DNA of 64,000 bases from an uncultured Candidatus Saccharibacteria bacterium (GTDB lineage Bacteria > Patescibacteriota > Saccharimonadia > Saccharimonadales > UBA10212), in NCBI GenBank assembly GCA_964448095.1, contig CAYUUT010000005.1:3306-67305 (forward strand). The letters run 5' to 3'. The position numbers and the translations under genes are program-made. Of the stretch, positions 1 through 64,000 are shown one piece after another; positions within the stretch are counted from its first letter, which is position 1; the number at the start of each line of letters is the position of its first letter. The notes under the pieces were generated by a model that worked only from the letters and a program-made list of their open reading frames with translations, ran no database searches and had not been told where the DNA came from.

Positions 1-2
1 CA

Positions 3-986
3 AATATCGATTATCAATTTGTAAGCTATACCTATAATCAATCAACTCAACAGGAAGACCCAACTGTTCTAGCTAGTGGCAGCGGCACAACCGACAGCAA
101 CGGCTACCTGCAGATCAGCCATTCATTTAATACCGACGATTCAATAACTATTCTGGCGAATGCTACAGATAGCAGCGGTAATAAGGTCCAGGCTCAATAT
201 ACAACCTATTCCAACGGCGATAGCGGCCCGGTAATGGCTGGAGCGGATTATTTGGACTACCTGGATGTTTCCGGCAGTAATGGCACAGCCCAAGTTGGCG
301 ATAGAATCCCTCTGAGCATAACCGCACCACAAAATATGACAGTCCTGGTCAGCTACGAACGCGGGCGTGTTTACAAATACCAGACCGTAAATCTGAAGCA
401 AGGCACCAACAGCTTCCCCATAGACGTTACCGCGCAAATGGCGCCGTCCTTCAACCTGGTCTTCAGCTACTTCGTAAATGGCCGATACCACACCGAAGGC
501 ACCAAGTTTGTAGTTACCAATCCAGCCAGCCAACTTAGCCTGAACGTTACTCCAGACAAAAGCAGCTACACTGCCGGCCAAACTGCCAGTGTCACTATCA
601 AGAGTACTAATGGCGGCCAGCCGGTGTCAGCCAATGCCATTGTGGTAGTTCAGAGCGATTCAGAGTTTAACCTAAACAGCAGTTTCCAGCCGGATATGCT
701 TGCTTATTTCTACTCAGCCCGCGAGTACTCTACCAATTCGTCTTCTTCACTCACCGGCATTGGCGCCGGCGGTGGCGGTAAATGCGGCGGTGGCGGATTC
801 GACCTGCCTGGCCTGCTAAACAACAGCGGCACAACTTTGTACTGGAATCCTTCAGTTACTACCAATAGTAGCGGTACCGCAACGGTTAGCTTCCCCGTAC
901 AATCCGGCAAATGGCATGTATCTGTTTATGCCATGGGCAGTGGCGCCAGCGTAGGTAATACCCAAACAGTTATCACTGCGCAGTAA
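3..986 (+). CDS. C-terminal part of a large secreted MG-domain / alpha-2-macroglobulin-like protein (5' end upstream of window)
   Basis: The frame of the listed 234..986 ORF stays open back to nt 3 (hand translation NIDYQFVSYTYNQ... has no stop). Segments SLNVTPDKSSYTAGQTASVTIKS and TLYWNPSVTTNSSGTATVSFPVQSGKWHVSVYAMG resemble bacterial A2M MG domains. Confidence 0.5.
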   Translation, partial: NIDYQFVSYTYNQSTQQEDPTVLASGSGTTDSNGYLQISHSFNTDDSITILANATDSSGNKVQAQYTTYSNGDSGPVMAGADYLDYLDVSGSNGTAQVGDRIPLSITAPQNMTVLVSYERGRVYKYQTVNLKQGTNSFPIDVTAQMAPSFNLVFSYFVNGRYHTEGTKFVVTNPASQLSLNVTPDKSSYTAGQTASVTIKSTNGGQPVSANAIVVVQSDSEFNLNSSFQPDMLAYFYSAREYSTNSSSSLTGIGAGGGGKCGGGGFDLPGLLNNSGTTLYWNPSVTTNSSGTATVSFPVQSGKWHVSVYAMGSGASVGNTQTVITAQ

Positions 987-994
987 AAGAAAGA

Positions 995-1020
995 GAGGCG
1001 GGGCTGTTAGGCCCCGCCTC
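995..1020. terminator. GC-rich hairpin between convergent genes
   Basis: gaggcggggc-tgttag-gccccgcctc forms a perfect 10-bp stem. On the minus strand it is followed by a T-rich run (tctttctttt). Confidence 0.6.
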
Positions 1021-1059
1021 GGTGGTGTTAAAGCCGCTTTCGCGGCGTTTGCTGGCGGA

Positions 1060-1338
1060 TCACTCGGGATCAGTGGATCCCGGACAATCATCCAGCGCGC
1101 GATCCCAGACCGCCCAGTCAATCTCGGGCGGATGGGTGTCCGAAGGCTGAATCCCTTCCGGGAACAGCTCGTTCATGATCTCGCGACACCCAGCCGTACA
1201 CCTTCCGGCATGGGCGCGATAGCGGGGTCCGTAGACGGGCGATGTCAGGGCAGCCCTGACTTCGTCATCCCCGAATTGCTCCCGTAGGAGCGCCAGCCCG
1301 TGCGGGCCGGGACGGGGCCCTTTGGAGCCCGGCGGCAT
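1060..1338 (-). CDS. hypothetical 92-aa protein on a short GC-rich patch
   Basis: The ATG is preceded by a strong SD (AAGGAGGTGAtgcagtATG on the minus strand). The ORF body is visibly more GC-rich than its flanks. No family recognised. Confidence 0.55.
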   Translation of the reverse strand: MPPGSKGPRPGPHGLALLREQFGDDEVRAALTSPVYGPRYRAHAGRCTAGCREIMNELFPEGIQPSDTHPPEIDWAVWDRALDDCPGSTDPE

Positions 1339-1410
1339 ACTGCATCACCTCCTTGTTTCAACGAGACAACACCTTATGCGTTTATAGTATGACAGATTAA
1401 TTTATTTTGG

Positions 1411-2484
1411 TCAATGGCCGTTACGAATGGCGCGCGTCGGCACTCTGGCAATTCTCTTTCGTGTGTGTTCGCTAAGCCGATTGGCTTCATCCAGTAAGTC
1501 TCTGACGGTTTGCTTAAACTCATCTCCCTCAATCTTAAAATCCTCAGAGATTTCAGCTTGCTCGGGCGGCCAAACCGTGAATTTATAATCCCGCCCATGG
1601 TTTTTGCGAATGGCCGCTTCCGTTTCATATTTTTCATTGGGCCCCTTGCCCCGTGGCTTTGAGGACTTTGCGTCGATAAAAAATATCCAGCCATTGCGTT
1701 CATAAACCACGTCTCCGCCCATGGCGTCCTCTTCGGCCGTTCCATAACGCAAAGTACCTCTGGAAGCTTCATCCAGCTCACTTACTTCCTCTGCCACCGC
1801 TTTGCTAATTGCCAATTCGGCGCTGACGCCTGATTCCCTCTTCGCGGCATAATTTCTATTGGCCTGACAAGCCGCCGCCATAATCTGCGTTAAGTGTGAA
1901 CGCCCCAGTTTGGCTTGTTGGCCAAAATCACTTTCAAATAAACTCCTTACCTTGCCGCTAAAGATAATCCCGCTGCTTGCCGCTGCTCTCCTTTCGTGGG
2001 CAAAAAAATCCCTTACCCGACGAATCTCAGATGCATCCTGGTCAATCGCCCGACTAATATTAATCTTGGCGTCGGCCTCCCCGATTAGAGCTTTTAGCCG
2101 GTTGGCATAGGCGGTGTCTAAAACGTCACTTGTTCCGGCGCGTACAATTCCGGCCAAGTCGGCCCGCAGTCCTTCATCAGCAATCAGGATGGTTGTTTCT
2201 CCTACCTGACCATTGGCTACAAAGTTCGCCTCTACAGTCTTAGCTTGGTCCGTTTCCCAAAAGGCTGCCACGTTTCTAATCATTTCCTGCAGCTGCGGTG
2301 TCTTTAGGCCGTCCAGGCTTTCTTGGCAAAAAGCCCTTCTATCTATGCCGGTTTCGCGGTTTAAGGCCAAGGCTTGGGCCGCGGAGTAGCCGGCAACCAC
2401 CCGGCAGATATATTCGGCGCTTGGGCCGCTAACTTCGGGGCTAGACCCAGATTCAGATGGTGGTTGCCGGTTTTCTTCGGTCAT
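1411..2484 (-). CDS. hypothetical protein with C-terminal PD-(D/E)xK-like nuclease motif
   Basis: 357 aa. The C-terminal RYGTAEEDAMGGDVVYERNGWIFFIDAKSSKPRGKG fits E...D-x13-DxK. The same motif and spacing occur in the 10336..11337 product. Confidence 0.6.
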   Translation of the reverse strand: MTEENRQPPSESGSSPEVSGPSAEYICRVVAGYSAAQALALNRETGIDRRAFCQESLDGLKTPQLQEMIRNVAAFWETDQAKTVEANFVANGQVGETTILIADEGLRADLAGIVRAGTSDVLDTAYANRLKALIGEADAKINISRAIDQDASEIRRVRDFFAHERRAAASSGIIFSGKVRSLFESDFGQQAKLGRSHLTQIMAAACQANRNYAAKRESGVSAELAISKAVAEEVSELDEASRGTLRYGTAEEDAMGGDVVYERNGWIFFIDAKSSKPRGKGPNEKYETEAAIRKNHGRDYKFTVWPPEQAEISEDFKIEGDEFKQTVRDLLDEANRLSEHTRKRIARVPTRAIRNGH

Positions 2485-2562
2485 TTTGGTTTTGGATTTC
2501 TGGAGGTCATATTAACATAAATTGCCCTACCCGTAAAAGCCGGTCGTATATAACTGTTCCGC

Positions 2563-2584
2563 ATAACTTAGAAATAACTTAGAA
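2563..2584 (+). repeat. perfect 11-nt tandem duplication (ataacttagaa x2) in the promoter region of 2593..3183
   Basis: Read directly. The second unit supplies TAGAAT (2580..2585) 7 nt upstream of the ATG, with no SD between. Confidence 0.8.
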
Positions 2585-2592
2585 TAATTGTT

Positions 2593-3183
2593 ATGGCTAA
2601 AAGTAAAGTTAGACAAAGTAAATTCATTTGGGCTGCGTCCGTGATCGTATTGATAATTGCGGGGTATTTTGTTTACCAATATGTTGCAACTCAAATTAAT
2701 AAGAGGGATTTTATTCAGGCACGGGCGGCGATTGATGCGGTTTATGTTGACATTGTGGCCAAGGTTGGCCAGCCGGATAACTCTAAACGAACCAACGATT
2801 GCAGCCGCCCCAGTGAAGAGTTTGAGCAAGGGCCGCTCTCCTGCTCGGTGGCTACGGACTTTATTTATGGGGTCGATAACGAGGAGCAAGCCAACCAGCT
2901 GTTTAAGCAAATTCAAGGGGTTATAGCGATGCATTCGGACCAGTTTAAGCCAACCAAACCGCTATCTGGGGCGATAGCTGACACGCTAGTGGTAAATACT
3001 TATTATCATTCAACGCTTGATTATTATCAAAATGCACACGGGTTACTATGCGTATCGAGTTATATTTATGACACGCCCAGAGAGATTAATCTCTCTATAA
3101 AAAACTCAGATAAAAAGTCCTTTGAGGCTGGCATAGCATGTTCTGGCTCGGCCAAGAGTCAGTATTACTCACTAGATCAATAG
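2593..3183 (+). CDS. membrane-anchored or secreted hypothetical protein
   Basis: 196 aa. A basic N-terminus is followed by the hydrophobic helix FIWAASVIVLIIAGYFVY. No family recognised. Confidence 0.6.
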   Translation: MAKSKVRQSKFIWAASVIVLIIAGYFVYQYVATQINKRDFIQARAAIDAVYVDIVAKVGQPDNSKRTNDCSRPSEEFEQGPLSCSVATDFIYGVDNEEQANQLFKQIQGVIAMHSDQFKPTKPLSGAIADTLVVNTYYHSTLDYYQNAHGLLCVSSYIYDTPREINLSIKNSDKKSFEAGIACSGSAKSQYYSLDQ

Positions 3184-3205
3184 TTTACCGAACCTGAGAA
3201 TGAGC

Positions 3206-3214
3206 TGATATAAT
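3206..3214 (+). promoter_or_regulatory. extended -10 element TGaTATAAT
   Basis: tgatataat ends 25 nt upstream of the ATG at 3240. The identical 9-mer recurs at 7561..7569. Confidence 0.4.
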
Positions 3215-3239
3215 TTGACCGTTAGTCAAATTAGTTATT

Positions 3240-5804
3240 ATGCTTAAGTTTTTAAGATATTTCTTGGCATTTGTTGGGGCAGCGCTATTCATTTTGCTGG
3301 CCAATATGGCTGGTGCTGACTCTGCTCCGTCTTGGCTGGAGAGCAACGAGCTAAACCTGCAAAAGCAGGCCGAAGTCTCGACTCTGCCAGTTGCGGTAAA
3401 CGGCAACATCGATTGCTATCAGTCAGATATTAATACCTGTGCTATCCCGACGCAATACGGCTCAGCCACCTTTAATAGCTCGGCGGCGCTGCACGGTTCA
3501 TCGGTCTTTCACCCGGTGATTAGCTACATTGATAACCACCAACGCTTTCTCCCGGTTCCCAATTCCAGCACGGTTATTACTTATACCACGAACCCGACTT
3601 ACGGATTCTATCTGTACTTTAATTATGACCTTGCTGGTTCAATATCCGCGATTAATCAGGGCTCGGGCCCGGAATATAAAATCAACCAACCACCGGATGG
3701 CGAGCTGGCAGATGCTAGCGGCCATCTCTTGCCGGCCGACTATACCTCCATGAGTTTTTCGCAAAACGGCCAGTGGATGGTGGTGTCGGACCCTAATGTG
3801 GCCATGTTGCGGGTAAATCTGCAGACTTTCCAAGTAACCCCCTTTGCACAGGGATTTAACTATACGGAGGGGCTGGCTCCGGATTTACGCACGGCTATCA
3901 GTGACGATGGCCGCTATGCTGTTGTGTCGTCTAAAAACTTTAATGTCCTTACCATCTACGACTTAAGCACTTGCGAGCCTACGCCCGGGAATATAACTGG
4001 TCCAGTTGACTGCCAGTCACGGGATTTATCCTTATTACTCCACCAGCAAATTGATGGCTACATTAATTCTAGTAATATTCGCTTTATCGATGACGATGTT
4101 CTGAGTCTATACGCGACTTACGGCTCTGGCGTCGCTAGTGTTACGGCCAAATTTTTGCTAAGCGACAGTGGCTCAAATATTAATCAGCTAGAATATCTGG
4201 CACTGGGCGATTCTTACATATCCGGCGAAGGCGCCTTTGACTACCAGGCTGGAACCGATACTGATGATAACCACTGCCATATTTCGCAGGTAGCCTATCC
4301 TTATTTACTGGGGCACGATTTAAATTTTGATTCTTATCATTCGGTTGCCTGCTCTGGAGCTCTAACAAACGATATTACAGACACAGACGATAACTATAGT
4401 GGTCAAGTAAGGAATAAACTTCCACGCAGTAAGCGAGAGGTCCCTAGTATCATTAATAATTTCCAGCCGGGCTATATCGACCAGTTGGACTTTGTCAGCA
4501 ATTACCAACCCAAAATTATTACCGTATCAATTGGCGGCAATGACATCGGATTTTCAGCTAAACTGCGCAGCTGCTTGGGCATAAGTACCTGCTATAACAA
4601 TTATGAAGACCGGTTAGAGTTTGTGCGCGAGGTTAACGGCAAGTTCGACGCTTTGGTTAACACCTATACTCAGATCAAAAATGCCGATGCGCCGGACGCC
4701 CTGATTTATGTCATCGGCTATCCGCAAATTGCCAAAGCCGGTGGCGACTGTGCCGATAACGTCCATATGAACAATGATGAGTTAATTTTTGCCCAACAAG
4801 CCATAAGCTATCTAGATACGGTTGTCCAAGCGGCTGCGGCCAAGGCCGGAGTAGACTATGTGGATACGCAAAATGCGCTGGACGGGCACCGGCTATGCGA
4901 GGCCGGGCCGGGCTCGATAGCAATGAACGGTATAACTGCAGGTCATGACGCCCCGGCGTTCCTGAGCGGCCCATTTGGTAATGAGAGTTATCATCCAAAT
5001 GCCTTCGGCCACGAGCTATTGGAAAATACTGTCTTATCTAAGACGCATAACCTAACTGACCCCATGCCCGCGGCTGACCTTACGGCTTCCGAACCATCAG
5101 AAACAGGACTGGACATCCTAAACGTGCCTAGCGATGGGCGAGATGTGAAGACTACAGAATACGATCCTACTATATCGGGGGATGTCTTGTTCAAGCAGTC
5201 GCTGAACTCAATGTCAGTAAAAGGCGTAGATCATTCCCTCGCCGCCAATACGAGTTTACAGGTCGAGGTACACTCATTTCCTGTATCGCTCGGAACTTTT
5301 GCGACAGATGACACTGGCAATCTATCAGTACAAATCGCAATTCCCGATAGCGTACCGGCTGGTTATCACACGCTTCATCTCTACGGCAATGATCTCAATG
5401 ATCAGCCCATAGATATCTATAAAGTCGTATATATTGCCGGCAGCCCGGATGATTTAGACGGCGACGGGATTCCTGATAGTGGTGAGGCTTGTGTTGGCGT
5501 TCCGGCTTCCGGCCGCGACCTGGACCAGGACGGCATTGATGATAGTTGCGATGGAACAGTCGCCTTACCACCGGCACAGATAAAGGATGCCGCAGAGGTG
5601 GATTCTATACAGCGTTCCAATCCCTCGACGTCAAGTTCTAAGGTTCTGGGGGCGCAAAGCGCTAAAAAATTGGCTACCGCCGCGCCGAACGAGCTGACAG
5701 CGATGGCGTCTGTCCAAAAGCCCAATGCTAAGGTTATGGCTGCGGCTGGCGGGGTCTGCGTATGGATTGTTCTGTGCTATGCGGCTTATAAATTACGAAT
5801 CTGA
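3240..5804 (+). CDS. secreted SGNH/GDSL-family hydrolase with Asp-rich calcium-binding-type repeats and a C-terminal membrane anchor
   Basis: Signal-like N-terminus. GDSL block LALGDSYISGEGA, GGND block SIGGNDIGF, and C-terminal SYHPNAFGH. DLDGDGIPDS and DLDQDGIDDSCD repeats. Terminal helix GGVCVWIVLCYAAYKLRI. Confidence 0.7.
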   Translation: MLKFLRYFLAFVGAALFILLANMAGADSAPSWLESNELNLQKQAEVSTLPVAVNGNIDCYQSDINTCAIPTQYGSATFNSSAALHGSSVFHPVISYIDNHQRFLPVPNSSTVITYTTNPTYGFYLYFNYDLAGSISAINQGSGPEYKINQPPDGELADASGHLLPADYTSMSFSQNGQWMVVSDPNVAMLRVNLQTFQVTPFAQGFNYTEGLAPDLRTAISDDGRYAVVSSKNFNVLTIYDLSTCEPTPGNITGPVDCQSRDLSLLLHQQIDGYINSSNIRFIDDDVLSLYATYGSGVASVTAKFLLSDSGSNINQLEYLALGDSYISGEGAFDYQAGTDTDDNHCHISQVAYPYLLGHDLNFDSYHSVACSGALTNDITDTDDNYSGQVRNKLPRSKREVPSIINNFQPGYIDQLDFVSNYQPKIITVSIGGNDIGFSAKLRSCLGISTCYNNYEDRLEFVREVNGKFDALVNTYTQIKNADAPDALIYVIGYPQIAKAGGDCADNVHMNNDELIFAQQAISYLDTVVQAAAAKAGVDYVDTQNALDGHRLCEAGPGSIAMNGITAGHDAPAFLSGPFGNESYHPNAFGHELLENTVLSKTHNLTDPMPAADLTASEPSETGLDILNVPSDGRDVKTTEYDPTISGDVLFKQSLNSMSVKGVDHSLAANTSLQVEVHSFPVSLGTFATDDTGNLSVQIAIPDSVPAGYHTLHLYGNDLNDQPIDIYKVVYIAGSPDDLDGDGIPDSGEACVGVPASGRDLDQDGIDDSCDGTVALPPAQIKDAAEVDSIQRSNPSTSSSKVLGAQSAKKLATAAPNELTAMASVQKPNAKVMAAAGGVCVWIVLCYAAYKLRI

Positions 5805-5825
5805 ATAATCATTTGAGTGCGAGGA

Positions 5826-5849
5826 GTGCGGTGGCCGAAGCCACCGCAC
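5826..5849. terminator. GC-rich hairpin between convergent genes
   Basis: gtgcggtggc-cgaa-gccaccgcac forms a perfect 10-bp stem between 3240..5804 (+) and 5874..6302 (-). Confidence 0.6.
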
Positions 5850-5873
5850 ACCCCCGATCGCTCTACGGCCCGA

Positions 5874-6302
5874 TCAGCCGGCCATCTCCAGCCGGAGGTC
5901 GAGAACGCACTCGTCCGCGGCGTCCTTGGTGTGGATGATCGCGAGCTCGCGGCCGCGAAGCAGGCTGAGCTGGATCACCTCGTGTGCCGAGCCCGGCTGG
6001 GGAGCCGTGTCGTCCGGCATGATGACGTCGAGGAGCGCGTGAACCCGCAGGTACTGCCGAGGGCTGAGAACGTGCTGGCAGCGGTAGTACCTGCTCCGGC
6101 GGGCCTTGACGACCGCGTCGCGGAGCAACAGGTAGAGCTCCCGAGCCTGCCGGCGATTGCACCTGTACCCCTTGGCACAGGCCTCGTCGCGGATTGACCG
6201 GACCACCGCGCCCATTGTCGGTCTGGTGGGCGCCTGGTCGAGCGCGGAGCGAACGTCCGAGCCGATGGTGCTGGAACCGACCTCTTGGGTCGCTACTACC
6301 AT
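5874..6302 (-). CDS. hypothetical 142-aa protein on a GC-rich patch
   Basis: SD present (AGGAGatggcaccATG). In this frame third codon positions are almost all G/C (hand check of the last ~22 codons). The overlapping ORFs 5817..6197, 5863..6162 and 5975..6178 are treated as shadows. Confidence 0.6.
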   Translation of the reverse strand: MVVATQEVGSSTIGSDVRSALDQAPTRPTMGAVVRSIRDEACAKGYRCNRRQARELYLLLRDAVVKARRSRYYRCQHVLSPRQYLRVHALLDVIMPDDTAPQPGSAHEVIQLSLLRGRELAIIHTKDAADECVLDLRLEMAG

Positions 6303-6445
6303 GGTGCCATCTCCTCTCGGATACCCCAGGGTCCCCTATGGACTCCGGCGGATTAGATATAATCTATAATATTTGTAATTAATTGGCAACATTTAATTGT
6401 ACTTAAGCTTGCAAATCCAGAACTTTAGGCTAATCTGTTGAACAG

Positions 6446-6946
6446 ATGGAAAGACGCGAATTGATAATAACCGCCAAGAACTATACGTTTAGCGCGGTCG
6501 GCTCACTGATAGAAGCCAGTCGCCAACTGGCGGCCAGGCGCGAGCAAGCCGCATCGGAAAAGGCGGCTCGCGAAGCCGCCCACAAAGCCCTTTATGCCCA
6601 TATAGGGAATGTTTTTGAGATGAACGCTCATCTTGTTAGACACGAAGGCCAAAAGACAGTTTTGCCCTTTCCCAATGGCGATGATGGTTGGGTGGTTATT
6701 GAGTCAAGGAAGGTGGACAAATCACCTACTTCTTACTGGATACATTGGTTAGACCAGTCTTATAATCCGCGTCCAGAAGCGGATGGATACACCCGAGTCA
6801 TACGCAGCTGCCAGGACCAAGCAGCTCTAATTACCAGGCATAATCACACTGATGAGTATCTGAATTGGCAAAATAATCCGGCGCTTAATGACAAGCCTTT
6901 AGAGACCGAAGCCGCCCTGCATCTGACAGAGGCTTTAGAGCCTTAA
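6446..6946 (+). CDS. hypothetical protein
   Basis: 166 aa, no family recognised. TTGCAA-16nt-TAATCT boxes end 9 nt before the ATG and there is no SD. Confidence 0.55.
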   Translation: MERRELIITAKNYTFSAVGSLIEASRQLAARREQAASEKAAREAAHKALYAHIGNVFEMNAHLVRHEGQKTVLPFPNGDDGWVVIESRKVDKSPTSYWIHWLDQSYNPRPEADGYTRVIRSCQDQAALITRHNHTDEYLNWQNNPALNDKPLETEAALHLTEALEP

Positions 6947-6955
6947 AAACAATTA

Positions 6956-6997
6956 AAAACGCCGCAATCGTCTTCTCACTCCCGTTCGCGGCGTTTT
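6956..6997 (+). terminator. stem-loop downstream of 6446..6946
   Basis: aaaacgccgc ... gcggcgtttt are complementary 10-mers with a 22-nt loop and a T-run at the 3' side. Confidence 0.45.
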
Positions 6998-7142
6998 ATG
7001 CTAGTACCCGCTATTCAGCTTATGGGTATACCTCGAGCATATCTCTATTAAATAACATTCCGATGGCTATTTCTGTGAGATAGCTCACGGCTTTGAATAA
7101 AAACTCGGGTTATGCTGAGTTTACAAAGTAAAGGAGCACATT

Positions 7143-7526
7143 ATGACTACCCACGTAGAAAAAATCAGAAGGCAGCCAACTGCGAGCGGCGGTTTGTACG
7201 AAAAGCGAGAGGTTACAACCACCGGCGCTAATCAAGTAGATGGCCAAACGCTTGGTGCGCGTGTAGTTTGGTATCTGGCGGGCATACTTTTAGTTTTGTT
7301 GGGCTTTAGATTTGTATTGTCACTTTTGGGCGCCAATACCACCAACGGCTTTGCCAGTTTTATTTACTCCACTTCCCACCCTTTCGTAGCGCCGTTCTTT
7401 AGCTTGTTTAGCTATAATTACCGTTACGGCGTTTCCAGGTTCGAGATTTACACCCTGGCAGCAATGCTGGTCTATATGGTGATTGCCTGGGGAATTGTGT
7501 CCCTGATCACACTCAACCGCCGTTAA
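7143..7526 (+). CDS. YggT-like small membrane protein
   Basis: SD AAAGGAGcacattATG. The two-TM core FRFVLSLLGAN..FIYSTSHPFVAPFF..LAAMLVYMVIAWGIV resembles the YggT family. Confidence 0.5.
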   Translation: MTTHVEKIRRQPTASGGLYEKREVTTTGANQVDGQTLGARVVWYLAGILLVLLGFRFVLSLLGANTTNGFASFIYSTSHPFVAPFFSLFSYNYRYGVSRFEIYTLAAMLVYMVIAWGIVSLITLNRR

Positions 7527-7560
7527 GTAAATCTGCATGCGCTCGTTGTTTGGCTTGGCT

Positions 7561-7569
7561 TGATATAAT
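7561..7569 (+). promoter_or_regulatory. extended -10 (TGaTATAAT) implying a leaderless mRNA for 7576..7980
   Basis: TATAAT at 7564..7569 lies only 6 nt from the ATG at 7576, with no SD. Confidence 0.5.
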
Positions 7570-7575
7570 CCAGGC

Positions 7576-7980
7576 ATGATTAAGGCAGTCATTTTTGACT
7601 ACGGAGCGGTGATAAACCGCCGGTTGCGCTTGCAAAAACCAATACTCAAGCTGGCGGCAGAGCTGCGAGCCAACGGTGTCAAAACGGCTGTTTTATCTAA
7701 TATGGTCGTTCCGCTAGCCTGGGCCGTAAAACACCGTAGGACACTGCAGGATTTTGAACCGAACATTTTTTCTTGTGACATTGGCGTGCGCAAGCCAAAT
7801 GCCAAAAGCTACGAGGCAGTTATTGAGCGGCTAGGCCTAAAGCCCGAAGAGTGCCTATTTGTAGATAACCGCGCCGATAATATTGCCGGCGCCCAAGCGG
7901 TTGGTATGCAAACCGTCCAAGCCAAAAACACCACCCAAACTATTGCTGATATTAGAAGCTATTTGACGCGTTCGCGGTAG
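7576..7980 (+). CDS. HAD-superfamily hydrolase (short form)
   Basis: Begins MIKAVIFDYGAVI and contains CLFVDNRADNIAGAQAVGM. Paralogue of 37774..38358, which begins MIKAVIFDCFGVL. Confidence 0.7.
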   Translation: MIKAVIFDYGAVINRRLRLQKPILKLAAELRANGVKTAVLSNMVVPLAWAVKHRRTLQDFEPNIFSCDIGVRKPNAKSYEAVIERLGLKPEECLFVDNRADNIAGAQAVGMQTVQAKNTTQTIADIRSYLTRSR

Positions 7981-8468
7981 GCGCCGGTGGTCGTATCGAC
8001 CGAGATTAGGTCGCCGGTTTTGACAAAAGCCGGCACTTTTACGGTGATGCCGGTTTCTAGCTTGGCATCTTTGGTGATGGCGCTGCTGGTATCGCCTTTG
8101 ACGGCATTTTCGGTATAGGTGACCTTTAGGGGCAGGTTTTTTGGCAGTTCAATGTTGATAACCTGGCCGTCAAAGAACTGGGCTGCCACCGTATCGCCGT
8201 CTTTCATAAAACCGGCTTGATCTTCCATGGCTTCGGCGTCAAGCTCGTACTGTTCGTAGCTTTCCGGATCCATAAAATAAAATTTGCTGGCATCTTTGTA
8301 TAAATACTGCATCGGCCGGTTTGATACATCGGCGCTATCGACCGTGTCGTTACCATGGAAAGTCTTGCTTAGGACTTTGCCGTCCACCAGGCTTTTGATT
8401 TTAACGTTAACTGTTGAACCGCCGCGGCCCATAACTTTCTGGCTGTATTCGGTCACACGATATGGCAC
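7959..8468 (-). CDS. efp: elongation factor P (true start probably upstream at a non-ATG/GTG/TTG codon)
   Basis: The product VPYRVTEYSQKVMGRGGSTVNVKIKSL...KGDTSS...GAYRERVK is typical EF-P. Conserved N-terminal residues (L)SITNLRKGTIFALDG are encoded in frame directly upstream of the listed ATG (8469..8525). Confidence 0.9.
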   Translation of the reverse strand: MPYRVTEYSQKVMGRGGSTVNVKIKSLVDGKVLSKTFHGNDTVDSADVSNRPMQYLYKDASKFYFMDPESYEQYELDAEAMEDQAGFMKDGDTVAAQFFDGQVINIELPKNLPLKVTYTENAVKGDTSSAITKDAKLETGITVKVPAFVKTGDLISVDTTTGAYRERVK

Positions 8469-8496
8469 GCCGTCCAGCGCAAAGATGGTGCCTTTT

Positions 8497-8853
8497 CTAA
8501 GATTGGTAATCGATAGTGCTATTATTAAGCTCCGCTATTAGTTGGTGGATTTGGGCGCTGAGGCTGGCGACGTCCACCGGCCCGAAAATATTGTACTCGC
8601 TGGCCTTTAGGATCCGGGCGTTGGCTTTGGTTAGCCACTGCTTCGCCCGTTTGGTGTTGCCAGCCTGTTCTTCTGGTGTTTCTGAAAGTTCGTAAGTGTT
8701 GGCGTAAGTTCGGGCATGCTCCAGGTCCTGTTTGAGCTCCAGTAGGTTCATACGTACACTGGCGCTTTGATGAGTTAGGTCAAACTTACGCAAGACACTA
8801 CTTACCTCTTGCTCGATTTGCTTGGCTTGCGCCGCCGGCGATTTATTAACCAT
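8497..8853 (-). CDS. hypothetical helical protein in the slot downstream of rpsR
   Basis: 118 aa. Its start overlaps the rpsR stop by 8 nt (AATGGTTAA). No resemblance to L9 or any family I recognise. Confidence 0.55.
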   Translation of the reverse strand: MVNKSPAAQAKQIEQEVSSVLRKFDLTHQSASVRMNLLELKQDLEHARTYANTYELSETPEEQAGNTKRAKQWLTKANARILKASEYNIFGPVDVASLSAQIHQLIAELNNSTIDYQS

Positions 8854-9049
8854 TCGCGACGAATGGTAACAAAGCGATGTGGCGCGCGCGCTTTATTGCG
8901 CGAGCTAGCTGGCGCTGCTTGGACTCGGTTAAGCCGGTCTTTTTGCGCTGCTCAATCTGGCCGTACTGGTTGACGTAGCGCTGCAAGGTCTTAAAGTCCT
9001 TGTAGTCAAAATAAGCTACATCGGTGCGGTGTTTAAAAATTTTAGCCAT
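8846..9049 (-). CDS. rpsR: 30S ribosomal protein S18
   Basis: 67 aa. YFDYKDFKTLQRYVNQYGQIEQRKKTGL...QRQLARAIKRARHIALLPF is canonical S18. Confidence 0.9.
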   Translation of the reverse strand: MAKIFKHRTDVAYFDYKDFKTLQRYVNQYGQIEQRKKTGLTESKQRQLARAIKRARHIALLPFVANG

Positions 9050-9335
9050 TGGTTACTTCTCCTTCGATTAAGCCGTACTGTTGAAAATAGTCTATAACTT
9101 CAGCTGCTTCCGCCATATGCTCTAGTGCTTTACGGCCAAGCATAGGTCCGGTAGCTGGGACATGAATTCTTTCCCCGTTTATTTTTACACTACCGCCCAT
9201 TAGACCAACTGAAATTTCAGTTCCTGATGATTCTCTAACTTGCTTTATGTAAGCAGCCACCCGCCGGTGCCGTTGGAGCGGGTTTAAGGGCAGGTCGAAT
9301 GCCCTGGCTTCTTCTTTAGATAGAATTCCATTCAT
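9042..9335 (-). CDS. hypothetical 97-aa protein inserted between ssb and rpsR
   Basis: Its stop overlaps the rpsR start by 8 nt (AATGGCTAA). No family recognised. Confidence 0.55.
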   Translation of the reverse strand: MNGILSKEEARAFDLPLNPLQRHRRVAAYIKQVRESSGTEISVGLMGGSVKINGERIHVPATGPMLGRKALEHMAEAAEVIDYFQQYGLIEGEVTNG

Positions 9336-9347
9336 TGTTTTATATCC

Positions 9348-9839
9348 TTAGAATGGGATGTCGTCCAGATTAATCGGCTCATCACCAATATCTTCGATTA
9401 CGACTTCCTCGTCATCTTTCTTCTTGCCGGCTGCCTTCTTGGCAGCCGGTTTGGCTGAATCATCAGCCGGTTCGTCGGCCTTTGCTGGAGCGCCTGAACC
9501 GCTGCCGGGGGCGCCGCCCAGGAAGGTCACGTCATTAGCGACCACTTCAACCTTGCTGCGCTTCTGGCCTTCTTGCTCCCAGCTGCGGCTCTGCAAGCGG
9601 CCGCTAACCAGCGCCGGGCGACCCTTAGTTAAGTACTGTGCTACGCGTTCGCCCAAGGCTGCCCAAGCCACTACGTCGATGTAATCCGTTACTTCTGTCC
9701 AATCGCCGCTGGCGTTTTTGTAGCTGCGGTTTAGCGCCAGACTAAAGCTACAAACGCTCTGCCCGTTCGGCGTGGTGCGCAGCTCTGGGTCGCGGGTTAA
9801 ATTGCCCATCAATGTTACCTGGTTAAAACTTCGTGCCAT
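9348..9839 (-). CDS. ssb: single-stranded DNA-binding protein
   Basis: OB-fold N-terminus NQVTLMGNLTRDPELRTTPNGQSVCSFSLA, a Gly/Pro/acidic tail and a terminal DDIPF. Confidence 0.9.
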   Translation of the reverse strand: MARSFNQVTLMGNLTRDPELRTTPNGQSVCSFSLALNRSYKNASGDWTEVTDYIDVVAWAALGERVAQYLTKGRPALVSGRLQSRSWEQEGQKRSKVEVVANDVTFLGGAPGSGSGAPAKADEPADDSAKPAAKKAAGKKKDDEEVVIEDIGDEPINLDDIPF

Positions 9840-9855
9840 GTCGTTGTTCCTCGCT

Positions 9856-10275
9856 TTATTCTTCTATTCTACTACTTCGGCGGCGAGGCTTCTCTTCTTC
9901 CTCGTCTGGCTCATCTTCGTCTTCTCGGTCACCGCGCTCGGCAGCCTTCTTGGCTTTTTCGGCCTTCAAAGCTTCGGCCTTGGCGATTGCCTTCAAGTCT
10001 GGCCGGGTGATTAAGAACCGGATAATTTCATCTGTAATATTAAAAGTTTGTTCAACCTTGCGAACGCCGTCAGCCGGCATATCCACAGTGTAAAAAACAT
10101 ACACCGCAAAGTCCTGCTTGCGGATTGGGTAGGCCAGCTTGCGCTTGCCCCAGTTGTCGGTCTTGGTTATTTTACCACCGGCTTCGGTGATGATTTTCTC
10201 TACCTTGCCGGAAGCCTTTTCCATATCTATTTCCAGATCGGGAAAATACAGCACCGCGATTTCGTATTGGTTCAA
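9856..10275 (-). CDS. rpsF: 30S ribosomal protein S6
   Basis: A TTG at 10275 preceded by AAGGAAGGAG gives the canonical MNQYEIAVLY start. The listed ORF extends to an ATG at 10311. Long acidic C-terminal tail. Confidence 0.85.
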   Translation of the reverse strand: MNQYEIAVLYFPDLEIDMEKASGKVEKIITEAGGKITKTDNWGKRKLAYPIRKQDFAVYVFYTVDMPADGVRKVEQTFNITDEIIRFLITRPDLKAIAKAEALKAEKAKKAAERGDREDEDEPDEEEEKPRRRSSRIEE

Positions 10276-10335
10276 ATGAACTCCTTCCTTTGGTCTCGGC
10301 CCAGCCGCCATGAGTTGCGCTGAGCTGAATAAGTT

Positions 10336-11337
10336 TTATGCTGCCTCTGATTGTAGCTCATCCACCCCTGTTTGTAAAGCACCGAGTTTTTCCAGTCTTT
10401 TCAGCTCCACGAGCTCTCTAAGCTTTTTACGCTCTCTTTTATTCGGTTCTGATCGAATCATTTTCATTGGGATAATAATATGCGGAGGTTGCTTATTAGG
10501 TTGGAGCTTTAGTTTTGGCTTAGGTTTCTTCCACTTCATCTTAACTTGGATGTGTAAATCTCCATCATCCTTCGGCGCGACTACGTCAGCCCTAATCGGT
10601 CTTACTTCCTCATGTTCATCGGCATAACGAGCATCGGCATGGCCGTTTCTTTGCATGGCAATCTTTACTATCCTTTCTGACATCACGCTGCCTATAAAAA
10701 CGAAGGTATCAGTGTCTGACTCAGCATCAACCAAACTTCGGCGCCTGACTAACAGGCGAGCCATGTTAACAGTGTCCATTAAGGCTTCATGGAGGGTCGT
10801 GGTGCTCTCGGTTGCGAAATGATCTAGGTAGGTGTCTGAGTCTTCCTGGAAATATTTGCGTGCTTCTAGGTAAGTTAACTTTGCTTGTTCAAACTCTTCT
10901 GATTTACGTCCCATCCAGCGGCCGGTATCTATAAACATGCCGAGAGTGGCGTGAGCGTTTACGGCGCTCAAGTACAGTCGCGATAAGATCAGCGACGATT
11001 GCTGGTCGGGGTCTAATCCTTCGGAATCAATATCGAGTTCTTCATGGTAGTTCCTGGCATACCAAGCAGCGGCTTTATTACGCTCGTATTTGTCGCGCTC
11101 GCCTTGTAGCAATCCCTTCATGTATTCGTGCAATGAACATGGGGCATCCAAGTACATTTCTCGATAACCTGGCCGGCCTGGTTCAAGTAGCAGATCGAGG
11201 ACTGGCGGTAGCCCAGGTAAACCACGGCTCTCGCGGTAATCTCCTTCTTGAATATAAAAATCCGCGCCAGTCTGGGGCGCGGATTCAACTTCCGGAATTT
11301 GGATAAATGGGGTTGGGGCTAGTTCTCTCGTAGCCAT
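10336..11337 (-). CDS. hypothetical protein with C-terminal PD-(D/E)xK-like motif and a Lys/Pro-rich tail
   Basis: 333 aa, SD GAGGAaaatcgATG. RYADEHEEVRPIRADVVAPKDDGDLHIQVKMKWKKPKPK parallels the 1411..2484 motif, with identical D-to-K spacing. Confidence 0.6.
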   Translation of the reverse strand: MATRELAPTPFIQIPEVESAPQTGADFYIQEGDYRESRGLPGLPPVLDLLLEPGRPGYREMYLDAPCSLHEYMKGLLQGERDKYERNKAAAWYARNYHEELDIDSEGLDPDQQSSLILSRLYLSAVNAHATLGMFIDTGRWMGRKSEEFEQAKLTYLEARKYFQEDSDTYLDHFATESTTTLHEALMDTVNMARLLVRRRSLVDAESDTDTFVFIGSVMSERIVKIAMQRNGHADARYADEHEEVRPIRADVVAPKDDGDLHIQVKMKWKKPKPKLKLQPNKQPPHIIIPMKMIRSEPNKRERKKLRELVELKRLEKLGALQTGVDELQSEAA

Positions 11338-11372
11338 TCGATTTTCCTCATTTTTGTTTCCATCTTAAGTTC

Positions 11373-11401
11373 ATAATAAGAAGCTTAAGCCTAATGCGCA
11401 A
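11373..11401 (-). promoter_or_regulatory. sigma70-type promoter for 10336..11337
   Basis: Minus strand reads TTGCGC-17nt-TATTAT. Confidence 0.4.
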
Positions 11402-11536
11402 GCCCAAAATTCAATAAAGCTAATATATTTGCCGAACTTGGATTTTAGTTGTAATGTTGGCATGAGTCTTTGAGCGACAACTTTGAGAGGTGACGCTTAG
11501 ACTAGGTCTTCTCTTTCCGACTACAAGGGGGCGCTT

Positions 11537-11965
11537 GTGAAGAAGTTCTATGTCCAGATGCTCCATCTGCGCAGACAGCACTTCGAGACTCGAAGAGTCG
11601 CAAAGGCCTTGTTGGTCGCGGTTCCTACAATCGCGATTGGCCTCTGGCTGCAGCACTTCGACGTTTCGCGGCTTGGTCTGGATCCAGTCTGGGCCTACAG
11701 GGTCAACTGGCCAGTCATCACCCTCCTGTGCTTCATCCTCAACCGTGTTTTTACGTGGGGAGACAGGAAGAACGCCAGTAAGTTCAAGTGGGTGTTGATT
11801 TCGGCGCTGCACAGTGCTGTTAGCCAAGGCGTATATCCTCACTTGGTGCACGCTGGCATCAATTACCTTGTGGCCAATATGGCGTTGTTGGCGTTGAGCC
11901 CGATTATCTTCGTGTTCAACAATCTCATCACCTTTCGAAAGGAAAAGGAGACCACTAAGCCTTGA
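11537..11965 (+). CDS. GtrA-family membrane protein
   Basis: GTG start after AAGGGGG. Four hydrophobic segments. FILNRVFTWGDR matches the GtrA-like signature. Confidence 0.6.
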   Translation: MKKFYVQMLHLRRQHFETRRVAKALLVAVPTIAIGLWLQHFDVSRLGLDPVWAYRVNWPVITLLCFILNRVFTWGDRKNASKFKWVLISALHSAVSQGVYPHLVHAGINYLVANMALLALSPIIFVFNNLITFRKEKETTKP

Positions 11966-12000
11966 GCCTCAGATGCATCGCTGCATCTGAGGCTCAAGGC
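11959..12000. terminator. very strong bidirectional hairpin between GtrA-like gene and ftsK
   Basis: gccttgagcctcagatgca-tcgc-tgcatctgaggctcaaggc forms a 19-bp perfect stem. Confidence 0.75.
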
Positions 12001-12023
12001 GCAACCTAGTTTATAATTTAGTT

Positions 12024-14237
12024 TTATTCATCGGGCATGTCGTCGTAGACGTCGGCCTGATCAGCATCGTTGGCCGCAACTTCAGCCGGTTCGGCAAAAA
12101 CCTCATCAACACTATTAACTAGCACGTCGCGTGGCTTGGCGCCATCGGCCGGGCCAATAATTCCCTGCTCTTCCATCATGTCCATTAAGCGCGAAGCCCG
12201 GCCGTAGCCGATCCGCAGCTTGCGCTGCAGCAGCGAAGTGCTGGCTCTACGGTTATCAATCACCACCCGCACGGCATCCTTCCACATATCATCATCACCA
12301 TCATCATGACCATCGGTTCCAGCTATAATACTGCCCCGGCCGGATAATTGTACGGGTTGGCTGATCACTTCATCATCGTACTGCGGTGGCCGCTGGCTGC
12401 GCAAAAAGTCAGTTAGCTTATTAGTCTCATCGCTGGTTATTAGCGCGCCCTGGATGCGGACCGGCCGATTCATATCAGTAGTTTTGTAAAGCATGTCGCC
12501 CCTGCCCAGCAATTTGTCGGCGCCGGGCTGGTCGATAATAATCCGGCTGTTCACCTGGTCCTGAACGGCAAAGGCAATGCGCGCCGGTACGTTGGCTTTA
12601 ATAATGCCGGTGACAATATTGGCGTCCGGCCGCTGAGTGGCAATTACCAAATGGATGCCGGCCGCCCGAGCCTTTTGGGCGATGCGGGCAATTAGGGCTT
12701 CCACGTCGCGGCTGGCAACCATCATCAGGTCGGCCAACTCGTCAATTACTATGATGACGTAGGGCATTCCCTCTTCTTTTTTCAGCTTGTTATAACTTTG
12801 GATATCGCGTTGCTTAATCTCGGCGAAAGCTTTCAGACGGCGCTCCATCTCGGCCACCGCCCACTTTAGCGCGCTGATGCACTTTTCCGGTTCGCTAATA
12901 ACCGGTGCTAGCAGATGAGGAATATCTTCGTAAGGCGCCATTTCCACGTGTTTTGGGTCGACTAGGATTAGTTTAATATCGCTGGGCGAGTTGCGGTACA
13001 GCAAGCTGGCCAATAAGGTGTTAATCATTACCGATTTACCGGATTTGGTCTGGCCGGCAATCAAAAGGTGTGGCATCTCTTCCAGGTCAGCCATGACTGG
13101 TGCGCCGGCAATGTCCTTACCAACCACAAAGTTGAGGTGCCCTTGGGTCTCGGACCACTCCGGACTGGTAAAAAGCCCACGGATAGTGACAGTTGCGCCA
13201 CGGACATTTGGTACTTCAACGCCCACTGAACGAGTGCCGGGAATCGGCGCTTCCATGCGAATACTGTGGGCAGCTAAATCCAGCGCCAGGTTGCTGTCCA
13301 GGCTGGTCAGCTTGGTTAGTTTTACGCCGGACGGTGGCTTAAGCGTATATTGGGTGACTCGCGGTCCAACATTAGCGCCCTCCACTTCGACATCAATATT
13401 AAAGTTGGCGAAGGTTTCTTTGATGATCTCAGCATTGCCCTGGACGTTGCCGGCATCGGCTTTATCTTGTTTGTCGCTGAGTAGCTCCAGCGATGGGAAT
13501 TGCCAGTCCGGGTCGCTGGCGGTGGTTAAAGCAGCATGACTTCCAGCTGCTGGTGCCAGTTTTTCGGCGGTTTGCCGCGCGGCACTCAGCCGCGCGGCAT
13601 TGTGTTCCACCGGAACTCCCTCACGCAGCTGAAAGCCGGGAGCCATCTTGCCCTTTAAGGCTGCTAAATCTTCTTCACCTTCCGGCTGCTTACCCTTGAA
13701 TAGGCCGGATAGTTTTAGCAGGGTTTGCGGGTCGATACCAAAAGTGAACATCACGGCAAAGATTGTCAGGATGATAAATACCAACGAAGCCAAAAAGCGC
13801 CCCAGCCCCGTCGCCAATAAGCCGCCCAGGCTTTTGCCGATTTCGCCGCCGTGGCCGCCCACCGTGGCGCCGGTCGCGGCGTCGACATGTAGAAACATAG
13901 TGTGCAGCCAACTTGCCGAGAACACCAGCAAACAGATGGTACCGGCCAGTTTCGCCAGTGGAATCTGCTGATCCTCGCTGACAAATTTCAGAATGCCAAG
14001 ATAAACCAGCGCGAAAGGCACCAGCACACTGGCCGTGCCAAAAGCCCACCACACGCCGTTCCAAAGATCATGCGGCAAAGGTGCGTTTATAAAGAAACCA
14101 AAACCGATAATAATACCGGCGATTATCAGACTAACTGCGCCCGCACCGCGCCAAAAACTGGCCGATTTCTTGCCTTCGTCTTTAGCGTCTTTTTTTGCCG
14201 GCCGTCCCGGTTTACGTTTTTTATTAGCCATTAACAA
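12024..14237 (-). CDS. ftsK: DNA translocase FtsK/SpoIIIE
   Basis: N-terminal TM helices, Walker A GQTKSGKSV, VIIVIDELADLM, and a C-terminal gamma-like winged helix (LLQRKLRIGYGRASRLMD). An ATG at 14231 is an alternative start. Confidence 0.9.
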   Translation of the reverse strand: MLMANKKRKPGRPAKKDAKDEGKKSASFWRGAGAVSLIIAGIIIGFGFFINAPLPHDLWNGVWWAFGTASVLVPFALVYLGILKFVSEDQQIPLAKLAGTICLLVFSASWLHTMFLHVDAATGATVGGHGGEIGKSLGGLLATGLGRFLASLVFIILTIFAVMFTFGIDPQTLLKLSGLFKGKQPEGEEDLAALKGKMAPGFQLREGVPVEHNAARLSAARQTAEKLAPAAGSHAALTTASDPDWQFPSLELLSDKQDKADAGNVQGNAEIIKETFANFNIDVEVEGANVGPRVTQYTLKPPSGVKLTKLTSLDSNLALDLAAHSIRMEAPIPGTRSVGVEVPNVRGATVTIRGLFTSPEWSETQGHLNFVVGKDIAGAPVMADLEEMPHLLIAGQTKSGKSVMINTLLASLLYRNSPSDIKLILVDPKHVEMAPYEDIPHLLAPVISEPEKCISALKWAVAEMERRLKAFAEIKQRDIQSYNKLKKEEGMPYVIIVIDELADLMMVASRDVEALIARIAQKARAAGIHLVIATQRPDANIVTGIIKANVPARIAFAVQDQVNSRIIIDQPGADKLLGRGDMLYKTTDMNRPVRIQGALITSDETNKLTDFLRSQRPPQYDDEVISQPVQLSGRGSIIAGTDGHDDGDDDMWKDAVRVVIDNRRASTSLLQRKLRIGYGRASRLMDMMEEQGIIGPADGAKPRDVLVNSVDEVFAEPAEVAANDADQADVYDDMPDE

Positions 14238-14279
14238 ACTATATTCTACTCTGTTTAACCCATGAGGGCGAGTGTTGTA

Positions 14280-14309
14280 ATTATAACATGTTTATGCTAA
14301 ACGTGTCAA
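14280..14309 (-). promoter_or_regulatory. consensus-like promoter upstream of ftsK
   Basis: Minus strand reads TTGACA-18nt-TATAAT, with TGt immediately before the -10. Confidence 0.5.
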
Positions 14310-14315
14310 GCTAAA

Positions 14316-14720
14316 CTACGCGGCTTTGTCTATTTGTCTGTAACGAGTTTGGCGTTTAATTGCATCGAACACCAGAGTTGGACCCACTAAACCCTCTCGG
14401 CGCGTTCTCTCGACATGTTGAAGTGCCCAAGCCCTGTCTTCGTCTCCTAGCTCGTTCAGCTCGTCTAGAGCTTGGTCCCACAGAGTATCTTCCACCACGG
14501 CTTCAAGGCCCGGGGTAACACTAGGATGAAAATATGCGTTCTTGGCGGGTTCATTTCCTGAGATTAACGGCCTCGCGCCATTGGCATCAATAGGTACAAC
14601 TTCAAGCTCGCCGCCTATAAGATCCCGTCCTATACCTAAAATAAGGTCATTCTCTGTGGTCCGGTTGCCATAATAGTCCAAACGCCGCTGACCACCTGAG
14701 TGTGAAGAAAGTTCGCTCAT
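14316..14720 (-). CDS. hypothetical protein
   Basis: 134 aa, SD AAGGGAttaaaatcATG. No family recognised. Confidence 0.5.
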   Translation of the reverse strand: MSELSSHSGGQRRLDYYGNRTTENDLILGIGRDLIGGELEVVPIDANGARPLISGNEPAKNAYFHPSVTPGLEAVVEDTLWDQALDELNELGDEDRAWALQHVERTRREGLVGPTLVFDAIKRQTRYRQIDKAA

Positions 14721-14810
14721 GATTTTAATCCCTTATTTATTTCCAGTCTTTATTTTGACTGACCTAGTCTGGTTATACGCCCAGCCAAATAACTTGTCAA
14801 ACCAGCAACG

Positions 14811-15980
14811 CTATGCCGCCCTCTCAAAGACCAGCCACTCACCCTCTTGCATAACACCTTGGCTTTTTATACGTATTGCCGGCTGGTTAGTTACTCTGCC
14901 TATCTGCCGGGCTTCTATACCAAATTCCGCTGCGACTTCAATCATTCTGTCGGGTTCAGCGGTAATTCCAACCAGACCAGTGCCCATATTGATAGTAGAG
15001 TAGATCTCTTCATCAGATACTTGGGCTATCCTTTGGACCTCGTTCATTATCGGCAGCGGTTCTAAGGGATTATCAATAAGAGCTCCATAACCCGATGGCT
15101 CAAGTGCGCGCCCTAGCTTACCCGGCTGGCCGCCTCCGGTAATATGCGCGAAAGCGGCGACATCAGCCCTGGGCGCTCGATTAATATCGTAACCGCCGGT
15201 TAGTTCGACCATAAGTTTTGTGTAAATTCTGGATGGATAGTTAACTTGCTCACCTAAAGGTATATTGCCGAGTTTTCTAAGCTTTTTATCGTGCCATTTG
15301 GCGCCGTAGCGTTCAGCTAGCGCACTGCGAACCAGACTTAAGCCGTTGGAGCGGAAACCATCTTCTTTGAACCCCACCAAAGCTTGTCCCGGCTCGACCT
15401 TTAAACCTGTTAAGAAGCGGCTGCGATGAGTCAGCGAAGTCACAGCGACGGACCAATTATAATTGAAGCGGCCGTATCCGTTTACCCGATTGCCAAGTTC
15501 GGCCACTTCTCCCCTGAGCATCACGATTCCGGCGGCCTCACAGGCCTCTATAAGCCCGGAGGCAAGTTCGCCTATGGCTTTATAGGTTTCGGGCTTATCC
15601 CTCAATTTACGAACGTCAATAACATTAGAGCCGAAGATTGGCTCAAAACCTTCCGCGGCCGGGTCGTCAGCGCCCATTGCTATAAGATTGAAGGCTGAGG
15701 TAGCGTGATCTCCGATTCTCTCTGAGATTTCGATTTTGGTGCCGATACCATCAGTTGGTTGGTCCAGCATAAGGTTTTCAAGATCATGACCCTCCAAAGC
15801 TGTTAACGAGATTGCCCGGGCGCTGGTGAAAGAATCACTAACGGCTTCTACCTGCCCAAACTTCCCTTTACGGTTAACCCAAGTTTGCCTTGAGGCATCT
15901 GCCATCGTCTTGGAGAAGTAGTCGCCAAGCGACAGGTTGACACCGGACTGCTCATAAGTAAGAGGCTTACGGTTGGCCAT
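14811..15980 (-). CDS. purM: phosphoribosylformylglycinamidine cyclo-ligase (AIR synthetase)
   Basis: LTYEQSGVNLSLGD, DGIGTK and a PurM-type C-terminal domain, within the pur operon. Confidence 0.8.
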   Translation of the reverse strand: MANRKPLTYEQSGVNLSLGDYFSKTMADASRQTWVNRKGKFGQVEAVSDSFTSARAISLTALEGHDLENLMLDQPTDGIGTKIEISERIGDHATSAFNLIAMGADDPAAEGFEPIFGSNVIDVRKLRDKPETYKAIGELASGLIEACEAAGIVMLRGEVAELGNRVNGYGRFNYNWSVAVTSLTHRSRFLTGLKVEPGQALVGFKEDGFRSNGLSLVRSALAERYGAKWHDKKLRKLGNIPLGEQVNYPSRIYTKLMVELTGGYDINRAPRADVAAFAHITGGGQPGKLGRALEPSGYGALIDNPLEPLPIMNEVQRIAQVSDEEIYSTINMGTGLVGITAEPDRMIEVAAEFGIEARQIGRVTNQPAIRIKSQGVMQEGEWLVFERAA

Positions 15981-16766
15981 TTATACCTCCTTGGTGTAAT
16001 TTACGATACCATTGAAAATCACAGCTGCGGCCGACCGTGCTGCGACTGTTCGGGTTCTATTGGGGTGAAAGGCCGACACTGAGCGTTCCGGATGCGGCAT
16101 CATTCCGACAATCAAACCACTGGGGTCGCAGACCCCCGCAATGTTGCCAGCCGAACCGCTGGGATTATAGGGGTATACAGCCAGTCCGCCGGGATTTTTA
16201 GGGTCAATATAACGAAACAACAACTGGCCGTTTTGTTCCATGTCTTGCATAACAGCTGGTTCGGCAACGAACTGGCCTTCGCCGTGGGCAGTCTGTATGG
16301 GAAAACTGGCTTCCCCAAAATCTTCCGGTTGAAAAAATGGCGATACCGATGGTTGCGGCTCCAGCTCTACCCAACGGCAAACAAAGTGCCCAATCTGATT
16401 ATCGGCTAAAGCGGCCGTCTGCCGACCTAATTCTCCACCAGGTATTAAGCCTGAGCGTACTTGGACTTGGAAGCCATTGCAAATACCGATTATCGGTTTA
16501 GCAGCATCAATGAATCGCTGTAGGTCGTCAGATAAGCGGGTGGTCAGCTCATTAGCCAGAATTTTTCCGGCTGCTACGTCGTCGCCATAAGAAAAGCCGC
16601 CGGGCAATCCCAATCCCTGGAAGTTGTCCAGACTTACATCGCCAGCGCGCAGTTGGTTGACGTGTACGATACTTGCGCTGGCACCCGAAACCTCGAAAGC
16701 GTGAGCCAGCTCCATATCACAATTGGTCCCGTCGGTCTTTAGAACGCAGATTTCCGGCCTAATCAT
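15981..16766 (-). CDS. purQ: FGAM synthase, glutaminase subunit
   Basis: GICNGFQ nucleophile elbow and HPERS motif. 4-nt overlap with the upstream purL segment. Confidence 0.85.
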   Translation of the reverse strand: MIRPEICVLKTDGTNCDMELAHAFEVSGASASIVHVNQLRAGDVSLDNFQGLGLPGGFSYGDDVAAGKILANELTTRLSDDLQRFIDAAKPIIGICNGFQVQVRSGLIPGGELGRQTAALADNQIGHFVCRWVELEPQPSVSPFFQPEDFGEASFPIQTAHGEGQFVAEPAVMQDMEQNGQLLFRYIDPKNPGGLAVYPYNPSGSAGNIAGVCDPSGLIVGMMPHPERSVSAFHPNRTRTVAARSAAAVIFNGIVNYTKEV

Positions 16767-17755
16767 TGGAATATCTCCTGAAGCGGTTTTTGCCAGGCAT
16801 TTTTAAGCGCCTCGGTAGACGCATAAAACAGCGGTTTATCGTGTGAGACGCTAATTAGATTGGTGTCGTTAGCTTTTTTATATGTGGTTCTGCCCACTAC
16901 TGCGTGTGGTACACCGGCGAATAGCTCTTCGGCCTGGGCCTCGTCGCCTACTTCAATGACAAAGCAACCGGCGGTTTCGCTGAACAGCATAACCTCTGGA
17001 TCCTGGTCGGCCGGCAGTTTTATGTCAGCGCCGCAATCGCCGCCAAAACACATTTCGCCGATGGCTGTAATCATGCCTCCCTCGCTAATATCGTGACAGG
17101 CCAGTACCTTACCGCTGGCTATACTGGTCTGGACTATCTCCAAAATCTTTGGCAGATTTTCGGTGTCCACCAGCGGTACATGGGCGCTACTGCCCTCAGC
17201 CACATCGTAATAGGCCGAACCGCCCATGTTCTGGCTGAGTTCACCAACTAGGACTAGAGTCGACCCCGGTTTTTTAATATCTGTAGTCATGGTTTTCTCC
17301 ACGTCCGGGATTCGGCCAAACATCGAGGCGCAGTAAACTGGTGGAATTTCTATGACTTCGACCACTTCGTCTTGTTCATTCCGGCGTCGATAGGTCGAAG
17401 ATAAGCTGTCTTTGCCGGAAATTACCGGCACTTCAAGCAGGTGCATCATGTCGACCGAAGCATCGACTGAAAGGTCTAGTGAGCCCATGGCCTGTGAGTC
17501 TGGGAACGGCCAAATAAAATTGCCCACTAGGGCCGCTTCGGCAATATTACCCCCGGCTGATACATAATTGGCCGCCGCCTCGGCAATCGCCCAGCGTGTG
17601 CCTTCGTAAGGGTCTAGGCGGTTCAAGATGGGATTCATACCATGGGACTGGACCACCCCATAAGGCTTATCAAGTAACGGCCGAACCACTAAGGCGTCGT
17701 TTGGACCCTGCTGGGTCGTGCCGCCGAACCGCCGCACGACAATGGCCCCCAGCAC
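16763..17755 (-). CDS. purL: FGAM synthase PurL, C-terminal half (same frame as 17816..19621, separated by one TAA)
   Basis: GPNDALVVRPL..GVVQSHGMNP and later AIR-synthase-like repeats. The 60 nt between the two ORFs are open in the same frame. Confidence 0.75.
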   Translation of the reverse strand: MLGAIVVRRFGGTTQQGPNDALVVRPLLDKPYGVVQSHGMNPILNRLDPYEGTRWAIAEAAANYVSAGGNIAEAALVGNFIWPFPDSQAMGSLDLSVDASVDMMHLLEVPVISGKDSLSSTYRRRNEQDEVVEVIEIPPVYCASMFGRIPDVEKTMTTDIKKPGSTLVLVGELSQNMGGSAYYDVAEGSSAHVPLVDTENLPKILEIVQTSIASGKVLACHDISEGGMITAIGEMCFGGDCGADIKLPADQDPEVMLFSETAGCFVIEVGDEAQAEELFAGVPHAVVGRTTYKKANDTNLISVSHDKPLFYASTEALKNAWQKPLQEIFQ

Positions 17756-17815
17756 GCCCTGGTGAAACGGGCGGGCAAATGATTCTGTTGATGAAACGGT
17801 TCCGGGGGTAAAAAA

Positions 17816-19621
17816 TTAAATGACTCGCCAATACCACTCTATAGCGCTAGTTGGGCGCGGCGGCTTCTTCTCTCCCACTAATGGCCGTTCCCAGTGAGCC
17901 GTCATGACTCGCTGTGGTAAGCCGTTCTTTAGAAATTCATAATCCAGTTCTGCCACATTTTGCTGACCATAATTAACGGTCAGGCTATGACTGCCGTCAA
18001 ACTCGCCTAAAACTGCTGCCTCAACATTATATTTAGCGCAAGTCGCGATAAAACTATCGACGTTCTCTGGCGCTATGGCAGCCACCATCCTTTCCTGTGA
18101 TTCGCTCATCCAGATTTCCCAGGGTGCTAAACCGGGGTACTTTAGCGGCACTTTGGCGAGGTCGACAGTTGCGCCGATATCCTCGCCTAACTCGCCGATG
18201 GCCGATGAAAATCCTGCCGCTCCACAATCGGTTATGGCTCGGATATAGTCTAAATCTCTAGCTTCTAACAATGCGTCAAACATGCGTTTCTCTTCTATGG
18301 CATTGCCAATTTGCACGGCGCTGGAGTTAATTTGCGCTGTGTTGTCGGTCATTTCTCCGGAGCTGAAAGTAGCGCCATGGATGCCGTCACGGCCAGTGCG
18401 GCCGCCAATTGCCACCACTAAATCACCTAGTTGCGGCTCGCCTTTTCGGGCCCGAATTTCCGGCATGATGCCGTAAGCGCCCACGATAACAGATGGCTTA
18501 GCTCGGAAATCTTCATGATAATGAACCGAGCCGTTGGCAGTTGGGATACCCATACGGTTGCCGTAGTCGCACACGCCTTGAACGACTCTCCTCTGCAAAT
18601 AATCAGGGCGAAGTGTTCCTGGTGGTAATTTGCTAGGATCGAGGTCCGGCGGAGCGAAACAGAACATGTCAGTCGAGATAATATTTTTAGCGCCCTGGCC
18701 GGTTCCGGCAATATCGCGAAAGACCCCGCCGCTGCCAGTCATCGCGCCACCGTAAGGCTCGACTGCTGAAGGGCTATTGTGGGTTTCAACTTTTCCGCAA
18801 ATCGCTTGGCCGTCATAAAAACGTATGACTCCGGAATTATCACCGAACGCCGAAATTACCAGGTCGCCAAAATGCTCCTTAGCGGCTTCTCTGATTCGAG
18901 TAAACAGAGGTGGCTTTACAACCCCGTCCACTACCACTTCACCATTGAAGGTCTTGTGGCCGCAGTGTTCACTCCACCGGCCGGCGATAATCTCCAGTTC
19001 GCAGTCAGTAGGTTCTCTGCCCTGGCTGCGAAAATATTCTTGAATAACTTTCATTTCTTGTAAGTCCAAAAAAAGTTTCCCGGCTGATAGTTCATTCAAT
19101 TGTTCAGGCATAGCGTTAATTATCGGCACGGTCTTGACTGGCCCGACCTGGCCTTCAAAACGAAGGCTTTCAGGCGGTTCGGTAACCACATGTTGGACAA
19201 TTTTGTTGACCAATAAACCGCCAACAATCGCATCGACTTGTGCTGGACTAATGTTGCCTTCAAATGTATAGCGAGTTGAAGAATCAGCGGCAGTTAAATC
19301 GATGCCTATATCGGCAGCCGCTTTCAGGATAGAAGCGGCTGCCGGATTCATCACGCCGGGTTGATAAGCAACTTCTACGGTGTCAGGGTCATCATTTGGC
19401 TTGGTGTCTAGCTTGAAACTCTCAGTCACAGGATCGCTCAATAATTTGACCGCTAAAGCCTCTGCTTCTGACTCAGTTGTCCCCTCCAGGCGGTAGACCT
19501 TGGCTGTGCGGACTGCGGTTAAGTTATCTATCCCAAGAGTCCGCCGGGCTTCTTGAGCAACTCCCCGACCTGCGGGGTCGTCGTCTGTGGACGTTACTAT
19601 AACTTCATGAATTTTGCTCAC
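17816..19621 (-). CDS. purL: tandem PurS-like domains fused to PurL N-terminal half
   Basis: Two PurS-like repeats sit upstream of the PurL core, which contains SEHCGHKTF, GRTGRDGIHGATFSS and SESQERM. The ORF ends at TAA 17816..17818. Confidence 0.8.
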   Translation of the reverse strand: MSKIHEVIVTSTDDDPAGRGVAQEARRTLGIDNLTAVRTAKVYRLEGTTESEAEALAVKLLSDPVTESFKLDTKPNDDPDTVEVAYQPGVMNPAAASILKAAADIGIDLTAADSSTRYTFEGNISPAQVDAIVGGLLVNKIVQHVVTEPPESLRFEGQVGPVKTVPIINAMPEQLNELSAGKLFLDLQEMKVIQEYFRSQGREPTDCELEIIAGRWSEHCGHKTFNGEVVVDGVVKPPLFTRIREAAKEHFGDLVISAFGDNSGVIRFYDGQAICGKVETHNSPSAVEPYGGAMTGSGGVFRDIAGTGQGAKNIISTDMFCFAPPDLDPSKLPPGTLRPDYLQRRVVQGVCDYGNRMGIPTANGSVHYHEDFRAKPSVIVGAYGIMPEIRARKGEPQLGDLVVAIGGRTGRDGIHGATFSSGEMTDNTAQINSSAVQIGNAIEEKRMFDALLEARDLDYIRAITDCGAAGFSSAIGELGEDIGATVDLAKVPLKYPGLAPWEIWMSESQERMVAAIAPENVDSFIATCAKYNVEAAVLGEFDGSHSLTVNYGQQNVAELDYEFLKNGLPQRVMTAHWERPLVGEKKPPRPTSAIEWYWRVI

Positions 19622-20309
19622 GCCACTCCGCCTGATCTTTTAAGAACTGATCGATATCTGTGGGCAATTCCCGCTTTTCTACTAGCTGGGTTCGGGCAAA
19701 AAGTGCTTGCGGGCTGTCGTCCGGCTCCACGGGTACGCGGTGCTTGGCTATAATCGGGCCTTGGTCCACGCCAGCCGAAACCAGATGTACTGTGTGGGCA
19801 GAATACTTACGGCCTTTCGCTAAAACTTTCTTTGCGGCTTCAACGCCGGCAGTATCAGTCGTCAAAGGCAGTGGTCCGGGATGAGTGTTACTCATTCGGC
19901 CTTGGTAGATAGAGTCGTAAACAGGCTGGAATCCGTACTCGTCCAATAAATCGCCCGTCACAATCTTCATGTAGCCCATGAGTGCCACATGGTCAATTCC
20001 GCGCGCCGCTAGAGCTTCACAGATTTTTTCAGATTCCCACGGAGTTTGCCCTCTTGTGGCTTCCTCGCCCCTCCTAAGGGGGTATTGCCTACCGCTTATG
20101 TATAGAGTTTCTGCTCCCAACCTGTGGGCTTTGTTCAAGAATTTTACTCGACCAAATACTCCTGCGTCTGGATTATTACTGATAACCAGTGGCACCTCTA
20201 GGTCGGCCCTTTTGGATACGGTCGCCAGGATGAATGCCTCGGCGGTCGTACCGCCTCCCGAGGCTAGAATTGCCACCTGCGGCTTATGCAGCTCGCCCAT
20301 AACCCGCAA
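19605..20309 (-). CDS. purN: phosphoribosylglycinamide formyltransferase-like
   Basis: VAILASGGGTTAEAF and NTHPGPLP formyltransferase motifs, within the pur operon. Confidence 0.7.
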   Translation of the reverse strand: MRVMGELHKPQVAILASGGGTTAEAFILATVSKRADLEVPLVISNNPDAGVFGRVKFLNKAHRLGAETLYISGRQYPLRRGEEATRGQTPWESEKICEALAARGIDHVALMGYMKIVTGDLLDEYGFQPVYDSIYQGRMSNTHPGPLPLTTDTAGVEAAKKVLAKGRKYSAHTVHLVSAGVDQGPIIAKHRVPVEPDDSPQALFARTQLVEKRELPTDIDQFLKDQAEWREQNS

Positions 20310-21759
20310 GTTGTTGTCTTAGCTCGCGCCATTTGGCCACTTCGTTGTGGGTTTGCTCAACTGTTAGGCCAAGGTAGGCATGTTCAGGGTGCAAAACAAT
20401 CTCTTGTTCTGCCTCTGTCATCAGTGGCCAATAGGTACTTGCTATTTCTTCGTCGTCGATAACCGCCTCTCCTAAGTTTTGATCTTCATCCAGAGCTTTT
20501 TGAACAATTCTCTTAGCGGCATTATGCGCGGCGGGATGACCGTATTGACGCAAGTAAACTTGCAAGGGTTCGCTACCAATTGCGCCCTTTTGGGCTCCAA
20601 GATTTCTATCCAGATTGACGGTATCCACCTCGAGCTTAGGCAATATTCGGTTAAGAGTTTTGGCCATATGCGCCACTTCTGCCAGCATGATTCCATGAAA
20701 CCTGCCGGCCGAAGAATCTCGAAGATCACGTTGGTGCTCGCTGGTCAGATTTAGGTAGGAGGTCAGGACCTGTGGTATCACCACTCTCTCAAAACCAGCG
20801 ACTTGCTCAAAGGTTATGGGATTTCGCTTTTGCGGCATTGCCGATGAGCCTGTAGCGTGTTCTCTGTCGAAAGGCTCACCAACTTCACCAATTTCTGTGC
20901 GTTGGAGGTTCCGCATATCGTTAGCTATTTGAGCCATAATGCCCGCGGTGATGCCAAGTTCGGCTAGTAAGCGGGTGGTGTTTTCTGCAGGCACTATCTG
21001 CGTGGCGTGCTCGCAAGGCTCAAGTCCTAGCTTTGCTAGTAAAGCTGCCTCAAAAACTATTGGATTATCCATTATTAATGAGGAGGCGTTGTATCCGCCA
21101 ACGGCACCAGAAAATTTACCCTGCAAGCCGAAAGTGTGCCGATCTAATTCCGTGGCCGATTCACCTAAACGGCCTAAGTAGCGTGAGACTCCGAAGCCGA
21201 AAGTGATTGGTACCGCGTGCTGTCCGTGAGTTCGGCCTATCTGGGGCGTATCTGCGTACCTTTCCGCTAAATCGGCTAAATTGTCGCCAAGCTTTACAAG
21301 CCTTGGCATTACCAGCCCGTTCATCGCTTCGCGGTATTGCAAGGCGTTGGCTGTAGAAACTATGTCATACGAGGTCGCCGTTGCGTGGACCCAAGGCTTA
21401 GCCTCATCGCTAATTTGTGCCGATATGGCTTCGGTTAAAGCTTTGATGTCGTGGCGTGTCCCGCGGCCATCGAATTCTCCCCGTCCGTATTCACGGTCGT
21501 CTACTTCCTTGGCGCTAACATTTGCGCAAGCCGCTTCAATTTCCATGGCGACTTCTCTGGAGCAAATATCAAAATCGGCCAGAGTGTGAGCCAGTGCGGC
21601 TTCGACATAAGCCTGTAAAGCGATTCGGGTTTCGCCCCCCAGATACTTTTCGGCCTCAGGATCTCTGTAGCGGCCGTCCATAGGATCAATATCACCATAA
21701 TAATCAGAACGAGATTCTGCTGCTGGGGGAATAAAGGCACCTAAATTGTGTTCAGCCAT
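20284..21759 (-). CDS. purB: adenylosuccinate lyase
   Basis: Lyase-1 signature GSSAMPQKRNP, TSYD and RTHGQHA motifs, within the pur operon. Confidence 0.85.
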   Translation of the reverse strand: MAEHNLGAFIPPAAESRSDYYGDIDPMDGRYRDPEAEKYLGGETRIALQAYVEAALAHTLADFDICSREVAMEIEAACANVSAKEVDDREYGRGEFDGRGTRHDIKALTEAISAQISDEAKPWVHATATSYDIVSTANALQYREAMNGLVMPRLVKLGDNLADLAERYADTPQIGRTHGQHAVPITFGFGVSRYLGRLGESATELDRHTFGLQGKFSGAVGGYNASSLIMDNPIVFEAALLAKLGLEPCEHATQIVPAENTTRLLAELGITAGIMAQIANDMRNLQRTEIGEVGEPFDREHATGSSAMPQKRNPITFEQVAGFERVVIPQVLTSYLNLTSEHQRDLRDSSAGRFHGIMLAEVAHMAKTLNRILPKLEVDTVNLDRNLGAQKGAIGSEPLQVYLRQYGHPAAHNAAKRIVQKALDEDQNLGEAVIDDEEIASTYWPLMTEAEQEIVLHPEHAYLGLTVEQTHNEVAKWRELRQQLAGYGRAA

Positions 21760-21772
21760 GCCCGCCTAACTT

Positions 21773-21801
21773 TTATAATATTTATAGATTAACTTGTACA
21801 A
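21773..21801 (-). promoter_or_regulatory. candidate purB promoter
   Basis: Minus strand reads TTGTAC-17nt-TTATAA, ending 13 nt before the purB ATG. Confidence 0.4.
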
Positions 21802-21803
21802 AT

Positions 21804-21838
21804 AACACCTGCAAGCATAAGCAGATTTAATAATAAGT
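21804..21838. repeat. left copy of the sequence bracketing the purE-purC cassette
   Basis: AACACC-TGCAAGCATAAGC-AGATTTA-ATAATAAGT matches 23405..23476 apart from two blocks present only in the right copy. Confidence 0.6.
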
Positions 21839-21842
21839 CTTG

Positions 21843-21880
21843 CCGGGGGTGTGTAGCGTATTCCGCATACACACCCCCGG
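21843..21880 (-). terminator. GC-rich hairpin downstream of purC
   Basis: ccgggggtgtgta ... tacacacccccgg forms a 13-bp stem, plus an inner gcg/cgc pairing. Confidence 0.6.
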
Positions 21881-21898
21881 TATCGTCCTCCACTTCCC

Positions 21899-22783
21899 CT
21901 ACCAGACGAGCGGGTCGCTGCCCGTCAGACGCCCAGCGATGTTGCCGTACGTGGCTCGGGTGCGGTCGATGAGCTCGCCGGGCATCTCCGGCGCCGGCGG
22001 CTTCTTGTCCCAGCCGAGGCTTTCGTAGTAGTCGCGAACCAGCTGCTTGTCCATCGACTTGGGCGGTTTGCCCACTTCGTGGGTCTCAACTGCGACATAC
22101 CGCGATGAATCCGGTGTGAGCACCTCGTCGCCGAGCGTCAGCTCGCCCGTCTCCGGGTCGAGGCCGAACTCGAACTTGGTGTCCACCAGGATGATGCCCT
22201 GCTCCAGCGCGTAGGCTGCGCCGGCGACGTAGAGCTCCAGCGCTCGATCGCGTACTCGCTCGGCGAGCACCTGGTCTCCCAGAATCCGCACCATGCCCTC
22301 GAAGTCGATGTTCTCGTCGTGCCCGACTTCGGCCTTGGTCGAAGGCGTGAACAGCGGCTCCGGGAACTTCTCCATCTCCTGCATGTCGGCCGGTAGTTCG
22401 ATGCCGCTGACCATGCCGGTTCGCTGGTAGTCCTTCCAGCCCGAGCCGGTGAGGTAGCCGCGGACGATGGCCTCGACCGGCAGCATGTTCAGCCGCCGGA
22501 CGACCATCGTTCTTGGGGCGTCCTCGGAATCGAGCCAGCCGGGCGTGTGCCAGCCGTCGGGCGAGATCAGGTGATGCGGCATGACCTCGCCGACTGGCGT
22601 CTGCGTCAGCCAGTGCTGGGTCATGTGCGTCAGCACGATGCCCTTGCCGGGAACCGGCTGGGGTAGTACGACGTCGAACACGCTGATGCGGTCGCTAGCG
22701 ATCACGACCAACATGTCCGGCTCGTCACCGGGGTAGGTATCGCGCACCTTCCCCCGATGAAGCATTTCCGGCTTAGCCGTCAT
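21899..22783 (-). CDS. purC: SAICAR synthetase (GC-rich, long form)
   Basis: LHRGKVRDTY, ASDRISVFD, LVDTKFEFG and TPDSSRY motifs. Markedly higher GC than purB or purH by eye. Confidence 0.85.
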   Translation of the reverse strand: MTAKPEMLHRGKVRDTYPGDEPDMLVVIASDRISVFDVVLPQPVPGKGIVLTHMTQHWLTQTPVGEVMPHHLISPDGWHTPGWLDSEDAPRTMVVRRLNMLPVEAIVRGYLTGSGWKDYQRTGMVSGIELPADMQEMEKFPEPLFTPSTKAEVGHDENIDFEGMVRILGDQVLAERVRDRALELYVAGAAYALEQGIILVDTKFEFGLDPETGELTLGDEVLTPDSSRYVAVETHEVGKPPKSMDKQLVRDYYESLGWDKKPPAPEMPGELIDRTRATYGNIAGRLTGSDPLVW

Positions 22784-22792
22784 GTGCTCCTC

Positions 22793-23266
22793 CTAGAGCT
22801 CGATGTTGAAGTTGGCCGGCTTGGCGTTGAGATCCAGGTAGGCCCGAAGCCGCCTGGCGACTTCGTGGTCGGTTGCCGCCAGTATCTGTCCGGCGGCGAT
22901 GGCGGCGTTCTTGAGGCCTGCCTTGCCTACTCCCGCCGTCAGGACTGGTACGCCCGGCGGCATGTACAGGCAGGAGTCGATGCCGTTCTCGTCGAGCGGC
23001 ACTCCGATGACCGGCTTGCTCATGCCCGTGTTGCCGGCGATAGCGCCCGGCAGGGCGGTGGCCATTCCGGCGACGGCGATGAAGACCAAGGTTCCGTCTT
23101 CGCACGACGCTTTGCAGAATGCCGCGAGCTCGTCGGGGTTGCGGTGAGCCGAGCAGATTGAAACCGCCCGGTCCGCCCCCAGTTGATCGAGAATGTCCAG
23201 CATTCCCGATTCCTTGACGACACCCTCGTCGCTCTTGCTTCCTATTACTACCTGTACCTTTGGCAC
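22793..23266 (-). CDS. purE: N5-CAIR mutase (class I PurE-like, SAHR motif)
   Basis: VQVVIGSKSD, SAHRNP and GVPVLTAGVG motifs. GTG start after GGAAGGA. The purE stop is followed by GAGGAGcacATG of purC. Confidence 0.85.
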   Translation of the reverse strand: MPKVQVVIGSKSDEGVVKESGMLDILDQLGADRAVSICSAHRNPDELAAFCKASCEDGTLVFIAVAGMATALPGAIAGNTGMSKPVIGVPLDENGIDSCLYMPPGVPVLTAGVGKAGLKNAAIAAGQILAATDHEVARRLRAYLDLNAKPANFNIEL

Positions 23267-23325
23267 GGTGTGTCCTTCCTGTCTGGATGGATGCGCGCTT
23301 ACTCGCGTCTTTCGTCAAACTGTTT

Positions 23326-23434
23326 CGATAGGGTTCCTCCCATCGTAGTGAAGGTCCGATTACAAGCGGTTAAACCTGCATAGCAAAATCATCACACGGG
23401 GTAAAACACTTTGCAAGCATGAGCGTTACCGAGA
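23326..23434 (+). promoter_or_regulatory. ykkC-yxkD-family riboswitch-like motif (guanidine-I / ppGpp / PRPP class) upstream of purH
   Basis: In order and with plausible spacing: TAGGGTTCC (23329..37), GGTCCGA (23353..59) and ACACGG (23394..99). These are followed by GGTAA...TTACC (23400..04 pairs with 23426..30) and GAGA. Matches my recollection of the ykkC consensus blocks CUAGGGUUCC / GGUCCGAGAG / ACACGG..hairpin..GGAGA. Confidence 0.45.
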
Positions 23435-23476
23435 TTTATAGGTTTGCAATACCTAGCCCAGTCATTAATAATAAGT
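23405..23476. repeat. right copy of the sequence bracketing the purE-purC cassette
   Basis: AACACTTTGCAAGCATGAGC[gttaccg]AGATTTA[taggtttgcaatacctagcccagtcatta]ATAATAAGT. The bracketed blocks are absent from the left copy. Confidence 0.6.
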
Positions 23477-23518
23477 TTTATAAAACAGCTGGGTGGTGCA
23501 GCCTAAGGAGGTAGTGCC

Positions 23519-25141
23519 ATGGCCGATAAAGAAAATGCTCTAATCTCGGTTTATAACAAAAATGGACTGGAAGAATTTGCCGATGGCTTGGTGGCTCAAG
23601 GCTTTAATATCTACGCTTCCGGCGGCACAGCCAGAAGAATTAGCGAAGCCGATATCCCGGTCACCGACGTAGCGGAATTAATAGGCGGTGGTTCTATTCT
23701 GGGTCACCGAGTCGTCACTTTATCGCGTGAAGTCCATGCCGCTCTCTTGGCCCAAAAGACACCTGAAGACCTTGAGGAGCTGGAACGTTTAGGGATACCT
23801 TTGATAGATCTGGTCGCCGTAGATATGTATCCTTTGCGTGATGAGTTAGCCAAGCCCGACAGCACAGAGGAAAGTGTCACGGAACAGACTGATATCGGTG
23901 GCCCAACTATGTTACGGGCCGCCGCCAAAGGTCGCCGGATTGTCTTATCAAGAGTTGAGCAGCGAGCCGAAGTTCTGGAGTGGCTCAAAAATGGCCGGCC
24001 CGACGAGGAAGAATTCCGCCGCCGTTTAGCAGGTATCGCTGAATACGAAGTCGCGGCCTATGTACTGGAGTCGGCCAGGTATTTGGGAGGCCCGGCCGTT
24101 TTTGGCTTTATGGGCCAAAGGGTCTCGACGCCGCTTTATGGTGAAAATCCATGGCAAGGCAACGCTGGAATCTATATGGACAGAAACAGCACTAACCCCT
24201 TGGCCTTCCACCGTTTTGAACAGCATGGCGGCATTGAAACCAGCTACAACAACGTGGTTGAATTTGCTGAGCGGATGACCCAGACCGTAGCCCACATTGC
24301 GGCTGGTTTTGAAAAGAATTTTGGCGAAGTGCCAGCTTTGGCGATTGGCGTTAAGCACGGCAATCCGTGTGGTGCCGCATACGCCAACACCCCCCATGAA
24401 GCCATTAGAAAGATGATTGAGGGTGACGAGCGGGCAATTTTTGGCGGTTCTATTATGTTGAATTTTGAACTGGACGGGGAGCTAGCGGAACTACTGGTGA
24501 GCCATGGCATGCCGAGTGACCAGAAACGTTTGTTGGATATCGTCATAGCCGCCGGCGCCGATGAAGACACGATTGATATTTTGCAGCGCAAAACCGGCAA
24601 ACTAAGACTTTTGACTAATCCGGCGCTAGCAGAGCTAGGCGTCGATTCGTTGGACACAAAACCACGATTTAGGTATATACCGGACGGGGCCGCGGTTCAG
24701 GATAATTACACCTACGTTCCAAACTTAAAGCGCGATGCAGCAATATTGGCCGGCGGCTGGGTAAGTCCTGAGCAAGAGCGCGATTTAGTTTTGGCCTGGG
24801 GGGTTGGCTCAACTAGCAATAGCAATACCATAACCTTAGTTAAAGACGGCAAGTTAATAGGTAACGGCGTAGGCCAACAGGATAGAGTCGGAGCAGCCGA
24901 ATTAGCCATAAAGCGAGCTAAAGATGCAGGACATAATGTGGAAGGAGCTTGCGCCTACAGTGATAGTTTCTTCCCTTATCCGGATGGGCCTCTAATCCTC
25001 GCGGAAGCTGGTATCGGAATAATTCTGTCCAGCAGCGGCTCTGTAAAAGACTCGGAGATAGCCGAGGCTTTAGCAGCCAAAAAATTGCAGAGCTTCTTAA
25101 CCCTCCCCGACAAAGAAGCCCGCGGCTTCTTCGGCCACTAG
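23519..25141 (+). CDS. purH: bifunctional AICAR transformylase / IMP cyclohydrolase
   Basis: SD AAGGAGGtagtgccATG. MGS-like N-terminus ALISVYNKNGLEEFA..ASGGTA and an AICARFT domain (GVKHGNPCGAA, GQQDRV). Confidence 0.9.
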   Translation: MADKENALISVYNKNGLEEFADGLVAQGFNIYASGGTARRISEADIPVTDVAELIGGGSILGHRVVTLSREVHAALLAQKTPEDLEELERLGIPLIDLVAVDMYPLRDELAKPDSTEESVTEQTDIGGPTMLRAAAKGRRIVLSRVEQRAEVLEWLKNGRPDEEEFRRRLAGIAEYEVAAYVLESARYLGGPAVFGFMGQRVSTPLYGENPWQGNAGIYMDRNSTNPLAFHRFEQHGGIETSYNNVVEFAERMTQTVAHIAAGFEKNFGEVPALAIGVKHGNPCGAAYANTPHEAIRKMIEGDERAIFGGSIMLNFELDGELAELLVSHGMPSDQKRLLDIVIAAGADEDTIDILQRKTGKLRLLTNPALAELGVDSLDTKPRFRYIPDGAAVQDNYTYVPNLKRDAAILAGGWVSPEQERDLVLAWGVGSTSNSNTITLVKDGKLIGNGVGQQDRVGAAELAIKRAKDAGHNVEGACAYSDSFFPYPDGPLILAEAGIGIILSSSGSVKDSEIAEALAAKKLQSFLTLPDKEARGFFGH

Positions 25142-25217
25142 TCGACGCAGGCGTCTTGGTTCAGCAGACGCTGGCGCATTTGGGCAAAGCGGCGCTGCTG
25201 CTCCAGGGCGATTTCTT
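25138..25217. repeat. 80-nt copy of the rnj 3' coding end (75/80 identical to 26352..26431 by hand alignment)
   Basis: It begins at the CTAG that also holds the purH stop. On the minus strand it would encode ...EIALEQQRRFAQMRQRLLNQDACVD*. Confidence 0.85.
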
Positions 25218-25233
25218 GCAAAAACCTTCAAAC

Positions 25234-26241
25234 CTAATGGGTGTTCGCCAAATCAACCATTTCTTGAATTGTTGCCGGTTGCAGGCTGTCCAATATTTGC
25301 TTTAGCTGATCTTTATCAAATATCTGCTGGCTCGAGAAACTGATTAAAGTCGAGCCAATCTTACAGAAACCGTATGTTGATGATACTGGCTGATCACCTG
25401 CTCCTACCTGTGCGTAGTAAACCTGGCAGCCACTTGAGGATTTACCAATATCTGTGCAGGTAAAGTTGTAGTAACCTGAATCCGGGTCCGGGTAGCCGGC
25501 AGTCGGACTCATACACCAATTGGGTGGATTATAATTTGCGGGAGCTTTAAATTCATTGAGCTTGCTATAATCATCGAGCCTAATCTCGTAAAACGGCTGA
25601 GTAGGCTCATATTTATTAAAAAAAGTAGATGCAACAGCATAACCGGGTTTATAAAGCTGGGTATTTAAGGACTTAAGCTGGGTGGCTAAACGGTGTTTAT
25701 CACCAAGATTATCCAGGGTCTTAATAAAAGGCGGCATGATGAGGATAAAAATAAATATTTCAATAGCGGCTAGACCAATTCCTGAAGTCCAGTCACTGAA
25801 TCTAAGTTTTTGGTCAAACAGCTTGATTTCAATTGGCAGGATGATGACGGCAAGAACAGCAGTTATGGCGAAGCCGAATAATTCTTGCCTGCCTCCGGAA
25901 TTAAACGATTCGGGTCTGAGCTGATAGCTAAGTGTGGCTCCAATAACATAGGCCGGGACAGTCGTAAACAGAAAAGCATATATTGCCAAAGCTCTTCTAC
26001 TGGTTACCAGCCATAGCATCAAGAATATTCCTGAAACTATGTAGGCTATGAATCCATCTATTATTGAGCTAAGAACGTCCCCTATACCACAAGCTATGCC
26101 GGGCCCTTCACAGGCAGCGGGATTATTAATCGAGTAGGATGCGACCGCAAAGGCAATCGCAAAAGCTGCCACGGCAGTAATAGCTGAGCCAATCAGCCAG
26201 TATTTTTTGAGCTGCCCATTGTTGGGCAGTTCGGTCTTCAT
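25234..26241 (-). CDS. multi-pass membrane protein with a Cys-containing extracytoplasmic C-terminal domain (hypothetical)
   Basis: 335 aa. About 5-6 hydrophobic helices, then a soluble domain (NPPNWCMSPTAGYPDPDSGYYNFTCTDIGKSSSGCQVYY). Lies between the two 80-nt repeats. Confidence 0.6.
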   Translation of the reverse strand: MKTELPNNGQLKKYWLIGSAITAVAAFAIAFAVASYSINNPAACEGPGIACGIGDVLSSIIDGFIAYIVSGIFLMLWLVTSRRALAIYAFLFTTVPAYVIGATLSYQLRPESFNSGGRQELFGFAITAVLAVIILPIEIKLFDQKLRFSDWTSGIGLAAIEIFIFILIMPPFIKTLDNLGDKHRLATQLKSLNTQLYKPGYAVASTFFNKYEPTQPFYEIRLDDYSKLNEFKAPANYNPPNWCMSPTAGYPDPDSGYYNFTCTDIGKSSSGCQVYYAQVGAGDQPVSSTYGFCKIGSTLISFSSQQIFDKDQLKQILDSLQPATIQEMVDLANTH

Positions 26242-26351
26242 AGCAATTATTAAATAGTAAAGGCTTTATTTATGCTAATGTTAGATTCACGCAAAGGCTC
26301 GCTAATTGGCGTGGAGTGAGCTGAATATCTGGCGAGAAAATAGAGCAAACG

Positions 26352-26431
26352 CTAGTCGACGCGGGCGTCTTGGTTCAGCAGCCGCTGGCGCATTTGGGCG
26401 AAGCGGCGCTGTTGCTCTAGGGCGATTTCTT
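26352..26431. repeat. second copy of the 80-nt repeat (authentic rnj 3' end)
   Basis: See 25138..25217. The five mismatches fall at offsets 11, 30, 48, 60 and 66. Confidence 0.85.
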
Positions 26432-28424
26432 CGGGCGATTTCTGAGTCGCTGCGGCTGGTTCGCCGTTTTGGCCGCTGCCGTTAGCCGGTTTTTCTACCA
26501 TTCGGCCGCCAATAACGTTTACCACCGGAATGACAATCGGGCTACGTTGGGTCTGTTCGTACAGAAAGTGCGTAACGTAATCCTTTAACTCGGCCTTAAA
26601 GCGGTCTAAGTCGACGCGCTTATAGCGCTGAACTACCGCCCGGCGCAGCTCATTGCGAAAAGCGTTCATTAACTCTTCGTTGTCCTTCATGTAAATGAAG
26701 CCGCGGCTGATGATATCCGGACTGGTCAATAAAGTACCATTCTTTTTATCGATAGTTAGGACCACTGCCACTAAGCCTTCTTCGGCCATCAATACCCGGT
26801 CCTTAACTACGATAGTCGAAACAATCGCGCCGGTTTGGTCCACCAGAATGGTCCCGTGCGGTACTTGACCGTCTAGCTCCATTTTGTCTTTGGTGAAGGT
26901 CACAACGTCGCCGTTGCCGATGTTTGCAGTGTTAGCTCGGGGTATGCCGGCTTCAACCGCCACATCAATATGGTATTTCTTAGCGGTGTAATCACCGTAG
27001 ATAGGCAGGAAGAACTTGGGCTTGAGCATCTCAATCATTTCGCGGTACTCGTCCTGACTGCCGTGGCCGGAAACGTGCAATGGACCAACGTGGTCCACGT
27101 CGTGGCTTTCGTGCCGGTATACATGCACGCCCTTTTTCAGGAACTCGTCTACCATGGACCTAATCAATGCGTCATTGCCGGTGTAAGGAATTGGCGAGCC
27201 GGATAATATTACAGTATCCTGAGCTTCCAATTTTACGTGTCTGTGATCGCCGGTGCTCATCCGTTGTAGGGCGGAATTAGGCTCTCCCTGGACTCCTGTA
27301 CAAACCACCACTATCTCATCAGGCTTCATGGTAGCTACGGCGGCAATTGGCACGAAAGTTCCTTGGGGAATCTTCATAAAGCCATTGCGGACCGCCATCT
27401 CCAGTGTGCTGACTAGGCTGCGGCCGTCCATTGCGACCTTCCGGCCGTGTTTGACGGCGGCGTTAACAACCATCTGCACCCGGTTAACATTGGTTGAAAA
27501 CATTGCCAAGAAGACCCGGCCTTCGGCGCCTTCCATAATGTCGATGATACTTTGTTCGATTATCGACTCGGAAGGTGTGCGCCCGGGGCGGTCACTGGTG
27601 GTGCTTTCGCTCATCAGCAGCAAAACCCCTTCGCGGCCGAGCTCCATGAAGCGGTCCATATCGGTTTTTTCGTGGTCCAGCGGATTGGGGTCAAAGCGGA
27701 AGTCGCCGGTATTGACCAACCGCCCCACGGGCGTATCGATGACTATTGAGGTACTTCCCGGGATAGAGTGGGTTACCCTAACTAACTCGACGAAGAACTC
27801 GCCGATTTTCAAACGTTCGTGGGTAGTTTCGTTCATGACCACGGTTTTCAGCTCAAAGCCATCAGGCATTGGCACGCCGAAGTTTTGGAAGATTTCCTCT
27901 ACCCGGCCGATGGTAAACTTACTGCCGTAAACCGGAACGTTATATTTGGGTAGGATGTGTGGCAGGGCGCCGATGTGGTCCAGGTGCCCGTGGGTAATCA
28001 CGAAGGCTTTGATTTTGCCTTTGATCTGGTCCAGGTAGGTGGAATCGGCGATACCATAGTTGATGCCAGGTAAATCGACGCCTAGGTCATTGCCGCAGTC
28101 GATGACGATGGCGTCATTTTTATATTCAATGACCATCATATTCTTGGATCCACCGCTATCCATGCCGCCCAGACCCACAATCTTCAGGCGCGGGCTGTCA
28201 TCTATCTGGTTAGCGCGGCGCGGCTTTTGGTCGACTAGCGGCGCGGACAGGTATTGGTTGGCCACGCGGGTGGCGTCTTGGACCGCTTGTTTTTGGGCGC
28301 GAATAGCCGCGCCGCGGCTAACGTTGCGTCCGGTAGAGGTTATTTTACCTCTGTTATTGTTCCCTTGTTTAGGGTTGCCGCCGGGTTTTGCCGGATGGCT
28401 GGGTTTGTTATTTTTTGGATTCAT
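26352..28424 (-). CDS. rnj: ribonuclease J with a basic N-terminal extension
   Basis: Metallo-beta-lactamase HGHLDHIG motif, beta-CASP region and a C-terminal domain. N-terminal ~80 aa is Lys/Asn/Gly-rich. Confidence 0.85.
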   Translation of the reverse strand: MNPKNNKPSHPAKPGGNPKQGNNNRGKITSTGRNVSRGAAIRAQKQAVQDATRVANQYLSAPLVDQKPRRANQIDDSPRLKIVGLGGMDSGGSKNMMVIEYKNDAIVIDCGNDLGVDLPGINYGIADSTYLDQIKGKIKAFVITHGHLDHIGALPHILPKYNVPVYGSKFTIGRVEEIFQNFGVPMPDGFELKTVVMNETTHERLKIGEFFVELVRVTHSIPGSTSIVIDTPVGRLVNTGDFRFDPNPLDHEKTDMDRFMELGREGVLLLMSESTTSDRPGRTPSESIIEQSIIDIMEGAEGRVFLAMFSTNVNRVQMVVNAAVKHGRKVAMDGRSLVSTLEMAVRNGFMKIPQGTFVPIAAVATMKPDEIVVVCTGVQGEPNSALQRMSTGDHRHVKLEAQDTVILSGSPIPYTGNDALIRSMVDEFLKKGVHVYRHESHDVDHVGPLHVSGHGSQDEYREMIEMLKPKFFLPIYGDYTAKKYHIDVAVEAGIPRANTANIGNGDVVTFTKDKMELDGQVPHGTILVDQTGAIVSTIVVKDRVLMAEEGLVAVVLTIDKKNGTLLTSPDIISRGFIYMKDNEELMNAFRNELRRAVVQRYKRVDLDRFKAELKDYVTHFLYEQTQRSPIVIPVVNVIGGRMVEKPANGSGQNGEPAAATQKSPEEIALEQQRRFAQMRQRLLNQDARVD

Positions 28425-28467
28425 ATTAATTTTCCTTTCTTTTTAGAATTTATAAAAATGAATTTCT

Positions 28468-29049
28468 TTAATTAATTTGCGCCAAGATCCGCGGAACGCG
28501 GGCAAAATCGTCAATTAACGTTTGGCGCATGCCGCCGTTATAAAGCGCGGCGGCGGGGTGGAACAGAGGCAGGTAAACCTGACCTTGATATCTTTTCGGC
28601 TGCCCATGGCAGTCGCTAATTCTCAACCCGGGCGGCAACAGCACTTCCATGCTGTGGCGGCCTAGGGTGACAACCAATTTTGGCTTGATGACTTCAAGTT
28701 GACGGCGCAGGTAAGGCAAAAACGCGCTCTTTTCATCCGGTAAGGGATCGCGGTTTTCTGGCGGTCGGTATTTGACGATGTTGGTTATGTAGATATCTGA
28801 CCTCTTCATTTTAACGGTCGCCAGCATTTCATCCAAAAACTTACCGGCAGCGCCCACAAACGGTAGACCCTGCTCGTCCTCGTTTTTGCCCGGAGCTTCA
28901 CCGATAAAAACTACTTCGGCATCCGGATTACCGTCGCCAAAAACTATTTGCTTAGCGCCGACTGCCAGCTCCGGGCAAACCTTATCTTTTAAAATATCCT
29001 GTTTGATAGTTTCAAGCTCCTTGGTTTTTTTCGATTTGTCATTCATCAA
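28468..29049 (-). CDS. family-4-type uracil-DNA glycosylase
   Basis: [33 protein letters not shown] and HPAAALY motifs. Confidence 0.8.
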
Positions 29050-29050
29050 C

Positions 29051-29281
29051 TTATTTACGAATCAGATTGGTCACGCCGCGTTTTAGCTCTTTGGCCGCCC
29101 AAATCAGGAATATGATTGCCAAGGCATATTGCCAATAACTACCGTAATTAATAGCCAGACTGGCAAAGCCGTAGGCGATAGCTAGGAAAACCACAGCCAG
29201 CACAAAGAAGATCCAGCGATTGTTCATCAACTTTCTTTCCCAGTCTGGCTTTGGTTTGTTACCCATCTTATTTCTTCTCAA
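29051..29281 (-). CDS. small two-TM membrane protein
   Basis: 76 aa. Helices [22 protein letters not shown] and [12 protein letters not shown]. Overlaps the pnp 3' end by 14 nt. Confidence 0.5.
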
Positions 29282-31406
29282 GTTCCCTGGCGGCAGCCTT
29301 CATACTTAGCTGCAACCGCCCGCGGTCATCTATTGCTACTAATTTTACCGTAACTTTGTCGCCTTCCTTAACTACATCGGATGGTTTTTCCACGCGCTCT
29401 TCTTTCATTTCCGAAACATGGACCAAGCCATCTTTGCCGGGCATGATTTGCACGAAAGCCCCAAAGTCCATAACGCTGACCACCGGTACGTCTTCGTAAA
29501 TCTTGCCGACTTCCGGCTCAGCTGTCAGGCTGCGGATGTACTGGATAGCGGCCTGAATGCTCTTTTGGTCGGGGCTGGCAATCATTACCGTTCCATCGTC
29601 TTTGATGTCAATTTCGGCGCCGGTCTCGGCAATGATTTTATTGATAGTTTCGCCGCCTTTGCCAATAACCTCGCGGATTTTGTCAGGGTTAATCATGATG
29701 GCTTCAACGCGGGGCGCATAGGGGCTGAGCTCTTTGCGTGATTCTCCCAAGGTGGTCAACATATGCTTGAGGATTTCCGCGCGGCCATCTTTGCCTTGTT
29801 CCAGGGCCTTCTTGAGTACTGCAACAGGCAGGCCATGGACCTTCATGTCCATCTGCAGGGCGGTTACGCCCTTAGCTGTACCGGCGGCCTTAAAGTCCAT
29901 ATCGCCGGCAAAATCTTCGGCGTCAGCGATGTCGCTCATGATGTAAGGCTTATCACCTTCCATCATCAGACCCATAGCAATGCCAGAAACAGGGGCTTTT
30001 AGTGGCACGCCGGCATCCATCAGCGCCAAACAGCTAGAGCAGGTCGCGGCCATGCTGGTGCTGCCATTCTGACTCATTATCTCGGTAACCGAGCGCATGG
30101 CGTAAGGGAAGTCGGCTTCGGCTGGCAAAACAGCACTGAGGGCGCGTTCTGCCAGATAGCCGTGGCCGATTTCGCGGCGGCCGGGGCTGCCTAAGCGACG
30201 GACTTCACCAACGGTGTAACCCGGTGCATTGTAATGATGCATGTAGCGGCGCTCGCCGTCGCTGACTTCCATGGTGTCGACCATCTGGGCATAGCTAAGC
30301 GGCGCCAGGGTGACTACATTCAAAGCCTGAGTCATGCCGCGGGTGAATATCGACGAACCGTGAGCCCGGGGCAAAAGACCGACTTCGGATGACAGCGGTC
30401 GGATTTCAGTTAATTTGCGGCCGTCGGGGCGAATACTATCCTTAACGATACCCTCACGCACGTCTTTGTGCAGCGCCATCTGGAAAACTTCATCGTAATC
30501 ATTTTTAGCAGCCGAGTAATCCTCGCCGATTTCTTCGGCGAAGTGGGCGTGCATAGCTTCGCGCAGGTCATTGACGATGTCGTTGCGCTCCGGGTAGGGC
30601 AAGCGCAGTCCAGCGCCCAGCTTGCCGGCAATCCAGGTCTCAACCCGCTGCTCAATGTTGCTATCAGCCTTCAAAAGCGTGTATTCCTGAGGTGTTACAC
30701 CAATCTTTTTGACTAATTCATTTTGCAGTTCGATGGCTGGCTGGATAGCCTTTTGAGCATATTCTATAGCCTCGATAATCGTCTCTTCCGGTACTTCATC
30801 AGCGCCGGCTTCGACCATCATTACGCCGTCTTTAGTGCCGGCAACCACCAGATCTAAACCGCCGTTTTTTAGCTGCTCAGCGCTGGCAAAAGCCTGCGGC
30901 TTACCGTTGACTAAGCCTACGCGCGCACTGGCAATTGGGCCGTCAAATGGTGCGCCGGTCAACATAAAGGCGGCGCTCATGGCAATCATCGCCACGGCAT
31001 CGGGCCGGAAGTCCGGATCCATACTCAGCATAGTCGCTACGCCTTGCACTTCATGGCGGTAGCCCTTGGGCCACAGCGGCCGGATTGGTCGGTCAATCAA
31101 GCGGCCAATAAGCACGGCGTCATCCGACGGTCGGCCTTCGCGCTTGATAAAGCGGCTGCCGCTAATCTTACCAGCGGCGTAGAATTTCTCTTCGTAATCA
31201 ATGCTCAGCGGGAAATAATCCATCCCTTGCACAACGTCCGAACCGACCATGGCGGTGCCCAGCACTACGGTGTCGCCGTAGCGCACCAGCACGCTGGCGC
31301 TGCTTCTAAAGCCAACGCGGCCAACTTCTAAGCTCAGCTCCCGGCCACAAAACTCGGTGCTGACTTTAATTATTTTCTTTCCAAAAGGGTTTATGGTTTC
31401 TGCCAT
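29268..31406 (-). CDS. pnp: polynucleotide phosphorylase
   Basis: Two RNase PH domains, a KH domain (IREVIGKGGETINKI) and an S1 domain (GAFVQIMPGKDGLVHVSE). Confidence 0.95.
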   Translation of the reverse strand: MAETINPFGKKIIKVSTEFCGRELSLEVGRVGFRSSASVLVRYGDTVVLGTAMVGSDVVQGMDYFPLSIDYEEKFYAAGKISGSRFIKREGRPSDDAVLIGRLIDRPIRPLWPKGYRHEVQGVATMLSMDPDFRPDAVAMIAMSAAFMLTGAPFDGPIASARVGLVNGKPQAFASAEQLKNGGLDLVVAGTKDGVMMVEAGADEVPEETIIEAIEYAQKAIQPAIELQNELVKKIGVTPQEYTLLKADSNIEQRVETWIAGKLGAGLRLPYPERNDIVNDLREAMHAHFAEEIGEDYSAAKNDYDEVFQMALHKDVREGIVKDSIRPDGRKLTEIRPLSSEVGLLPRAHGSSIFTRGMTQALNVVTLAPLSYAQMVDTMEVSDGERRYMHHYNAPGYTVGEVRRLGSPGRREIGHGYLAERALSAVLPAEADFPYAMRSVTEIMSQNGSTSMAATCSSCLALMDAGVPLKAPVSGIAMGLMMEGDKPYIMSDIADAEDFAGDMDFKAAGTAKGVTALQMDMKVHGLPVAVLKKALEQGKDGRAEILKHMLTTLGESRKELSPYAPRVEAIMINPDKIREVIGKGGETINKIIAETGAEIDIKDDGTVMIASPDQKSIQAAIQYIRSLTAEPEVGKIYEDVPVVSVMDFGAFVQIMPGKDGLVHVSEMKEERVEKPSDVVKEGDKVTVKLVAIDDRGRLQLSMKAAARELEKK

Positions 31407-31425
31407 AGCTGTGAATAGTTCCTTT

Positions 31426-31497
31426 CCGGTTCACGGGTCAGGGTGCAAATATATCTTCTTGTGCTATTGATATATCTGTAGCTCTGACCATGAACGG
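31426..31497 (-). promoter_or_regulatory. large imperfect stem-loop in the pnp 5' leader
   Basis: ccggttcacgggtcag pairs with ctgaccatgaacgg, giving about 13 bp with one internal loop and one bulge. This encloses a nested atatatc/gatatat hairpin. The analogy to RNase III-processed pnp leaders is inference. Confidence 0.35.
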
Positions 31498-31556
31498 TCT
31501 TTAGTATTTAATGTGCACAAGCTTATCAGCCAATGGCTGAGCTGAGTCTGGGCACT

Positions 31557-31823
31557 TTAGCGGCGGATGCCAAGCCGCTTGATAAGGGAGAGATAGGCCT
31601 CGCCATCCTTTGAAGCAATGTACTGCAACAGGCGCTTGCGCTTGCCAACTAACTGTAGCAATGCCCGGCGGGCGGCAAAGTCGTGCTTGTTGGTCTTAAG
31701 ATGCGCGGTCAATTCAGCAATCCGCTCGGTCATAATGCCGACTTGCACGGCGCTAGAGCCGGTATCAGTCTTGTGCGCAGCCAAATCAGAAGTAATCTTG
31801 GCCTTCTTCTCCGAAGTTATCAT
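31557..31823 (-). CDS. rpsO: 30S ribosomal protein S15
   Basis: 88 aa. GSSAVQVGIMTERIAELTAHLKTNKHDFAARRALLQLVGKRKRLLQY. Confidence 0.9.
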   Translation of the reverse strand: MITSEKKAKITSDLAAHKTDTGSSAVQVGIMTERIAELTAHLKTNKHDFAARRALLQLVGKRKRLLQYIASKDGEAYLSLIKRLGIRR

Positions 31824-31844
31824 TCTTGACTACATTCTAGCAGA

Positions 31845-32528
31845 TTAGAGACTATTTGACAACCCCTGTTGGATCTTGGTGAAACTGATACCCTCCAGGG
31901 AGATTGCTTGATTTGTCTTGAATTTACCAACAGAGGTGCGCCGCAGAGCTGATAGATAAGCGCCGGTATCCAGCTCTTTGCCAATATCCTCAGCCAAAGT
32001 CCTAATATAAGTACCGCTGCTAACAGACACGGAGAAGCTCAGCTTAGAATAAGCGTACTTTATATCTGTTATTGAGTAGATTTTGACTTGCCGCGGTTCC
32101 AATTTTACTTCTTGGCCTTTGCGGGCCATATCATAAGCTCGACGGCCATCTACTTTAATGGCGCTATAAATAGGCGGGACTTGGCTAATATCCCCTATAA
32201 AATCCTTTAAAACAGCCTCAATTTTATCTAAATCGGGCTTTTTATCTGATTTTTCGGTGATTTCACCTTCCCTGTCGCCTGTAGTACTGGTCTTGCCGAG
32301 AGTTAACTCTGCTTCATAAATTTTATCCAATTTACTGAATTCAGCTGCCCGCTTAGTGTATTTGCCCAAAACCAAAATCATCAGGCCGGTGGCTGCCGGA
32401 TCCAGTGTGCCGGTGTGGCCAATCTTAATCTTTTGTCCGGTTTCAGCTTTAATAATCCCGCGTACGCGGGCTACCACGCCAAAACTAGAAATCCCAGCCG
32501 GTTTATCGACCAGCAAAATGCCATCCAT
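31845..32528 (-). CDS. truB: tRNA pseudouridine-55 synthase
   Basis: DGILLVDKPAGISS and GHTGTLDPAATG catalytic motifs. Confidence 0.85.
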   Translation of the reverse strand: MDGILLVDKPAGISSFGVVARVRGIIKAETGQKIKIGHTGTLDPAATGLMILVLGKYTKRAAEFSKLDKIYEAELTLGKTSTTGDREGEITEKSDKKPDLDKIEAVLKDFIGDISQVPPIYSAIKVDGRRAYDMARKGQEVKLEPRQVKIYSITDIKYAYSKLSFSVSVSSGTYIRTLAEDIGKELDTGAYLSALRRTSVGKFKTNQAISLEGISFTKIQQGLSNSL

Positions 32529-32547
32529 TGGTCAGAGTATATAGGAC

Positions 32548-34086
32548 TTAGGAATCAGATGATTTTTTATAACTGGGGCTACTGGGCAGCATAGCGCCGG
32601 GATTGGAGCTAAGTGGCAGTGGCGGCGGCACGGGCGGCGGAGCAGCTGGACCCGGGTCATCTTCGGACTGCCCAGCCGATGTGGAGGCAGATATTTCACC
32701 GTTGCCGTTGGCTGGCAAGTCCAAACTGGGCGTGTCATCCGAATCAGCGGTTGAGCCGTGTAGCTCAGGCCCGACCGGTTGGGCATTTAGTGCCTCTACT
32801 GGACCGGCGGCCGCCGGATCAAAAGGAGCGCTATCTAGAGCTCCTTCCACGGCATTGCGGGCGCTGTCTAGGCTTGAGCCATCTGACGGGTGGGTGGGTT
32901 TTATAATCTGTGAAGGCTTATATATGGCGTCACTTTGCTCATTGCTGCCCAGCGGGTCTATTGAAACCTCCGGATCTAATCCCCCGTTTTGGGTGTCGGC
33001 GGTAAAAGCCGAGCTCATAGCCGGCGGCCGACCGGGATCCATCAAGGCATGCGTTTGCTGCACTTCGGGTGTAGTAGCGTCAACCGGTTTAGGCGGAGGT
33101 GCAGACGGGGGCGGAACTGGCGTATTGTTTATGGTTTCGTCCATGGCCACCAGGTTGCCCTGCTTATCGATCTCAATCTCTTTGGGGTTGATTTCTACCT
33201 CGCCATCGTCAGCCTTTTTACCATGTCCGATGTTTAGGGCGCCGTCTCTTCTGGCCTTAGTTTTAGAAGGCTCGACTTCTTCGAGCGCCGGCGGAGCCGG
33301 CGCTCCCTTTATAGGTGCGGCCGGCGGCGGGGCTGGCGGTTCCAGCTTGCTGGCGATTAGCTGTTGGTTAGCGCCGGCGGCCATCAGCTGGGCGGCCATA
33401 GTCATAACTTTGGGCGAAGTGTGATCATTACTAAAGCGCTTTGTCTCAGCCACCAGACCCGTCAGGAACGAGGTAGCCATCTGGCCGTCCAGCAAACCGG
33501 TTCCAAAAGCTTCGCTAATACTTACAATCATCTCGGATAAACTGCTGGCAGCCGGGTCCTGCCAGTTAATCTGTCCCAGTTGCGGCGCTTTACCCGGTCC
33601 GGTATTCACCGAAATCACAGTGGCGTCGTGCAAAATCCGGCCATGGGCGGCGATAGCCTGGTCAATCTGCGTTCGCTCCTTAATACCCAGAGCAATCACC
33701 ACTTCAACGTTAAAATCACCGTGGCTGAACACTAAATCACTTTCACTAAGGGAAGTCTTGTACGGTGTTATAAAGACGCGCACCACATCGTTTTCGACCT
33801 TGTAGCGCAACTTATCGGCCTTATTTTTATCCAAACTGATAATAAAATCTTGCAGGCTATCGGTGTTGGTCTCGATAGTTTTCTCGGGCTGCAAGAACGC
33901 CAGGACAGAGGGCACTTTGCCGGAGAAGATGGCCGTGGCGTGCTTCTCTATCCTGTTCAGCAGCAAAGTTAAACCAATACAGGCTGCCAACTGGTCTAAT
34001 GAAGGGTTATTGTTAACCGTAACCAGAATGTTATTGGCCTGTTTAACGCGCTCAACTATCTGTTGTTTTGCTGCCGTCTGGTCCAT
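32548..34086 (-). CDS. DHH/NrnA-like protein with degenerate catalytic motifs and a long Pro-rich C-terminal tail
   Basis: Conserved position upstream of truB. The fold-level pattern resembles NrnA, but VTVNNNPSLD replaces HxxxDxD and ISVNTGPG replaces DHH. The C-terminal ~250 aa are low-complexity and P/A/S-rich. Confidence 0.55.
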   Translation of the reverse strand: MDQTAAKQQIVERVKQANNILVTVNNNPSLDQLAACIGLTLLLNRIEKHATAIFSGKVPSVLAFLQPEKTIETNTDSLQDFIISLDKNKADKLRYKVENDVVRVFITPYKTSLSESDLVFSHGDFNVEVVIALGIKERTQIDQAIAAHGRILHDATVISVNTGPGKAPQLGQINWQDPAASSLSEMIVSISEAFGTGLLDGQMATSFLTGLVAETKRFSNDHTSPKVMTMAAQLMAAGANQQLIASKLEPPAPPPAAPIKGAPAPPALEEVEPSKTKARRDGALNIGHGKKADDGEVEINPKEIEIDKQGNLVAMDETINNTPVPPPSAPPPKPVDATTPEVQQTHALMDPGRPPAMSSAFTADTQNGGLDPEVSIDPLGSNEQSDAIYKPSQIIKPTHPSDGSSLDSARNAVEGALDSAPFDPAAAGPVEALNAQPVGPELHGSTADSDDTPSLDLPANGNGEISASTSAGQSEDDPGPAAPPPVPPPLPLSSNPGAMLPSSPSYKKSSDS

Positions 34087-34216
34087 GTTTTTGTTTTTTT
34101 GTGAGGTGAAGTTTTTGTGAGGTGACTTCTGAGACTTAGCCTAACATAAGCTTTTAGGCTAGGCAAGGAGTTTTTACACTTTTCAAGAATAGGAGCTAAA
34201 ATATCTGCCTAAACAC

Positions 34217-34245
34217 TTTACAAACAGGGGTTGAGCCTGTATAGT
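34217..34245 (+). promoter_or_regulatory. rpsT promoter implying a leaderless transcript
   Basis: TTTACA-17nt-TATAGT, then 8 nt to the ATG at 34254, with no SD. Confidence 0.5.
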
Positions 34246-34253
34246 TACAGCTC

Positions 34254-34589
34254 ATGCCAATTATTAAATCTGCCAAAAAGCGCGTAAAAGTGGCCGCCAA
34301 GGCCAATGCTCGCAATGTTCAAACCAAGCGCACCCTGCGTGATGCCCTAAAGGCCTTCTCTAAGTCTGTTGAAAGCGGTAAGACCGCAGAAGTAGCCAAG
34401 GCCGAAAAGGCCGCAGTCAGCGCCCTGGATGTAGCGGTTAAAAAGGATATCTTACACCGTAATAAGGCCGCCAGGCAGAAGTCCCAATTATCCAAACTGG
34501 CCAAGGCCGCTGGCGCTAAGCCCACCAAATCCGCCGCAAAACCGGTAGCCAAAAAAGCGCCGGCCAAAAAGCCCGCTGCTAAGAAGTAA
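34254..34589 (+). CDS. rpsT: 30S ribosomal protein S20
   Basis: MPIIKSAKKRVKVAAKANARNVQTKRTLR... is canonical S20, with a Lys/Ala-rich tail. Confidence 0.9.
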   Translation: MPIIKSAKKRVKVAAKANARNVQTKRTLRDALKAFSKSVESGKTAEVAKAEKAAVSALDVAVKKDILHRNKAARQKSQLSKLAKAAGAKPTKSAAKPVAKKAPAKKPAAKK

Positions 34590-34606
34590 TCACCCACCTA
34601 TTCCTC

Positions 34607-34635
34607 TTGTGTTTTTAGGCATAAAGTGGTACAAT
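34607..34635 (+). promoter_or_regulatory. strong promoter upstream of the GC-rich small ORF
   Basis: TTGTGT-17nt-TACAAT with an extended -10 TGg. The GTG start listed at 34626 lies inside this promoter. Confidence 0.5.
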
Positions 34636-34736
34636 GCTGTTCGTCTCTGAGTTTTGGGGATGTTCGCTCCGCGAACGCTAAAGAGAAACTAGAGAAGTTG
34701 CTTCAGTCTTCGACAAGAAAGGAATGGGATCATCAA

Positions 34737-35045
34737 ATGCCTCAGCCCAAGCGGCTTGAACCGCAACACTCCTGCTTCGGCCCGGAGATTCCCTATGGGC
34801 TCGACAGAGATCCTGAGGGTGCCCGCTCCAGAAGAAGCCGTTCCGGCGGTTTCATGCGTGTGTGCGCGTTCGTAGCGCTGGCGGCTTTCACGGCTTACGC
34901 CGGCTACCGCACTCACACGACCGGTCCGGGTGTCAGCTCGGACAGGTGGACCGGACTCTTTGCCCTCTCGATGATCGCCTTCGCGTTCACCGCGCTTCTT
35001 CGGATTCCGAAGATCGCGAACTCGAAGCCCTTCAAGCACGACTGA
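34737..35045 (+). CDS. small two-TM membrane protein on a GC-rich patch
   Basis: ATG at 34737 (MPQPKRLEP...). Helices MRVCAFVALAAFTAYAGY and WTGLFALSMIAFAFTALL. GC rises sharply from about 34745 by eye. Confidence 0.45.
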   Translation: MPQPKRLEPQHSCFGPEIPYGLDRDPEGARSRRSRSGGFMRVCAFVALAAFTAYAGYRTHTTGPGVSSDRWTGLFALSMIAFAFTALLRIPKIANSKPFKHD

Positions 35046-35051
35046 AGCCCA

Positions 35052-35080
35052 TGGGCTCCGCCGCACCGCGGCGGAGCCCA
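35052..35080. terminator. GC-rich hairpin between convergent genes
   Basis: tgggctccgccgc-acc-gcggcggagccca forms a 13-bp stem, 8 nt from the holA stop. Confidence 0.6.
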
Positions 35081-35087
35081 GCTTCAT

Positions 35088-36002
35088 TTATAAGGTCAAA
35101 ATGTAGGTTTTGAGGGCCTCGTCCAGGTCTATGGCGCTGGTTTTGCCCTGCCAGTCCATCTTATAAGCCTCGTCTACCAAGCTTTTTAGCTTGGATTCAT
35201 CCATTTTTGAAGCCAAGTGCATAGCTTTAGTGACTGGATACGGATTAAGGCCGGCGTCTTTGGCGATTTCACCCGCTAACCGGCCGCGGCCCGATTTTGC
35301 CAGGGCTAATATGTTTAGCTGCCAGCCAAGCATCGCCAAAATGGTTTTCGGTTCAACTTTTTGGGCGCGCTGTTCGTCATAAAGTTTTAAAGCCCGTTTT
35401 TTGTTGCCAGCAAAGGCCGCGTCCAGTAGGTCAAATATCTTACTTTGTGGTGTGGGTTCGACAAGGAGTTCTATATTTTGTCGAGTAATTTGTGGTTCGT
35501 AAGCCAGCAATTTTTCCAGCTCCATAGACAGCATTTGTTGGTTGGCCCCAATGCGTTCAACCAAAAAATTAGCGTCTGCTAAACCTAACTGACTGCCGTG
35601 TGTTTTAGCCTCATTCACTAGCCAACCGGCTAGCTGGCGGGCATCTAATTCGGCATATTCCTCTAGCTGGGTTTGACTTTTTAACACCTTAAAATAGAGT
35701 GTTCGGCGGTCCAAGACCGGTTCGTAGATTATTAAATCTGTCGTGTCTTCAGTCGAACTAATAATTTGTTCAATTCGCTCAGCGGCATCTTTGTTCGCCG
35801 ATAGCTCACGGACTACCACCATTTTGCGGGCTGCTAAAAATGGCAGGCTTTGGGCGGCGTCAATTATGGCCTGATAATCGGCTTCGGAGCCGTCTAAACG
35901 CTCCAATGCCAGCTCGCCCTGCTCCGCCACAAATTTTGTGGTTAGTTCGTCTAATCGTTGCCGTAAAGCGAATGAATTACCGCCAGCCAAAGTTATTATC
36001 AT
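35088..36002 (-). CDS. holA: DNA polymerase III delta subunit
   Basis: 304 aa. N-terminal pattern IITLAGGNSFALRQRLDEL...SLPFLAARKMVVVREL is typical of HolA. Confidence 0.7.
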   Translation of the reverse strand: MIITLAGGNSFALRQRLDELTTKFVAEQGELALERLDGSEADYQAIIDAAQSLPFLAARKMVVVRELSANKDAAERIEQIISSTEDTTDLIIYEPVLDRRTLYFKVLKSQTQLEEYAELDARQLAGWLVNEAKTHGSQLGLADANFLVERIGANQQMLSMELEKLLAYEPQITRQNIELLVEPTPQSKIFDLLDAAFAGNKKRALKLYDEQRAQKVEPKTILAMLGWQLNILALAKSGRGRLAGEIAKDAGLNPYPVTKAMHLASKMDESKLKSLVDEAYKMDWQGKTSAIDLDEALKTYILTL

Positions 36003-36871
36003 TTGGGCGTCCTTTGCTCTTTAGGGCAAATATGCGTGCCGCGGCCGGCGACTCTAATTTTAATAATTGTGGCGCCGCAACGCGGGCACGGTTGGCCCTC
36101 TTTGCGGAAAACATTGGCAAATTGGATATAACTACCTTTTTTGCCTTCGGCATCAACATAATTCCTATCCGTTGAGCCGCCCTTTTCGATACCTAGCTTT
36201 AACACCGCCAAAAGCGCACTGTGCAGGGCAATTAGTTTGGTGCGCGGGACTTTCGTTACCAGTGTGGCGGGATGGATTTTGGCGCCCCACAGGGACTCGT
36301 CGGCATAGATGTTGCCTACCCCGGCCAAGACCTTCTGGTCGAGCAGTACAGCTTTGACTGGACTGTTTTTGCGGGTCTGCAGACGCCCTATAAAGCGGTC
36401 TACTGTAAAGTCGTCCTCTAGCGGCTCCGGGCCGACGGTTTTTAGAAAGTCGATTTCTGGTACTTCCACAGAGGGCAACAGGCGCATCCAGCCGAACTTG
36501 CGCTGATCATTGAAATAAAGCTTGTTGCCATCCGTAAAATCGATAATCACGCGAGTGGATTTATCCGGCAAATTGTTAATCAGCGAATCATTGGGGTGGC
36601 CGGCGCCAAAGCGCTCCTTACCCACAAACACCAACTGGCCGGTCATTTTCAGATGAATTACCAGTGAGTAATCAGATGAAAGTTCAATTATTAGGACTTT
36701 GGCGCGCCGGCGGACTCGGGCAACAGATGCCCCGACCAAAAAACGGGCGACGTCCGCCGGCGCGTTGGGAAAACTCTTGGCCCAATCGTGCCAAACGTCC
36801 TTAACTACCAGACCTGGCAAAAATTTGGCCAGGCCGGCTCGGACTGTCTCAACCTCGGGTAACTCCGGCAT
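35999..36871 (-). CDS. mutM: formamidopyrimidine-DNA glycosylase
   Basis: MPELPEVETVR N-terminus, an H2TH region and a C-terminal CPRCG...HICPKEQ zinc-finger-like segment. Confidence 0.85.
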   Translation of the reverse strand: MPELPEVETVRAGLAKFLPGLVVKDVWHDWAKSFPNAPADVARFLVGASVARVRRRAKVLIIELSSDYSLVIHLKMTGQLVFVGKERFGAGHPNDSLINNLPDKSTRVIIDFTDGNKLYFNDQRKFGWMRLLPSVEVPEIDFLKTVGPEPLEDDFTVDRFIGRLQTRKNSPVKAVLLDQKVLAGVGNIYADESLWGAKIHPATLVTKVPRTKLIALHSALLAVLKLGIEKGGSTDRNYVDAEGKKGSYIQFANVFRKEGQPCPRCGATIIKIRVAGRGTHICPKEQRTPK

Positions 36872-36888
36872 ACCCTTAAATTATACAG

Positions 36889-37464
36889 TCAAGTCGTAGT
36901 TAGTTCTTCAGCTGAGGCCAGCTTTTTAAAAGAGTGCTCGACCTTGCCGCCGTTTAAAATATGCGCCGCCAAGCTATCAGGACTATGGGTACGAACCTCA
37001 ACGTTGTTAGGCCCGCCAACCAGGCTGTATTCGCAGAGCCAACCTAGCGGCAAATGGTGCCTAATGTCGGCTGCGACAGCGGCCATCTCGGGGCCCGGAG
37101 CGCCGTTTATCTCCGTAAGCCTGGGATCCCCCTCGATAACTGAGTTCAGCAGAGCTAGGTACGCTGAGTGGTAATAAGCCTCGTTAGTCGCAAAGATTTC
37201 TATTTCTACAGCGTGAACTTCGTTGTCTAAACCAAGCGGAACAGACCTTGTAAATACCCCTGCGGCACCGATTACCTCGCCAAACCTATTTATGACGTGC
37301 GTCTGGCCTTCGTCATCTTCCTTGGCTAAAGGCTCGATTGCCATTGTCCTGGCGACTGCTGTCCATTCGTCGTCTTCCGGCGTAGGCACAAGGTGAAGAT
37401 GTACACCTAACGCGGTCTCTTCTGGTGGATAGGAAAGTGGCGCTTGCTGTTCTTTTGTTGCCAT
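36889..37464 (-). CDS. hypothetical protein
   Basis: 191 aa, no family recognised. Confidence 0.5.
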   Translation of the reverse strand: MATKEQQAPLSYPPEETALGVHLHLVPTPEDDEWTAVARTMAIEPLAKEDDEGQTHVINRFGEVIGAAGVFTRSVPLGLDNEVHAVEIEIFATNEAYYHSAYLALLNSVIEGDPRLTEINGAPGPEMAAVAADIRHHLPLGWLCEYSLVGGPNNVEVRTHSPDSLAAHILNGGKVEHSFKKLASAEELTTT

Positions 37465-37557
37465 CTTGGTTTTTAGTTGATAATGCTTACGTTACGCTCA
37501 CGGCATTACTTATTCAATAGTCAAATCGGTACATAAGTGGCCTATACTAGAGTTTAA

Positions 37558-37797
37558 ATGGATAGTTTGCAGGATATCTTAGGTAAGAAAAGCTTTGTTC
37601 CGCCAGATGAGTTTAAAGATGTCCGCGAATACATCCGGCGGCGCTATAACAGTAATTGTTACGTAAAGATTCAGCGCGACGCGCTGATTGTGACCGTCAA
37701 AGGCTCGGCGCTGGCCGCCACTATTCAGCTGGAACGCCAGCGCCTTATAGAAGAGTGCCACTTGACCAAAAAACTAGTTATCCGTGCCAGCAGATAG
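37558..37797 (+). CDS. small DUF721/DciA-like protein (tentative)
   Basis: 79 aa. ALIVTVKGSALAATIQLERQRLIEEC resembles the DUF721 core, but the similarity is weak. Confidence 0.35.
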   Translation: MDSLQDILGKKSFVPPDEFKDVREYIRRRYNSNCYVKIQRDALIVTVKGSALAATIQLERQRLIEECHLTKKLVIRASR

Positions 37798-38358
37798 AAT
37801 TTTATCGAGCTCGGTTTTCATCTGTTCAAAATCTCGATAATGAATAGCCTGCATACCTACCGCCCGGGCGCCTTCGCAATAGCGTTCAACGTCGTCGATA
37901 AAAACGCATTCGTTCGGCTGAACGCGCAGCCTCTGGGCCGCTATTTGGTAGATTTTAGGATTAGGTTTGGTGAGCGCCACTTGAAAAGAAAAGACCATCG
38001 CGTCAAACAGTTTTTGCTCTTCATCATTCAAAAAACTATCTGTTATCCAGGTCGTTCCGATATTGCTGAGCATGCCGATTTTATAGTCTTCACCCAGAAT
38101 TCTTATATAGTCCATTAATCGGGTATTTTTAGTGGCTTGAGGGGAGGTTACAATGGCTTCCACTGGTTGAAGCGCCCGGCCGGTGGCTAGCTCAACGCCT
38201 TTCATAAAATCTTCCAGTTTTATCGCCCCGGAATCATATTGGTGGTTTAGCTCTTTGGCCTTCTCTAGCCCAGGACCTGGCGGAACTGAATCACAAAAAT
38301 CTTTCCACCAGTCCTTAGTTAGGACGCCAAAACAGTCAAAGATGACGGCTTTTATCAC
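37774..38358 (-). CDS. HAD-superfamily hydrolase
   Basis: MIKAVIFDCFGVL, MLSNIG and CVFIDDVERYCEGARAVGM motifs. Confidence 0.75.
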   Translation of the reverse strand: MIKAVIFDCFGVLTKDWWKDFCDSVPPGPGLEKAKELNHQYDSGAIKLEDFMKGVELATGRALQPVEAIVTSPQATKNTRLMDYIRILGEDYKIGMLSNIGTTWITDSFLNDEEQKLFDAMVFSFQVALTKPNPKIYQIAAQRLRVQPNECVFIDDVERYCEGARAVGMQAIHYRDFEQMKTELDKILSAGTDN

Positions 38359-38374
38359 CCTTGCAGTGTAGCAG

Positions 38375-38947
38375 TTAGTCTAGATTGACGTCTTCTACCA
38401 GAGCCTGGTAGTTGGTAATTTGGGCTTCGAATAATTCCTGCAATAACTGGGAGTTTCCGCCCAAATTACCAGTGTTGGTCCCACACGTGGTCGTCCATAG
38501 ATTGGATAAAGTACTGCCATTTTGGATTAGCCGGAAATTAATTCGCTGGCCAAGCGGGCACTGCCCGGTCTCGTCTACGCCGGCGGTTTTACTTTTACGG
38601 GTTTCGCTAAAACCGGCCAGATTGATGGCGTGTAAAAAGACATTATAGGCATCTTCGGTGTTATAGCTGGGGATGCTTTGAATAACTGTGCTGCTGTAGC
38701 CCTGAATCACGTTCAACTCACGGCTGTCTTTATCAACTGTAACTTTAATTGCCCTGTGGGTGTCATCGCCGTTAATGGCTCCGTCGATAGTCATTACAAC
38801 CTGAGCATCGGTATTAGCGTAGCTGGTCAGTGTTTTAACAGGGGTGGTTGGAGTATTTTTTTTGCCGCCTCCAACAAACAGGAGAATCACCAGGATAATT
38901 AAGGCTAAAAAGCCGGCAAAGACCAAAAATACGCGTCCTAAATACAT
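38375..38947 (-). CDS. membrane-anchored extracytoplasmic hypothetical protein
   Basis: N-terminal helix VFLVFAGFLALIILVILLFVGGG followed by a soluble domain. Confidence 0.55.
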   Translation of the reverse strand: MYLGRVFLVFAGFLALIILVILLFVGGGKKNTPTTPVKTLTSYANTDAQVVMTIDGAINGDDTHRAIKVTVDKDSRELNVIQGYSSTVIQSIPSYNTEDAYNVFLHAINLAGFSETRKSKTAGVDETGQCPLGQRINFRLIQNGSTLSNLWTTTCGTNTGNLGGNSQLLQELFEAQITNYQALVEDVNLD

Positions 38948-39017
38948 AAAAACTCTCTAACAGGAATTATAATACCATAATCGTTATAAATATGCAAGTA
39001 AGGGTGCTTAGATTTAG

Positions 39018-39452
39018 CTAATTTTTGATTTGCCACTCAGCGTAACGAGCGACAACTTTATCGTCCGGCGGCATAAAAGCGAATTTAGCCGCTTCTTCCG
39101 GCTGTACCCATTTATAATCGTCGTGTTCTTTGCTGAGTTTCACATCTGTTGATTTGGCTCTGCAGACACTAAACACAGCTATAATGTGGTGTTTTTTGCC
39201 GTTAATTACTGGATACCACTCGCCCACGTAGATAGGACGCAGGATTTCGACCTTCAGGCCGGTTTCTTCGAATACCTCGCGGTGCAGGGCCTGGTCATAG
39301 CTTTCATTACTATCTATGCGTCCACCCACAAGACCATATAGGCCGTCTTGGGAGCCCAAATTATCCTTCTCCGGCTCACGCAGAATAAGAACTTCGCCTT
39401 TGTCGTTAACGATTAATGCCTTCGCGGCAACTTGGAGAACTACGTCAGCCAT
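39018..39452 (-). CDS. NUDIX hydrolase
   Basis: Nudix box GGRIDSNESYDQALHREVFEETGL. Confidence 0.85.
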   Translation of the reverse strand: MADVVLQVAAKALIVNDKGEVLILREPEKDNLGSQDGLYGLVGGRIDSNESYDQALHREVFEETGLKVEILRPIYVGEWYPVINGKKHHIIAVFSVCRAKSTDVKLSKEHDDYKWVQPEEAAKFAFMPPDDKVVARYAEWQIKN

Positions 39453-40261
39453 TATGGAACGTTGGTCGGGTCCCAGTTAACGCGGTAATTTTGGTCCAGC
39501 TTCTTTAGTGTGGCCATATCATCTTTGTCCAGTTTGAAGTCAAAGATATCAAAATTTTCCTTGATGCGGTCGGCGTGGACTGATTTGGTCAGCGCAACTA
39601 CGCCGTAATCTATGCACCAGCGCAGCATGATTTGCGGTACCGATTTACCATGCTTCTTAGCAATTTCTAGTAAGGTCGGGTCTTTGAAGAAATGGCCCTC
39701 CACCAGAGGTGTGTAGGCTTCAACAACAATATCGTTGGCTTTGCAGTAATTTACCAACTCTGGCTGCTGCATGACCACGCTCAGCTCTACTTGGTTAACC
39801 GCTGGCTGGATCTTGCACTTCTTCATCTCTTCCAGATGCCTGATTGTGTAGTTGCTGACGCCGATTGCTTTGGCTTTACCGCTGGCGTGAATTTGCTCCA
39901 GCTGTTTCCAGCCCATATTCCGGGTTTCGGTTACGGGAAAATGGAGTAGCAGCAAATCGACGTATTCCATCTGTAATTTTTCCAGAGATTCATCAAAGGT
40001 GGATATGCAATCCCAAAAGTTATCGTTCCAGATTTTGGTGGTGATGAACAAGCCTTCGCGTTTGACACCAGCGTCTTTAAGAGCTTCGCCCAGATATTGC
40101 TCGTTGCCGTAAACTTGGGCGGTGTCAAAATGGGTGAAGCCGGCATCGAGCGCCAGCTTTACAGAGTCAACGCATTCTTTTTTGTCGGTGTTACGCCACA
40201 GGCCAAAGCCAATCTGCGGAATTTCCGCCCCGGTGTTCATCTTTAAATTTGGTACTGCCAT
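39452..40261 (-). CDS. aldo/keto reductase (2,5-diketo-D-gluconate reductase-like)
   Basis: GFGLWR, HFDTAQVYGNE, IGVSNY and LRWCIDYGVVALTKS motifs. Confidence 0.85.
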   Translation of the reverse strand: MAVPNLKMNTGAEIPQIGFGLWRNTDKKECVDSVKLALDAGFTHFDTAQVYGNEQYLGEALKDAGVKREGLFITTKIWNDNFWDCISTFDESLEKLQMEYVDLLLLHFPVTETRNMGWKQLEQIHASGKAKAIGVSNYTIRHLEEMKKCKIQPAVNQVELSVVMQQPELVNYCKANDIVVEAYTPLVEGHFFKDPTLLEIAKKHGKSVPQIMLRWCIDYGVVALTKSVHADRIKENFDIFDFKLDKDDMATLKKLDQNYRVNWDPTNVP

Positions 40262-40282
40262 ACTAACCTCCTTCTCTTCTAA

Positions 40283-42916
40283 TTATAGCTCGCCCCAGTT
40301 TTGGCCGGTGCTGATATCGGTTTTCAGCTTCAAGGGAAGCTTGGTGTAGGCGTTTTCCATCTGTTCCTTGACCATTTTGCCGACTGCTTCGGCTTTGGCT
40401 TTAGGTACTTCCAGCAAAATGCTGTCGTGGATCTGGAGCAGCATTTTGCAATTATCATCTAATTTGGAATAAACGTTAATCATGGCGATTTTCATAATGT
40501 CCGCGGCGCTACCCTGCAACGGCATGTTCACGGCCGCGCGGTAAGCGGCTTCGCGCACTTGGAAGTTAGATGATTTAACATCCGGCGTGGGGCGTCGACG
40601 GCCCAGCAGAGTCTCTACGTAGCCCTGCTCTAGCGCAAGCTTGCGCTGCAATTCTATATATTCTTTGAGCTTAGGACGAATTTCGAAGTATTTGTTAATA
40701 AAGTCCCGGGCCTCACCAAAGCTCATGCCGGTTTGTTCGCTAAGCGCATGTGGTCCCAGGCCGTACATGATGCCAAAATTGACGGCTTTAACGGATGAGC
40801 GCTGGGCTTTGGTGACGCTGTCCGGTGTGATGCTATAAAGCTGGGCGGCCGTCTCTGCGTGGATGTCGGCGTCTTTGTTGAAGGCTTCTATCATCCCCGG
40901 ATCGCCGCTTAAGGCGGCGGCTAGGCGCAGTTCGAACTGGCTATAATCGGCGCTAACAAACAGATTGCCTTTGCCGGCCACAAAGGCCGTGCGGATATTT
41001 TTACCTAGGTCGGTTTTAACGGGGATATTTTGTAGATTTGGGTCAGAGCTGCTAAGGCGGCCGGTCGGCGCCACGGTTAGGCTGAAGGTGGTGTGCAAGC
41101 GGCTGTTTTCGTCCACTTGCTCCGGCAGAGTATCGACGTAAGTATTTTTGAGCTTCACGACTTCGCGGTACTGGGTGATTAGGTTGATAATAGGGTGAAA
41201 GTCGCGCAGTTTGGCGAGTTCAGTGGCAGCGGTGGAATAGCCGGTTTTACCCTTCTTAACAAACTGTGTGGGCAGGTTTAACTTGGTGAAGAGGATGTCG
41301 GCCAGCTGTCCGGGAGAGCTAATGTTAAATTCCTGGTCGGCGTAGCCGTAAATTTTTTGTTCAAGGTCGCTGATGTCGCCCTCTAATTGACGGTTGAACT
41401 TTTTAAGATAGCTAGGGTCTAGTTGGATACCGGTATATTCCATGTCGGCCAAAACCGCCGTCAGTGGCCACTCGGCGGTTTTGGCCAGCTTATCAATAGT
41501 TGGGAATTCTACCAGTTCATTCTTCTGGTAATCGTGCAGGGCTTTAATAACAGCCATTAACTCCGGCGCCCGGCTGATTAACTCGTCGGTGTCTAAATCG
41601 TCTAATGACGAGCCTTCATAGCGCAAATCGTTGGCGGCAAGCTCCGTAAGACTTTGCGAGCGCAATAGCGAGTTTAGAAGGTAGGCGGCGACTAAAATGT
41701 CATGTCCCACCTCCGGTAGCTCTTTCACGCCTAGTGCCATCAGGACTTCCAGTGAAGATTTTACGTTATAGCCGACCAGCGGTCGCACATCGCGGAAGTT
41801 CTTGGCGATGAGCGCGTGGTCTAATTTTCGCAGATCCAGCGTGTACGTATCCTTGCCATCTAGGCTCATAATCATGACTTCTGGTTTACGCCCGTGCTTT
41901 CCGGCCGCCCGGGTATGAATATAAAAGTACTCAGAATCACCAAGTTTGGGCAGGTTTTTGTCGCTGTCGATTATGGTATTTTTGCCCAGCTCAAGCTTAG
42001 AGCCGGCAATCCGGTCTTCCGCCGGCACAATGGTCTGCATATTGGCGGGCAGTGTGTTTAGCAGGCTGCGGAACTCCAGTTGTTGCAGCAACTCACGCAG
42101 CCGTTCGGTATCAATCTTAGTACCATCCATCTCTGTTAAATCAAGCTTCATAGGCGCGTCCACCCAGATGCAGGCCAGTTTTTTGCTGAGGTAGGCTAAG
42201 TCACGGCCGTCTTCTAATTTTTTACGCACGGAATCTTTAATTTCCGGCAGATGCTTATAAATGTCGTCCAAGCTGCCGTAGCTTTTTAGCAGCTCGGTCG
42301 CGGTTTTTTCACCGATACCCGGGACGCCCGGTATGTTATCTGAGCTATCGCCTTTTAGAGCTTTTAAGTCCAGGAATTGGTCCGGCTGGATGCCGTACTT
42401 GGCGATGAAACTTTCCGGATTGAATTGCTCGATGTTGGTGAAGCCTTTTTTGAGCGCGTAGACGTGGGTGTGGCTGTTGACCAGCTGCAGCACGTCCAGG
42501 TCCGAAGTTACCAGCATGGTTTCGATATTTTTTTTGGTAGCTTGTTTGGCTAGGGTTCCCATGATGTCATCGGCCTCGTAATCGTCCAGCTCGTAAAGCG
42601 GCCAGCCGAAGGCTTCTAATAGTTCATGCAACAGCGGTATTTGGGCATAAAAATCCGGCGGCGCCGGTTTGCGCCCGGCCTTATATTCCGGGTACATCTT
42701 TAGCCGGGCGCGGATGTTAGTCTTGGGCTTATCCCAGGCCACGGCCACATAGTCCGGCTGCAATTTCTTGATAAGTTCCAGGGCCATGGCCGTAAAGCCG
42801 TAGACCCCGCCGGTAGGTATTCCCTCACGGGTAGATAAGTTTGGCAACGCATAATAGCCCCGGTAAAAAACCGATTTGCCATCGATAATCGCTAATTTTT
42901 TGCGTCTCTCGGCCAC
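40283..42916 (-). CDS. polA: DNA polymerase I
   Basis: 5' nuclease domain (LAIIDGKSVFYRGYY, SDNIPGVPGIGEKTA), a central exo-like domain lacking an obvious DxE motif, and the pol domain (SADYSQFELR, QIHDS). Confidence 0.95.
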   Translation of the reverse strand: MAERRKKLAIIDGKSVFYRGYYALPNLSTREGIPTGGVYGFTAMALELIKKLQPDYVAVAWDKPKTNIRARLKMYPEYKAGRKPAPPDFYAQIPLLHELLEAFGWPLYELDDYEADDIMGTLAKQATKKNIETMLVTSDLDVLQLVNSHTHVYALKKGFTNIEQFNPESFIAKYGIQPDQFLDLKALKGDSSDNIPGVPGIGEKTATELLKSYGSLDDIYKHLPEIKDSVRKKLEDGRDLAYLSKKLACIWVDAPMKLDLTEMDGTKIDTERLRELLQQLEFRSLLNTLPANMQTIVPAEDRIAGSKLELGKNTIIDSDKNLPKLGDSEYFYIHTRAAGKHGRKPEVMIMSLDGKDTYTLDLRKLDHALIAKNFRDVRPLVGYNVKSSLEVLMALGVKELPEVGHDILVAAYLLNSLLRSQSLTELAANDLRYEGSSLDDLDTDELISRAPELMAVIKALHDYQKNELVEFPTIDKLAKTAEWPLTAVLADMEYTGIQLDPSYLKKFNRQLEGDISDLEQKIYGYADQEFNISSPGQLADILFTKLNLPTQFVKKGKTGYSTAATELAKLRDFHPIINLITQYREVVKLKNTYVDTLPEQVDENSRLHTTFSLTVAPTGRLSSSDPNLQNIPVKTDLGKNIRTAFVAGKGNLFVSADYSQFELRLAAALSGDPGMIEAFNKDADIHAETAAQLYSITPDSVTKAQRSSVKAVNFGIMYGLGPHALSEQTGMSFGEARDFINKYFEIRPKLKEYIELQRKLALEQGYVETLLGRRRPTPDVKSSNFQVREAAYRAAVNMPLQGSAADIMKIAMINVYSKLDDNCKMLLQIHDSILLEVPKAKAEAVGKMVKEQMENAYTKLPLKLKTDISTGQNWGEL

Positions 42917-42964
42917 TACTTAAAGTATACGCCGTATCTGTTATTTCGGCGACTGCTTATGGCT

Positions 42965-43579
42965 TTATGCGCAGAGGGGTTTTAGGTCTACGTCTAAATT
43001 AAGTTTTTTGGCAATATCGGCCAGCGCGTCATAGGCCTTAGAAAAGTAATATTTCTGTAAATTAGATTCCTCCAGAGACCTTGTGGTGGCGGCTTTGGCT
43101 TTTTCAAACTGTTCGGAACGCTCGCCAAATTTTTCTATGGCCAGATAAACTTCGTCCTGAAGCTTAGCCCGCTCCTCGGCAATCGAGACCAATTTTTGAT
43201 ACAAGTTATGGTGCGTCTGACTTAGAGTGCCGGCCAATCGATTGAACTGGGTTTCTTCCAAATCCGGCGCGTAAAGACTGCCATTGGTCTCTTGGGCACT
43301 GAGCATGGAACGTGATTTAACTTCAGGCTTAATGTGAACACCGAATTTCATCAGAAAGTTAGACGTCTCGTGAATTTTTACCGCATAGTCGCCAATTTGT
43401 ACTACTATATCGTCGCCGAAGCCCTCATTGTCGGGATTAAAAGGCACGCTTTCGGTGCCGTCATGGGGTAGTTCTGTTACTACCGCGGCTGGCGGTGTGG
43501 TGTCGCCGGCCGCACGTAAGCGGTCCAATTCTTTTTGGACCTCGTCACCGATTGGGCTTAGGTCCCGCCATTCGCTCAC
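42965..43579 (-). CDS. hypothetical protein
   Basis: 204 aa. 4-nt overlap with the upstream kinase-like gene. No family recognised. Confidence 0.5.
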   Translation of the reverse strand: MSEWRDLSPIGDEVQKELDRLRAAGDTTPPAAVVTELPHDGTESVPFNPDNEGFGDDIVVQIGDYAVKIHETSNFLMKFGVHIKPEVKSRSMLSAQETNGSLYAPDLEETQFNRLAGTLSQTHHNLYQKLVSIAEERAKLQDEVYLAIEKFGERSEQFEKAKAATTRSLEESNLQKYYFSKAYDALADIAKKLNLDVDLKPLCA

Positions 43580-44145
43580 AAACCCAACTTTTGTTTAACG
43601 AGGCCTTTGAAATCTTCAATCTGGTTGCTGTCGTTGGTGATAAAAATGTCAGCCATTGTCTTAACGCCGGCCATGTTGAGGGTCGCTTGGTCGCCGGAAT
43701 GTTCCATTTCCGCCTTTTCTTCGGCTTGGAACTGCTGAAAAGTTTTCCGGTCCTTATCGCCCTGCCCGCGGTTAAATATACGCTCGTAGCGGACTTTGGG
43801 GTCGGCATCGACCCACACAACTTGGCCGCCGTGGGCATGAATACGGTCTACTTCCCACGGATGGCGGATGCTGGAAATCACCAAACCGTTATAAACTTTT
43901 GTTTTGCTCATGGCATCGAATTTCTCGATGGCTTTATCAACCACCGCGCCCTTGTTGGTCCGGTTCCACTCGGCGGTTAGCGCCGCCATTTGCTCGCGCT
44001 CTAGCGGCAGGCCGCGGCGCTTCAGCTCGGGGATTATCAAATCGTCCGAGGCTGATACAAACAGCCAGCCATAGTCATCAGCCAAGATTTGGCTAAGAGT
44101 ATCTTTGCCGGAACCGTTAGTGCCACCGATGCCGATGAGCTTCAT
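43576..44145 (-). CDS. P-loop nucleotide/nucleoside kinase-like protein
   Basis: Walker A IGIGGTNGSGKDT. Overall size and layout fit a dephospho-CoA or dNMP kinase-like fold. Confidence 0.5.
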   Translation of the reverse strand: MKLIGIGGTNGSGKDTLSQILADDYGWLFVSASDDLIIPELKRRGLPLEREQMAALTAEWNRTNKGAVVDKAIEKFDAMSKTKVYNGLVISSIRHPWEVDRIHAHGGQVVWVDADPKVRYERIFNRGQGDKDRKTFQQFQAEEKAEMEHSGDQATLNMAGVKTMADIFITNDSNQIEDFKGLVKQKLGL

Positions 44146-44149
44146 TTTC

Positions 44150-45280
44150 TTACTGTAAATACTCCTGGAGCTTGCGAGTGTCTTTATGCTTGCGCAGTTT
44201 GGCCAGGGCTTTGGCCTCTATTTGGCGGATGCGTTCGCGGGTGACGCTGAATTCCTGGCCGACTTCTTCTAGCGTGTGGCTTTTGCCGTCTTCCAGGCCA
44301 AAACGCAGTTTGAGGATTTTTTGCTCGCGTTCGGAAAGCGTGCCTAGGATTTGTTTGACTTGCTCTTTGAGCAGCTGCTCGCTGGCCGATTCAGTAGGTG
44401 TTTTGGCGTCTTCGTCTTCGATAAAGTCACCAAGTACTGAGTCTTCTTCGTCGTCGCGGACGGAGGCATCCAAGCTGGATATGTCCTGCTTGATTTTCAT
44501 GATGTGCTCGACCTTATCAACGTCCATTTCCATGGCGGCGGCGATTTCGTCGTTGGTCGGCTCGCGATTGAGCTCCTGTGTCAAGCGGCGCTGGGTGCGC
44601 AGTAGTTTGTTGATGGTCTCAACCATATGAACCGGAATACGGATAGTGCGGGCTTGATCGGCGATGGCGCGGGTAATGGCCTGGCGGATCCACCAGGTGG
44701 CGTAGGTACTGAATTTGAAGCCACGCTCGGGGTCGAATTTTTCGACAGCGCGCAGCAAGCCGCTGTTACCTTCCTGAATCAAGTCCAACAGGTCCAGGCC
44801 ACGGCCAACGTAGCGCTTAGCAATGCTAACAACCAGGCGCATGTTGGCCTCGGCCATGGCGTCTTTGGCGCGTTTGTCGCCGCTAACTACTTTTTTAGCC
44901 AGCGCCAGTTCTTCCTCGGCATTTAACAAGGGTATTTTACCGATTTCACGCAGGTAGAGCCGTACCGAGTCATCGGCAATATCGTCCATATAGGCGTTGT
45001 CGTCCGGGATTAATTCTTCGTCGTCCTCTACTGCCCACTGGTCCAGGTCAGCGACAACCGGTTCAGCGGCTTCGATGACTTCAATCTCGGCCTCGGCCAG
45101 CTCATTATAAAGATGCTCCAGGACGTCAATGTTGGCTGGAGTATCCGGAATTAATTTGAAAATTTCACGCTGGTCCAGGCGATTGTCTTTCTTGCCCTTG
45201 ACCATCAACTGCTTAATCTGTTTTTCGTAAGCCTCAATCGGATCTTGTTTGTTTACTAAGTGTTTTTTAGGCGCTGCCAT
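44150..45280 (-). CDS. rpoD: RNA polymerase sigma factor RpoD
   Basis: Regions 2 ([30 protein letters not shown]), 3 and 4.2 ([20 protein letters not shown]). Confidence 0.95.
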
Positions 45281-45303
45281 AATTTACCTCACCCTTTCAT
45301 AAG

Positions 45304-47073
45304 TTATTTGATTAATGTATTGAGCTTATCGGCTCGGCGAGTCAGTTTTTCTAGCTCTTTTTCATCGGTTGTCGACTGCATTTCGGCGGCAATCGCCCGG
45401 TTTTGGATTTTTACGTAGCGGTCTATCAAGCGGCGCTTGAGGTTAATGGCTTGTTCCCGCAAATCTTCATAAGCCAAACTCTGGTATAGTTCCTCAAACT
45501 GCAATGCTATAATTTTAACATAATCCCCCTGTTGCTGCAATTGTTTGGCAGTGCTGGGCTGGCCTTTGAAGTCGGGGTTTTTCTGCAGAAATTCTAAAAC
45601 TGTCCGGCGCTCGCCTTCACTAAAAAACTCAGGTTTTAGACTGCCCAGTAAATCGCGCAGTTTTGGCTGCATCAAGGCCATGGCCAGCAGGTTGTCCTGA
45701 AGCTTGTGGTAGTCAATCAGCCCCAGGTCTAAGGGTTTTGAGAGGTCGGGGTTTTTGGGCCGGCGCAGCACTTGATTATCGGGTTGTGTGCCGCCGAATT
45801 TAGATTTAACGGCTTCGAAACTGCTGTCGGTCAGCTCGGCGATTTTTTTGAGATAATGTTCTTGCTCTACGGGGTCGCGCAAGCGGCGGATGGTTGCCAG
45901 CAGCGCGTCAGTAAACTGCTTTTTGCCCTGGGCGGTGGTCAGGTCCAGCTCGGATTTGTAGCGTTCTATCAGCCAGTCCGGAGCATAGACGGCCTTATTG
46001 ATGGCTTTGCGCCAATCATCGGCGCTTTTTTGGATGAGTTCGTCGGGGTCTTTGGCCCCCTTGATGTTGATGACTCGCAGATTCACCTCTATTTTTTGGG
46101 CGAGTGGAATAACCCGTTCGGTAGCGGCAATGCCTGCCCGGTCGGCATCAAAACACAGGCGGATATCGCCGGTAAAACGCTTCAATTCACGCAGGTGCAT
46201 CTCGGTCATGGCGGTGCCGGCGCTGGCTACTACATTAGTTACACCGGCCTGATGGCTGGCAAGCACGTCCATCTGGCCTTCTACGGCTACTACAAAGCCT
46301 TCTTTACGAATGGCCTCTTTGGCCAAGTGCAGGCCAAAGATATTGCGGCTTTTGTCGTAGACCACGGTGGCCGGAGTGTTGATATATTTGGGGGCGTCCG
46401 GCTCGTCTGCCAGCAGACGAGCCGTGAAACCGATGACCATGCCGCGGCTATCGGACAGCGGAATCATAATCCGGCCGCGGAACATATCAGATGGCCGGCC
46501 GGAGCGGATAGTTGCCAGGCCCGCGCCGCGGATATCATCTGTTTCGAAGCCCTTTTTAGTCAGAAAAGTGGTCAGCGCTTGGCCGCTGGCCGGCGAGTAG
46601 CCTAAGTGCCAATCCAACAGGGTTTGCTTGCTAAAACCACGATTTTTTAGGTAGTCCAGGGCGCTTTGGTTGGCGATGAGATGTTTCTGATAAAAGCGCG
46701 TAGCAAGTTCTAGTGCCTCCAGCGCGCGAGTTTTGCGGCTGCGCGCCAGGCTGTTGGACTCGCCGCGGAACTGCTCTAAATCCACGCCAGCCTGGCGTGC
46801 CAACTGCTCCAGCGCGCCGCGAAAATCCAGTCCCTCCATCTCCATCACAAAACCAAAAACATCGCCGCCCTTGCCGGATGAAAAATCGTGCCAAATGCCC
46901 TTCTCTGGGCTGACAATAAAACTGGCGGTTTTCTCGTTAGTCCAGGGGCTAATGCCCTTAAAGTTACGGCCGGCACGCTTGAGCTGGACGTACTGCGCAA
47001 CCACGTCCTCAATATTCAATCTGGATTTAACCTCCGCTACCGCATCCATGCCCCTTAGTATAAGGCTTGCCAA
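45304..47073 (-). CDS. dnaG: DNA primase (zinc-ribbon ligands substituted)
   Basis: TOPRIM motifs VVAVEGQMDVLA and RLCFDADRAGIAA. The N-terminal segment aligns to the Zn ribbon but reads ISPWTNEKTASF...WHDFSSGKGG. Confidence 0.85.
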   Translation of the reverse strand: MASLILRGMDAVAEVKSRLNIEDVVAQYVQLKRAGRNFKGISPWTNEKTASFIVSPEKGIWHDFSSGKGGDVFGFVMEMEGLDFRGALEQLARQAGVDLEQFRGESNSLARSRKTRALEALELATRFYQKHLIANQSALDYLKNRGFSKQTLLDWHLGYSPASGQALTTFLTKKGFETDDIRGAGLATIRSGRPSDMFRGRIMIPLSDSRGMVIGFTARLLADEPDAPKYINTPATVVYDKSRNIFGLHLAKEAIRKEGFVVAVEGQMDVLASHQAGVTNVVASAGTAMTEMHLRELKRFTGDIRLCFDADRAGIAATERVIPLAQKIEVNLRVINIKGAKDPDELIQKSADDWRKAINKAVYAPDWLIERYKSELDLTTAQGKKQFTDALLATIRRLRDPVEQEHYLKKIAELTDSSFEAVKSKFGGTQPDNQVLRRPKNPDLSKPLDLGLIDYHKLQDNLLAMALMQPKLRDLLGSLKPEFFSEGERRTVLEFLQKNPDFKGQPSTAKQLQQQGDYVKIIALQFEELYQSLAYEDLREQAINLKRRLIDRYVKIQNRAIAAEMQSTTDEKELEKLTRRADKLNTLIK

Positions 47074-47139
47074 TCAAGCGTTACAGCATAAGCGTTTTCT
47101 GATATATTGAGGCTAATTAATTTAAGATAAGGAAAACTC

Positions 47140-47757
47140 ATGAAACGTGGGCAAAAAGGGTTCGGCGTAATTGAAGGGCTGCTGATAGTCATTATCGTGC
47201 TGCTGGTGGGCTTTATTGGCTACTACGTTTACCATTCAAGAAATAGCACAAGCGCAACGTCCAATAACCCCACAAACTCTTCAGACTCTACGATATATAA
47301 CGGATGGCAGTCTTATTCAGATTCTGCAGCTGAGTATTCAGTCAAGCTCCCCACGGGCTGGAAGTTCGCTAAAGGCCAACCGCTCTTAAGTGGCGGCCAA
47401 GTCGCTAATGATTATCAAGGCAAACCGATCATTGGCCCTGACGAATTTTTGCCAACCAAAGTTGCGTACGACAACGTTGCAAATGTTTTGCAAGTCTATA
47501 CCGATAATTCAAACTTAACTCCAGTGGATTACTACACTCAAAATGGAGTGGGACGAGCCGGTGACATTGTTTCGCAGAATTCTGACCCCATAAATGGCTA
47601 TGACGCATACTCGGCCAAGGATACTTTGGGCGGAGGAACCTACTACGTGATAATCCTGACTCATAAGGGTAAAGTCGTAGAATATAGTTACTATACGACC
47701 ACCCAATACGCCGACGATATGAATAAAGTCGTACAATCCACGAAGTTCTTAAATTGA
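47140..47757 (+). CDS. type IV pilin-like protein (class III signal peptide)
   Basis: MKRGQKG|FGVIEGLLIVIIVLLVGF: a Gly-Phe cleavage context with Glu at +5 and a hydrophobic helix. Confidence 0.6.
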   Translation: MKRGQKGFGVIEGLLIVIIVLLVGFIGYYVYHSRNSTSATSNNPTNSSDSTIYNGWQSYSDSAAEYSVKLPTGWKFAKGQPLLSGGQVANDYQGKPIIGPDEFLPTKVAYDNVANVLQVYTDNSNLTPVDYYTQNGVGRAGDIVSQNSDPINGYDAYSAKDTLGGGTYYVIILTHKGKVVEYSYYTTTQYADDMNKVVQSTKFLN

Positions 47758-47810
47758 TAGCTATTTACTAATGCCTTCTCTAGACCCCGACTCTAAGCCC
47801 CTGTATTATT

Positions 47811-48422
47811 ATGCTTATGCAGCCGCAGACTCCCAGCCAACAATTCGACTTCATAACGCAGGACGGGCAGCCCAGCAAAAAAGGCTCAGGCTTGCCGCTG
47901 CCGCATTTACCTAAACTAGCCTGGATTATTCTGGGGGCGGTTTTTGGGGTTATTGTGTTGGTAATTATCGTATCGTCAATTTCAGGCAATAAAGGTGACA
48001 ATTCACAGAATTACCTAGTTGCGCTGGCCCGCGGCCAGGAAATTATCCGGGTTAGCACTAGCGTTGGACAACTGGCCCAAGACACTCCAACCCAAAACCT
48101 ATCGGCCACCGTCCAAAATTCACTGACCAGCGAGCAAACCCAATTAACCAGCTACCTTGCCGACCAAAAAGTTAAGCCCGGCACGCTGCAGCTGGCAGCC
48201 GACAAAAACTCAAACACTGACACCCAAATGCAAACCGCCTCCACCAATGGAAATTTAAGCGGTGTGTACGCATCCTATCTAAAGGCTCAATTAGCGACTT
48301 ATGAAACCGACCTGCAGCAAGCTTACAAAAACGCTGGGCCAAAGGGTAAAACCATCCTAAGCAACGCCTATAATAGTGTCCAAGTTATCCTGCAGTCGCC
48401 CCAAGTAGCCGACGCTACTTAG
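47811..48422 (+). CDS. single-pass membrane protein (hypothetical)
   Basis: TM helix LAWIILGAVFGVIVLVIIVSSI followed by a Q/T/S-rich soluble domain. Confidence 0.5.
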   Translation: MLMQPQTPSQQFDFITQDGQPSKKGSGLPLPHLPKLAWIILGAVFGVIVLVIIVSSISGNKGDNSQNYLVALARGQEIIRVSTSVGQLAQDTPTQNLSATVQNSLTSEQTQLTSYLADQKVKPGTLQLAADKNSNTDTQMQTASTNGNLSGVYASYLKAQLATYETDLQQAYKNAGPKGKTILSNAYNSVQVILQSPQVADAT

Positions 48423-48732
48423 TAGCTAAATCATAACTCAGGCGAATTAAATCTTTTATTTCCTCCCAGCTCAGCTGGCCGGTCAGCAAAATAGTATTCC
48501 AGTGTTTCTTATTAAGATGATAGCCGGGCAGAACTGACTCGTATTTCTCACGCAAGGTTTCGGCCAGCAACGGGTCGCACTTTAGGCTTAGTTGTATGGG
48601 CATTTTGCCTTCGCGTACCAGGGCGAACATCTTGCCCTCGGCCTTATATACCGCTACGCTTTCGCCAAACGGGTATTCCAGCTTGGAATTCGGTAGACTC
48701 AGCAAGTATTTTTCTATTTCTTTATGTGTCAT
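48415..48732 (-). CDS. MmcQ/YjbR-family protein
   Basis: PFGESVAVYKAEGKMFALV...LKCDP...PGYHLNKKHWNTI pattern. Confidence 0.65.
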   Translation of the reverse strand: MTHKEIEKYLLSLPNSKLEYPFGESVAVYKAEGKMFALVREGKMPIQLSLKCDPLLAETLREKYESVLPGYHLNKKHWNTILLTGQLSWEEIKDLIRLSYDLATK

Positions 48733-48774
48733 GAGCCGATTTTACCAAATGTAGGGGATTAATATACTAAGTTT

Positions 48775-48812
48775 TTGACAGTTCTGCATAAGTTCTGCAT
48801 AAAGAGTATAAT
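48775..48812 (+). promoter_or_regulatory. consensus TTGACA and TATAAT boxes separated by 26 nt that include a perfect 11-nt tandem duplication (gttctgcataa x2, 48781..48802)
   Basis: Read directly. Removing one unit would leave a 15-nt spacer. Confidence 0.6.
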
Positions 48813-48841
48813 GAAAGTATCAATTGAGGGAGAAGTTCAAA

Positions 48842-50635
48842 ATGAGTCTATATGTGGTGTCTCGGTGGATTAAACAAACAGTCAAAAGAACATTTGTCGC
48901 TACTTCAGTAATTATTGTCAGTGCCAGTAGTCTGGCAGTCGCAGCACCATTGTTTTTTGGCCAGACTGCATATGCGACTGGCGATATAGACATTACAAAC
49001 GTCGCGCAACTACGTGACGCAATCAAAAATCAGGCCGATGGCCAGACTTGGACGGTTGAGGCTGGTGACTACGGGCTTACGTCATTCTCAGACATCACGA
49101 CACAAGGCCAAACTGGCTGGTACTTCCCCGTTACCGCTAACAATATCACAATCAACGGGGTCGGTAACCCAACCATTTACGGCACTGGCTACAGTGCCAA
49201 CGGTGCATGGGCAACACAAGACCTCATGGCAATATTTGGCAATAACGTAACCATTAACGGCCTCACTCTCATGCCAAAAGTTGAGCCCAACAAAACTATA
49301 GAGGTAGTCGGTAATGACGCAACAATCGAAAACACTACAATCACGCCAAACACCTTGACGGACCAGACAGAATATAACAATCTCAGCGATCCTACAGAGA
49401 AAGATTGGGGTGGCTCGATTTACTACAACGGTGCAGGCGGCACCCAAATTCTCGATAACGTTACTATCAACAACGGCGGTGTTTCCTACCACGCTGCCGC
49501 CGCGGGTGTTAACTTGGTCTTTACTAACGTTAAGCTGGACTATTCTACCAGCGCAGACTGGATAAACGGCTACCGCTACAGCGACCACTTCGACAACCCA
49601 GCCGGCTCTACTCTGACCGGAACACCGCAGGTGACCTACCACGTCAGCACCGTTCTGAACAACTTAGACAGTGTACTTGCCAGTGTAAAGGATGGTGATA
49701 CCATCGATACTACAACTTCTTCCGCCGGACCGATAAACCTTACCGGTACTACGCAGACCGGCCAGACGGTGACGGCAAACATTCCAGCTGGCACTACGGT
49801 TACAGCCTCTGGTGCAGGAGTATGGGACGGGGTCATAAACCCGCCCACGATAACCTCAGTCAGTTTACCGCCAACGCCCGGATTTACGACTGCTGTCACA
49901 TCGGCAATCGAAATTGGTTCGGGCTCTTTCAGCCTGAACTTTGATGCCGCGGCGAGACTTCTCTTCCCGGGCGCAGCCAACCAATTAGTAGGATTTATCC
50001 CCGTAGGTGGCGCTTTTACACCAATAACCACGACTTGCAACGGAGACACCCAGAGCCAGGCCAATAGTCAGTTGCTCCCCGCAGGCGGTGCTTGTTACAT
50101 GAATGTTGGCTCTGACTTGGTTGTTTGGACTACTCACTTTACCCAATTTGTTACCTACACCAAGACTGTGGTGACTCCAGCCGTTCAGACAACAAAGAGC
50201 AATACATACGTAGTACAATCTGGCGACACCATGAGTAGCATTGCCCAAAAATTTGGATTGACGCTTGCTCAATTGGAGAGCCTAAACCCCCAAGCTGGCC
50301 ACCCAGCAGGCAACTTTGACTTAATCTTGCCTGGCGACGTACTTAACGTAAGCAGTGCAGTTCTCTTGACCTCGTCAGCGGCAGCCAGCAGTAATGCCGT
50401 GACACCAAGTAGCACAGGAACTTCGTCCGTATTGGGTAGCAATACTGGTAATGGCCACGCTCTGTCCACCAATACTACAAAAACTACTCCCGCCGTAGCT
50501 TCGGCTGTCACAGCCTCAAGCAGTGGCAAACTGCTGGGCCTAAAATGGTGGTGGTGGGTAGGTATACTTGTGGTAGTAGCTGCTATCCTGTACTACGTTT
50601 ACCGATTGGCCGACGCCAACAAACACAATTCTTAA
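48842..50635 (+). CDS. surface protein with beta-helix-like repeats, a LysM domain and a C-terminal membrane anchor
   Basis: ATG at 48842 after GAGGGAG. NITINGVGN, NVTINGLTL and ATIENTTIT repeats. LysM segment YVVQSGDTMSSIAQKFGLTLAQLESLN. Terminal WWWWVGILVVVAAILYYVY. The listed ORF starts at a TTG at 48824. Confidence 0.7.
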   Translation: MSLYVVSRWIKQTVKRTFVATSVIIVSASSLAVAAPLFFGQTAYATGDIDITNVAQLRDAIKNQADGQTWTVEAGDYGLTSFSDITTQGQTGWYFPVTANNITINGVGNPTIYGTGYSANGAWATQDLMAIFGNNVTINGLTLMPKVEPNKTIEVVGNDATIENTTITPNTLTDQTEYNNLSDPTEKDWGGSIYYNGAGGTQILDNVTINNGGVSYHAAAAGVNLVFTNVKLDYSTSADWINGYRYSDHFDNPAGSTLTGTPQVTYHVSTVLNNLDSVLASVKDGDTIDTTTSSAGPINLTGTTQTGQTVTANIPAGTTVTASGAGVWDGVINPPTITSVSLPPTPGFTTAVTSAIEIGSGSFSLNFDAAARLLFPGAANQLVGFIPVGGAFTPITTTCNGDTQSQANSQLLPAGGACYMNVGSDLVVWTTHFTQFVTYTKTVVTPAVQTTKSNTYVVQSGDTMSSIAQKFGLTLAQLESLNPQAGHPAGNFDLILPGDVLNVSSAVLLTSSAAASSNAVTPSSTGTSSVLGSNTGNGHALSTNTTKTTPAVASAVTASSSGKLLGLKWWWWVGILVVVAAILYYVYRLADANKHNS

Positions 50636-50647
50636 AACTCAATAAGG

Positions 50648-51058
50648 CTAGCTTCTCTTGATCTCGTTCTTGGGCATAAAATCTAGGCTGGCGGAGTTGA
50701 TGCAGAAACGCTGGCCAGTAGGCTGATCGTAGGCGTCATTAAAGACATGGCCGAGGTGACTACCACAGACAGCGCAGGTTACTTCTACGCGGCGCATACC
50801 GCCACTATTGTCTTCGCTAAGTTTGACCGCACCCGTACTGGCGACATCATAGAAACTGGGCCAGCCGCTGCCACTATCGAACTTTTGATCACTTTTGAAT
50901 AGCTCATTGCCACAAACCGGGCAAACATAAGCTCCCTGTTCTTTATTCTCTAAAAGTTTGCCGGTAAACGGTGCTTCAGTCCCCTTTTCGCGCAGGATAT
51001 GATATTGCTCGGGCGTCAGCTTTTTCTTTAATTCTTCGTCTGTGAACTGCTTAGCCAC
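50648..51058 (-). CDS. msrB: peptide-methionine (R)-S-oxide reductase
   Basis: [21 protein letters not shown] and RFCINS motifs. Confidence 0.9.
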
Positions 51059-51060
51059 AG

Positions 51061-51408
51061 CTATTTTTTGTCCTTGGCCGCTTTGTCGAATTTGTCAAAA
51101 CCCAGACCTTTGACCACGAAATAAATTACCGCGGCGACTGCAAGCAGCTGGATTAGGAACGAGACTATTGAGCCCCACTGAATAATCAGAGTGTGCGGCG
51201 GACCAGCCAGCTTGACGGTCATACTGTCCAGGCCGGATGGGTTATGCGTTATGAAGCTGAGCACGAACGACACTATCGGATTGATGAAACCGGAAACAAT
51301 TCCTTTGGTGGTTGTCGTTACCTGAGTACCGATGGCCAAACCCACAGCCAGCCCGACCACGCCTTGAGTGCGCACAAAGTCCATAAATCCTCTAAGTTGC
51401 TTGCTCAC
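51061..51408 (-). CDS. mscL: large-conductance mechanosensitive channel
   Basis: GTG start after [28 protein letters not shown] is typical of MscL. Confidence 0.8.
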
Positions 51409-51425
51409 TTAATCCTCCTATTTAG

Positions 51426-51500
51426 GCCGTATTATATAGCTTCGCGCCAGGAAAGCTTTAATTTTTAAAGACTTGCTTTCTTGGGCTCGGCATATAATTC
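51426..51500. repeat. 75-nt palindromic intergenic element, copy A
   Basis: Shares GCC.T.ATTATATAGCTTC..GCCAGG ... CTTGG..TCGGCATATAATTC with 53821..53895. Internal stem is CCAGGAAAGC/GCTTTCTTGG. Confidence 0.75.
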
Positions 51501-51527
51501 TCGCTAATCGCTCAAAGTATACAAGAT

Positions 51528-53132
51528 TCACATCTTATCGGGCGCGGCAATGTTTAATATGCCCAAGCCGTGTTTAAGCACGCCGGCGTAAGACGTGACC
51601 AGTTGGAGCCGCAGCTCTTGACGCGGGTCGTCAAGTACCCGGTTGCTTTCGTAGAAGCGATTGAAGGTCTGGGCGAGTTCATATAGATACGTGCAGATAT
51701 GGTGCGGCATCAGTTCGGCGGTGGCTTTGGCGATGGCCTCTGGATATTCAGAGATTTTGCGCGCCAGACTGCGCTCACCGGACTCAAGGTTATTAAGATC
51801 TTTGGAAGTTACTTTGCCGGCCTTGGTTAAAATGCTTCGTGCCCGGGCATGGGCGTACTGTAAATATGGACCGCTGTTGCCCTCCAGGCTAATGGATTCT
51901 TTGATGTCTAGGGCGATGTCCGAACCCAACCGATGCTTTAGAAAAGCGTATTTTACGGCGGCAAAAGTGACTTCTTTTCTGACTGGTGAGTCGGGATATT
52001 GCTTATGGACGGCGTCTTTAATTTCCAGCAGCAGCTTCATGGCGGTGTAAACATTGCCGCTGCGGCTGCTCATTTTGCCGGTAGAAAGACTGATAAAGCC
52101 GTGCGCCAGATGGGTAGTTTTTTTGGCCAGCGCCGGGTCAATCTGGGCTAATGCCGCCAGCATTACCTTAAAATACTCGCTCTGTTCGTTGGCGGTGATG
52201 ATTACCGAGCGGGCGGCGTTCGGGTAATCCTGGTTTTTTAGCTCGGCCAGGCCTAGATCTTTGGTTTCATAGGTTGGCAAACCATTGGAGGTGATAAAAA
52301 CTCGGGTGTGCAGGCCGACTTTTTCGCCGTCGTACACTACCGCGCCGTCACTTCGTTTGAAAACATTCTGATTTTCTTCGACAAACTTTAGACCAACCGG
52401 AGTTGCTTCGCTTTCAAAATAATCATGGTCGTATTTTAGGCCGAGTAATTCGTAGATCTTTTCAAACTCAGCCAGACTCTGGCTGCGTCCCTGCTCGTAG
52501 AGTTTGTTGATGTCTTCGTCATCGTGTTTATAAACGTGTTCATTGATAACTTGGATCTCGGCTTTGGCGTTCTCATCATCCTCATAGGCTTTAGCACCGG
52601 CGGCGTAGCATTCGCTAATAGAACCTTTGTTATTCCGCATGCCCCAGATTGCCATGGCAACATGCCGGCCAACGTCGCCGTGATAGCCCAGACGTCTGAC
52701 CTTGCCACCGTCAGCTTGCAGCAAACTGGCAATCGCGTCGCCGACAATCAAAGAATACAAATGGCCGATGTGCATTTCCTTAAAAGGATTGGCGTCACCG
52801 AATTCAACCAAAATTTCCTGGTCTTTTAGCGGCTGCGGCAGGTCAGCGGCAGTCAGGGCGGTCCGGGCGAGTTTTTCATCTGTTAATTTAAAGTTCAGGA
52901 AGCCCGGGCCGGCTACTTGCGGCGGCTCTGCCAGCAAGGCGTGGCCCTTTAATTCAGCTGCCAAACCCTCAGCCACCTCGCGCGGATTTTTGCCCAGTTG
53001 TTTGGCCAGCCGCAACGCCGCGTTGCTGGCGTAATCACCGAACTTCTCTTCCGGCCGCGTCAAATCGACATCAATATCAACGTCAAAAAGTTTGCCAGCC
53101 GCGGTCTCTAGAGCGGCCCTTAACTCATCCAT
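51528..53132 (-). CDS. argS: arginine--tRNA ligase
   Basis: HIGH motif (MHIGHLYS), KMSK-like GKMSSRSG and a DALR anticodon-binding C-terminus. Confidence 0.9.
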   Translation of the reverse strand: MDELRAALETAAGKLFDVDIDVDLTRPEEKFGDYASNAALRLAKQLGKNPREVAEGLAAELKGHALLAEPPQVAGPGFLNFKLTDEKLARTALTAADLPQPLKDQEILVEFGDANPFKEMHIGHLYSLIVGDAIASLLQADGGKVRRLGYHGDVGRHVAMAIWGMRNNKGSISECYAAGAKAYEDDENAKAEIQVINEHVYKHDDEDINKLYEQGRSQSLAEFEKIYELLGLKYDHDYFESEATPVGLKFVEENQNVFKRSDGAVVYDGEKVGLHTRVFITSNGLPTYETKDLGLAELKNQDYPNAARSVIITANEQSEYFKVMLAALAQIDPALAKKTTHLAHGFISLSTGKMSSRSGNVYTAMKLLLEIKDAVHKQYPDSPVRKEVTFAAVKYAFLKHRLGSDIALDIKESISLEGNSGPYLQYAHARARSILTKAGKVTSKDLNNLESGERSLARKISEYPEAIAKATAELMPHHICTYLYELAQTFNRFYESNRVLDDPRQELRLQLVTSYAGVLKHGLGILNIAAPDKM

Positions 53133-53148
53133 ATACTAATCATATCAG

Positions 53149-53820
53149 TTAAGAACGCTTTTTGGGCGACCCCAGCACCAGCCAAATAGCCAGGTATAAA
53201 CTGCCAAGCAGTACAAAAAACAAACCGGTAACGTTGATGCCGCGCGGATGGCCAAAGGGATCAACTACTTGGTCCGAAACATTCAAAATCACACTGGTCG
53301 GGTTGGTCACCACATCCCAGGTGCTCCAGCGCAGATCGCGTCCGATAAAAATCGCAAAACTGGAAAGCAATAAAATTGCAGCGACTGCCCAACCGCTCCA
53401 GGCTGTGCTACGCCGCTTTAGAAATTCACCGTGAATCATATATAAACTGGCAAATCCCAAGCAAAAACCGGCGATGACCAGACTGCACATCATCACGATG
53501 TCGTAGAGCTGACTAATCTCGCCGGTGGGAACAACATGCACGAAGTCAGTCAGCACGTACCAGGTGTTGGGCAGAAAGAATAACCACAGCAGACTCAAGC
53601 AAATATTTTGCCAACTAGTCCAGGCGCGGACTTTAAGCCGCTTGGTTAAAAACCAGCCAATGGCCAGCGCCAGCCAAGCCAGGGCCAGGTTCTCCGGTAC
53701 GAAGATAAAGTGCCAGGTACCTGTAACCACGACTCGCACTATGTAAAAAGCCACACACAAGGCACTTAGCAGGCCCGTGGCCCGCATGAATTTTTTTTCG
53801 GCCTCACTTAGCTTGAACAC
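53149..53820 (-). CDS. DUF1361-like polytopic membrane protein
   Basis: GTG start 6 nt after a TATAAT. NLALAWLALAIGW and LPNTWYVLTDFVH motifs resemble DUF1361. Confidence 0.5.
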   Translation of the reverse strand: MFKLSEAEKKFMRATGLLSALCVAFYIVRVVVTGTWHFIFVPENLALAWLALAIGWFLTKRLKVRAWTSWQNICLSLLWLFFLPNTWYVLTDFVHVVPTGEISQLYDIVMMCSLVIAGFCLGFASLYMIHGEFLKRRSTAWSGWAVAAILLLSSFAIFIGRDLRWSTWDVVTNPTSVILNVSDQVVDPFGHPRGINVTGLFFVLLGSLYLAIWLVLGSPKKRS

Positions 53821-53895
53821 GCCATTATTATATAGCTTCTAGCCAGGTTTGCCTTTATTTATAAGGACGGCAAACTTGGTTTCGGCATATAATTC
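53821..53895. repeat. 75-nt palindromic intergenic element, copy B
   Basis: Internal stem is CCAGGTTTGCC/GGCAAACTTGG. The inner stem sequence differs from copy A, but complementarity is kept. Confidence 0.75.
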
Positions 53896-53948
53896 CCCTA
53901 ACCGGGGGATTATACCGCGAAACAGATGAGATGCAGCGGATTAATATT

Positions 53949-53974
53949 TATACATTTACATATTTGAATGTATA
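53949..53974. promoter_or_regulatory. AT-rich inverted repeat, candidate ArsR-family operator
   Basis: TATACATT-N10-AATGTATA lies immediately upstream of, and overlaps, the arsR-like ORF start. Confidence 0.4.
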
Positions 53975-54267
53975 TACTATACTTAATGTACATCATGCAT
54001 GAGGATAAAACCGTTACTGTGCTAAAGGCACTGGCCGACCCGACCAGGTTAAGACTAGTCCGCCAACTGGCTAACTGCCCCACTGGCGAGAAAAGCTGCA
54101 GCGATTTATCGTCTCGTACCGAATTAAGCCAACCGGCAATGAGCCATCACTTCAGTAGATTGGCGGCGGCCGGCGTACTGCTCGAGAGTAAAAGCGGTAC
54201 CCACAAGTCTTACGAAATCAACAAGCAGCTGCTTGCCAGTTGCGGTATTGATGCCAGCAAACTATAA
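53968..54267 (+). CDS. ArsR/SmtB-family transcriptional regulator
   Basis: LKALADPTRLRLVRQLA...SQPAMSHHFSRL wHTH. The internal ATG at 53995 (MHEDKTV...) may be the true start. Confidence 0.8.
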   Translation: MYILYLMYIMHEDKTVTVLKALADPTRLRLVRQLANCPTGEKSCSDLSSRTELSQPAMSHHFSRLAAAGVLLESKSGTHKSYEINKQLLASCGIDASKL

Positions 54268-54283
54268 ATTAAAAGGAGTAGAT

Positions 54284-54880
54284 ATGAAATTATTAGTCAT
54301 TTTAGGTAGCACCAGACCGGGTCGTAAAACTGAACAGCTGGCCAAATGGGTAGTTGCCGCCGCCAAGGAGGTGCCAGATACGGATGTCGAACTAGTCGAC
54401 TTGCTAGATTACAAGATGCCCTTTTTTAATGAGCCAATCAGCCCGCGCTATAACCCGGACCGCAAGCCAGCCCCGGGAGTCCAAAAGTGGATGGATAAGA
54501 TGAAGTCCGGCGATGCCTATATTTTTGTCACACCGGAATATAATCATTCAATAACTGGGGTGCTAAAAAACGCCATAGACTACTTGACTAGCGAGATGTA
54601 CAAAAAGCCTGCCAGCGTAGCCTCGCATGGCACAGTTGGCGGTGCCCGGGCTACTATCCACCTCAAAGATATCCTTGGCGAATCAGGGGCCACTTTAATT
54701 AGCCGCCAGGTTGCTATTGCCGGCATGAGCGAGAAGATTAACGAAGCCGGAGAATTAAGCGAAGCCGAAAAAGCCAATCCTTATGGACCGCAAACCGCTC
54801 TCAAAAATATGCTCGAGGAGCTTAAATGGCACAGCGACCTAATGGCAGCTGGCCGGGCGCAAGACGAAAAGAGGAGCTAG
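54284..54880 (+). CDS. NADPH-dependent FMN reductase
   Basis: ATG at 54284 after AAAGGAG. MKLLVILGSTRPGRKT and FVTPEYNHSITGVLKNAID motifs. Confidence 0.8.
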   Translation: MKLLVILGSTRPGRKTEQLAKWVVAAAKEVPDTDVELVDLLDYKMPFFNEPISPRYNPDRKPAPGVQKWMDKMKSGDAYIFVTPEYNHSITGVLKNAIDYLTSEMYKKPASVASHGTVGGARATIHLKDILGESGATLISRQVAIAGMSEKINEAGELSEAEKANPYGPQTALKNMLEELKWHSDLMAAGRAQDEKRS

Positions 54881-55545
54881 TATTTAATCAGCCACTGGGG
54901 ACTGTCCATAAGGTTTTCCAGCCTGAACTGTAGTTCTCTGAGGCCGTTCTCTAGTTCAGCTTGTGGCGAGCCCAGAACGCCTAATTTAACGAACGGCTCG
55001 TGCACACTCATGCCGCAAAAAGCCAGGGTTCCATGGTTAATGGGGTGCAGGATTTGCACGGCCGTAGCGCCGTGCCGGCCCTCCGGCCGATAAAAATCCG
55101 CCGGCCCGCCAGCGGCAGTTATCACCATCGCTTGCTTGCCGCGCATCAGGCCCTTTTCATAAATCTGGCCGCCATCCCAGGCTACGCCCATAGCCAGGAC
55201 TCGGTCGAACCAGCCCTTCATAATAGCCGGCACGCTAAACCACCAAATTGGCGTTATAAACAGTAGTAGCTCGGCGGCTCGCATCTTCTGAATTTCGGCC
55301 AAAATATCGGGAGAAAAGGCTAAGTCCAGATTGGCGGCGTGTTTTTGCTCCAGCATGTAGTTGTAATGGTGGCCGCTGGTGGTTACAAAATCCCACTTCT
55401 GCGCGATGGCGCTAAAGCCTTGGGCATATAAATCACTAACCACCACACTGTGGCCGCGCTCACCCAAGACTCGAATGGCCACATTCTTCATAGCCGCCGT
55501 GTAAGACGTTGGCTCATCGTGCGCGTAAACAATCAATACATTCAC
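54877..55545 (-). CDS. flavodoxin-like-fold NAD(P)H:quinone oxidoreductase
   Basis: MNVLIVYAHDEPTSYT, ITPIWWFSVPAIMKGWFDRV. Its stop overlaps the convergent neighbour's stop in CTAG. Confidence 0.65.
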   Translation of the reverse strand: MNVLIVYAHDEPTSYTAAMKNVAIRVLGERGHSVVVSDLYAQGFSAIAQKWDFVTTSGHHYNYMLEQKHAANLDLAFSPDILAEIQKMRAAELLLFITPIWWFSVPAIMKGWFDRVLAMGVAWDGGQIYEKGLMRGKQAMVITAAGGPADFYRPEGRHGATAVQILHPINHGTLAFCGMSVHEPFVKLGVLGSPQAELENGLRELQFRLENLMDSPQWLIKY

Positions 55546-55586
55546 TTACCTACTATTTTAGCGTAAGCGGAATGATTCCTTGCAAA

Positions 55587-56024
55587 TTAAGCGCCGATAG
55601 GGCGGACGGCTTGGTCTTGCAGGCGAAAAATCATCTGGCTGATCTTCCAGGAGCCGGTGCTGGTTTTGACCAAAATGTAATCGATGGTGCCGCGAACGGT
55701 CCAGGCGTAGCGGTCCCCGCGGTCGGCTACATAATGCACATTCTCAACGGATGTAGAGACCTTGGCCCGCCGGCTGTTTAGCATCCTTACAGCCAGGTGG
55801 CGGATAAAGTGTCGGGTGGCGTAGAAATAGCTGCCAATCTCGCGCCGCCAGCCGTCAATTAACCTCTTCTTGGGTATCATAGCCGGGGTTTCGCCGCTAA
55901 AGGCTTTGTTATCTACAAATGGTTTTTTCACAAAATATTCTTCCAGCTGTTCCCACTGCTTCATATCCTGAAGCCGGGCTACGTTGGTGATGATGTTCCT
56001 GATTTCTTCTTTGTCGCTGTTCAT
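55587..56024 (-). CDS. NTF2/SnoaL-like-fold protein
   Basis: 145 aa. IRNIITNVARLQDMKQWEQLEEYF fits the SnoaL_4-like N-terminal helix pattern. Confidence 0.45.
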   Translation of the reverse strand: MNSDKEEIRNIITNVARLQDMKQWEQLEEYFVKKPFVDNKAFSGETPAMIPKKRLIDGWRREIGSYFYATRHFIRHLAVRMLNSRRAKVSTSVENVHYVADRGDRYAWTVRGTIDYILVKTSTGSWKISQMIFRLQDQAVRPIGA

Positions 56025-56180
56025 AGCAGGTCACTCCTTTCGGTGTTTTGATGGTATTTCCAGCATGCACTGGCAGGCTGAGAATATGCTGTTAGTTTTT
56101 TCACACAAAGGGGTAAAAGCAACCTTTTATGTGCCCCTATATTTTATCATGAGCAAAATTCAGGAATTCAATAGCGTAAG

Positions 56181-56954
56181 TTAAAATCCTGCTGGGTCAG
56201 ATACCGAATCCAGCTTGTCGCTTGCGCCAAGGTATATGGGCGGCCTGAGCTCGGCGGGTACGCAGTCAACGTTAAACCACGTAAGAATTCCCTCATCTAA
56301 AAGCTTCTGCATAATTACTATTGAGGGAGCCTCGCCGTTTGGCAGCTGAAAATTAACAGCCTCAGCCTTGCCCTTTATGGTGTCGATAATCTTTTGTGTA
56401 ATCTCTGAACCCTCGCTTCGTAGACGCTTCTGGGTCAGGCCGCGCGCAGAAACAACAACAGGGACACCTGTGGTTGCTTTAACTTTTTCGATTTCCCCTA
56501 GAGGCAGGTCTTCAAGGGCCCAATGTGGCTCGACAATAATTTCTGGCGGGTAAGGCTTGAATAAAAGAGCGTCTGCCCACGCGTGCAGCAAAACATTATT
56601 GGCGCCAAAATTTTGAATTGTCTCTTGAGCTTTGGGTAAAGCACGAACGTCTTTAACGTCAAGCACTAGATAGAGTCCGGCATCTTTCATGGCTTGCAGG
56701 ACGTCGTCGAGTGGCAAATTGTCAGGTGGTGGTAACCCCTTAAATTGGTAAAAGCTCAGAGGGTGACCGATAAAAACCGAGCCGTCTGCCGCCAGCGACA
56801 TGTCGACCTCCAGGCTCTTTTTAGCGTCCAAGGCCTTGGTCAAAAATTCTCGGTTGATTACATGCGCGTGCAAATAGACAAAAGGTTTTTGCTTATCGAT
56901 GATTGCTTCGACGGGGTTAACGGAGGCACCAGAAGACTGTTTATGTTTGTCCAA
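56181..56954 (-). CDS. hypothetical TIM-barrel-like phosphodiesterase (GDPD/PI-PLC-like, tentative)
   Basis: LEVDMSLAADGSVFIGHP resembles the E-x-D...H-D block of GDPD-type enzymes, but the similarity is weak. Confidence 0.3.
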   Translation of the reverse strand: MDKHKQSSGASVNPVEAIIDKQKPFVYLHAHVINREFLTKALDAKKSLEVDMSLAADGSVFIGHPLSFYQFKGLPPPDNLPLDDVLQAMKDAGLYLVLDVKDVRALPKAQETIQNFGANNVLLHAWADALLFKPYPPEIIVEPHWALEDLPLGEIEKVKATTGVPVVVSARGLTQKRLRSEGSEITQKIIDTIKGKAEAVNFQLPNGEAPSIVIMQKLLDEGILTWFNVDCVPAELRPPIYLGASDKLDSVSDPAGF

Positions 56955-57016
56955 TGCCTAGCCTCATATCTTGCGTAATAAACCTATGATACCACCGTAT
57001 TGTAAGTAATCTTGCT

Positions 57017-57142
57017 TGGCGGAGAGGGAGGGATATCGCCCGCTTGCAGCGGACTCCTTCCTGCGGTGCTCGGCAAGATTATATAGACATAATCTTGACC
57101 TCCGCTCCTCGTCCGCCGAACCCTCCGGATTCTCATCCCTCC
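57017..57142 (-). other. structured ~126-nt element ending in an exact copy of the tRNA-Ser 3' end (att-type scar or small RNA candidate)
   Basis: 18 nt (ATCCCTCCCTCTCCGCCA) are identical to the tRNA 3' end, and a 9-nt T-arm fragment GAGGGTTCG lies 82 nt upstream. The interior forms GCGGAC/GTCCGC, GCGG/CCGC and a 9-bp CAAGATTAT/ATAATCTTG hairpin. Confidence 0.35.
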
Positions 57143-57187
57143 ATTCAACAATGAAAAATAACCCACCAGATGGCAGGTTATTTTTCA

Positions 57188-57278
57188 TGGCGGAGAGGGA
57201 GGGATTCGAACCCTCGACAAGGTTTCCCCTGTACCACCTTTCCAAGATGGCGCACTAGACCAACTATGCGACCTCTCC
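57188..57278 (-). tRNA. tRNA-Ser (anticodon GGA), CCA encoded
   Basis: Hand-folded cloverleaf: acceptor GGAGAGG/CCTCTCC, anticodon stem CCATC/GGTGG with loop TTGGAAA, a long variable arm, T-arm GAGGG-TTCGAAT-CCCTC, discriminator G and CCA. Confidence 0.9.
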
Positions 57279-57352
57279 TCGTCGCGACTTACGCACTTAC
57301 CTCGTTTTGGCAGATTACCAAAAGCTTCGGCTTAGTGCTATGTCGCTCCTCT

Positions 57353-57396
57353 CAATCTTGCGAAATACTGCGGCAATGCGTAATTTCGCAAGATTG
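57353..57396. promoter_or_regulatory. 14-bp perfect inverted repeat (caatcttgcgaaat ... atttcgcaagattg), 16-nt loop
   Basis: Read directly. Lies between tRNA-Ser and the divergent ABC transporter genes. Confidence 0.4.
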
Positions 57397-57572
57397 TAGA
57401 GCTGCAATCTATTCTAACAGATAGACATTAGACTAATTTTTTAATCCTCTACTGCTTGTGTACTCCTACAATTACGGCGTACACTATTGGGTACAGAGAT
57501 TTTTAGGGTGGTGTTCTTGCAGTAAAGAGAGGGAAATCTCTTTTTTAATACTTAAAAATAAGGAAGCAATTA

Positions 57573-58439
57573 ATGGCTTTAATTGAACTAACCGATGTGT
57601 CCAAGCTCTACGGCTTCGGCGACGCCACCACCCTGGCGCTAGACGAGGTCAGCTTAAGCGTGGAAAGAGGTGAGTTCGTGGCGGTGATGGGCCCATCGGG
57701 CAGCGGCAAGACCACGCTAATGAATGTTATCGGCCTTCTGGACCGGCCGACCAACGGCAATTATTTGCTGGATGGCCGGCACGCCGACCGCCTGCGGCCC
57801 AATCGTCGAGCCAAACTGCGCCGTGACCGCATTGGCTTTGTTTTCCAGAACTATAATTTGCTGCCGCGCTTGAATGTTCTGGAAAACGTCGCCCTGCCCT
57901 TGGCTTATAAGGGCATGACTCCGGTGCGCCGGGCCAGGCGGGCCAGCGATATGTTGGAGCGCGTGGGCCTCCGTGAGCGTGAATATTTCTTCCCGCGCCA
58001 CCTTTCTGGTGGTCAGGCCCAACGGGCGGCGATTGCCCGTGCCCTTATCAATAATCCGAATATTATCATCGCCGATGAGCCCACCGGTAATCTGGATAGC
58101 ACCGACAGCAAGGTGGTCATGGAGCTGCTCAGCGACATCCATCGTCAGGGCAACACTATCCTGCTAGTCACCCACAATCCCGAGCTCACCCGCTACGCCA
58201 ACAGAGTGATTTATATGTATGACGGCATGCTGGTGGGCGATGAATTTACTGCCATTGGCCAGATGGCTAGCGGCGCCCGCCGGGTTTATTACGAAAAGCA
58301 CGAACTTACGGATGAAGATATCGTTAGCGGAGTTTCCAAACTTCTTAGCGACGTGCCCGGCAAAGAACTGGCGCCAATGCCGCGCCGCAAAACGAAGCGT
58401 AGAAAGCGCGCCCCGCGTCGCGGAAAGGCTATCAACTAA
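57573..58439 (+). CDS. ABC transporter ATP-binding protein (MacB/LolD-like) with a basic C-terminal tail
   Basis: Walker A GPSGSGKTT, signature LSGGQAQR, Walker B IIIADEPT. Confidence 0.9.
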   Translation: MALIELTDVSKLYGFGDATTLALDEVSLSVERGEFVAVMGPSGSGKTTLMNVIGLLDRPTNGNYLLDGRHADRLRPNRRAKLRRDRIGFVFQNYNLLPRLNVLENVALPLAYKGMTPVRRARRASDMLERVGLREREYFFPRHLSGGQAQRAAIARALINNPNIIIADEPTGNLDSTDSKVVMELLSDIHRQGNTILLVTHNPELTRYANRVIYMYDGMLVGDEFTAIGQMASGARRVYYEKHELTDEDIVSGVSKLLSDVPGKELAPMPRRKTKRRKRAPRRGKAIN

Positions 58440-58440
58440 G

Positions 58441-59658
58441 ATGTGGAACGGCAACGTTAAAAGCGCCATCACTGCCCTGCGCCAGTCCAAATGGCGCAGC
58501 TTGCTGACGATGATGGGTATTATCATCGGCGTTAGCTCGGTGGTAACGGTGGTTAGCCTGGGCGAAGGCCTCAAGCAGCAAATAGTCGGCCAAATTAATA
58601 GCCTGGGCAGCAATGTTATTACGGTGCGTTCCGGCAAACTGGTTAGCGGTTCAACCGAAAACAGCCTCAACTTGCTGGGCTTTTTTAGCGCCAGTACCCT
58701 AACCAATAAAGACGTTAGCGCCGTTTCTAAACTGCCTTCGGTCCAAAGTGTTGTGCCGATAGATTTTGTAACTAACAGCGCCAAAACCGGCGGCCACGAA
58801 ATGGACAACTTGTACGTCATAGGTACCAGTCCGGATTTGCCGATTCTACTAAATCAGAAGGTAAATTACGGCGATTTTTTCGACGACAGCCAGACCGGAC
58901 AGAACTTTGCGGTTATCGGCTCCAACGTGGCTACTCGCTTATTTGGCGAGCTGAATCCAGTCGGCCATAGCCTAGTCATTTCCGGGGTCAATTTTACCGT
59001 TGAAGGGGTCTTAGCACCGTCACCAGGCGGTTTGTTGTCTATCGCCGAGACCGACTTCAATTCAGCTGTCTTCATTCCGACAACCGTGGCCAACGGCTTG
59101 GCAAATGGCCACACCGATTTGTTACAGATCTTGGCTCAAAGCCGCGGTTCCGACTTGAATGGCACGGTAAGCGATATCCAGAATGCTCTGAACCAAACGC
59201 ACAATGGCGCTGATGATTTTACGGTTCTCAAACAGGACCAGCTGCTGGGCCTGACCAGTGGTGTGCTGAATATTTTCACGGCCTTTATATCCGGTATTGC
59301 GGCCATATCCCTGCTGGTTGGTGGCATAGGTATCATGGACATCATGCTGGTTAGTATCAGCGAACGCACTCGTGAGATTGGTATCCGCAAAGCTATTGGC
59401 GCCACTAACCGTCAGATCCTCAATCAATTTCTGGTCGAGGGTTTGGCTCTGACGCTGGCCGGCGGCTTCATCGGCATCATACTATCACTTCTTATAAATC
59501 TTGGCTTGCGGGCTGATACTAATTTACAGCCCGAAATTACGGTTTGGGTGATGGTCCTGGCCGTTGGCGTGTCGGTTATAGTGGGCATATTTTTCAGCGT
59601 AATCCCGGCCTTTAAGGCGGCGCGTAAGAATCCGATTGATGCCCTTAGGGGTGAATAG
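58441..59658 (+). CDS. ABC transporter permease (MacB/FtsX-like)
   Basis: ATG at 58441, directly after the ATPase stop. N-terminal TM, a periplasmic-type domain, and the C-terminal FtsX motif ERTREIGIRKAIGA. Confidence 0.85.
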   Translation: MWNGNVKSAITALRQSKWRSLLTMMGIIIGVSSVVTVVSLGEGLKQQIVGQINSLGSNVITVRSGKLVSGSTENSLNLLGFFSASTLTNKDVSAVSKLPSVQSVVPIDFVTNSAKTGGHEMDNLYVIGTSPDLPILLNQKVNYGDFFDDSQTGQNFAVIGSNVATRLFGELNPVGHSLVISGVNFTVEGVLAPSPGGLLSIAETDFNSAVFIPTTVANGLANGHTDLLQILAQSRGSDLNGTVSDIQNALNQTHNGADDFTVLKQDQLLGLTSGVLNIFTAFISGIAAISLLVGGIGIMDIMLVSISERTREIGIRKAIGATNRQILNQFLVEGLALTLAGGFIGIILSLLINLGLRADTNLQPEITVWVMVLAVGVSVIVGIFFSVIPAFKAARKNPIDALRGE

Positions 59659-59794
59659 CGCTCGTCCCTACTTCCTCCAGAGCCGCTCACGCGCGGAAGG
59701 TGCTTCGCCTGAGCTGCTAAGATAATTTAGCATCTCCGCTCAGCACCATACCGGCTGCGCTTCCGTTGATTCTCTGTCGGTAGCAGGGGCTCGC

Positions 59795-60823
59795 TTAGCC
59801 GAGTTCTTGTTTGAACTTTTCGACCAGGTCGACGGGCGCCGGATTAACACCATTCAGTAGGGCCAGATAAATCGTTACAAAGTCGCCGTAAACCACCGTC
59901 CAAAGCAGCTGCTCCATGAGTGTTTCGCCCTGGGCTTGGACTACATGCGCGGCAGGGCGTTTGCCAGATAGTAAGCGGTCAGATAGTTCAAAACGCTGTT
60001 GTACGCGTGGGTGCTCTAAGTTAGAGCGCAGGTCGATTACGGCGTAGGGTTTTTCGATAGGGTGGCTGCTCCAACCAATAAATTCATTGTGGTTAAACTC
60101 TGGGTATTCGCCCCACCAGGCAACGTTTTTTGCATTCTCATTAAAATCAATTTTCCACTTATAAGCCGCCGGTGCCAGCAGTGGTCCGGCATAAACTACT
60201 CCCGATTTACCAGCCAGTTCCAGAGCCATTTTCTTGGCCGGATTATTATCAGCCGGCACGGTCGCAACCCAGGCTTGAACAGATTGCTTTAAAAATTCGG
60301 CGGTTTGCTGCAACTGCTGAGAGGCCTCTTGGACATTCAATAACCCAGCCCCTTCCAAAATATTCACTAAAGCAACCAGCATATAAAATACCGCGTACCG
60401 TGGCTGCTCGGCCGCCGGGATTTTTACAAACGGGTAGTTTTTCTGCTGAGCTATCTCTTCTAACTTACCTCCACCAGCCATCACAGCAATTACTGCCCCC
60501 TGTTCCTCGGCTTCGGCCAGTGCCGACAGTGTTTCCTCGGTATTACCAGAGTAGCTGGAGGCGATAAACAGGGTTTTTGCGGATACATAAGCCGGGATAT
60601 GGTACTGCCGGCAAACTTCAAAAGGTAATTTATAACCAGGCCAACTATGGCTCAAAAGCGCCGGTAGGGCTGAGCCACCCATGCCAGCAAAAACGATGTT
60701 GCTAAAGTCGCCTTCTATTTTCGGGACTTCAAATTTGTACTCCAGCTGCCCCGCTTGCCTCTCGGCAATTCCCAGAGCGTCCTGGCCGTCGCGTTGATGA
60801 ATGTACTTCAAATCGTCAAGCAT
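59795..60823 (-). CDS. pgi: bifunctional phosphoglucose/phosphomannose isomerase (SIS family)
   Basis: GMGGSALPA and SYSGNTEETL SIS motifs, with size typical of the PGI/PMI family. Confidence 0.7.
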   Translation of the reverse strand: MLDDLKYIHQRDGQDALGIAERQAGQLEYKFEVPKIEGDFSNIVFAGMGGSALPALLSHSWPGYKLPFEVCRQYHIPAYVSAKTLFIASSYSGNTEETLSALAEAEEQGAVIAVMAGGGKLEEIAQQKNYPFVKIPAAEQPRYAVFYMLVALVNILEGAGLLNVQEASQQLQQTAEFLKQSVQAWVATVPADNNPAKKMALELAGKSGVVYAGPLLAPAAYKWKIDFNENAKNVAWWGEYPEFNHNEFIGWSSHPIEKPYAVIDLRSNLEHPRVQQRFELSDRLLSGKRPAAHVVQAQGETLMEQLLWTVVYGDFVTIYLALLNGVNPAPVDLVEKFKQELG

Positions 60824-60906
60824 AACCTTGTTTTATATCTCCTCTTGTCTTTATAATTGTAAATGATTGAGAATAACTTATCTAACTAGAAATCAAAGAG
60901 GTGGGA

Positions 60907-61512
60907 ATGTTCGGAGATAATAACGCTAATAATCCGGGTGTGGCGGGCCAAAATGGCGCGCCAGGTATGCCTCTTATGCCGGCCCCCGGAAACTTAGCGG
61001 AAACCAGCCCTATGCCACCTATGCAGCCCTCCGTGCCTCCGCCCGGTTATGGACCGCTTATGCCAGTGGCAGCTACTCCGCCACCTGCTCCGGTAGATGT
61101 ACCACCTGTTGCTCCGCCCACTGCTCCTCTGCCCGCACCAGAGGCGCCAACCGCTCCAGCACCTCCACCACCTGATGCCCAGCCAACTCCGCCTGCGCCC
61201 GTCAGTCCAACTCCGCCAATGCCGCTGGACGCTCCAACCAACGATGGTTTAATCCAGCTCAAGCAACAAGCTTTACAAAGTCTGACACCGCTGGTCAGCC
61301 AGTTAGACCAAACCCCGGAGGAAAAATTCAAGATTACCATGATGATGCTTCAGGCCTCTGACAATCCCGCCTTGGTCAAAGAAGCTTATGACATAGCCAA
61401 CCAGATACAGGATGAAAAAGCCCGTGCTAAAGCTCTACTGGACGTTGTTAACGAGATTAATTACTTTACCCAACAGCATGCCGCCGCTAACGGCGACTCA
61501 GCTGCGGTTTAG
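60907..61512 (+). CDS. Pro-rich protein with a helical C-terminal domain (hypothetical)
   Basis: ATG at 60907 after AAAGAGG (the listed ORF starts at a GTG at 60901). About 100 aa of P/A repeats, then a helical domain. Confidence 0.5.
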   Translation: MFGDNNANNPGVAGQNGAPGMPLMPAPGNLAETSPMPPMQPSVPPPGYGPLMPVAATPPPAPVDVPPVAPPTAPLPAPEAPTAPAPPPPDAQPTPPAPVSPTPPMPLDAPTNDGLIQLKQQALQSLTPLVSQLDQTPEEKFKITMMMLQASDNPALVKEAYDIANQIQDEKARAKALLDVVNEINYFTQQHAAANGDSAAV

Positions 61513-61934
61513 TTAGCCTTAGAAGAACGCCGCAGGTTCACAATATAGTGAAGGCCGGCCGCGGCCAGCGTAGCGCCAACAAACAGGCCCATAACTTGTC
61601 CAGGGCCACTGTTTGGCAGGCTAGTAGCAACCTGACCATTAGTTGAACTGGCGCCAGAACCATTCGATTTGTTGCTATTAGCTGAAGAGTTATTTTTATT
61701 GGCAGAAGAGCCAGAAGCGCTTGAACCGCTGAATGTAGGCCTGGTGGTGGCCGAAGTGGTCTTAACCGAGGTCTTATGATAATGCCGGTAAATTGCCCGG
61801 GCGCCAAAAACTAACAGCGTCGCCACAATTAGCGTGATTATTAAATAGACAACCAGCATTGGCCAGCGCCGGGGCGCCTCCTCGTGGTATTCCTCAATTG
61901 TCTTGACCTGGGTTTCCTTGTTATCGTCGACCAT
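61509..61934 (-). CDS. Ser/Asn-rich surface protein with an LPxTG-like sorting signal
   Basis: N-terminal TM helix. C-terminal LPNSG, then hydrophobic MGLFVGATLAAAGLHYIV, then basic RRSSK. Confidence 0.5.
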   Translation of the reverse strand: MVDDNKETQVKTIEEYHEEAPRRWPMLVVYLIITLIVATLLVFGARAIYRHYHKTSVKTTSATTRPTFSGSSASGSSANKNNSSANSNKSNGSGASSTNGQVATSLPNSGPGQVMGLFVGATLAAAGLHYIVNLRRSSKAN

Positions 61935-61998
61935 AACAACGGCTCCTTATTAAGAGTATATTTTACCCCTAATTAGCCGATATTGCAAGCTTAGGAGA

Positions 61999-63654
61999 TT
62001 ACATGCCTATGCCCATACCGCCCATATCGGGAGCAGGAGCCGGTGCTTTTTCCGGAATATCTACAACTAATGCGCCCATGGTCATAGCCGTACCAGCGAT
62101 AGAGACGGCGTTCTGGATTGCCTCTTTGACTACTCGCGTCGGGTCAACCACGCCAACGGTTTTAAGGTCTACCAGCTTGTCAGGATGGTTTACGTCGACA
62201 CCCATGCCGGCTTTGCCTTTTTTGACCTGCGGCAACCATTCATCGGGGTTCAGGCCTGCATTTTCGAGCAAAATACGAAATGGCTGCTCAAACGTCCGGA
62301 ACAGTAAGCTTTTGCCGGCCAAGACTGAAGAGTCGGTATCGGGACCAGGCTTAATGGCAAAAATCAGATTGATAAGAGTTACGCCTCCACCAGCTACAAC
62401 ACCTTCGTCTAGCGCAGCTTTGACGGCCGCTACGGCATCATCCACGCGGAACTTCTTCTCTTCAATCTCGGTTTCGGTAGCGCCGCCAACTTTGATGACG
62501 GCCACTTTGCCGCTCAAAGCCGCGCGACGCTTCTCCAGCTGCTCGCGGTCGTATTCGCTGCTGGCAGCATCAATCTGCTTGTTAATCTGTTCAATCCGGG
62601 CTTTAACGGCTGCAGCCGTGCCGGAACCTTCAACAATGGTCGTTTCGTCCTTGGTGACAATAACTTTACGGGCCGAACCGATCATCGTCAGCTCAGCATT
62701 TTCAAAAGTGACTCCGCGCTCTTCGCTAATCATTTCACCGCCAGTCAAAATAGCAATGTCTTCCAGAATCTCTTTGCGCCGGTCACCAAAGCTCGGTGCC
62801 TTAACAGCTACGGTGTTAAACACACCTTTCAAGCGGTTCAAAATCAGAGTACCAAGCGCTTCGCCGTCTAGATCTTCGGCGATAATCACTAAATCTTTCT
62901 TGCCGGCTTGGGCAAGTTTTTCCAGTATCGGCAAGAACTCCTGGACGGAGCTAATTTTTTGATCTGTCACCAGGATCGCTGGCTTGTCGTAAACAGCCTC
63001 CATGCGAGCAGTGTCAGTCACCATGTAGGGGCTGACATAGCCGCGGTCCATGGTAAAGCCCTCCACTACTTCGCTCTCCATGGCCAGACCTTGGCCTTCT
63101 TCTACGGTCACTACGCCCTCTTTGCCGACGTTTTCCATGACAGCGGCGATAAGTTCGCCAATCTCGGCATCACCGGCGCTGATAGTCGCCACTTCGGCGA
63201 TGCGGCCCTTTTTGCCGCTAATACTTTCACTAAGAGTTCCAAGTTTCTTTAGAACATCCTCAGAAGCCGCTTCCAGGCCTTTGCGCAGCAGCATCGGGTT
63301 GTGTCCGGCAGCAATCAACTTATTAGCTTCGTTCAGAATGTGATAGGTCAAAACGGTCACGGTGGTGGTGCCGTCGCCGGCCACGTCATTCATCTTGCTG
63401 GCAGCCTGCTTAATTAGCTCGGCCCCCACTTTGTAGCCTAAAGTATCTTCTTTATCGTTTAATACATCTTCTATTTCGACGCCCTTAGCAACAGTTACGC
63501 CGTCATGTGTCACGGTTGGATTGCCATAGCTTTTACCAATCACCGCGTTGCGGCCTTTTGGCCCCATGGTGGTCTTTACGGCGTCGTATAAAATCTGCGC
63601 CCCAGCCAATACCCGGCGGCGGGCGTCATCATCATAAAAAACTTTCTTTGCCAT
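61999..63654 (-). CDS. groL: chaperonin GroEL
   Basis: Canonical sequence throughout (AVKAPSFGDRRK, GGG..MGGM tail). Confidence 0.97.
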   Translation of the reverse strand: MAKKVFYDDDARRRVLAGAQILYDAVKTTMGPKGRNAVIGKSYGNPTVTHDGVTVAKGVEIEDVLNDKEDTLGYKVGAELIKQAASKMNDVAGDGTTTVTVLTYHILNEANKLIAAGHNPMLLRKGLEAASEDVLKKLGTLSESISGKKGRIAEVATISAGDAEIGELIAAVMENVGKEGVVTVEEGQGLAMESEVVEGFTMDRGYVSPYMVTDTARMEAVYDKPAILVTDQKISSVQEFLPILEKLAQAGKKDLVIIAEDLDGEALGTLILNRLKGVFNTVAVKAPSFGDRRKEILEDIAILTGGEMISEERGVTFENAELTMIGSARKVIVTKDETTIVEGSGTAAAVKARIEQINKQIDAASSEYDREQLEKRRAALSGKVAVIKVGGATETEIEEKKFRVDDAVAAVKAALDEGVVAGGGVTLINLIFAIKPGPDTDSSVLAGKSLLFRTFEQPFRILLENAGLNPDEWLPQVKKGKAGMGVDVNHPDKLVDLKTVGVVDPTRVVKEAIQNAVSIAGTAMTMGALVVDIPEKAPAPAPDMGGMGIGM

Positions 63655-63666
63655 CGATCAATCCTC

Positions 63667-63930
63667 CTATTTAACAGTTGCCAGAATATCTTCTTCTTTG
63701 ACCAAGATATATTCTTTATTATCGATTTTTACCTCTGTTGTGCTGTAGCTCTTGTAGACAATGCGGTCGCCAACTTTAATCTCTTTAACTTTAGCGCCGA
63801 CTTTCATAACTTTGGCAATTTTTGGTTTTTCGGCCGCCTTATCTGGTAAGTACAGACCAGATGCGGTTTTAGTCGCGGCTTCTTCTTGTTCGGCCACTAC
63901 CCAGTCAGCCAATGGATTCAATACAGACAT
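63667..63930 (-). CDS. groS: co-chaperonin GroES
   Basis: 87 aa. LNPLADWVVAEQEE..TASGLYLPD...GDRIVYKSY. Confidence 0.95.
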   Translation of the reverse strand: MSVLNPLADWVVAEQEEAATKTASGLYLPDKAAEKPKIAKVMKVGAKVKEIKVGDRIVYKSYSTTEVKIDNKEYILVKEEDILATVK

Positions 63931-63956
63931 TCAACTCCTCCAATTAGAACTTGTTT

Positions 63957-63983
63957 CTAGCACTCATAATAGCTGAGTGCCAG
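63957..63983. promoter_or_regulatory. CIRCE (HrcA operator) upstream of groES-groEL
   Basis: CTAGCACTC-N9-GAGTGCCAG versus the consensus TTAGCACTC-N9-GAGTGCTAA. It overlaps a TTGACA-18nt-TATTAT promoter on the minus strand (63966..63995). Confidence 0.8.
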
Positions 63984-64000
63984 TGTAGCTGTCAATTACC

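Follow-up and report, generated by a model that had tools for sequence, protein, structure and literature searches.

A compositionally foreign purE-purC unit in the pur locus of a Saccharibacterium, probably of old acquisition

Gene content and composition of the pur locus

The analyzed stretch of DNA (64,000 nucleotides, hereafter the window) carries a purine biosynthesis locus, in which NCBIfam identifies purM, purQ, purL (with a PurS-like N-terminus), purN, purB, purC, purE and purH (Table 1). A reading of the sequence alone had described purE and purC as a GC-rich cassette lodged between the promoter of purB and the leader of purH, and had guessed that the organism is a Saccharibacterium. 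The guess agrees with the PurH homologues, which are 53–80% identical to the PurH of the window; all of the named ones among the 120 best listed belong to Saccharibacteria/Saccharimonadales.

PurC is a full-length match to SAICAR synthetase (PF01259, PRK13961) above the curated cut-off (PRK13961, 353.1 bits versus 251, residues 6–289; TIGR00081, 203.3 versus 189.9), whereas the native pur proteins fall below their NCBIfam cut-offs. PurE matches Pfam AIRC (3.7e-36, 124 bits versus a cut-off of 30); as a class I PurE (TIGR01162) it scores 126.8 bits, under the curated cut-off of 149.6, and in the PDB it comes closest to class I N5-CAIR mutases (E = 4e-25). The hallmarks of class I PurE, as known from E. 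coli PurE, are the SAHR motif and the histidine of the AAHLPG loop. When the window PurE was aligned to 3opq, SAHR was kept (SAHRNP), and the loop read GMATALPG versus GGAAHLPG, with the histidine absent. The pur cluster in the window contains no purK, and the NCBI label for the relatives of this PurE is only "AIR carboxylase family protein".

The two genes differ markedly in composition from their surroundings. purC has a GC content of 0.651 and a GC3 of 0.864, and purE 0.633 and 0.791, as compared with a GC3 of 0.47–0.57 for the neighbors purB, purN, purL, purQ, purM and purH and a window median of 0.547 (SD 0.084; 71 non-overlapping ORFs), which places purC at about +3.7 SD and purE at about +2.8 SD. 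The GC content, followed in 100-bp steps, rises at ~21900 and falls at ~23300, within a genome background of 51% GC. The codon usage of purE-purC correlates at 0.94 with that of Solirubrobacterales purC and at 0.56 with that of the native genes. These data support the view that purE-purC is compositionally foreign; the sequence-only reading was right about the visible GC-richness of the two genes, and also about other small GC-rich patches, since a scan of the window shows further GC-rich islands.

The proposal that purE-purC is a self-contained transcription unit was likewise borne out in its parts. The GTG start of purE (23264–23266) follows the GGAAGGA element, the two genes meet in the tight junction purE-TAG-GAGGAGCAC-ATG-purC (22784–22795), and the 13-bp GC hairpin is present with fully complementary arms. 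The flanks of the block consist of pur genes only: neither mobility genes nor a tRNA border it, and the sole tRNA in the window lies at 57188–57278.

Table 1 Features of the purE-purC unit and its flanks in the window. The Shine-Dalgarno element and the gene junction were read directly from the sequence.
Feature	Position	Strand	Description
purB	20284–21759	−	Native composition, GC3 0.47; heads the downstream pur operon
Pur box 2, GCTTATGCTTGCA, then G	21809–21822	−	Includes TTGCAG as the predicted −35 for purB-purN-purL-purQ-purM
AT-rich motif TTAATAATAAGT, copy 1	21827–21838		Just upstream of pur box 2
GC-rich hairpin ending purE-purC	21843–21880	−	13-bp stem, 12-nt loop
purC	21899–22783	−	294-a.a. 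SAICAR synthetase, GC3 0.86; NCBIfam PRK13961
purE-purC junction GAGGAGCAC	22784–22792	−	Carries the purC Shine-Dalgarno element
purE	22793–23266	−	157-a.a. PurE/AIR-carboxylase family protein, GC3 0.79; Pfam AIRC
Shine-Dalgarno GGAAGGA of purE	23273–23279	−	6 nt ahead of the GTG start
Conserved purE-purC 5' leader, ~75 nt	23310–23385	−	Core CTTGTAATCGGACCTTCA at 23349–23366
Predicted −10 GATGAT of purE-purC, TGT before	23388–23393	−	17 nt after the −35
Pur box 1, GCTCATGCTTGCA, then A	23411–23424	−	Predicted purE-purC −35 TTGCAA (23411–23416) inside
AT-rich motif TTAATAATAAGT, copy 2	23465–23476	+	Overlaps the predicted purH −10 AATAAT (23467–23472)
purH	23519–25141	+	Native composition, GC3 0.52; divergently transcribed

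Putative promoter boxes, conserved leader and closing hairpin

Short motifs on both sides of the block had been taken as traces of a duplicated target region. The motifs themselves are real: TGCAAGCAT[A/G]AGC, with zero mismatches to the degenerate pattern TGCAAGCATRAGC, occurs in the 64 kb only at 21810 and 23412, and TTAATAATAAGT occurs in the window only at 21827 and 23465, against an expectation of 0.43. A gapped alignment of the two flanks scored weakly above shuffled sequences (6 of 2000 shuffles reached the score), indicating that the repeat consists of two or three short collinear motifs rather than a long duplicated segment. Direct repeats of the kind made by an insertion were not found at the block borders.

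The idea of a target duplication fails on the distribution of the 13-mer among relatives. The conserved pur-box promoter GCTYATGCTTGCA recurs ahead of each of their pur transcription units, whatever the gene order. With up to one mismatch, all eight matches in ~220 kb of Saccharibacteria sequence from five genomes immediately precede a pur unit; by our calculation, about 0.5 matches would be expected by chance. The box stands upstream of purC or purE in the relatives L003, L007, L092 and L089, and also upstream of purB in L003 and L007; degenerate copies are found in L213, L215 and L091. The repeated 13-mer is thus a putative pur-regulon promoter box, not an insertion scar, and the 12-mer at 23465 overlaps the predicted −10 of purH. 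In the literature searched, neither this purE-purC module nor the pur-box motif was described. Known operator/promoter boxes of purine regulons include the PurR box of E. coli and the PurBox of B. subtilis. Like these, the Saccharibacteria box is a short conserved element ahead of each pur unit, palindromic in L089 (GCTTGCA-A-TGCAAGC); unlike these, it has a different sequence and, as a putative box, would overlap the −35 hexamer.

The −35 and −10 assignments for purE-purC are predictions read from the sequence, and the promoter consensus scan made no call for this −10. The −10 region, GTGTGATGAT / GTGTGATTAT, is conserved with the same spacing in the window, L007 and L003. The predicted purH promoter has its −35 TTGCAA at 23444–23449 and its −10 within copy 2 of TTAATAATAAGT; copy 1 of this motif may be an UP-like element.

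The leader is nearly identical in the window, L007, L003 and L217, despite proteins that are only 54–87% identical, and in L217 it directly precedes the same Shine-Dalgarno element and the ATG of purC. Rfam 15 gave no match to the purE leader at the gathering threshold, and at E ≤ 10 the region 21700–23600 gave only chance-level matches inside coding sequence. The consensus fold of three leader sequences comprises one small hairpin, with no useful covariation. The leader is comparable to the purine, ZTP, PRPP, xanthine and guanine-II riboswitches in being a conserved element of ~75 nt upstream of purE/purC with a small conserved hairpin; it differs from them in the lack of an Rfam 15 match at E ≤ 10 and of covariation support among the three to four leader sequences. 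The eight matches to the leader core in viral contigs were discarded, as all of them are one unrelated phage coding sequence containing a chance 18-mer.

The hairpin has 13-nt arms (21843–21855 and 21868–21880) that are 100% complementary, with a folding energy of −33.6 kcal/mol (z = −5.75). L217 has an identical hairpin, and strong hairpins occupy the same position in L003 and L007; in our alignment, the pairing of the L003 stem is kept through two changes on both sides. The stem is followed by CAAGACUUAUUAUUAAAU and not by a clean U-tract, and the consensus scan called no terminator at this hairpin. Terminators without a U-tail are common in Actinomycetota.

The PurC clade and its genomic contexts

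In a neighbor-joining tree, which is crude and arbitrarily rooted, the window PurC falls into a monophyletic PurC clade with 100% bootstrap, and the named members of this clade are Saccharibacteria or Saccharimonadales. The pattern MDKQ..VR..7..W[DN][KR]..P.P separates the clade cleanly at the protein level. When the back-translated pattern was used to scan metagenomes, the matches listed were almost only generic PurC of 39–51% identity, and the only clade member among them was L125, from the same contig as L091.

We inspected the genomic contexts of 12 of the about 41 clusters in the PurC clade. All 12 are CPR-like sequences of 47–56% GC, and in most of them the position of purC within the pur locus is unchanged. 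In L092 and L003, purH adjoins purC, followed by purB; L007 has the order purE-purC-purB, L215 purB, purE-purC, and L213 purE-purC, purB. L089 and L216 have the order RNaseJ-purC-(purB-purM)-FtsK, and the same RNase J/FtsK backbone holds the whole pur cluster in the window. Clade purC is at the same locus in L217, L003, L092, L216 and L089 and adjoins purB in L007, L213 and L215, with PurC proteins 59–87% identical to that of the window. That such distant relatives have the same PurC clade beside purH, purB or both, or else flanked by RNase J and FtsK, speaks against the proposed insertion into a native locus. No empty purB/purH site, with the two genes directly divergent as the sequence-only reading had proposed looking for, was seen in the 12 contexts.

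The divergence of PurC tracks that of its native neighbors: between the window and L092, the identities are 69% for PurC, 67% for PurB and 72.5% for PurH, and between the window and L003 they are 74% for PurC and 76% for PurH. The closest relative, L217 (90% nucleotide identity), has the same leader core, Shine-Dalgarno element and hairpin. purE is absent from the closest relatives L217 and L003, and the history of the window purE could therefore include a later re-gain. The PurE sequences adjoining clade purC genes are not monophyletic, in a phylogeny whose sequences are too short and scattered to interpret.

The GC3 of purC is 0.74–0.88 in eight of the 12 lineages, 0.67 in a ninth and 0.39–0.48 in three nested lineages. 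The codon usage of the GC-rich clade purC genes (8–9 of the 12 lineages) resembles that of high-GC bacteria.

Origin and persistence of the GC-rich coding sequence

Among the matches listed, the closest non-CPR PurC proteins are 53–57% identical to the window PurC, the best being 57%. The clade is about equally distant (53–57%) from the Solirubrobacterales and from a Proteobacteria-rich group, which favors neither as the donor. This low identity and the neighbor-joining tree, which did not place the clade inside the Actinomycetota, both speak against the actinobacterial host that had been suggested as the donor. A PurC scan of the genome collection was dominated by the universal VDTKFEFG motif, and its matches listed comprised named outgroups only, with no Saccharibacteria. 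At the nucleotide level, the longest purC matches to outgroups are 69–73% identical. By blastn, a single patch (86% over 83 nt) exceeded ~80% over 60 nt. No stretch of recent foreign origin was thus detected at the nucleotide level, and recent gene conversion from outside donors is not supported. In a sliding-window affinity analysis, sub-clades shared alternative motif states with the Solirubrobacterales or with the Proteobacteria. Of the proposed horizontal acquisition from a high-GC donor, the foreign composition stands, and the recent, private insertion does not: with a clade-wide PurC at a conserved locus, any transfer would be old and clade-wide.

We consider it likely that purE-purC is an old, working, regulated two-gene unit of the Saccharimonadales pur locus, with a GC-rich coding sequence from an old high-GC acquisition rather than a recent cassette. 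Transcription of purE-purC would start from the pur-box promoter GCTCATGCTTGCA, with its −35 TTGCAA and an extended −10, pass through a leader of ~125 nt and end at the GC-rich hairpin. The second pur box would restart transcription for purB-N-L-Q-M, and purH would be read divergently from its own promoter. In IMP synthesis, the two enzymes would convert AIR to CAIR and CAIR to SAICAR. purC was most likely acquired long ago from a high-GC bacterium, before this group of Saccharibacteria diversified, and the acquired gene would then have been wired into the native pur regulation; the history of purE appears more tangled than that of purC.

An old transfer raises the question of why purC is still GC-rich. 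At four-fold sites, the residual identity between GC-rich purC copies is only 0.2, with a GC4 of 0.77–0.89. Since sites so near saturation are still ~80–90% GC, the composition would have to be actively maintained or renewed by allele replacement. The GC4 of purC exceeds that expected from neutral amelioration under vertical descent, and a single old transfer followed by drift fits poorly. The third-position polarization between the window and L217 (31 GC-to-AT versus 3 AT-to-GC changes) was rejected as evidence, because the outgroups are saturated and ~85% GC, which biases the ancestral state to GC. We tentatively suggest, as one possibility that we do not favor strongly, that the foreign-looking, GC-rich codons of purC, and to some extent those of purE, have been held in place over the long term in Saccharimonadales of ~50% GC, instead of fading as a mark of transfer. 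Selection at synonymous positions may be the cause, or a kind of biased conversion, possibly linked to DNA uptake from high-GC hosts. Normal composition would then be reached only after the loss of the promoter, leader and hairpin and fusion into the native operon, as in L092, L216 and L089.

The strongest competitor, which we regard as rather unlikely, places the renewal outside the genome: the locus would be old, and its GC-rich coding sequence would be replaced repeatedly by homologous recombination from an unsampled GC-rich reservoir with the same PurC type, such as high-GC Saccharibacteria, so that each copy is recent and ameliorating. This would account for a GC4 above that of vertical descent with neutral decay, and by our calculation an import with a GC4 of ~0.91–0.99 just before the split of the window and L217 fits both copies. 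Within-phylum transfer seems to occur, as the L089 purC is AT-richer than its own genome (GC3 0.39 versus 0.55–0.59); GC-richer Saccharibacteria exist (background GC3 of 0.63–0.68 in L091 and L215), and PurB and PurC rank the relatives differently. However, none of the 12 contexts is GC-rich, and the window, L003 and L092 are ranked alike by PurC and by PurH identity. Moreover, the abutting leader and promoter are native in composition and co-conserved, so that the recombination ends would have had to fall at the borders of the coding sequence every time.

It is very unlikely that no transfer took place and that purC was inherited vertically in the Saccharibacteria, with its GC-rich codons due to gene-specific selection, for example for mRNA stability or translation. 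The GC3 of GroEL, RpoD, S15 and PNPase is only 0.55–0.66, so that PurC would need stronger translational selection than these proteins, and three lineages have a purC GC3 of only 0.39–0.48. PurC also scores as a standard bacterial PurC beside highly divergent neighbors. Vertical inheritance would nevertheless suit the monophyly and long stem of the PurC clade, the restriction of GC-richness to the coding sequence and hairpin next to a leader of ordinary composition, and the only slightly raised GC1 and GC2, with an amino-acid composition nearer to that of moderate-GC proteins than to that of high-GC outgroups.

We find it scarcely credible that a high-GC actinobacterial host recently donated a two-gene cassette that landed between the promoter of purB and the leader of purH and duplicated its target. 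The sharply bounded composition, the actinobacteria-like codon usage, the hairpin without a U-tail and the other GC-rich islands in the window all fit such an event, but the same module position recurs in relatives down to 59% PurC identity, no non-CPR homologue among the matches listed exceeds 57% identity, the "duplicated" motif precedes pur units in genomes where the genes are arranged differently, and the borders show neither mobility genes nor a tRNA.

A chimeric assembly, in which a high-GC fragment was wrongly joined into a CPR contig, would explain the abrupt GC change, yet it is a negligible option, since three assemblies produced by different software have identical junctions, and L217, L003 and L007 have homologous ones. 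Two of these assemblies, the ENA MEGAHIT contig L001 and the Logan contig L002, are 100% identical to the window across purB-purC-purE-purH; elsewhere, L001 and the window disagree at 82 positions, and L001 is therefore a different strain or assembly.

The likely old acquisition can be compared with known cases of gene transfer. According to Lawrence & Ochman (1997), as cited in PMC12455944, horizontally acquired genes of atypical composition ameliorate over time. The sharply bounded GC-rich block with donor-type codon usage in a genome of 51% GC conforms to this scheme, and the purC genes of L092, L089 and L216 are in the fully ameliorated state that it expects. purE-purC departs from the scheme in having no mobility genes, tRNA target or true direct repeats, in that purC sits at one locus across deeply diverged lineages, and in the purC GC4 of ~0.8–0.9 despite near-saturated four-fold sites. 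Gene transfer into Patescibacteria/CPR adds nucleotide-metabolism functions (PMC12455944), and CPR proteomes are remodeled by transfer within CPR plus loss (PMC8406219). The window similarly shows a CPR genome with a nucleotide-biosynthesis gene of non-CPR character, and in L089 and L216 the pur cluster at the same site has been lost piece by piece. Those transfers, unlike the one considered here, are recent and were found by nucleotide similarity, whereas no donor for purC exceeds 57% protein identity among the matches listed.

Saccharibacteria are generally regarded as incapable of purine synthesis, and a well-studied soil Saccharibacterium lacks the PRPP-to-IMP pathway (PMC6031116). In contrast, the lineage of the window carries eight pur genes in one locus, and the cluster of its relatives shrinks stepwise at the same chromosomal site, which offers a direct view of an evolving biosynthetic dependence on the host. 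The pur-box promoter, like the conserved leader, is a candidate regulatory element in a phylum for which, to our knowledge, almost nothing is known about gene regulation. If the lasting GC-richness of purC is confirmed with full genomes, it would challenge the routine dating of gene transfers by GC content and would suggest that, in these episymbionts, some force acts on individual genes at their synonymous sites.

Layout and assembly of the pur locus

The pur genes lie among genes for TruB, S15, PNPase, UDG, RNase J, FtsK, S6, SSB and S18, in a window with a mean GC of 50.8%. The sequence-only reading had singled out purE and purC as a GC-rich cassette, and the contrast holds: GC3 (GC at third codon positions) is 0.47-0.57 in the six neighbouring pur genes, against the far higher values of purC and purE, and has a median of 0.547 (SD 0.084) across the 71 ORFs. 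The GTG start of purE, with GGAAGGA 6 nt before it, the tight purE/purC junction (TAG-GAGGAGCAC-ATG) and the hairpin (perfect 13-bp stem, dG -33.6 kcal/mol, z -5.75) were all present as described there.

Positions of pur genes, pur boxes, leader and hairpin
Feature	Sequence	Position	Strand	GC	GC3
purM	window	14811-15980	minus		
purQ	window	15981-16766	minus		
purL (two ORFs)	window	16763-17755 + 17816-19621	minus		
purN	window	19605-20309	minus		
purB	window	20284-21759	minus		
pur box 2 (purB operon)	window	21809-21822			
hairpin	window	21843-21880			
purC	window	21899-22783	minus	0.651	0.864
purE	window	22793-23266	minus	0.633	0.791
leader	window	23310-23385	minus		
leader core	window	23349-23366			
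pur box 1 (purE-purC)	window	23411-23424			
purH	window	23519-25141	plus		
leader	L007	9385-9460			
leader	L003	2525-2580			
leader	L217	1-20			

PurC scored 353 bits, well above its NCBIfam cut-off of 251, and the native pur proteins were all under theirs. PurE was below the TIGR01162 cut-off, with GMATALPG in place of the class I GGAAHLPG and the loop histidine missing. The window ORFs scanned with NCBIfam or Pfam included no purK, purF or purD.

All named sequences among the 120 best PurH homologues listed (53-80% identity) were 'Candidatus Saccharibacteria' or 'Saccharimonadales'. The exact PurC protein is also encoded on L001 (an ENA MEGAHIT contig, 55 kb) and L002 (a Logan contig), and both match the window at 100% identity across a 1.86-kb stretch covering both junctions, which makes an assembly artefact very unlikely. 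L001 had no mismatches from purB to purH and 82 elsewhere in 20.9 kb, and thus is not simply the same assembly. The differences from L001 included a dense patch at 11899-11981 and scattered ones in the FtsK region at 12429-14728 (~1.8%), many spaced by multiples of three, suggesting strain-level recombination tracts at 11899-14728. The upstream purL ORF carries a PurS-like N-terminus; the gene is split by an in-frame TAA (17816-17818) and is intact, with 952 aa, in L001 and L002. The 90 bp around the TAA (17730-17821) have 24 mismatches to L001, 23 of them transversions, and the conserved peptide there (HDVLTHGNVASKEAIVRQYDHG) is replaced. Ordinary divergence seems a poorer explanation than an error in the local sequence or assembly, or than an odd, hypermutated stretch.

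PurC clade and gene order in relatives

The identities of PurC homologues were graded (87, 77, 74, 70 ... 59%), then dropped to ~57% (Solirubrobacteraceae) and levelled off at 53-57%. The 59-87% group was monophyletic in a neighbour-joining (NJ) tree (100/100 bootstraps), two of its members carry the NCBI names Saccharibacteria or Saccharimonadales, and all 12 contexts read had 47-56% GC and CPR-type neighbours.

Gene order and purC composition in the window and in relatives' loci of its PurC clade
Locus	PurC identity to window (%)	Gene order	purC GC3	Background GC3
window			0.86	0.55
L217	87	leader-purC-hairpin; hairpin identical to window's	0.83	
L003	74	purH<- ->purC, then purB	0.80	0.45
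L092	69	purH<- ->purC-purB-purN-purL-purQ-purM	0.48	0.40
L005	67	purE-purC	0.88	0.5
L215	67	purB<- ->purE-purC	0.74	0.65
L213	66	purE-purC adjoining purB	0.88	0.45
L007	64	purE-purC-purB	0.79	0.5
L216	64	RNaseJ-purC-purB-purM-FtsK	0.39	0.42
L089	61	RNaseJ-purC-FtsK	0.39	0.55-0.59
L090	60	purE-purC	0.67	0.52
L091	59	purE-purC	0.76	0.63

Judged by protein identity, PurC divergence tracks that of the native pur genes, as PurB and PurH were 67% and 72.5% identical between the window and L092, and PurH 76% identical between the window and L003. The earlier proposal of a recent private insertion into a native locus is not upheld, since the module is common to relatives with PurC identities down to 59%, and no relative with directly adjacent purB and purH was found among the 12 contexts.

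The backbone TruB-S15-PNPase-UDG-RNaseJ ... FtsK is common to the window, L089 and L216 (RNase J ~80% identical), indicating that the whole pur cluster lies at an old conserved site and that some lineages have lost part of it. In the interval from RNase J to FtsK, L089 (9934-10946) has purC alone, L216 (9919-13494) purC-purB-purM and the window the full cluster; the remnants suggest that the purine pathway was lost step by step at this single site. A typical soil Saccharibacterium is without the PRPP-to-IMP pathway (PMC6031116), and remodelling by intra-CPR transfer and loss has been reported (PMC8406219). A 335-aa ORF between purH and RNase J (25234-26241, minus, GC 0.44) is also present in L001, and had no Pfam or NCBIfam match; in L089 and L216 nothing comparable lies between RNase J and purC.

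The history of purE is less uniform. PurE proteins adjoining clade purC genes were 38-60% identical to one another and formed no common cluster. In the two closest relatives, L217 (1-40) and L003 (2559-2600), the leader is fused to the purC Shine-Dalgarno sequence without purE, whereas the window (23267-23366) and the distant L007 have a further conserved stretch and purE between leader and purC; this distribution implies repeated deletion of purE, or its regain in the lineage of the window.

Predicted pur-box promoters, leader and putative terminator

The repeats bracketing purE-purC, previously read as a duplicated target, are real. Zero-mismatch matches to the degenerate pattern TGCAAGCAT[A/G]AGC occur in the window only at 21810 and 23412, and TTAATAATAAGT only at 21827 and 23465. 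Aligned generically, the two flanks scored barely better than shuffled controls; what they have in common is short motifs, with no long duplicated segment. The repeated 13-mer, GCTYATGCTTGCA in the pur-gene direction, was searched at up to one mismatch in ~220 kb of Saccharibacteria sequence (the window and 11 loci). All eight matches (~0.5 expected by chance) were immediately 5' of a pur transcription unit (purE and purB in the window and L007, purC and purB in L003, purC in L092 and L089), which argues against target duplication. Degenerate copies (CTTATGCTT...) precede purE in L213, L215 and L091, and the two in L215 face outwards, toward purB and toward purE.

The box ends in TTGCA(A/G), followed 17 nt downstream by GTGTGAT(G/T)AT in the window, L007 and L003, which reads as a predicted -35 hexamer and extended -10. 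The TTAATAATAAGT copy at 23465-23476 overlaps the predicted purH promoter (-35 TTGCAA at 23444, 17-nt spacer, AATAAT ending at 23472), and that at 21827 is just upstream of the purB box. The bracketing repeats would thus be the promoters of purE-purC, the purB operon and purH, and this predicted pur-box motif appears to be previously undescribed. A literature search found no report of the purE-purC module.

Downstream of box 1, ~75 nt are almost unchanged in the window, L007, L003 and L217, with proteins only 54-87% identical. This leader (core CTTGTAATCGGACCTTCA) had no match in Rfam, and the consensus fold of three sequences gave a small hairpin without covariation; the leader may act as a regulatory RNA, or as an operator overlapping the transcription start. 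GC-rich hairpins also lie 3' of purC in L003 and L007, and in the alignment of the L003 and window stems two pairs differ, each changed on both sides. By these comparisons, leader and putative terminator appear to travel with purC. Taken together, purE-purC is most likely an old module, common to a Saccharibacteria clade and probably regulated like the native pur genes.

Origin and persistence of the GC-rich codons

The foreign look of purE-purC is borne out by codon usage, which correlated with that of Solirubrobacterales purC (0.94) and other GC-rich Saccharibacteria purC (0.95), whereas native genes gave only 0.56. The donor was plausibly a high-GC bacterium. Transfer of nucleotide-metabolism genes into Patescibacteria has been reported (PMC12455944). 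The suggested actinobacterial host is not supported as donor: the arbitrarily rooted NJ tree joins the clade to a Proteobacteria-rich group rather than Solirubrobacterales, and the closest outgroups among the named matches listed were Solirubrobacterales (55-57%), closely followed by Gammaproteobacteria (54-56%). Against outgroup nucleotide sequences, purC reached at best 69-73% identity over stretches of 500-800 nt, and no patch pointed to recent exchange. PurC residues ~21-50 and ~241-280 have two alternative states covarying among sub-clades, one Solirubrobacterales-like (STYDVVHPT..., VRDWASSTGW) and one Proteobacteria-like (SVFDVVLPQP..., VRDYYESLGW); either old recombination or a structural coupling of the alternatives could explain them.

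The GC anomaly extends across the clade. In the NJ tree the low-GC purC copies fall among the GC-rich ones, so that the ancestral purC was likely GC-rich; the L089 copy, more AT-rich than its own genome, suggests transfer between Saccharibacteria. Ordinary translational selection is an unlikely cause, since GroEL, RpoD, S15 and PNPase have GC3 of only 0.55-0.66.

Residual identity at four-fold sites of conserved residues was taken as the excess over that expected from composition. The purC values were 0.21 (95% bootstrap interval 0.09-0.32) for the window and L003 and 0.20 for L213 and L007; those of native genes were 0.10-0.14 for the first of these genome pairs and ~0 or lower for the second. 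Synonymous sites of purC have therefore turned over almost completely, and GC at four-fold sites (GC4) is nonetheless 0.77-0.89 in the GC-rich copies. In a simple F81 view, where composition relaxes as the square root of residual identity, starting from 100% GC4 at the window/L003 split gives ceilings of ~0.76 and ~0.69, below the observed 0.85 and 0.78. In addition, PurC amino-acid composition is shifted toward moderate-GC values while the codons stay GC-rich, the reverse of the order in neutral amelioration. The purC composition has lasted unexpectedly long: something may keep its codons GC-rich in place, or GC-rich alleles may be renewed from a reservoir, although none of the 12 contexts revealed one.

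A second GC-rich single-gene island at 5830-6350 (ORF 5874-6302, minus, 142 aa, GC 0.68, GC3 0.87, no Pfam match) resembles the purE-purC unit in build, with TTGCAAGCTTAAGT in an AT-rich upstream region and a strong GC hairpin after the gene (dG -39 kcal/mol, z -4.1). A small ORF at 1060-1338 (minus, 92 aa, GC 0.66, GC3 0.70, no Pfam match) may be another foreign-type patch. L216, with a background GC3 of 0.40, has GC-rich single genes of its own at 16912-18015 (GC3 0.86) and 3007-3381 (GC3 0.78), and small GC-rich islands thus recur in this group.

Follow-up and report, generated by a model that had tools for sequence, protein, structure and literature searches.

A duplicated rnj 3' end beside a purine-synthesis island in a Saccharibacterium as a probable scar of homology-anchored gene insertion

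We analyzed a stretch of 64,000 nucleotides from a Saccharibacterium, hereafter the window, with attention to the 3' end of rnj, an essential core gene for RNA degradation. Its product carries the metallo-beta-lactamase, beta-CASP and RNase J C-terminal domains (PF00753, PF22505 and PF17770), all above their cut-offs, and the gene sits in a conserved pnp-udg-rnj synteny. Between ftsK and rnj lie a small ORF, purM, purQ, purL (with a PurS domain), purN, purB, purC, purE, purH, a partial copy of the rnj 3' end (T1) and a gene that we call X. The features are listed by position in the window.

12024..14237, minus strand: ftsK, a conserved gene bounding the far side of the slot between rnj and ftsK (Pfam; homologue 3' of rnj in 65 relatives)
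14238..26351, no strand: lineage-specific slot content, 12.1 kb (comparison with relatives; Pfam)
21843..23411, minus strand: purC-purE cassette of foreign composition, GC about 0.65 (composition; its own GC-rich hairpin)
23519..25141, plus strand: purH (Pfam AICARFT_IMPCHas and MGS)
25138..25217, minus strand: T1, a non-functional rnj 3'-end remnant between the purH and X stops (75/80 identity to the rnj tail)
25218..25233, no strand: 16 nt from the X stop to T1 (abrupt end of homology between the copies)
25234..26241, minus strand: gene X, a 335-aa membrane protein (ORF; 5 TM segments; C-terminal beta-rich domain with four Cys)
26242..26351, minus strand: rnj-X spacer, 110 nt (weak promoter-like TTGCGT-16-TAAATA)
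26352..26431, minus strand: T2, the functional rnj 3' end and other copy of the repeat (alignment)
26352..28424, minus strand: rnj, RNase J, 690 aa (Pfam RNase_J_b_CASP, RNase_J_C and Lactamase_B)

The last 80 nt of rnj (26352-26431) recur as a direct repeat at 25138-25217, with 75 of 80 positions identical (94%) and a start-to-start spacing of 1214. A first-pass annotation of the DNA had reported this repeat, and both a repeat search and blastn of the rnj tail against the window (second copy at E = 2e-28) bore it out. When the window was compared with itself, the pair was the sole long, high-identity repeat in 64 kb. The longest exact run common to T1 and T2 is 18 nt, and the mismatches are spread across the whole 80 nt. 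A further repeat, D4 (51430-51472 and 53826-53868), lies directly upstream of a minus-strand gene in both copies; we rejected it as an insertion scar, since the copies resemble similar promoter/leader regions.

T1 comprises 25 sense codons, the stop codon and 2 nt of a further codon. It encodes EIALEQQRRFAQMRQRLLNQDACVD*, with a stop codon just 5' and no start codon. Many relatives encode exactly the corresponding T2 peptide, EIALEQQRRFAQMRQRLLNQDARVD*, although their nucleotide sequences diverge by 10-30%. T1 has no indels relative to T2. Four of the five differences between the copies are synonymous third positions in the rnj frame, and the fifth, non-synonymous and located in T1, replaces an Arg with Cys; all 40 of the relatives' tails listed have Arg here, in keeping with the earlier description of the copy as a decaying remnant. 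Relatives vary at the four synonymous sites, which are hence uninformative for polarizing the changes. T1 had no Rfam match and no significant fold (fold z-scores of -1.4 and -0.3), and no function of its own was detected in these Rfam and fold tests. We conclude that T1 is a non-functional remnant of the rnj 3' end.

The last base of the rnj stop codon (25138 and 26352) is also the last at which the copies are similar; beyond it lies purH on one side and the rnj-X spacer on the other. As had been noted, T1 begins at the CTAG that holds the purH stop: the TAG of purH (25139-25141) overlaps the T1 stop within CTAG 25138-25141. PurH has a natural C-terminus (...GFFGH*), the same as in L083. In L095, which is among the closest relatives (rnj 86%), a convergent NUDIX gene and rnj overlap by their stops in an identical CTAG. 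That the boundary falls exactly on the rnj stop, together with the natural C-terminus of PurH, supports the view that T1 was formerly the true end of an rnj abutting purH.

A contig end that was collapsed or duplicated could mimic such a repeat, as the first-pass annotation had cautioned, and so could a chimeric join. The window record is not error-free, for purL contains a suspicious patch at 17730-17821, which we tested and rejected as an inversion. However, independent assemblies of three other samples from two pipelines (L092, ENA ERZ27245399; L093, Logan SRR8465028; L094, ENA ERZ27245403) align gaplessly to the window, with 0 SNPs in the covered part of 25138-26431. L092 spans both copies; L093 and L094 cover the remnant together with most, or nearly all, of X. 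Additionally, the copies differ at 5 sites, their longest exact run of 18 nt is too short to confuse an assembler, and both flanking genes are intact. Because three independent assemblies have the same structure, we conclude that the repeat is not an assembly artefact, an explanation that has become barely credible.

Between the copies lie 1134 bp (25218-26351) with one ORF, gene X. Counting its hydrophobic segments (five) and its Cys residues (six: 44 and 51 in the first loop; 243, 262, 272 and 293 in the C-terminal domain) agreed with the initial description of a single 335-aa polytopic, Cys-containing membrane protein. X had no Pfam or PHROG match, and its AF2 model (pLDDT 75) gave no significant PDB fold match (best E = 0.05). 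Its GC3 is 0.44, compared to 0.59-0.64 in core genes. The promoter-like TTGCGT-16-TAAATA proposed upstream of X is present, but it matches the consensus weakly and was not flagged by a promoter scan. Searches for homologues and their contexts returned one clear homologue (P0002, 35%) and 14 remote ones. The clear homologue, X', lies directly 3' of rnj in another Saccharibacterium, L081, where it starts 60 nt after rnj in the order pnp-udg-rnj-X'-115aa-ftsK, with no repeat and with no integrase on the contig. The rnj-X spacer and the rnj-X' spacer of L081 have the motif GC(A/T)TAAATAAA in common, and we infer that the 110-nt spacer came in together with X.

We compared the locus with 80 related rnj loci at 60-80% identity and with closer relatives at 83-88%. 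In 65 of the 80, ftsK follows rnj across a gap of 59-4889 bp filled with unrelated genes; in closer relatives the contents are a NUDIX gene and a 110-aa ORF, tRNA genes, or a 212-aa ORF. On this comparative evidence, the rnj-ftsK interval is a slot whose content differs by lineage in Saccharibacteria. Neither pur genes nor X occur within 10 kb of rnj in any of the 80 relatives. Given this, and with ftsK as the neighbor in 65, the adjacency of purH and rnj is itself not ancestral. The original proposal that the two genes were once convergent neighbors with overlapping stops thus gains support from the T1 boundary, the purH end and L095, but not as the ancestral state. No second rnj tail was found in 74 relatives, nor was there an independent second case at the rnj-ftsK slot.

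The small ORF beside ftsK is known only from the same lineage. L101 (ERZ27294320) carries a mosaic pur island at 57-96% identity beside the same small ORF, on a contig that ends before purH. L092 differs from the window by 26 SNPs, which cease at the left edge of the island. The mosaic island and the SNP breakpoint indicate that the slot region recombines in nature. Besides the same strain, the closest relatives reach at most 88% in rnj and 80% in purH; the closest rnj genes carry other slot contents, and the closest purH genes sit elsewhere. The nearest purH homologues examined (79-80%, all Saccharibacteria) have a purB-HisPhos-purH context elsewhere in the genome, 2 of 3 beside ATP synthase genes, and a metagenome scan with purH returned only 53-61% relatives in other contexts. 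Sliding-window identity along rnj pointed to mosaicism, with relatives (at most 88%) too distant to place a breakpoint or donor tract.

An empty site would be expected to run from the purH 3' end through CTAGTCGACGC...GATTTCTT directly into CGGGCGATTTCTGAG. The comparison that the first-pass annotation had proposed yielded no relative with purH directly abutting a full rnj, among the 80 rnj loci, the purH metagenome scan, and the protein searches with their contexts. Protein searches with X, purH and rnj, and the contexts of their hits, likewise gave no donor with an X closer than 35%.

Hallmarks of mobile elements are missing from the locus. In agreement with the earlier remark that no recombinase is nearby, no integrase, transposase, excisionase, Phage_integrase, recombinase or resolvase domain was found in ORFs of at least 150 aa in the 64 kb. 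The cassette ends lack terminal inverted repeats, and searches for phage similarity gave no phage DNA match and no PHROG match. Features of integron cassettes were also lacking, with no integrase, no imperfect palindromic (attC-like) site at the cassette end and no Rfam or fold signal. Elsewhere, the 3' end of a tRNA-Ser gene has an 18-nt perfect copy 171 nt downstream of the tRNA, and site-specific integration may therefore act in this lineage.

The purC-purE cassette had been thought to show a similar architecture and so to hint at a shared insertion mechanism. Its GC3 is 0.79-0.86, and its flanks have only short AT-rich motifs of marginal significance in common. The local alignment of the flanks scores 35 against a window background of 33.5, and 14 of 2000 shuffles as well as 6 of 300 AT-rich windows of real sequence reach the collinear-block statistic of the flanks. 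With the alignment near background and the statistic reached by shuffles and other AT-rich windows, we found no convincing bracketing repeat and rejected the flank similarity as a sign of a shared mechanism.

Taken together, we consider it probable, if well short of certain, that the 80-nt copy is the scar of a homology-anchored insertion between two alleles of the slot, by single crossover of a circularized fragment or by homology-facilitated illegitimate recombination (HFIR). The ancestor would have had the purine-synthesis island in the slot, with purH converging on rnj and the stops overlapping in CTAG. DNA from a related Saccharibacterium, with an X-family gene directly 3' of rnj, would then have entered the cell, most plausibly by natural transformation. 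That such a donor-type allele exists follows from L081, where the only clear X homologue lies directly after rnj with no repeat. At this end of the slot, the conserved last ~26 codons of rnj would have been the sole homology of both alleles. In one variant, a single crossover would have taken place with a circularized fragment bearing the rnj tail, the spacer and X; in the other, HFIR would have been anchored in rnj with an illegitimate join at 25217/25218, where we would place the junction. The incoming tail, T2, would complete a functional rnj, and the resident tail, T1, would be displaced while still attached to purH, which keeps its stop codon.

This scheme matches what is seen at the locus. 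Both copies are the rnj 3' end, a resident segment that the incoming DNA would carry too, and the repeat stops at the point where homology of the rnj-X and rnj-purH alleles runs out. The L081 adjacency, this boundary and the preponderance of synonymous over non-synonymous differences (4:1) agree with a combination of homologous and illegitimate recombination of two alleles. The upstream boundary of the repeat (-80) lies 12 nt inside a conserved block, a position that the favored model does not foresee. DNA with one-sided homology integrates by HFIR, although single crossover of circularized molecules is the more frequent route (PMC3240628), and in E. coli experiments single crossover duplicated 109-950 bp of the homologous locus (PMC3240628). 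Additionally, Saccharibacteria are naturally competent (PMC10187176, PMC10633639). As the searches found no empty-site relative and no donor with an X closer than 35%, we infer the direction (X into rnj-purH) and the order of the event. The route of DNA entry and the recombination variant that acted are likewise deduced rather than seen.

The reverse direction, which we regard as unlikely though worth serious thought, would start from an ancestor with the order rnj-X-...-ftsK. A pur island of ~11 kb would have come from a relative with purH abutting rnj, bringing the last 80 nt of the donor's rnj (T1) as a passenger, with a homology anchor on the ftsK side and an illegitimate join 16 nt after X. 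The native rnj-X adjacency in L081 agrees with this course, as do the L092/window SNP breakpoint at the left edge of the island and the diverged pur island beside the same small ORF in another lineage (L101), which indicates that pur-island alleles circulate; the stop-codon boundary and the synonymous differences are explained equally well. However, at least 11 kb would have to be imported, as opposed to about 1.2 kb. From a single crossover in the tail one would expect rnj-island-X and not the observed order, so that only the rarer HFIR fits, and because the small ORF is absent from all other relatives, the left anchor would have to be ftsK itself.

The first-pass annotation had instead favored an unusually long target duplication. 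At the purH/rnj junction, foreign DNA would have been captured by a staggered break of ~80 nt or by break-induced replication with a template switch, and fill-in synthesis would have doubled the 80 nt before the copies diverged. Direct repeats on either side of a single, compositionally deviant gene (GC3 0.44), the lack of a recombinase and the weak collinear motif matches flanking purE-purC speak for such an event, but we find it improbable. A staggered-cut duplication would end at the last base of the rnj stop only by chance. In-situ duplication and neutral decay of T1 predict that 63% of differences are non-synonymous (P(<=1 of 5) = 0.068), and T1 lacks indels; with five differences (P = 0.07), the substitution pattern is only suggestive evidence against it. 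Nor would arbitrary capture foresee the native position of X-type genes after rnj elsewhere. As for the similarity of the purE-purC flanks, 6 of 300 other AT-rich windows equal it, and no other such duplication was found in the window or in 74 relatives. The native X' in L081, the boundary and the 4:1 substitutions thus leave no need for a target duplication. Slightly less probable again is the relic of an integrase-mediated, site-specific integration into the rnj 3' end, of the type of e14 or phage 21 at icd, in which later deletion of the integrase and the bulk of the element left X. An intact gene with a substitute tail, cargo and a displaced tail with mostly synonymous differences would be its signature, and the tRNA-Ser tail copy allows that site-specific integration may act in the lineage. 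Yet the 64 kb hold no integrase, excisionase or recombinase domain, only 1134 bp and one gene separate the repeats, X' in L081 has neither a duplication nor an integrase on its contig, there is no phage similarity, and the longest identical core is 18 nt. Lowest among these readings we place a genuine target duplication by an unrecognized, recombinase-independent cassette capture in Saccharibacteria, such as repair of long-staggered breaks coupled to transformation; if it were true, single genes or small cassettes would be loaded into gene-end junctions, and the purE-purC motifs, and perhaps the tRNA-Ser copy, would be further products. Of the initial interpretation, therefore, the rnj remnant, the purH-rnj abutment and the lack of a recombinase stand, but the target duplication, the ancestral state and the purE-purC parallel are not supported.

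The homology-anchored insertion has counterparts in known systems. As in single-crossover (Campbell-type) integration and HFIR, which has been described in naturally competent bacteria, foreign DNA lies beside a short homology, no dedicated recombinase is involved and the host group is competent; as in the single-crossover route, direct repeats of the homologous segment flank the insert. Unlike in the experiments, the homology here is only 80 nt and about 6% diverged, and the event is a natural one in an uncultivated Saccharibacterium. The event had to keep two abutting genes, a constraint that may account for the survival of this product. The locus also resembles e14 and phage 21 at icd in E. 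coli and elements at tRNA 3' ends, in that a substitute 3' end is supplied and the displaced end persists as a fragment beyond the insert; as at icd, the copies differ mainly at synonymous sites. Events of the e14/phage 21 type use an element-encoded tyrosine integrase and a defined core and bring inserts of many kb, whereas the present locus has no integrase, an insert of 1.1 kb and no identical core of more than 18 nt.

Direct repeats of a target flank the insertion here as they do at transposons and IS elements. Their target duplications usually measure 2-15 bp and start out identical, and such elements come with a transposase and terminal inverted repeats; the present repeat, by contrast, is 80 nt long and 94% identical, with neither feature. 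Unlike integron cassettes, the insert has no attC-like site and no integrase. With syntenic flanks and a content that varies by lineage, the rnj-ftsK interval is like the horizontal-transfer hotspots between core genes. Turnover at hotspots by flanking homologous recombination is normally scarless, unlike the present case, where one crossover in a very short homology would have left a scar. The repeat is most likely an ordinary recombination scar rather than the product of a new kind of mobile element, and no novel type of element emerges from the locus.

As a rare and datable trace, the scar records gene gain in a genome-reduced, uncultivated episymbiont. It suggests that a single gene was added at a variable slot through only about 80 nt of homology and without mobile-element machinery, which fits the competence of Saccharibacteria. 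The surroundings carry more weight than the repeat itself, as the same slot holds a patchwork purine-synthesis island whose purC-purE part is clearly foreign in composition. For CPR bacteria in general, complete de novo nucleotide pathways are described as often missing (PMC8407418). If both tails could be traced to two lineages, the locus would provide a worked example of the allele-by-allele assembly of metabolism in the Candidate Phyla Radiation.

The last 80 nt of rnj occur twice in the window as a direct repeat, with 75 of 80 positions identical and a start-to-start spacing of 1214 nt. The features that frame it are:

14238-26351: the interval between rnj and ftsK (the slot), 12.1 kb of lineage-specific DNA
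23519-25141, plus strand: purH, whose TAG stop lies inside the CTAG that opens the left-hand copy
25138-25217: left-hand copy, a remnant of the rnj 3' end
25234-26241, minus strand: X, a 335-aa ORF and the only one in the 1134 bp between the copies
26352-26431: right-hand copy, the final 25 sense codons and stop of the functional rnj
26352-28424, minus strand: rnj (RNase J, 690 aa), with Pfam beta-CASP, RNase_J_C and metallo-beta-lactamase domains

A blastn search of the window with the rnj tail, akin to the self-comparison suggested in the first-pass annotation, recovered the second copy at E = 2e-28. The other elements described there are also borne out: the 75/80 identity, the copy opening at the CTAG that holds the purH stop, and the 1134 bp carrying one gene for a polytopic, Cys-containing protein. 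This is the sole long, high-identity repeat within the 64-kb window, and the remnant has neither a significant fold nor an Rfam match. The edge of the repeat coincides exactly with the final base of the rnj stop; past it, one copy runs into purH and the other into the spacer between rnj and X. The C-terminus of PurH is natural (...GFFGH), and a homologue on another contig (L083) ends likewise.

The same structure is found in contigs of three other samples, made by two assembly pipelines: L092 (ENA ERZ27245399), L093 (Logan SRR8465028) and L094 (ENA ERZ27245403). Each aligns to the window without gaps and is free of SNPs over its share of 25138-26431, which is both copies in L092, and the remnant with most or nearly all of X in L093 and L094. 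The repeat structure is not an assembly artefact. That possibility, raised earlier, has virtually no probability given these contigs and a longest exact run of only 18 nt common to both copies.

By its RNase J the organism belongs to Saccharibacteria (Saccharimonadales), and we retrieved 80 related loci in which pnp-udg-rnj synteny is kept. In none of the 80 does purH, purB, purC, purE or X lie within 10 kb of rnj. Downstream of rnj, 65 of them carry a homologue of the window ORF at 12024-14237, ftsK, at 59-4889 bp from the rnj stop, and the intervening ORFs are unrelated between genomes. At this place the nearest rnj relatives that were found, at 86-88% protein identity, have, as alternatives, a convergent NUDIX gene with a 110-aa ORF, tRNA genes or a 212-aa ORF. 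These differing gaps and unrelated ORFs make the rnj-ftsK interval a variable slot. The tRNA genes belong to an 88% relative (L098, ~4400-4700), where one apparently has a long insertion between its halves. In the window the slot holds a 134-aa ORF restricted to this lineage, purM, purQ, purL (with a PurS domain), purN, purB, purC, purE, purH, the remnant and X. Core genes have a GC3 of 0.59-0.64, and the slot falls into three compositional classes: most pur genes (0.47-0.54), purC and purE (0.79-0.86) and X (0.44). The pur genes (14238-25141) make up a near-complete purine-synthesis cluster with a divergent purH, present at this locus in 0/80 relatives; purF and purD were not seen within the window. 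Among purH relatives, the closest ones examined show only purB-HisPhos-purH, located elsewhere and in two of three cases beside ATP synthase genes.

X contains five hydrophobic segments, and its six cysteines are all predicted to lie on one side of the membrane. The promoter-like TTGCGT-16-TAAATA reported earlier does exist upstream of it, but matches the consensus weakly and is absent from the promoter-scan output. X is nearly an orphan: a search of 5.8 billion proteins returned one homologue (P0002, 35% identity), and 14 more, all remote, came from exhaustive HMMER searching. Its AF2 model (pLDDT 75) had no significant PDB match. The first-pass annotation had proposed examining homologues in their genomic contexts, and P0002 repaid this. 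Its contig, L081, reads pnp-udg-rnj-X'-115aa-ftsK, with X' (the homologue) beginning 60 nt past the stop of an rnj whose product is 76% identical to that of the window, and no rnj-tail duplicate was found in L081. The rnj-X adjacency is thus native to another Saccharibacterium. In both genomes the GC3 of X is ~0.2 lower than that of rnj, so that low GC is a property of the X family and no proof of distant origin.

Since the remnant ends at the rnj stop and purH ends naturally, the remnant was once the real end of an rnj abutting purH, and the earlier proposal that the two genes were formerly convergent with overlapping stops holds. Such an overlap is not exotic: at 12061-12064 of L095 (rnj 86%), the stops of rnj and a convergent NUDIX gene overlap in CTAG, just as those of purH and the remnant do. 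The boundary falls where it would be expected if the repeat were homology common to an rnj-purH and an rnj-X allele, whereas a staggered-cut duplication would reach the last base of the rnj stop only by chance. Of the five differences between the copies, four fall at third codon positions of the rnj frame and are synonymous; the other gives the remnant a Cys in place of an Arg that all listed relatives have. Many relatives encode an identical tail peptide although their nucleotide sequences diverge by 10-30%, indicating that the functional copy can change only synonymously. Copying in situ with neutral decay of the remnant predicts ~63% non-synonymous differences, under which one or fewer in five has P = 0.068. 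The pattern, at five sites only, favours two alleles that may have diverged while both were coding.

We therefore lean, at somewhat better than even odds, toward the repeat being a scar that a homology-anchored insertion left behind, with two alternative slot alleles as partners. In the resident allele, purH would have converged on rnj with overlapping stops; a relative's DNA carrying rnj-spacer-X would then have entered, and the conserved rnj tail would have served recombination. Natural competence has been demonstrated in Saccharibacteria (PMC10187176, PMC10633639). A circularised fragment could have entered the chromosome by a single crossover, or homology-facilitated illegitimate recombination (HFIR) could have acted, anchored in rnj and with an illegitimate join at 25217/25218. 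Either route would yield the observed order (rnj body, right-hand copy, spacer, X, 16 nt, remnant, purH), and products without a restored rnj or purH stop would presumably be lost. In E. coli, DNA with one-sided homology mostly integrated by single crossover, duplicating 109-950 bp of the homologous locus (PMC3240628). The empty site suggested earlier, purH abutting an intact rnj, was not found in relatives; with neither this nor a close donor (nearest non-identical purH 80%, nearest rnj 88%), we infer the direction of the event.

In the mirror image, the pur island would have entered an rnj-X genome and brought an rnj tail along as a passenger. This would account equally well for boundary and substitutions, but it requires import of at least 11 kb and has only the rarer HFIR route available, and we consider it unlikely. 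The unusually long target duplication first proposed survives as a rival in the form of a long duplication in situ by an unknown mechanism; this is improbable given where the boundary falls, how the copies differ and the rnj-X adjacency native elsewhere. Slightly less probable again is an integrase relic of the icd/e14 type. The architecture is alike, but the insert is only 1.1 kb and no such element surrounds X' in L081. Window ORFs of at least 150 aa contain no integrase, transposase or resolvase domain, in agreement with the earlier remark that no recombinase is nearby; inverted repeats were not found at the cassette ends, nor were phage DNA similarity or PHROG matches.

Allele comparisons show that the region recombines in nature. 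On L101, a contig from another sample, purN-purL-purQ-purM form a second, diverged version of the island beside the same small ORF, collinear with that of the window (1-5656 versus 14290-19941), and nucleotide identity along these 5.7 kb ranges from 57% in purQ to 96% in the small ORF and purN end. These swings indicate allele mosaicism through recombination inside the island. Between L092 and the window there are 26 SNPs (2.2%) in 13548-14728, a stretch that takes in the 5' portion of ftsK together with the small ORF. From 14729 to 35141, through the island, X and rnj, the two are identical except for a purL patch, a SNP adjoining it and a single further SNP. The end of the SNPs at 14728 marks a population-level recombination breakpoint at the left edge of the island; L092 and L101 share alleles at 9 of 17 sites. 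Along rnj (26352-28424) the nearest relative also varies, being L095 for codons ~271-480 and L098 or L099 elsewhere, which suggests past between-lineage recombination within the gene. Within the purL patch (17730-17821, 92 nt) the window departs at 24 sites, mostly by transversions, from the sequence on which L092 and L093 agree. Its in-frame stop at 17816-17818 breaks the 952-aa PurL into ORFs of 601 and 330 aa. The patch probably reflects a local error of consensus or assembly in the window record; an inversion was tested and rejected.

The purC-purE cassette (21843-23411) is clearly foreign in composition (GC 0.63-0.65, GC3 0.79-0.86, neighbours ~0.5) and looks to have been acquired from a high-GC donor. 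A perfect 13-bp GC-rich hairpin downstream of purC (21843-21880) is the cassette's own. Relatives have a histidine-phosphatase gene between purB and purH, which purC-purE appears to replace; the purB-purH gap, too, is a replaceable position. The idea that this cassette shares the architecture and insertion mechanism of X found no backing: its flanks have in common only two short AT-rich blocks, TGCAAGCATRAGC and TTAATAATAAGTYTT, their local alignment scores 35, barely more than the 33.5 of the best against unrelated parts of the window, and their collinear-block statistic was equalled in 14 of 2000 shuffles and 6 of 300 real AT-rich windows.

Two weaker repeats lie elsewhere in the window:

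56992-57034 and 57163-57205, minus strand: 43-nt repeat, 79% identity
51430-51510 and 53826-53905: ~80-nt similarity, ~70-79%, directly upstream of two minus-strand transcription units

The former contains an 18-nt perfect copy (ATCCCTCCCTCTCCGCCA) of the 3' end of tRNA-Ser (57188-57278, minus strand), 171 nt downstream of it, and has the appearance of a relic attachment-site pair, or of a tRNA fragment that an integrative element left behind. The latter copies bracket DUF1361-argS and have the look of promoter and leader regions that were duplicated, not of insertion scars.

Overall, the original observation at rnj is confirmed and its interpretation only partly supported. The feature is a further example of a recombination scar of a known kind, set in a gene-gain hotspot with a patchwork purine island in a CPR bacterium.

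Follow-up and report, generated by a model that had tools for sequence, protein, structure and literature searches.

The window, the whole 64-kb stretch of DNA that was analysed, carries two copies of a mobile Saccharibacteria hairpin element of about 80 bases that had not been described before. Both copies are probably members of a Saccharimonadales family of mobile elements that are 79-86 nt in length, non-coding and non-autonomous, and MITE- or REP-like in character. In the literature, no report of this kind of repeat or mobile element in Saccharibacteria was found.

The preliminary description placed the two copies at 51426..51500 and 53821..53895, and they are present there. The 14-mers TATTATATAGCTTC and TCGGCATATAATTC have two occurrences each in the window, exactly at these places (51430/53826 and 51487/53882), and a repeat search of the window pairs both copies as family D6. 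A covariance model from the family scores copy A at 103.7 bits (51427-51532) and copy B at 79.8 bits (53823-53926); no third copy in the 64 kb passes it with the filters off, and the similarity of the two copies is thus beyond chance. Matches of the 14-mers at 30760 and 55421 were rejected as extra copies, as they fall within coding sequence. The borders first proposed, 75 nt with an outward TATAAT at each end, turned out to be too short on the right. A second small hairpin (P2) on that side extends the copies to about 51521 and 53914, so the plus-strand TATAAT sits in the middle of the element, between the main hairpin (P1) and P2, and not at its end. A third TATAAT, on the minus strand and pointing into the element, is found at the true far end.

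Copy A lies between the argS stop codon (51528-51530) and the mscL start (GTG at 51408). Under the TA-repeat model its inserted unit has 83 nt (51437..51519, minus strand; 5'-TACTTTGAGCG...CGCGAAGCTA-3'). The spacer has 119 nt in the window versus 33-37 nt in the relatives L232, L234 and L153, and deletion of the unit together with one TA restores TTGTATAAT-N11-AGGAGG-N5-GTG. The gene-proximal TATAAT (box 3; 51431..51436, minus strand) reads as the ancestral mscL -10 hexamer, with its first TA (51435-51436) as the junction repeat. It is separated from AGGAGG by 11 nt, equal to L232 (TTGTA(T/C)AAT-N11-AAGGAG) and similar in L153; the minus-strand box already proposed upstream of the mscL SD is borne out. 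At the far end, box 1 (51516..51521, minus strand) reads TATACT and points into the element. Its TA (51520-51521), preceded by the ancestral atcTTG, would belong to the old promoter, and ACT.. is the 5' end of the element; the flank 'TGAatcTTGTATA' matches 'TAAatcTTGTA(T/C)A' of L232, L153 and L152. Hairpin P2 (51497..51519, minus strand), (TA)CTTT-GA-GC-GATTA-GC-GA-GAAT(TA), forms an internal loop of tandem GA/GA and includes an ATG preceded by an SD-like relic. Hairpin P1 (51437..51496, minus strand) reads TATGCC-GA-GC-CCAAGAAAGC-(18-nt A-rich loop)-GCTTTCCTGG-C-GC-GA-AGCTA. The fold energy of copy A is -24.2 kcal/mol on the plus strand (z = -3.8 vs shuffles).

Copy B, with an inserted unit of 80 nt (53833..53912, minus strand; 5'-TAATCCCCCGG...GGCTAGAAGCTA-3'), lies between the divergent arsR and DUF1361 genes. 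The filled site reads CATCTGTTTCGCGG-TATAAT[...]TATAAT-aatggc-GTGttcaagctaagtga in the window, and the empty site CATCTGTTTCGAGT-TATAAT-atttgt-GTGttcgtactaagtga in L234 and gggaTATAATaatagcATGtttgag in L232. Box 3 (53827..53832, minus strand), TATAAT, appears to be the ancestral leaderless -10 of the DUF1361-argS operon and stands 6 nt before a GTG, with spacing and sequence as in L232 and L234. This GTG (53818..53820, minus strand), the putative leaderless start of the DUF1361 gene, aligns with ATGtttgag in L232 and GTGttcgta in L234, and the alternative ATG at 53787 from the gene caller is unneeded. The leaderless mRNA proposed from the minus-strand TATAAT 6 nt before the GTG agrees well with these data, in which the GTG at 53820 aligns with the ATG/GTG start codon of the relatives reading TATAAT-N6-start. 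Box 1 (53909..53914, minus strand), TATAAT, would consist of the ancestral TA (53913-53914) and the element's TAAT, and the flank CATCTGTTTCGCGG is homologous to that of L234 up to the hexamer. Hairpin P2 (53890..53912, minus strand) reads TAAT-CCCCC-GGTTA-GGGGA-ATTA, with base pairs replacing the GA/GA loop. Hairpin P1 (53833..53889, minus strand) reads TATGCC-GA-AA-CCAAGTTTGCC-(loop)-GGCAAACCTGG-C-TA-GA-AGCTA, and its stem is compensatory relative to copy A. Copy B folds on the plus strand with -26 kcal/mol (z = -4.8 vs shuffles). An AT-rich inverted repeat lies near arsR (about 53940-53985) and is kept in L234, which lacks the element. The plus-strand boxes had been thought to face arsR in copy B and to fire antisense into argS in copy A. 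This box is internal in the element, where it forms the stem between P1 and P2, and arsR has its own TTTACA-17-TATACT promoter near its start; neither firing into arsR nor antisense firing into argS is backed by evidence.

The three closest relatives, L232, L233 and L234, have ArgRS proteins 75, 71 and 70% identical to that of the window and share with it the gene order SnoaL-FMN_red-FMN_red-[arsR]-DUF1361-argS-mscL-msrB. Their spacers measure 33-48 nt, versus 119 and 147 nt in the window. Both sites are empty in these three and in L153, and the flanks are homologous up to the hexamer on both sides. Excision of the element in silico yields exactly the arrangement of the relatives, TTG-TATAAT-SD-mscL at site A and TATAAT-N6-start(DUF1361) at site B. 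Since the syntenic relatives are empty and removal restores their sequence, both copies are insertions into TA|TAAT of a -10 hexamer. No copy was detected by the covariance model in 80 further metagenomic argS loci (623 kb; filters off on 10). A repeated TA, or possibly TATA, stands at both junctions of both copies. Owing to an ambiguity of 0-4 nt in the junction, a true target-site duplication is not separable from a preference for TATA targets; any duplication would be of 4 bp or less, because positions 5-6 of the two hexamers do not co-vary. A 6-bp duplication of the whole hexamer was rejected, as the 5' box hardly ever departs from TATAAT, irrespective of the 3' box. The element has weak terminal inverted repeats, imperfect and about 6-7 nt long (TAAYTC/TAATTC.. 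vs ..GAAGCTA).

A strict two-anchor pattern scan over 185,579 species genomes gave 30 matches, 27 of them in Saccharibacteria/Saccharimonadales MAGs, and the covariance model confirmed all 27 at 72-108 bits and added a further, diverged copy in L025. The search pattern prescribed the feet of P1 and the first four bases of box 3, whose invariance is therefore ascertainment. The search thus added 27 copies to the two already described, all in Saccharimonadales MAGs and at unrelated loci; together with the empty sites of the syntenic relatives, they favour, among the options of the preliminary description, the MITE- or REP-like element or mobile promoter module. The 30 copies stand in front of lepA, argS, def, murJ, frr, a class II aaRS gene, yidC, mscL, tRNA genes and others. 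Copy number looks low, with two copies in the 64 kb of the window and 1-2 strict matches in each genome elsewhere, and the covariance model found one extra copy in 198 kb of other loci. Copies within one genome differ as much as copies between genomes, and no recent burst is visible. For the smpB-linked copies (L015, L031, L018), a search for a downstream tmRNA gave only a weak sub-threshold match, in L018.

On the minus strand of the window, the short hairpin P2 has the form TAATTC-GA-NN-GATTA-NN-GA-GAATTA. It is followed by P1, TATGCC-GA-NN-(9-11 bp variable stem with one conserved mismatch and an A-rich loop)-N-NN-GA-AGCTA. Both hairpins carry their GA/GA loops on the same strand and in direct orientation (feet YC-GA...GA-RR). 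The central stems of the two window copies differ and yet are complementary (CCAGGAAAGC/GCTTTCTTGG vs CCAGGTTTGCC/GGCAAACTTGG), with a G.T at the same position. In the alignment of 29 copies, 87.7% of the cells are paired, compared with 71.7% in shuffles, and 103 cells show double changes, compared with 29.8; the observed values were reached by none of 500 shuffles. Sliding the partners lowers pairing to 35-45%. Double changes occur in 10 of the 11 pairs of helix 3, and the inner pairs of P2 vary as well (CG:16 GC:7 AU:4; UA:17 CG:10). The compensatory stem changes seen in two copies therefore represent covariation in a real hairpin, far above that of shuffles. As for the G-T wobble shared by both copies, its position holds across the family, but it is a conserved mismatch and not a strand-specific wobble: the other strand has A.C in 18 of the 29 copies, other mismatches in 7 and Watson-Crick pairs in 4. 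Assignment of an RNA strand from wobble pairs showed no bias (16 G.U vs 10 A.C). The stem covariation could come from arm-to-arm correction in a DNA hairpin instead of selection. On inspection by hand the GA/GA loops were not accepted as K-turns, as the three nucleotides beside GA make up a covarying 2-bp helix (AU:11, GC:9) and a 1-nt bulge instead of a 3-nt bulge. A pseudoknot between the SD-like AAGGAG and CCUU of the P1 loop was likewise discarded, no covariation being seen by eye in AGCGAG variants.

Judged by sequence, the gene-proximal TATAAT is the ancestral host -10 at its native spacing, and box 1 is the presumed ancestral upstream half, enriched in TGn, fused with the TAAT of the element. 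In 11 of 20 copies box 1 has TGn before it (p = 6e-9), and T occupies position 6 of box 3 in 22 of 29 (p = 6e-8). The gene-proximal box is mainly the host's own -10, with TA repeated, and not promoter cargo of the element. Because the element inserts into TATAAT and the box is rebuilt on both sides, the boxes at its ends are largely a split host promoter. A start codon follows box 3 by 6-11 nt in 12 of 29 copies (including those of LepA, ArgRS twice, deformylase, MurJ, a class II aaRS and RRF), which agrees with the leaderless design proposed for copy B; tRNA genes lie 6-54 nt downstream in 5-6 copies. Elsewhere in the window, too, the arrangement TAnnnT-N6-9-start is common. The element and its downstream feature have the same orientation in every case in which such a feature was identifiable.

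We infer promoter use, termination and processing at the element from these arrangements. The element end ...GCTA and the repeated TA would re-form TATAAT at the gene-proximal junction, at its original distance from the transcription start, and the downstream gene would therefore keep a working -10. This gene is often predicted to be leaderless or a tRNA, and is frequently essential. Since the element begins with TAAT, the old upstream half (TGn, -35) is joined to a new TATAAT, box 1, which may fire into the element. Transcripts from box 1 or from the upstream gene would run into P2 and P1, which may act as a barrier or processing site. In the SD-ATG relic buried in P2, the start of a transposase gene, protected by fold-back, seems to have outlasted the gene itself. 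The mobilising enzyme most likely recognises the hairpins, which have a conserved mismatch and strand-specific GA/GA loops, and would read structure over sequence like hairpin-recognising ssDNA systems; host-level selection on an RNA hairpin may add to this recognition.

How the element moves can be answered tentatively. One possible mechanism, already proposed for RUP and Correia elements, is cut-and-paste transposition of an IS630/Tc1-mariner-type MITE with duplication of TA, the hairpin arising merely as a by-product of palindromic ends. TA is found at both junctions, removal of the element with one TA gives exactly the sequence of the relatives, Correia elements use a TA target too (PMC2649163), and about 80 nt falls in the size range of MITEs (under 300 bp). 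On the other hand, the terminal inverted repeats of about 6-7 nt are short and imperfect, and the long stem varies within one genome, which the site of a sequence-specific DDE transposase would not allow. All oriented copies lie one way on the asymmetric TA|TAAT, an arrangement not expected of a symmetric TA target, and the GA/GA loops of P1 and P2 are in direct orientation on the same strand.

Also possible, and likewise held tentatively, is a REP or IS200-IS605-type (PATE-like) mechanism, in which single-stranded DNA is mobilised by a Y1 HUH enzyme acting on two imperfect hairpins and is inserted 3' of TATA without duplication. It accounts for two imperfect hairpins whose feet are alike and directly oriented (YC-GA...GA-RR), for structure kept as sequence varies, for the conserved mismatch and for the strict orientation of the element; the junctions fit a TATA target on the left and an element ending in TATA on the right equally well. 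However, the GTAG-type REP head is absent, the hairpins are flush with the ends and not subterminal, no Y1 gene was noticed in passing, and G.T and A.C show no strand bias (16 vs 10). A rather improbable extension would make it a promoter-homing element, a folded single strand that a structure-reading HUH/tyrosine enzyme inserts into TATAAT specifically, as an easily melted box, in promoters that are active and often leaderless, and which survives by rebuilding the -10 and by hairpin self-removal or insulation at the RNA level. RNase III cutting at the P1 foot, for example, might regenerate a near-leaderless 5' end.

Neither a transposase nor an autonomous partner was found, and about 1 Mb of Saccharimonadales loci contained no longer version of the element and no solo P1 or P2 end. 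An autonomous version, if present, would start TAATTCGACTGATTAAGGAG..ATGCCGA and then continue as an ORF (MP[SN]P...). A phage or plasmid origin was rejected, as blastn against both kinds of sequence finds nothing for the element, a loose viral scan gave 120 chance matches, none confirmed by the covariance model, and a strict one gave a single chance match without the hairpin.

It is unlikely that the element, instead of being mobile, evolved in the host as a cassette of terminator and promoter, or as a structured leader or sRNA, and was passed on vertically with repeated losses in relatives. In about 20 of 30 copies the element starts 0-45 nt after an upstream gene or tRNA of like orientation has ended, so that P2 and P1 would be at the 3' end of that transcript, and canonical terminators are not in excess in the window (21 found vs 16.6 expected). 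Orthologous copies are also more conserved than their flanks, those in L008 and L024 being 98-100% identical with flanks at 56-88%. Against this, both window sites are empty in 83 of 83 relatives examined, the empty sites are intact promoters with the same spacing, and the unit of about 80 nt stands before unrelated genes in genomes with ArgRS 43-50% identical. In L006 and L020 (ArgRS 50% and 43% identical) a copy lies directly upstream of argS. A terminator role has no substrate in the 8 copies with a divergent upstream gene, and there is no U-tract after the stem; UAUAUAAU follows P1, and a scan for intrinsic terminators did not list the element. The wobble pairs show no strand bias, and Rfam gave no match on the element at E<=10 (50000-56000) or at the gathering threshold (window and 27 loci).

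A small gene is very improbable, although AAGGAG stands 6-7 nt before ATG in most copies and the first 4-6 codons look similar, so that translation from the internal SD-ATG might give a micro-peptide that is conserved (MP[SN]P[RS]K...) or control the downstream gene through a leader peptide. The ORF has 5-33 aa and stops at unrelated positions (in L021 the frame is open to the end of the 60-nt flank read), and the distance between the conserved ends is no multiple of 3. In about a third of copies the SD is changed to AGCGAG, AGTGAG or AATGAC with compensation in the other arm, and the apparent codon conservation coincides with paired columns. A coding micro-ORF was rejected on account of the variable stops and the loss of the SD with pairing kept. 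Operator half-sites are conserved in sequence and do not covary. The least credible reading, in which a dimeric regulator such as the product of the nearby arsR would bind the element as a palindromic operator, draws on the palindromic form of the element and on copy B adjoining arsR, but the stem covaries, most copies have no arsR neighbour, and the AT-rich inverted repeat at about 53940-53985, kept in the element-free L234, is a better candidate; the regulator binding site proposed earlier explains neither the covariation nor the insertion polymorphism.

Among known systems, the functionally closest to the mobile element would, on the best reading of the analogy, be the Correia elements (CREE/NEMIS) of Neisseria. 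Correia elements are non-coding insertions, small and palindromic, that target TA and lie mostly just 5' of genes; their ends, TATAG.., form a -10 box with the native flank, they give a hairpin when transcribed, they show presence and absence between genomes, and no transposase is known for them (PMC2649163; PMC10969869). The present element resembles them in being small, palindromic and non-coding, in its position 5' of genes, in its TA target, in the -10 box made by TATAG.. ends and flank, in the transcribed hairpin, in presence and absence between genomes and in having no known transposase. Correia elements have sequence-conserved inverted repeats of 26 bp (TATAG[CT]GGATTAA...), 100-250 copies per genome and, in long forms, an IHF site, whereas this element has minimal terminal repeats, a long stem that varies and covaries, and a low copy number. 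It lies inside the -10 hexamer itself, in strict orientation and in Saccharimonadales hosts, and shares no sequence similarity with them.

Palindromic elements of the REP/BIME-RAYT and IS200/IS605 groups share with it imperfect hairpins, conserved flanking bases, structure conserved more than sequence, strand-specific irregularities and an intergenic location. REP units are imperfect palindromes of 20-40 nt with a GTAG head, hundreds of copies and an associated RAYT gene; here neither the head nor such a copy number is found, and the hairpins reach the very ends of the unit. An IS200/IS605-derived PATE has hairpins at its left and right ends on one strand, makes no duplication, uses a fixed 4-5 nt target on the left and depends on a Y1 TnpA gene in the genome; the element's two hairpins in direct orientation, its strict orientation and TATA on the left would fit this type. 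Integron attC sites are similar in their conserved short ends, variable complementary stem and conserved unpaired positions, from which recognition by fold shape in common would follow, but the resemblance is one of design only: R''/R' core sites, cassette ORFs, an array and intI are all absent. The neighbours of the element are housekeeping genes in conserved synteny, and its ends, TAATTC/GAAGCTA, contain no attC core sites. Matus-Garcia, Nijveen and van Passel (Nucleic Acids Res, 2012) reportedly described 'mobile promoters', a case of promoter propagation in prokaryotes. The likeness lies in one short upstream sequence before non-homologous genes; 'mobile promoters' imply import, whereas most of the working -10 here appears to be the host's own, split and rebuilt.

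The genomes of Saccharibacteria are tiny and gene-dense, with almost no spare DNA, and the element is tolerated in the -10 of essential genes, such as those of aminoacyl-tRNA synthetases, tRNAs and translation factors. It shows how a parasite can spare such a host and illustrates the design of Saccharibacteria promoters, mostly -10-only and often leaderless. As it would mark real promoters, it may help to fix start codons that gene callers miss, e.g., the GTG of the DUF1361 gene, and the covariance model can be used for annotating element sites. For genome scans it is a warning that TATAAT at repeat ends can be a split host promoter and not cargo. The element might also serve as a compact promoter or insulator part in new genetic systems for Saccharibacteria. 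If the promoter-homing reading is true, the parasites of minimal CPR genomes would include a new, 'harmless-by-design' class, and the element would be a portable insulator-promoter cassette of natural origin.

Two intergenic copies of a palindromic element are present in the window, copy A on the minus strand at 51437-51519, between argS and mscL, and copy B at 53833-53912, between arsR and the DUF1361 gene. Both copies lie at the positions assigned to them in the preliminary description, as shown by the paired occurrences of TATTATATAGCTTC (51430, 53826) and TCGGCATATAATTC (51487, 53882); the other near-matches to these sequences in the 64 kb all lie within coding sequence. A covariance model run with filters off matched only these two copies in the window, and Rfam gave no match at this place. 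The copies are 86% identical in alignment and fold well beyond shuffled controls. Pairwise alignment agrees with the earlier claim that the central stems differ yet stay complementary, and the neighbors (msrB, mscL, argS, DUF1361, arsR, and two FMN reductases) had been named correctly. The right border had been drawn too short: in the aligned copies, read on the minus strand, conservation runs about 25 nt further, into a second small hairpin. On this strand the element comprises a short hairpin, P2, at its 5' side and a long one, P1, at its 3' side. The feature first described is real, and the account given of it was partly correct.

Eighty metagenomic loci with an ArgRS 48-73% identical to that of the window contained no copy detectable with the covariance model (filters off on ten). 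In the three closest relatives, L232, L233, and L234 (ArgRS 75, 71, and 70% identical), the gene order is that of the window. Their argS-mscL spacer measures 33-37 nt versus 119 nt in the window, and their arsR/FMN_red-DUF1361 spacer 40-48 nt versus 147 nt. At site A, the empty sequences are atgTAAaaatcTTGTATAATgagcctattaAAGGAG..GTG in another locus, L153, and TAAatcTTGTACAATagtcgtatataAAGGAG..ATG in L232, and the window reads TGAatcTTGTA[TACTttgagcg...gcgaagcTA]TATAATacggcctaaatAGGAGGattaaGTG, with the element in brackets. At site B, L234 (CATCTGTTTCGAGT-TATAAT-atttgt-GTGttcgtactaagtga) and L232 (gggaTATAATaatagcATGtttgag) are empty, and the window reads CATCTGTTTCGCGG-TA[TAATccccc...ctagaagcTA]TATAAT-aatggc-GTGttcaagctaagtga, the element again bracketed. 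Deleting 83 nt at site A or 80 nt at site B, plus one TA, yields an ordinary promoter with the relatives' spacing. Because the relatives' promoter is restored in this way, sequence comparison identifies both copies as insertions into the TA|TAAT of a -10 hexamer. It follows that the TATAAT nearest the gene belongs to the host and that the distal one combines the host's upstream half with the element's TAAT. By the same comparison, the plus-strand TATAAT, previously taken as an outward-facing promoter box, is the shared foot of P1 and P2. In locus L021 (~1740-1760), the start codon of a divergent rpmE (L31) overlaps box 1, the hexamer at the element's 5' end, and no obvious promoter for rpmE is seen other than an internal plus-strand TATAAT 20 nt upstream; this might be the one case in which the plus-strand box is really used. 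Repetition of TATA lets the junction slide by 0-4 nt, and across the copies the two hexamers show no co-variation at positions 5-6; any duplication therefore spans no more than 4 bp. The empty DUF1361 promoter of L233 (4225-4245), ttAAGCTATAATctaaagctATG, resembles the element's 3' end (GAAGCTA|TATAAT), a resemblance that may be coincidental, mark a favored promoter context, or be the footprint of an excision. In L234, the 5' part of the mscL coding sequence (4873-4890; ATGGCCGAAGAAAGCAA) is similar to where P1 begins in copy A (window 51470-51497; ATGCCGAGCCCAAGAAAGCAA), probably by chance, given that N-terminal codons are A-rich.

A wider search for copies was run on one genome per species (185,579 species) with the pattern TATATAGCTTC-N30-60-TCGGCATATA. 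Thirty matches were obtained, 27 in Saccharibacteria/Saccharimonadales MAGs and three, by chance, in other phyla. With the covariance model, 27/27 known copies were recovered, and 198 kb of other loci yielded one further, diverged copy. On the minus strand, the consensus begins [TGn]TATAAT-TC-GA-CT-GATTA-AG-GA-GA-ATTATA and continues TGCC-GA-NN-(9-11 bp stem, one conserved mismatch, 15-20 nt A-rich loop)-N-NN-GA-AGC-TATATA(A/C/G)T; the columns TATATGCCGA and GAAGCTATATA were set by the search pattern and are uninformative. The distribution is patchy: L006 and L020 have a copy directly upstream of argS, although their ArgRS shares just 50% and 43% identity with that of the window. Between L008 and L024, identity is 98-100% for the orthologous copies versus 56-88% for their flanks.

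Covariation was supported by RNAalifold, with double changes in 13 of 21 pairs. For a structure assigned in this analysis, paired cells reached 87.7% versus 71.7% in shuffles and double-change cells 103 versus 29.8; none of 500 shuffles attained the observed value on any measure, and sliding the partners by 1-3 columns lowered pairing to 35-45%. P2 also covaries (CT/AG, GC/GC, AC/GT, AT/AT), with concerted one-base length changes in both arms. The G-T wobble reported as the same in both copies does occupy a common position, which is a mismatch position family-wide (minus strand: 18 copies with A.C, 7 with another mismatch, and 4 with a Watson-Crick pair). With this position excluded, wobble pairs give no strand signal (16 G.U vs 10 A.C). 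Tandem GA/GA loops occur in P1 and P2 alike when read on the minus strand (TC/TC on the plus strand). An ATG within TATATGCCGA is preceded by an SD-like AAGGAG in most copies. The element was rejected as a gene because the ORF from this ATG spans 5-33 codons with unrelated stops (in the L021 copy, no stop lies within the flank read) and the SD-like motif is lost in about a third of copies with pairing kept.

Wherever a downstream feature is identifiable, it is close to the element and co-oriented. A start codon lies 6-11 nt past the 3'-end hexamer TATAnT in 12 of 29 copies, the genes including LepA, ArgRS (twice), peptide deformylase, MurJ, class II aaRS, RRF, and the window DUF1361 gene, and a tRNA gene lies 6-54 nt downstream in 5-6 copies. 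Hexamer position 6, not set by the search pattern, is T in 22/29 copies (p = 6e-8), and TGn precedes the 5' TATAAT in 11/20 (p = 6e-9). On the upstream side, the neighboring gene is divergent for about 8 copies, and about 20 adjoin the end of a gene or tRNA that shares their orientation. The copies are shown to go with genuine promoters, often leaderless ones, and with promoters of tRNA genes. The TAnnnT-N6-9-start design recurs at many other window genes, including rpsT, polA, fpg, truB, and dnaG (example hexamers 6-9 nt before start codons at 7564+, 34240+, 36885-, 42929-, 47062-, 32541-, and 14243-); leaderless promoters would thus be normal in this genome, and leaderless mRNAs appear to be a genome-wide habit of this saccharibacterium. 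Homologues of the DUF1361 protein start at the position of GTG 53820, and the public gene call (212 aa, from the ATG at 53787) probably lacks the first 11 codons. In L007, a SAM riboswitch upstream of metK (1412-1517, minus strand; 49.3 bits) is divergent to a copy and only ~40 nt away from it; the riboswitch promoter must be inside the element or next to it. Copies in L015, L031, and L018 (1116-1197) follow smpB and precede several hundred nt without ORFs; one weak, sub-threshold tmRNA match was seen, in L018, and these sites may drive a diverged ssrA.

Other repeats were also seen. A different long palindrome (ACCCGGYAGT..CTTTC..//..GAAAG..ACTRCCGGGT, TAA-flanked) is inserted between the argS stop and the mscL promoter in L152 (4145-4255) and in L155/L156 (~190 nt, downstream of argS), relatives without the Saccharimonadales element; it appears to be a further MITE-like family occupying that spacer. 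This spacer contains neither element in L153 and L232. An AT-rich inverted repeat (ATACATTTACATATTTGAATGTATAT; window 53935-53990) overlaps arsR's own TTTACA-17-TATACT promoter, is conserved in L234 (2455-2500), which lacks the element, and probably serves as an ArsR operator; arsR appears to be almost leaderless. The window also contains an 80-nt direct repeat (25138-25217 and 26352-26431; 94% identical, 1214 nt apart) and a perfect 19-nt inverted repeat with a 4-nt loop (11959-12000; GCCTTGAGCCTCAGATGCA/TGCATCTGAGGCTCAAGGC).

In function, the nearest counterpart is the Correia element of Neisseria, which targets TA, has ends beginning TATAG.. that make a -10 with native sequence, lies mostly 5' of genes, gives a hairpin RNA on which RNase III acts, and has no known transposase (PMC2649163; review PMC10969869). 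The Saccharimonadales element is not a member of that family, since sequence, repeat architecture, and host all differ. Unlike REP/RAYT it lacks a GTAG head and has low copy number, unlike attC it lacks core sites and cassettes, and unlike intrinsic terminators it lacks a U-tract. It fails membership of every Rfam family, and a full-text literature search on repeat elements, promoters, or leaderless transcription in Saccharibacteria returned nothing relevant. Insertion inside a -10 hexamer is shown, with TA/TATA repeated at both junctions, as are strict orientation and a structure kept as sequence changes. The covarying variable stem, the likeness of P1 and P2 in direct orientation, and the strict orientation lean toward mobilization by a single-strand enzyme that reads hairpins; a TA-duplicating DDE transposase would better suit the TA at both junctions. 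A partner gene, solo end, or longer version was not found in ~1 Mb of loci searched. An enzyme supplied in trans could recognize the element by its hairpins, and P2, with its buried SD-ATG, may be a relic of a fold-back-protected transposase start. Box 1 would fire into the element, P2 and P1 blocking or processing that transcript. The copies constitute a new family of small, mobile palindromes in Saccharimonadales, with members located inside promoter -10 boxes, where the rebuilt proximal -10 would keep the downstream gene expressed.
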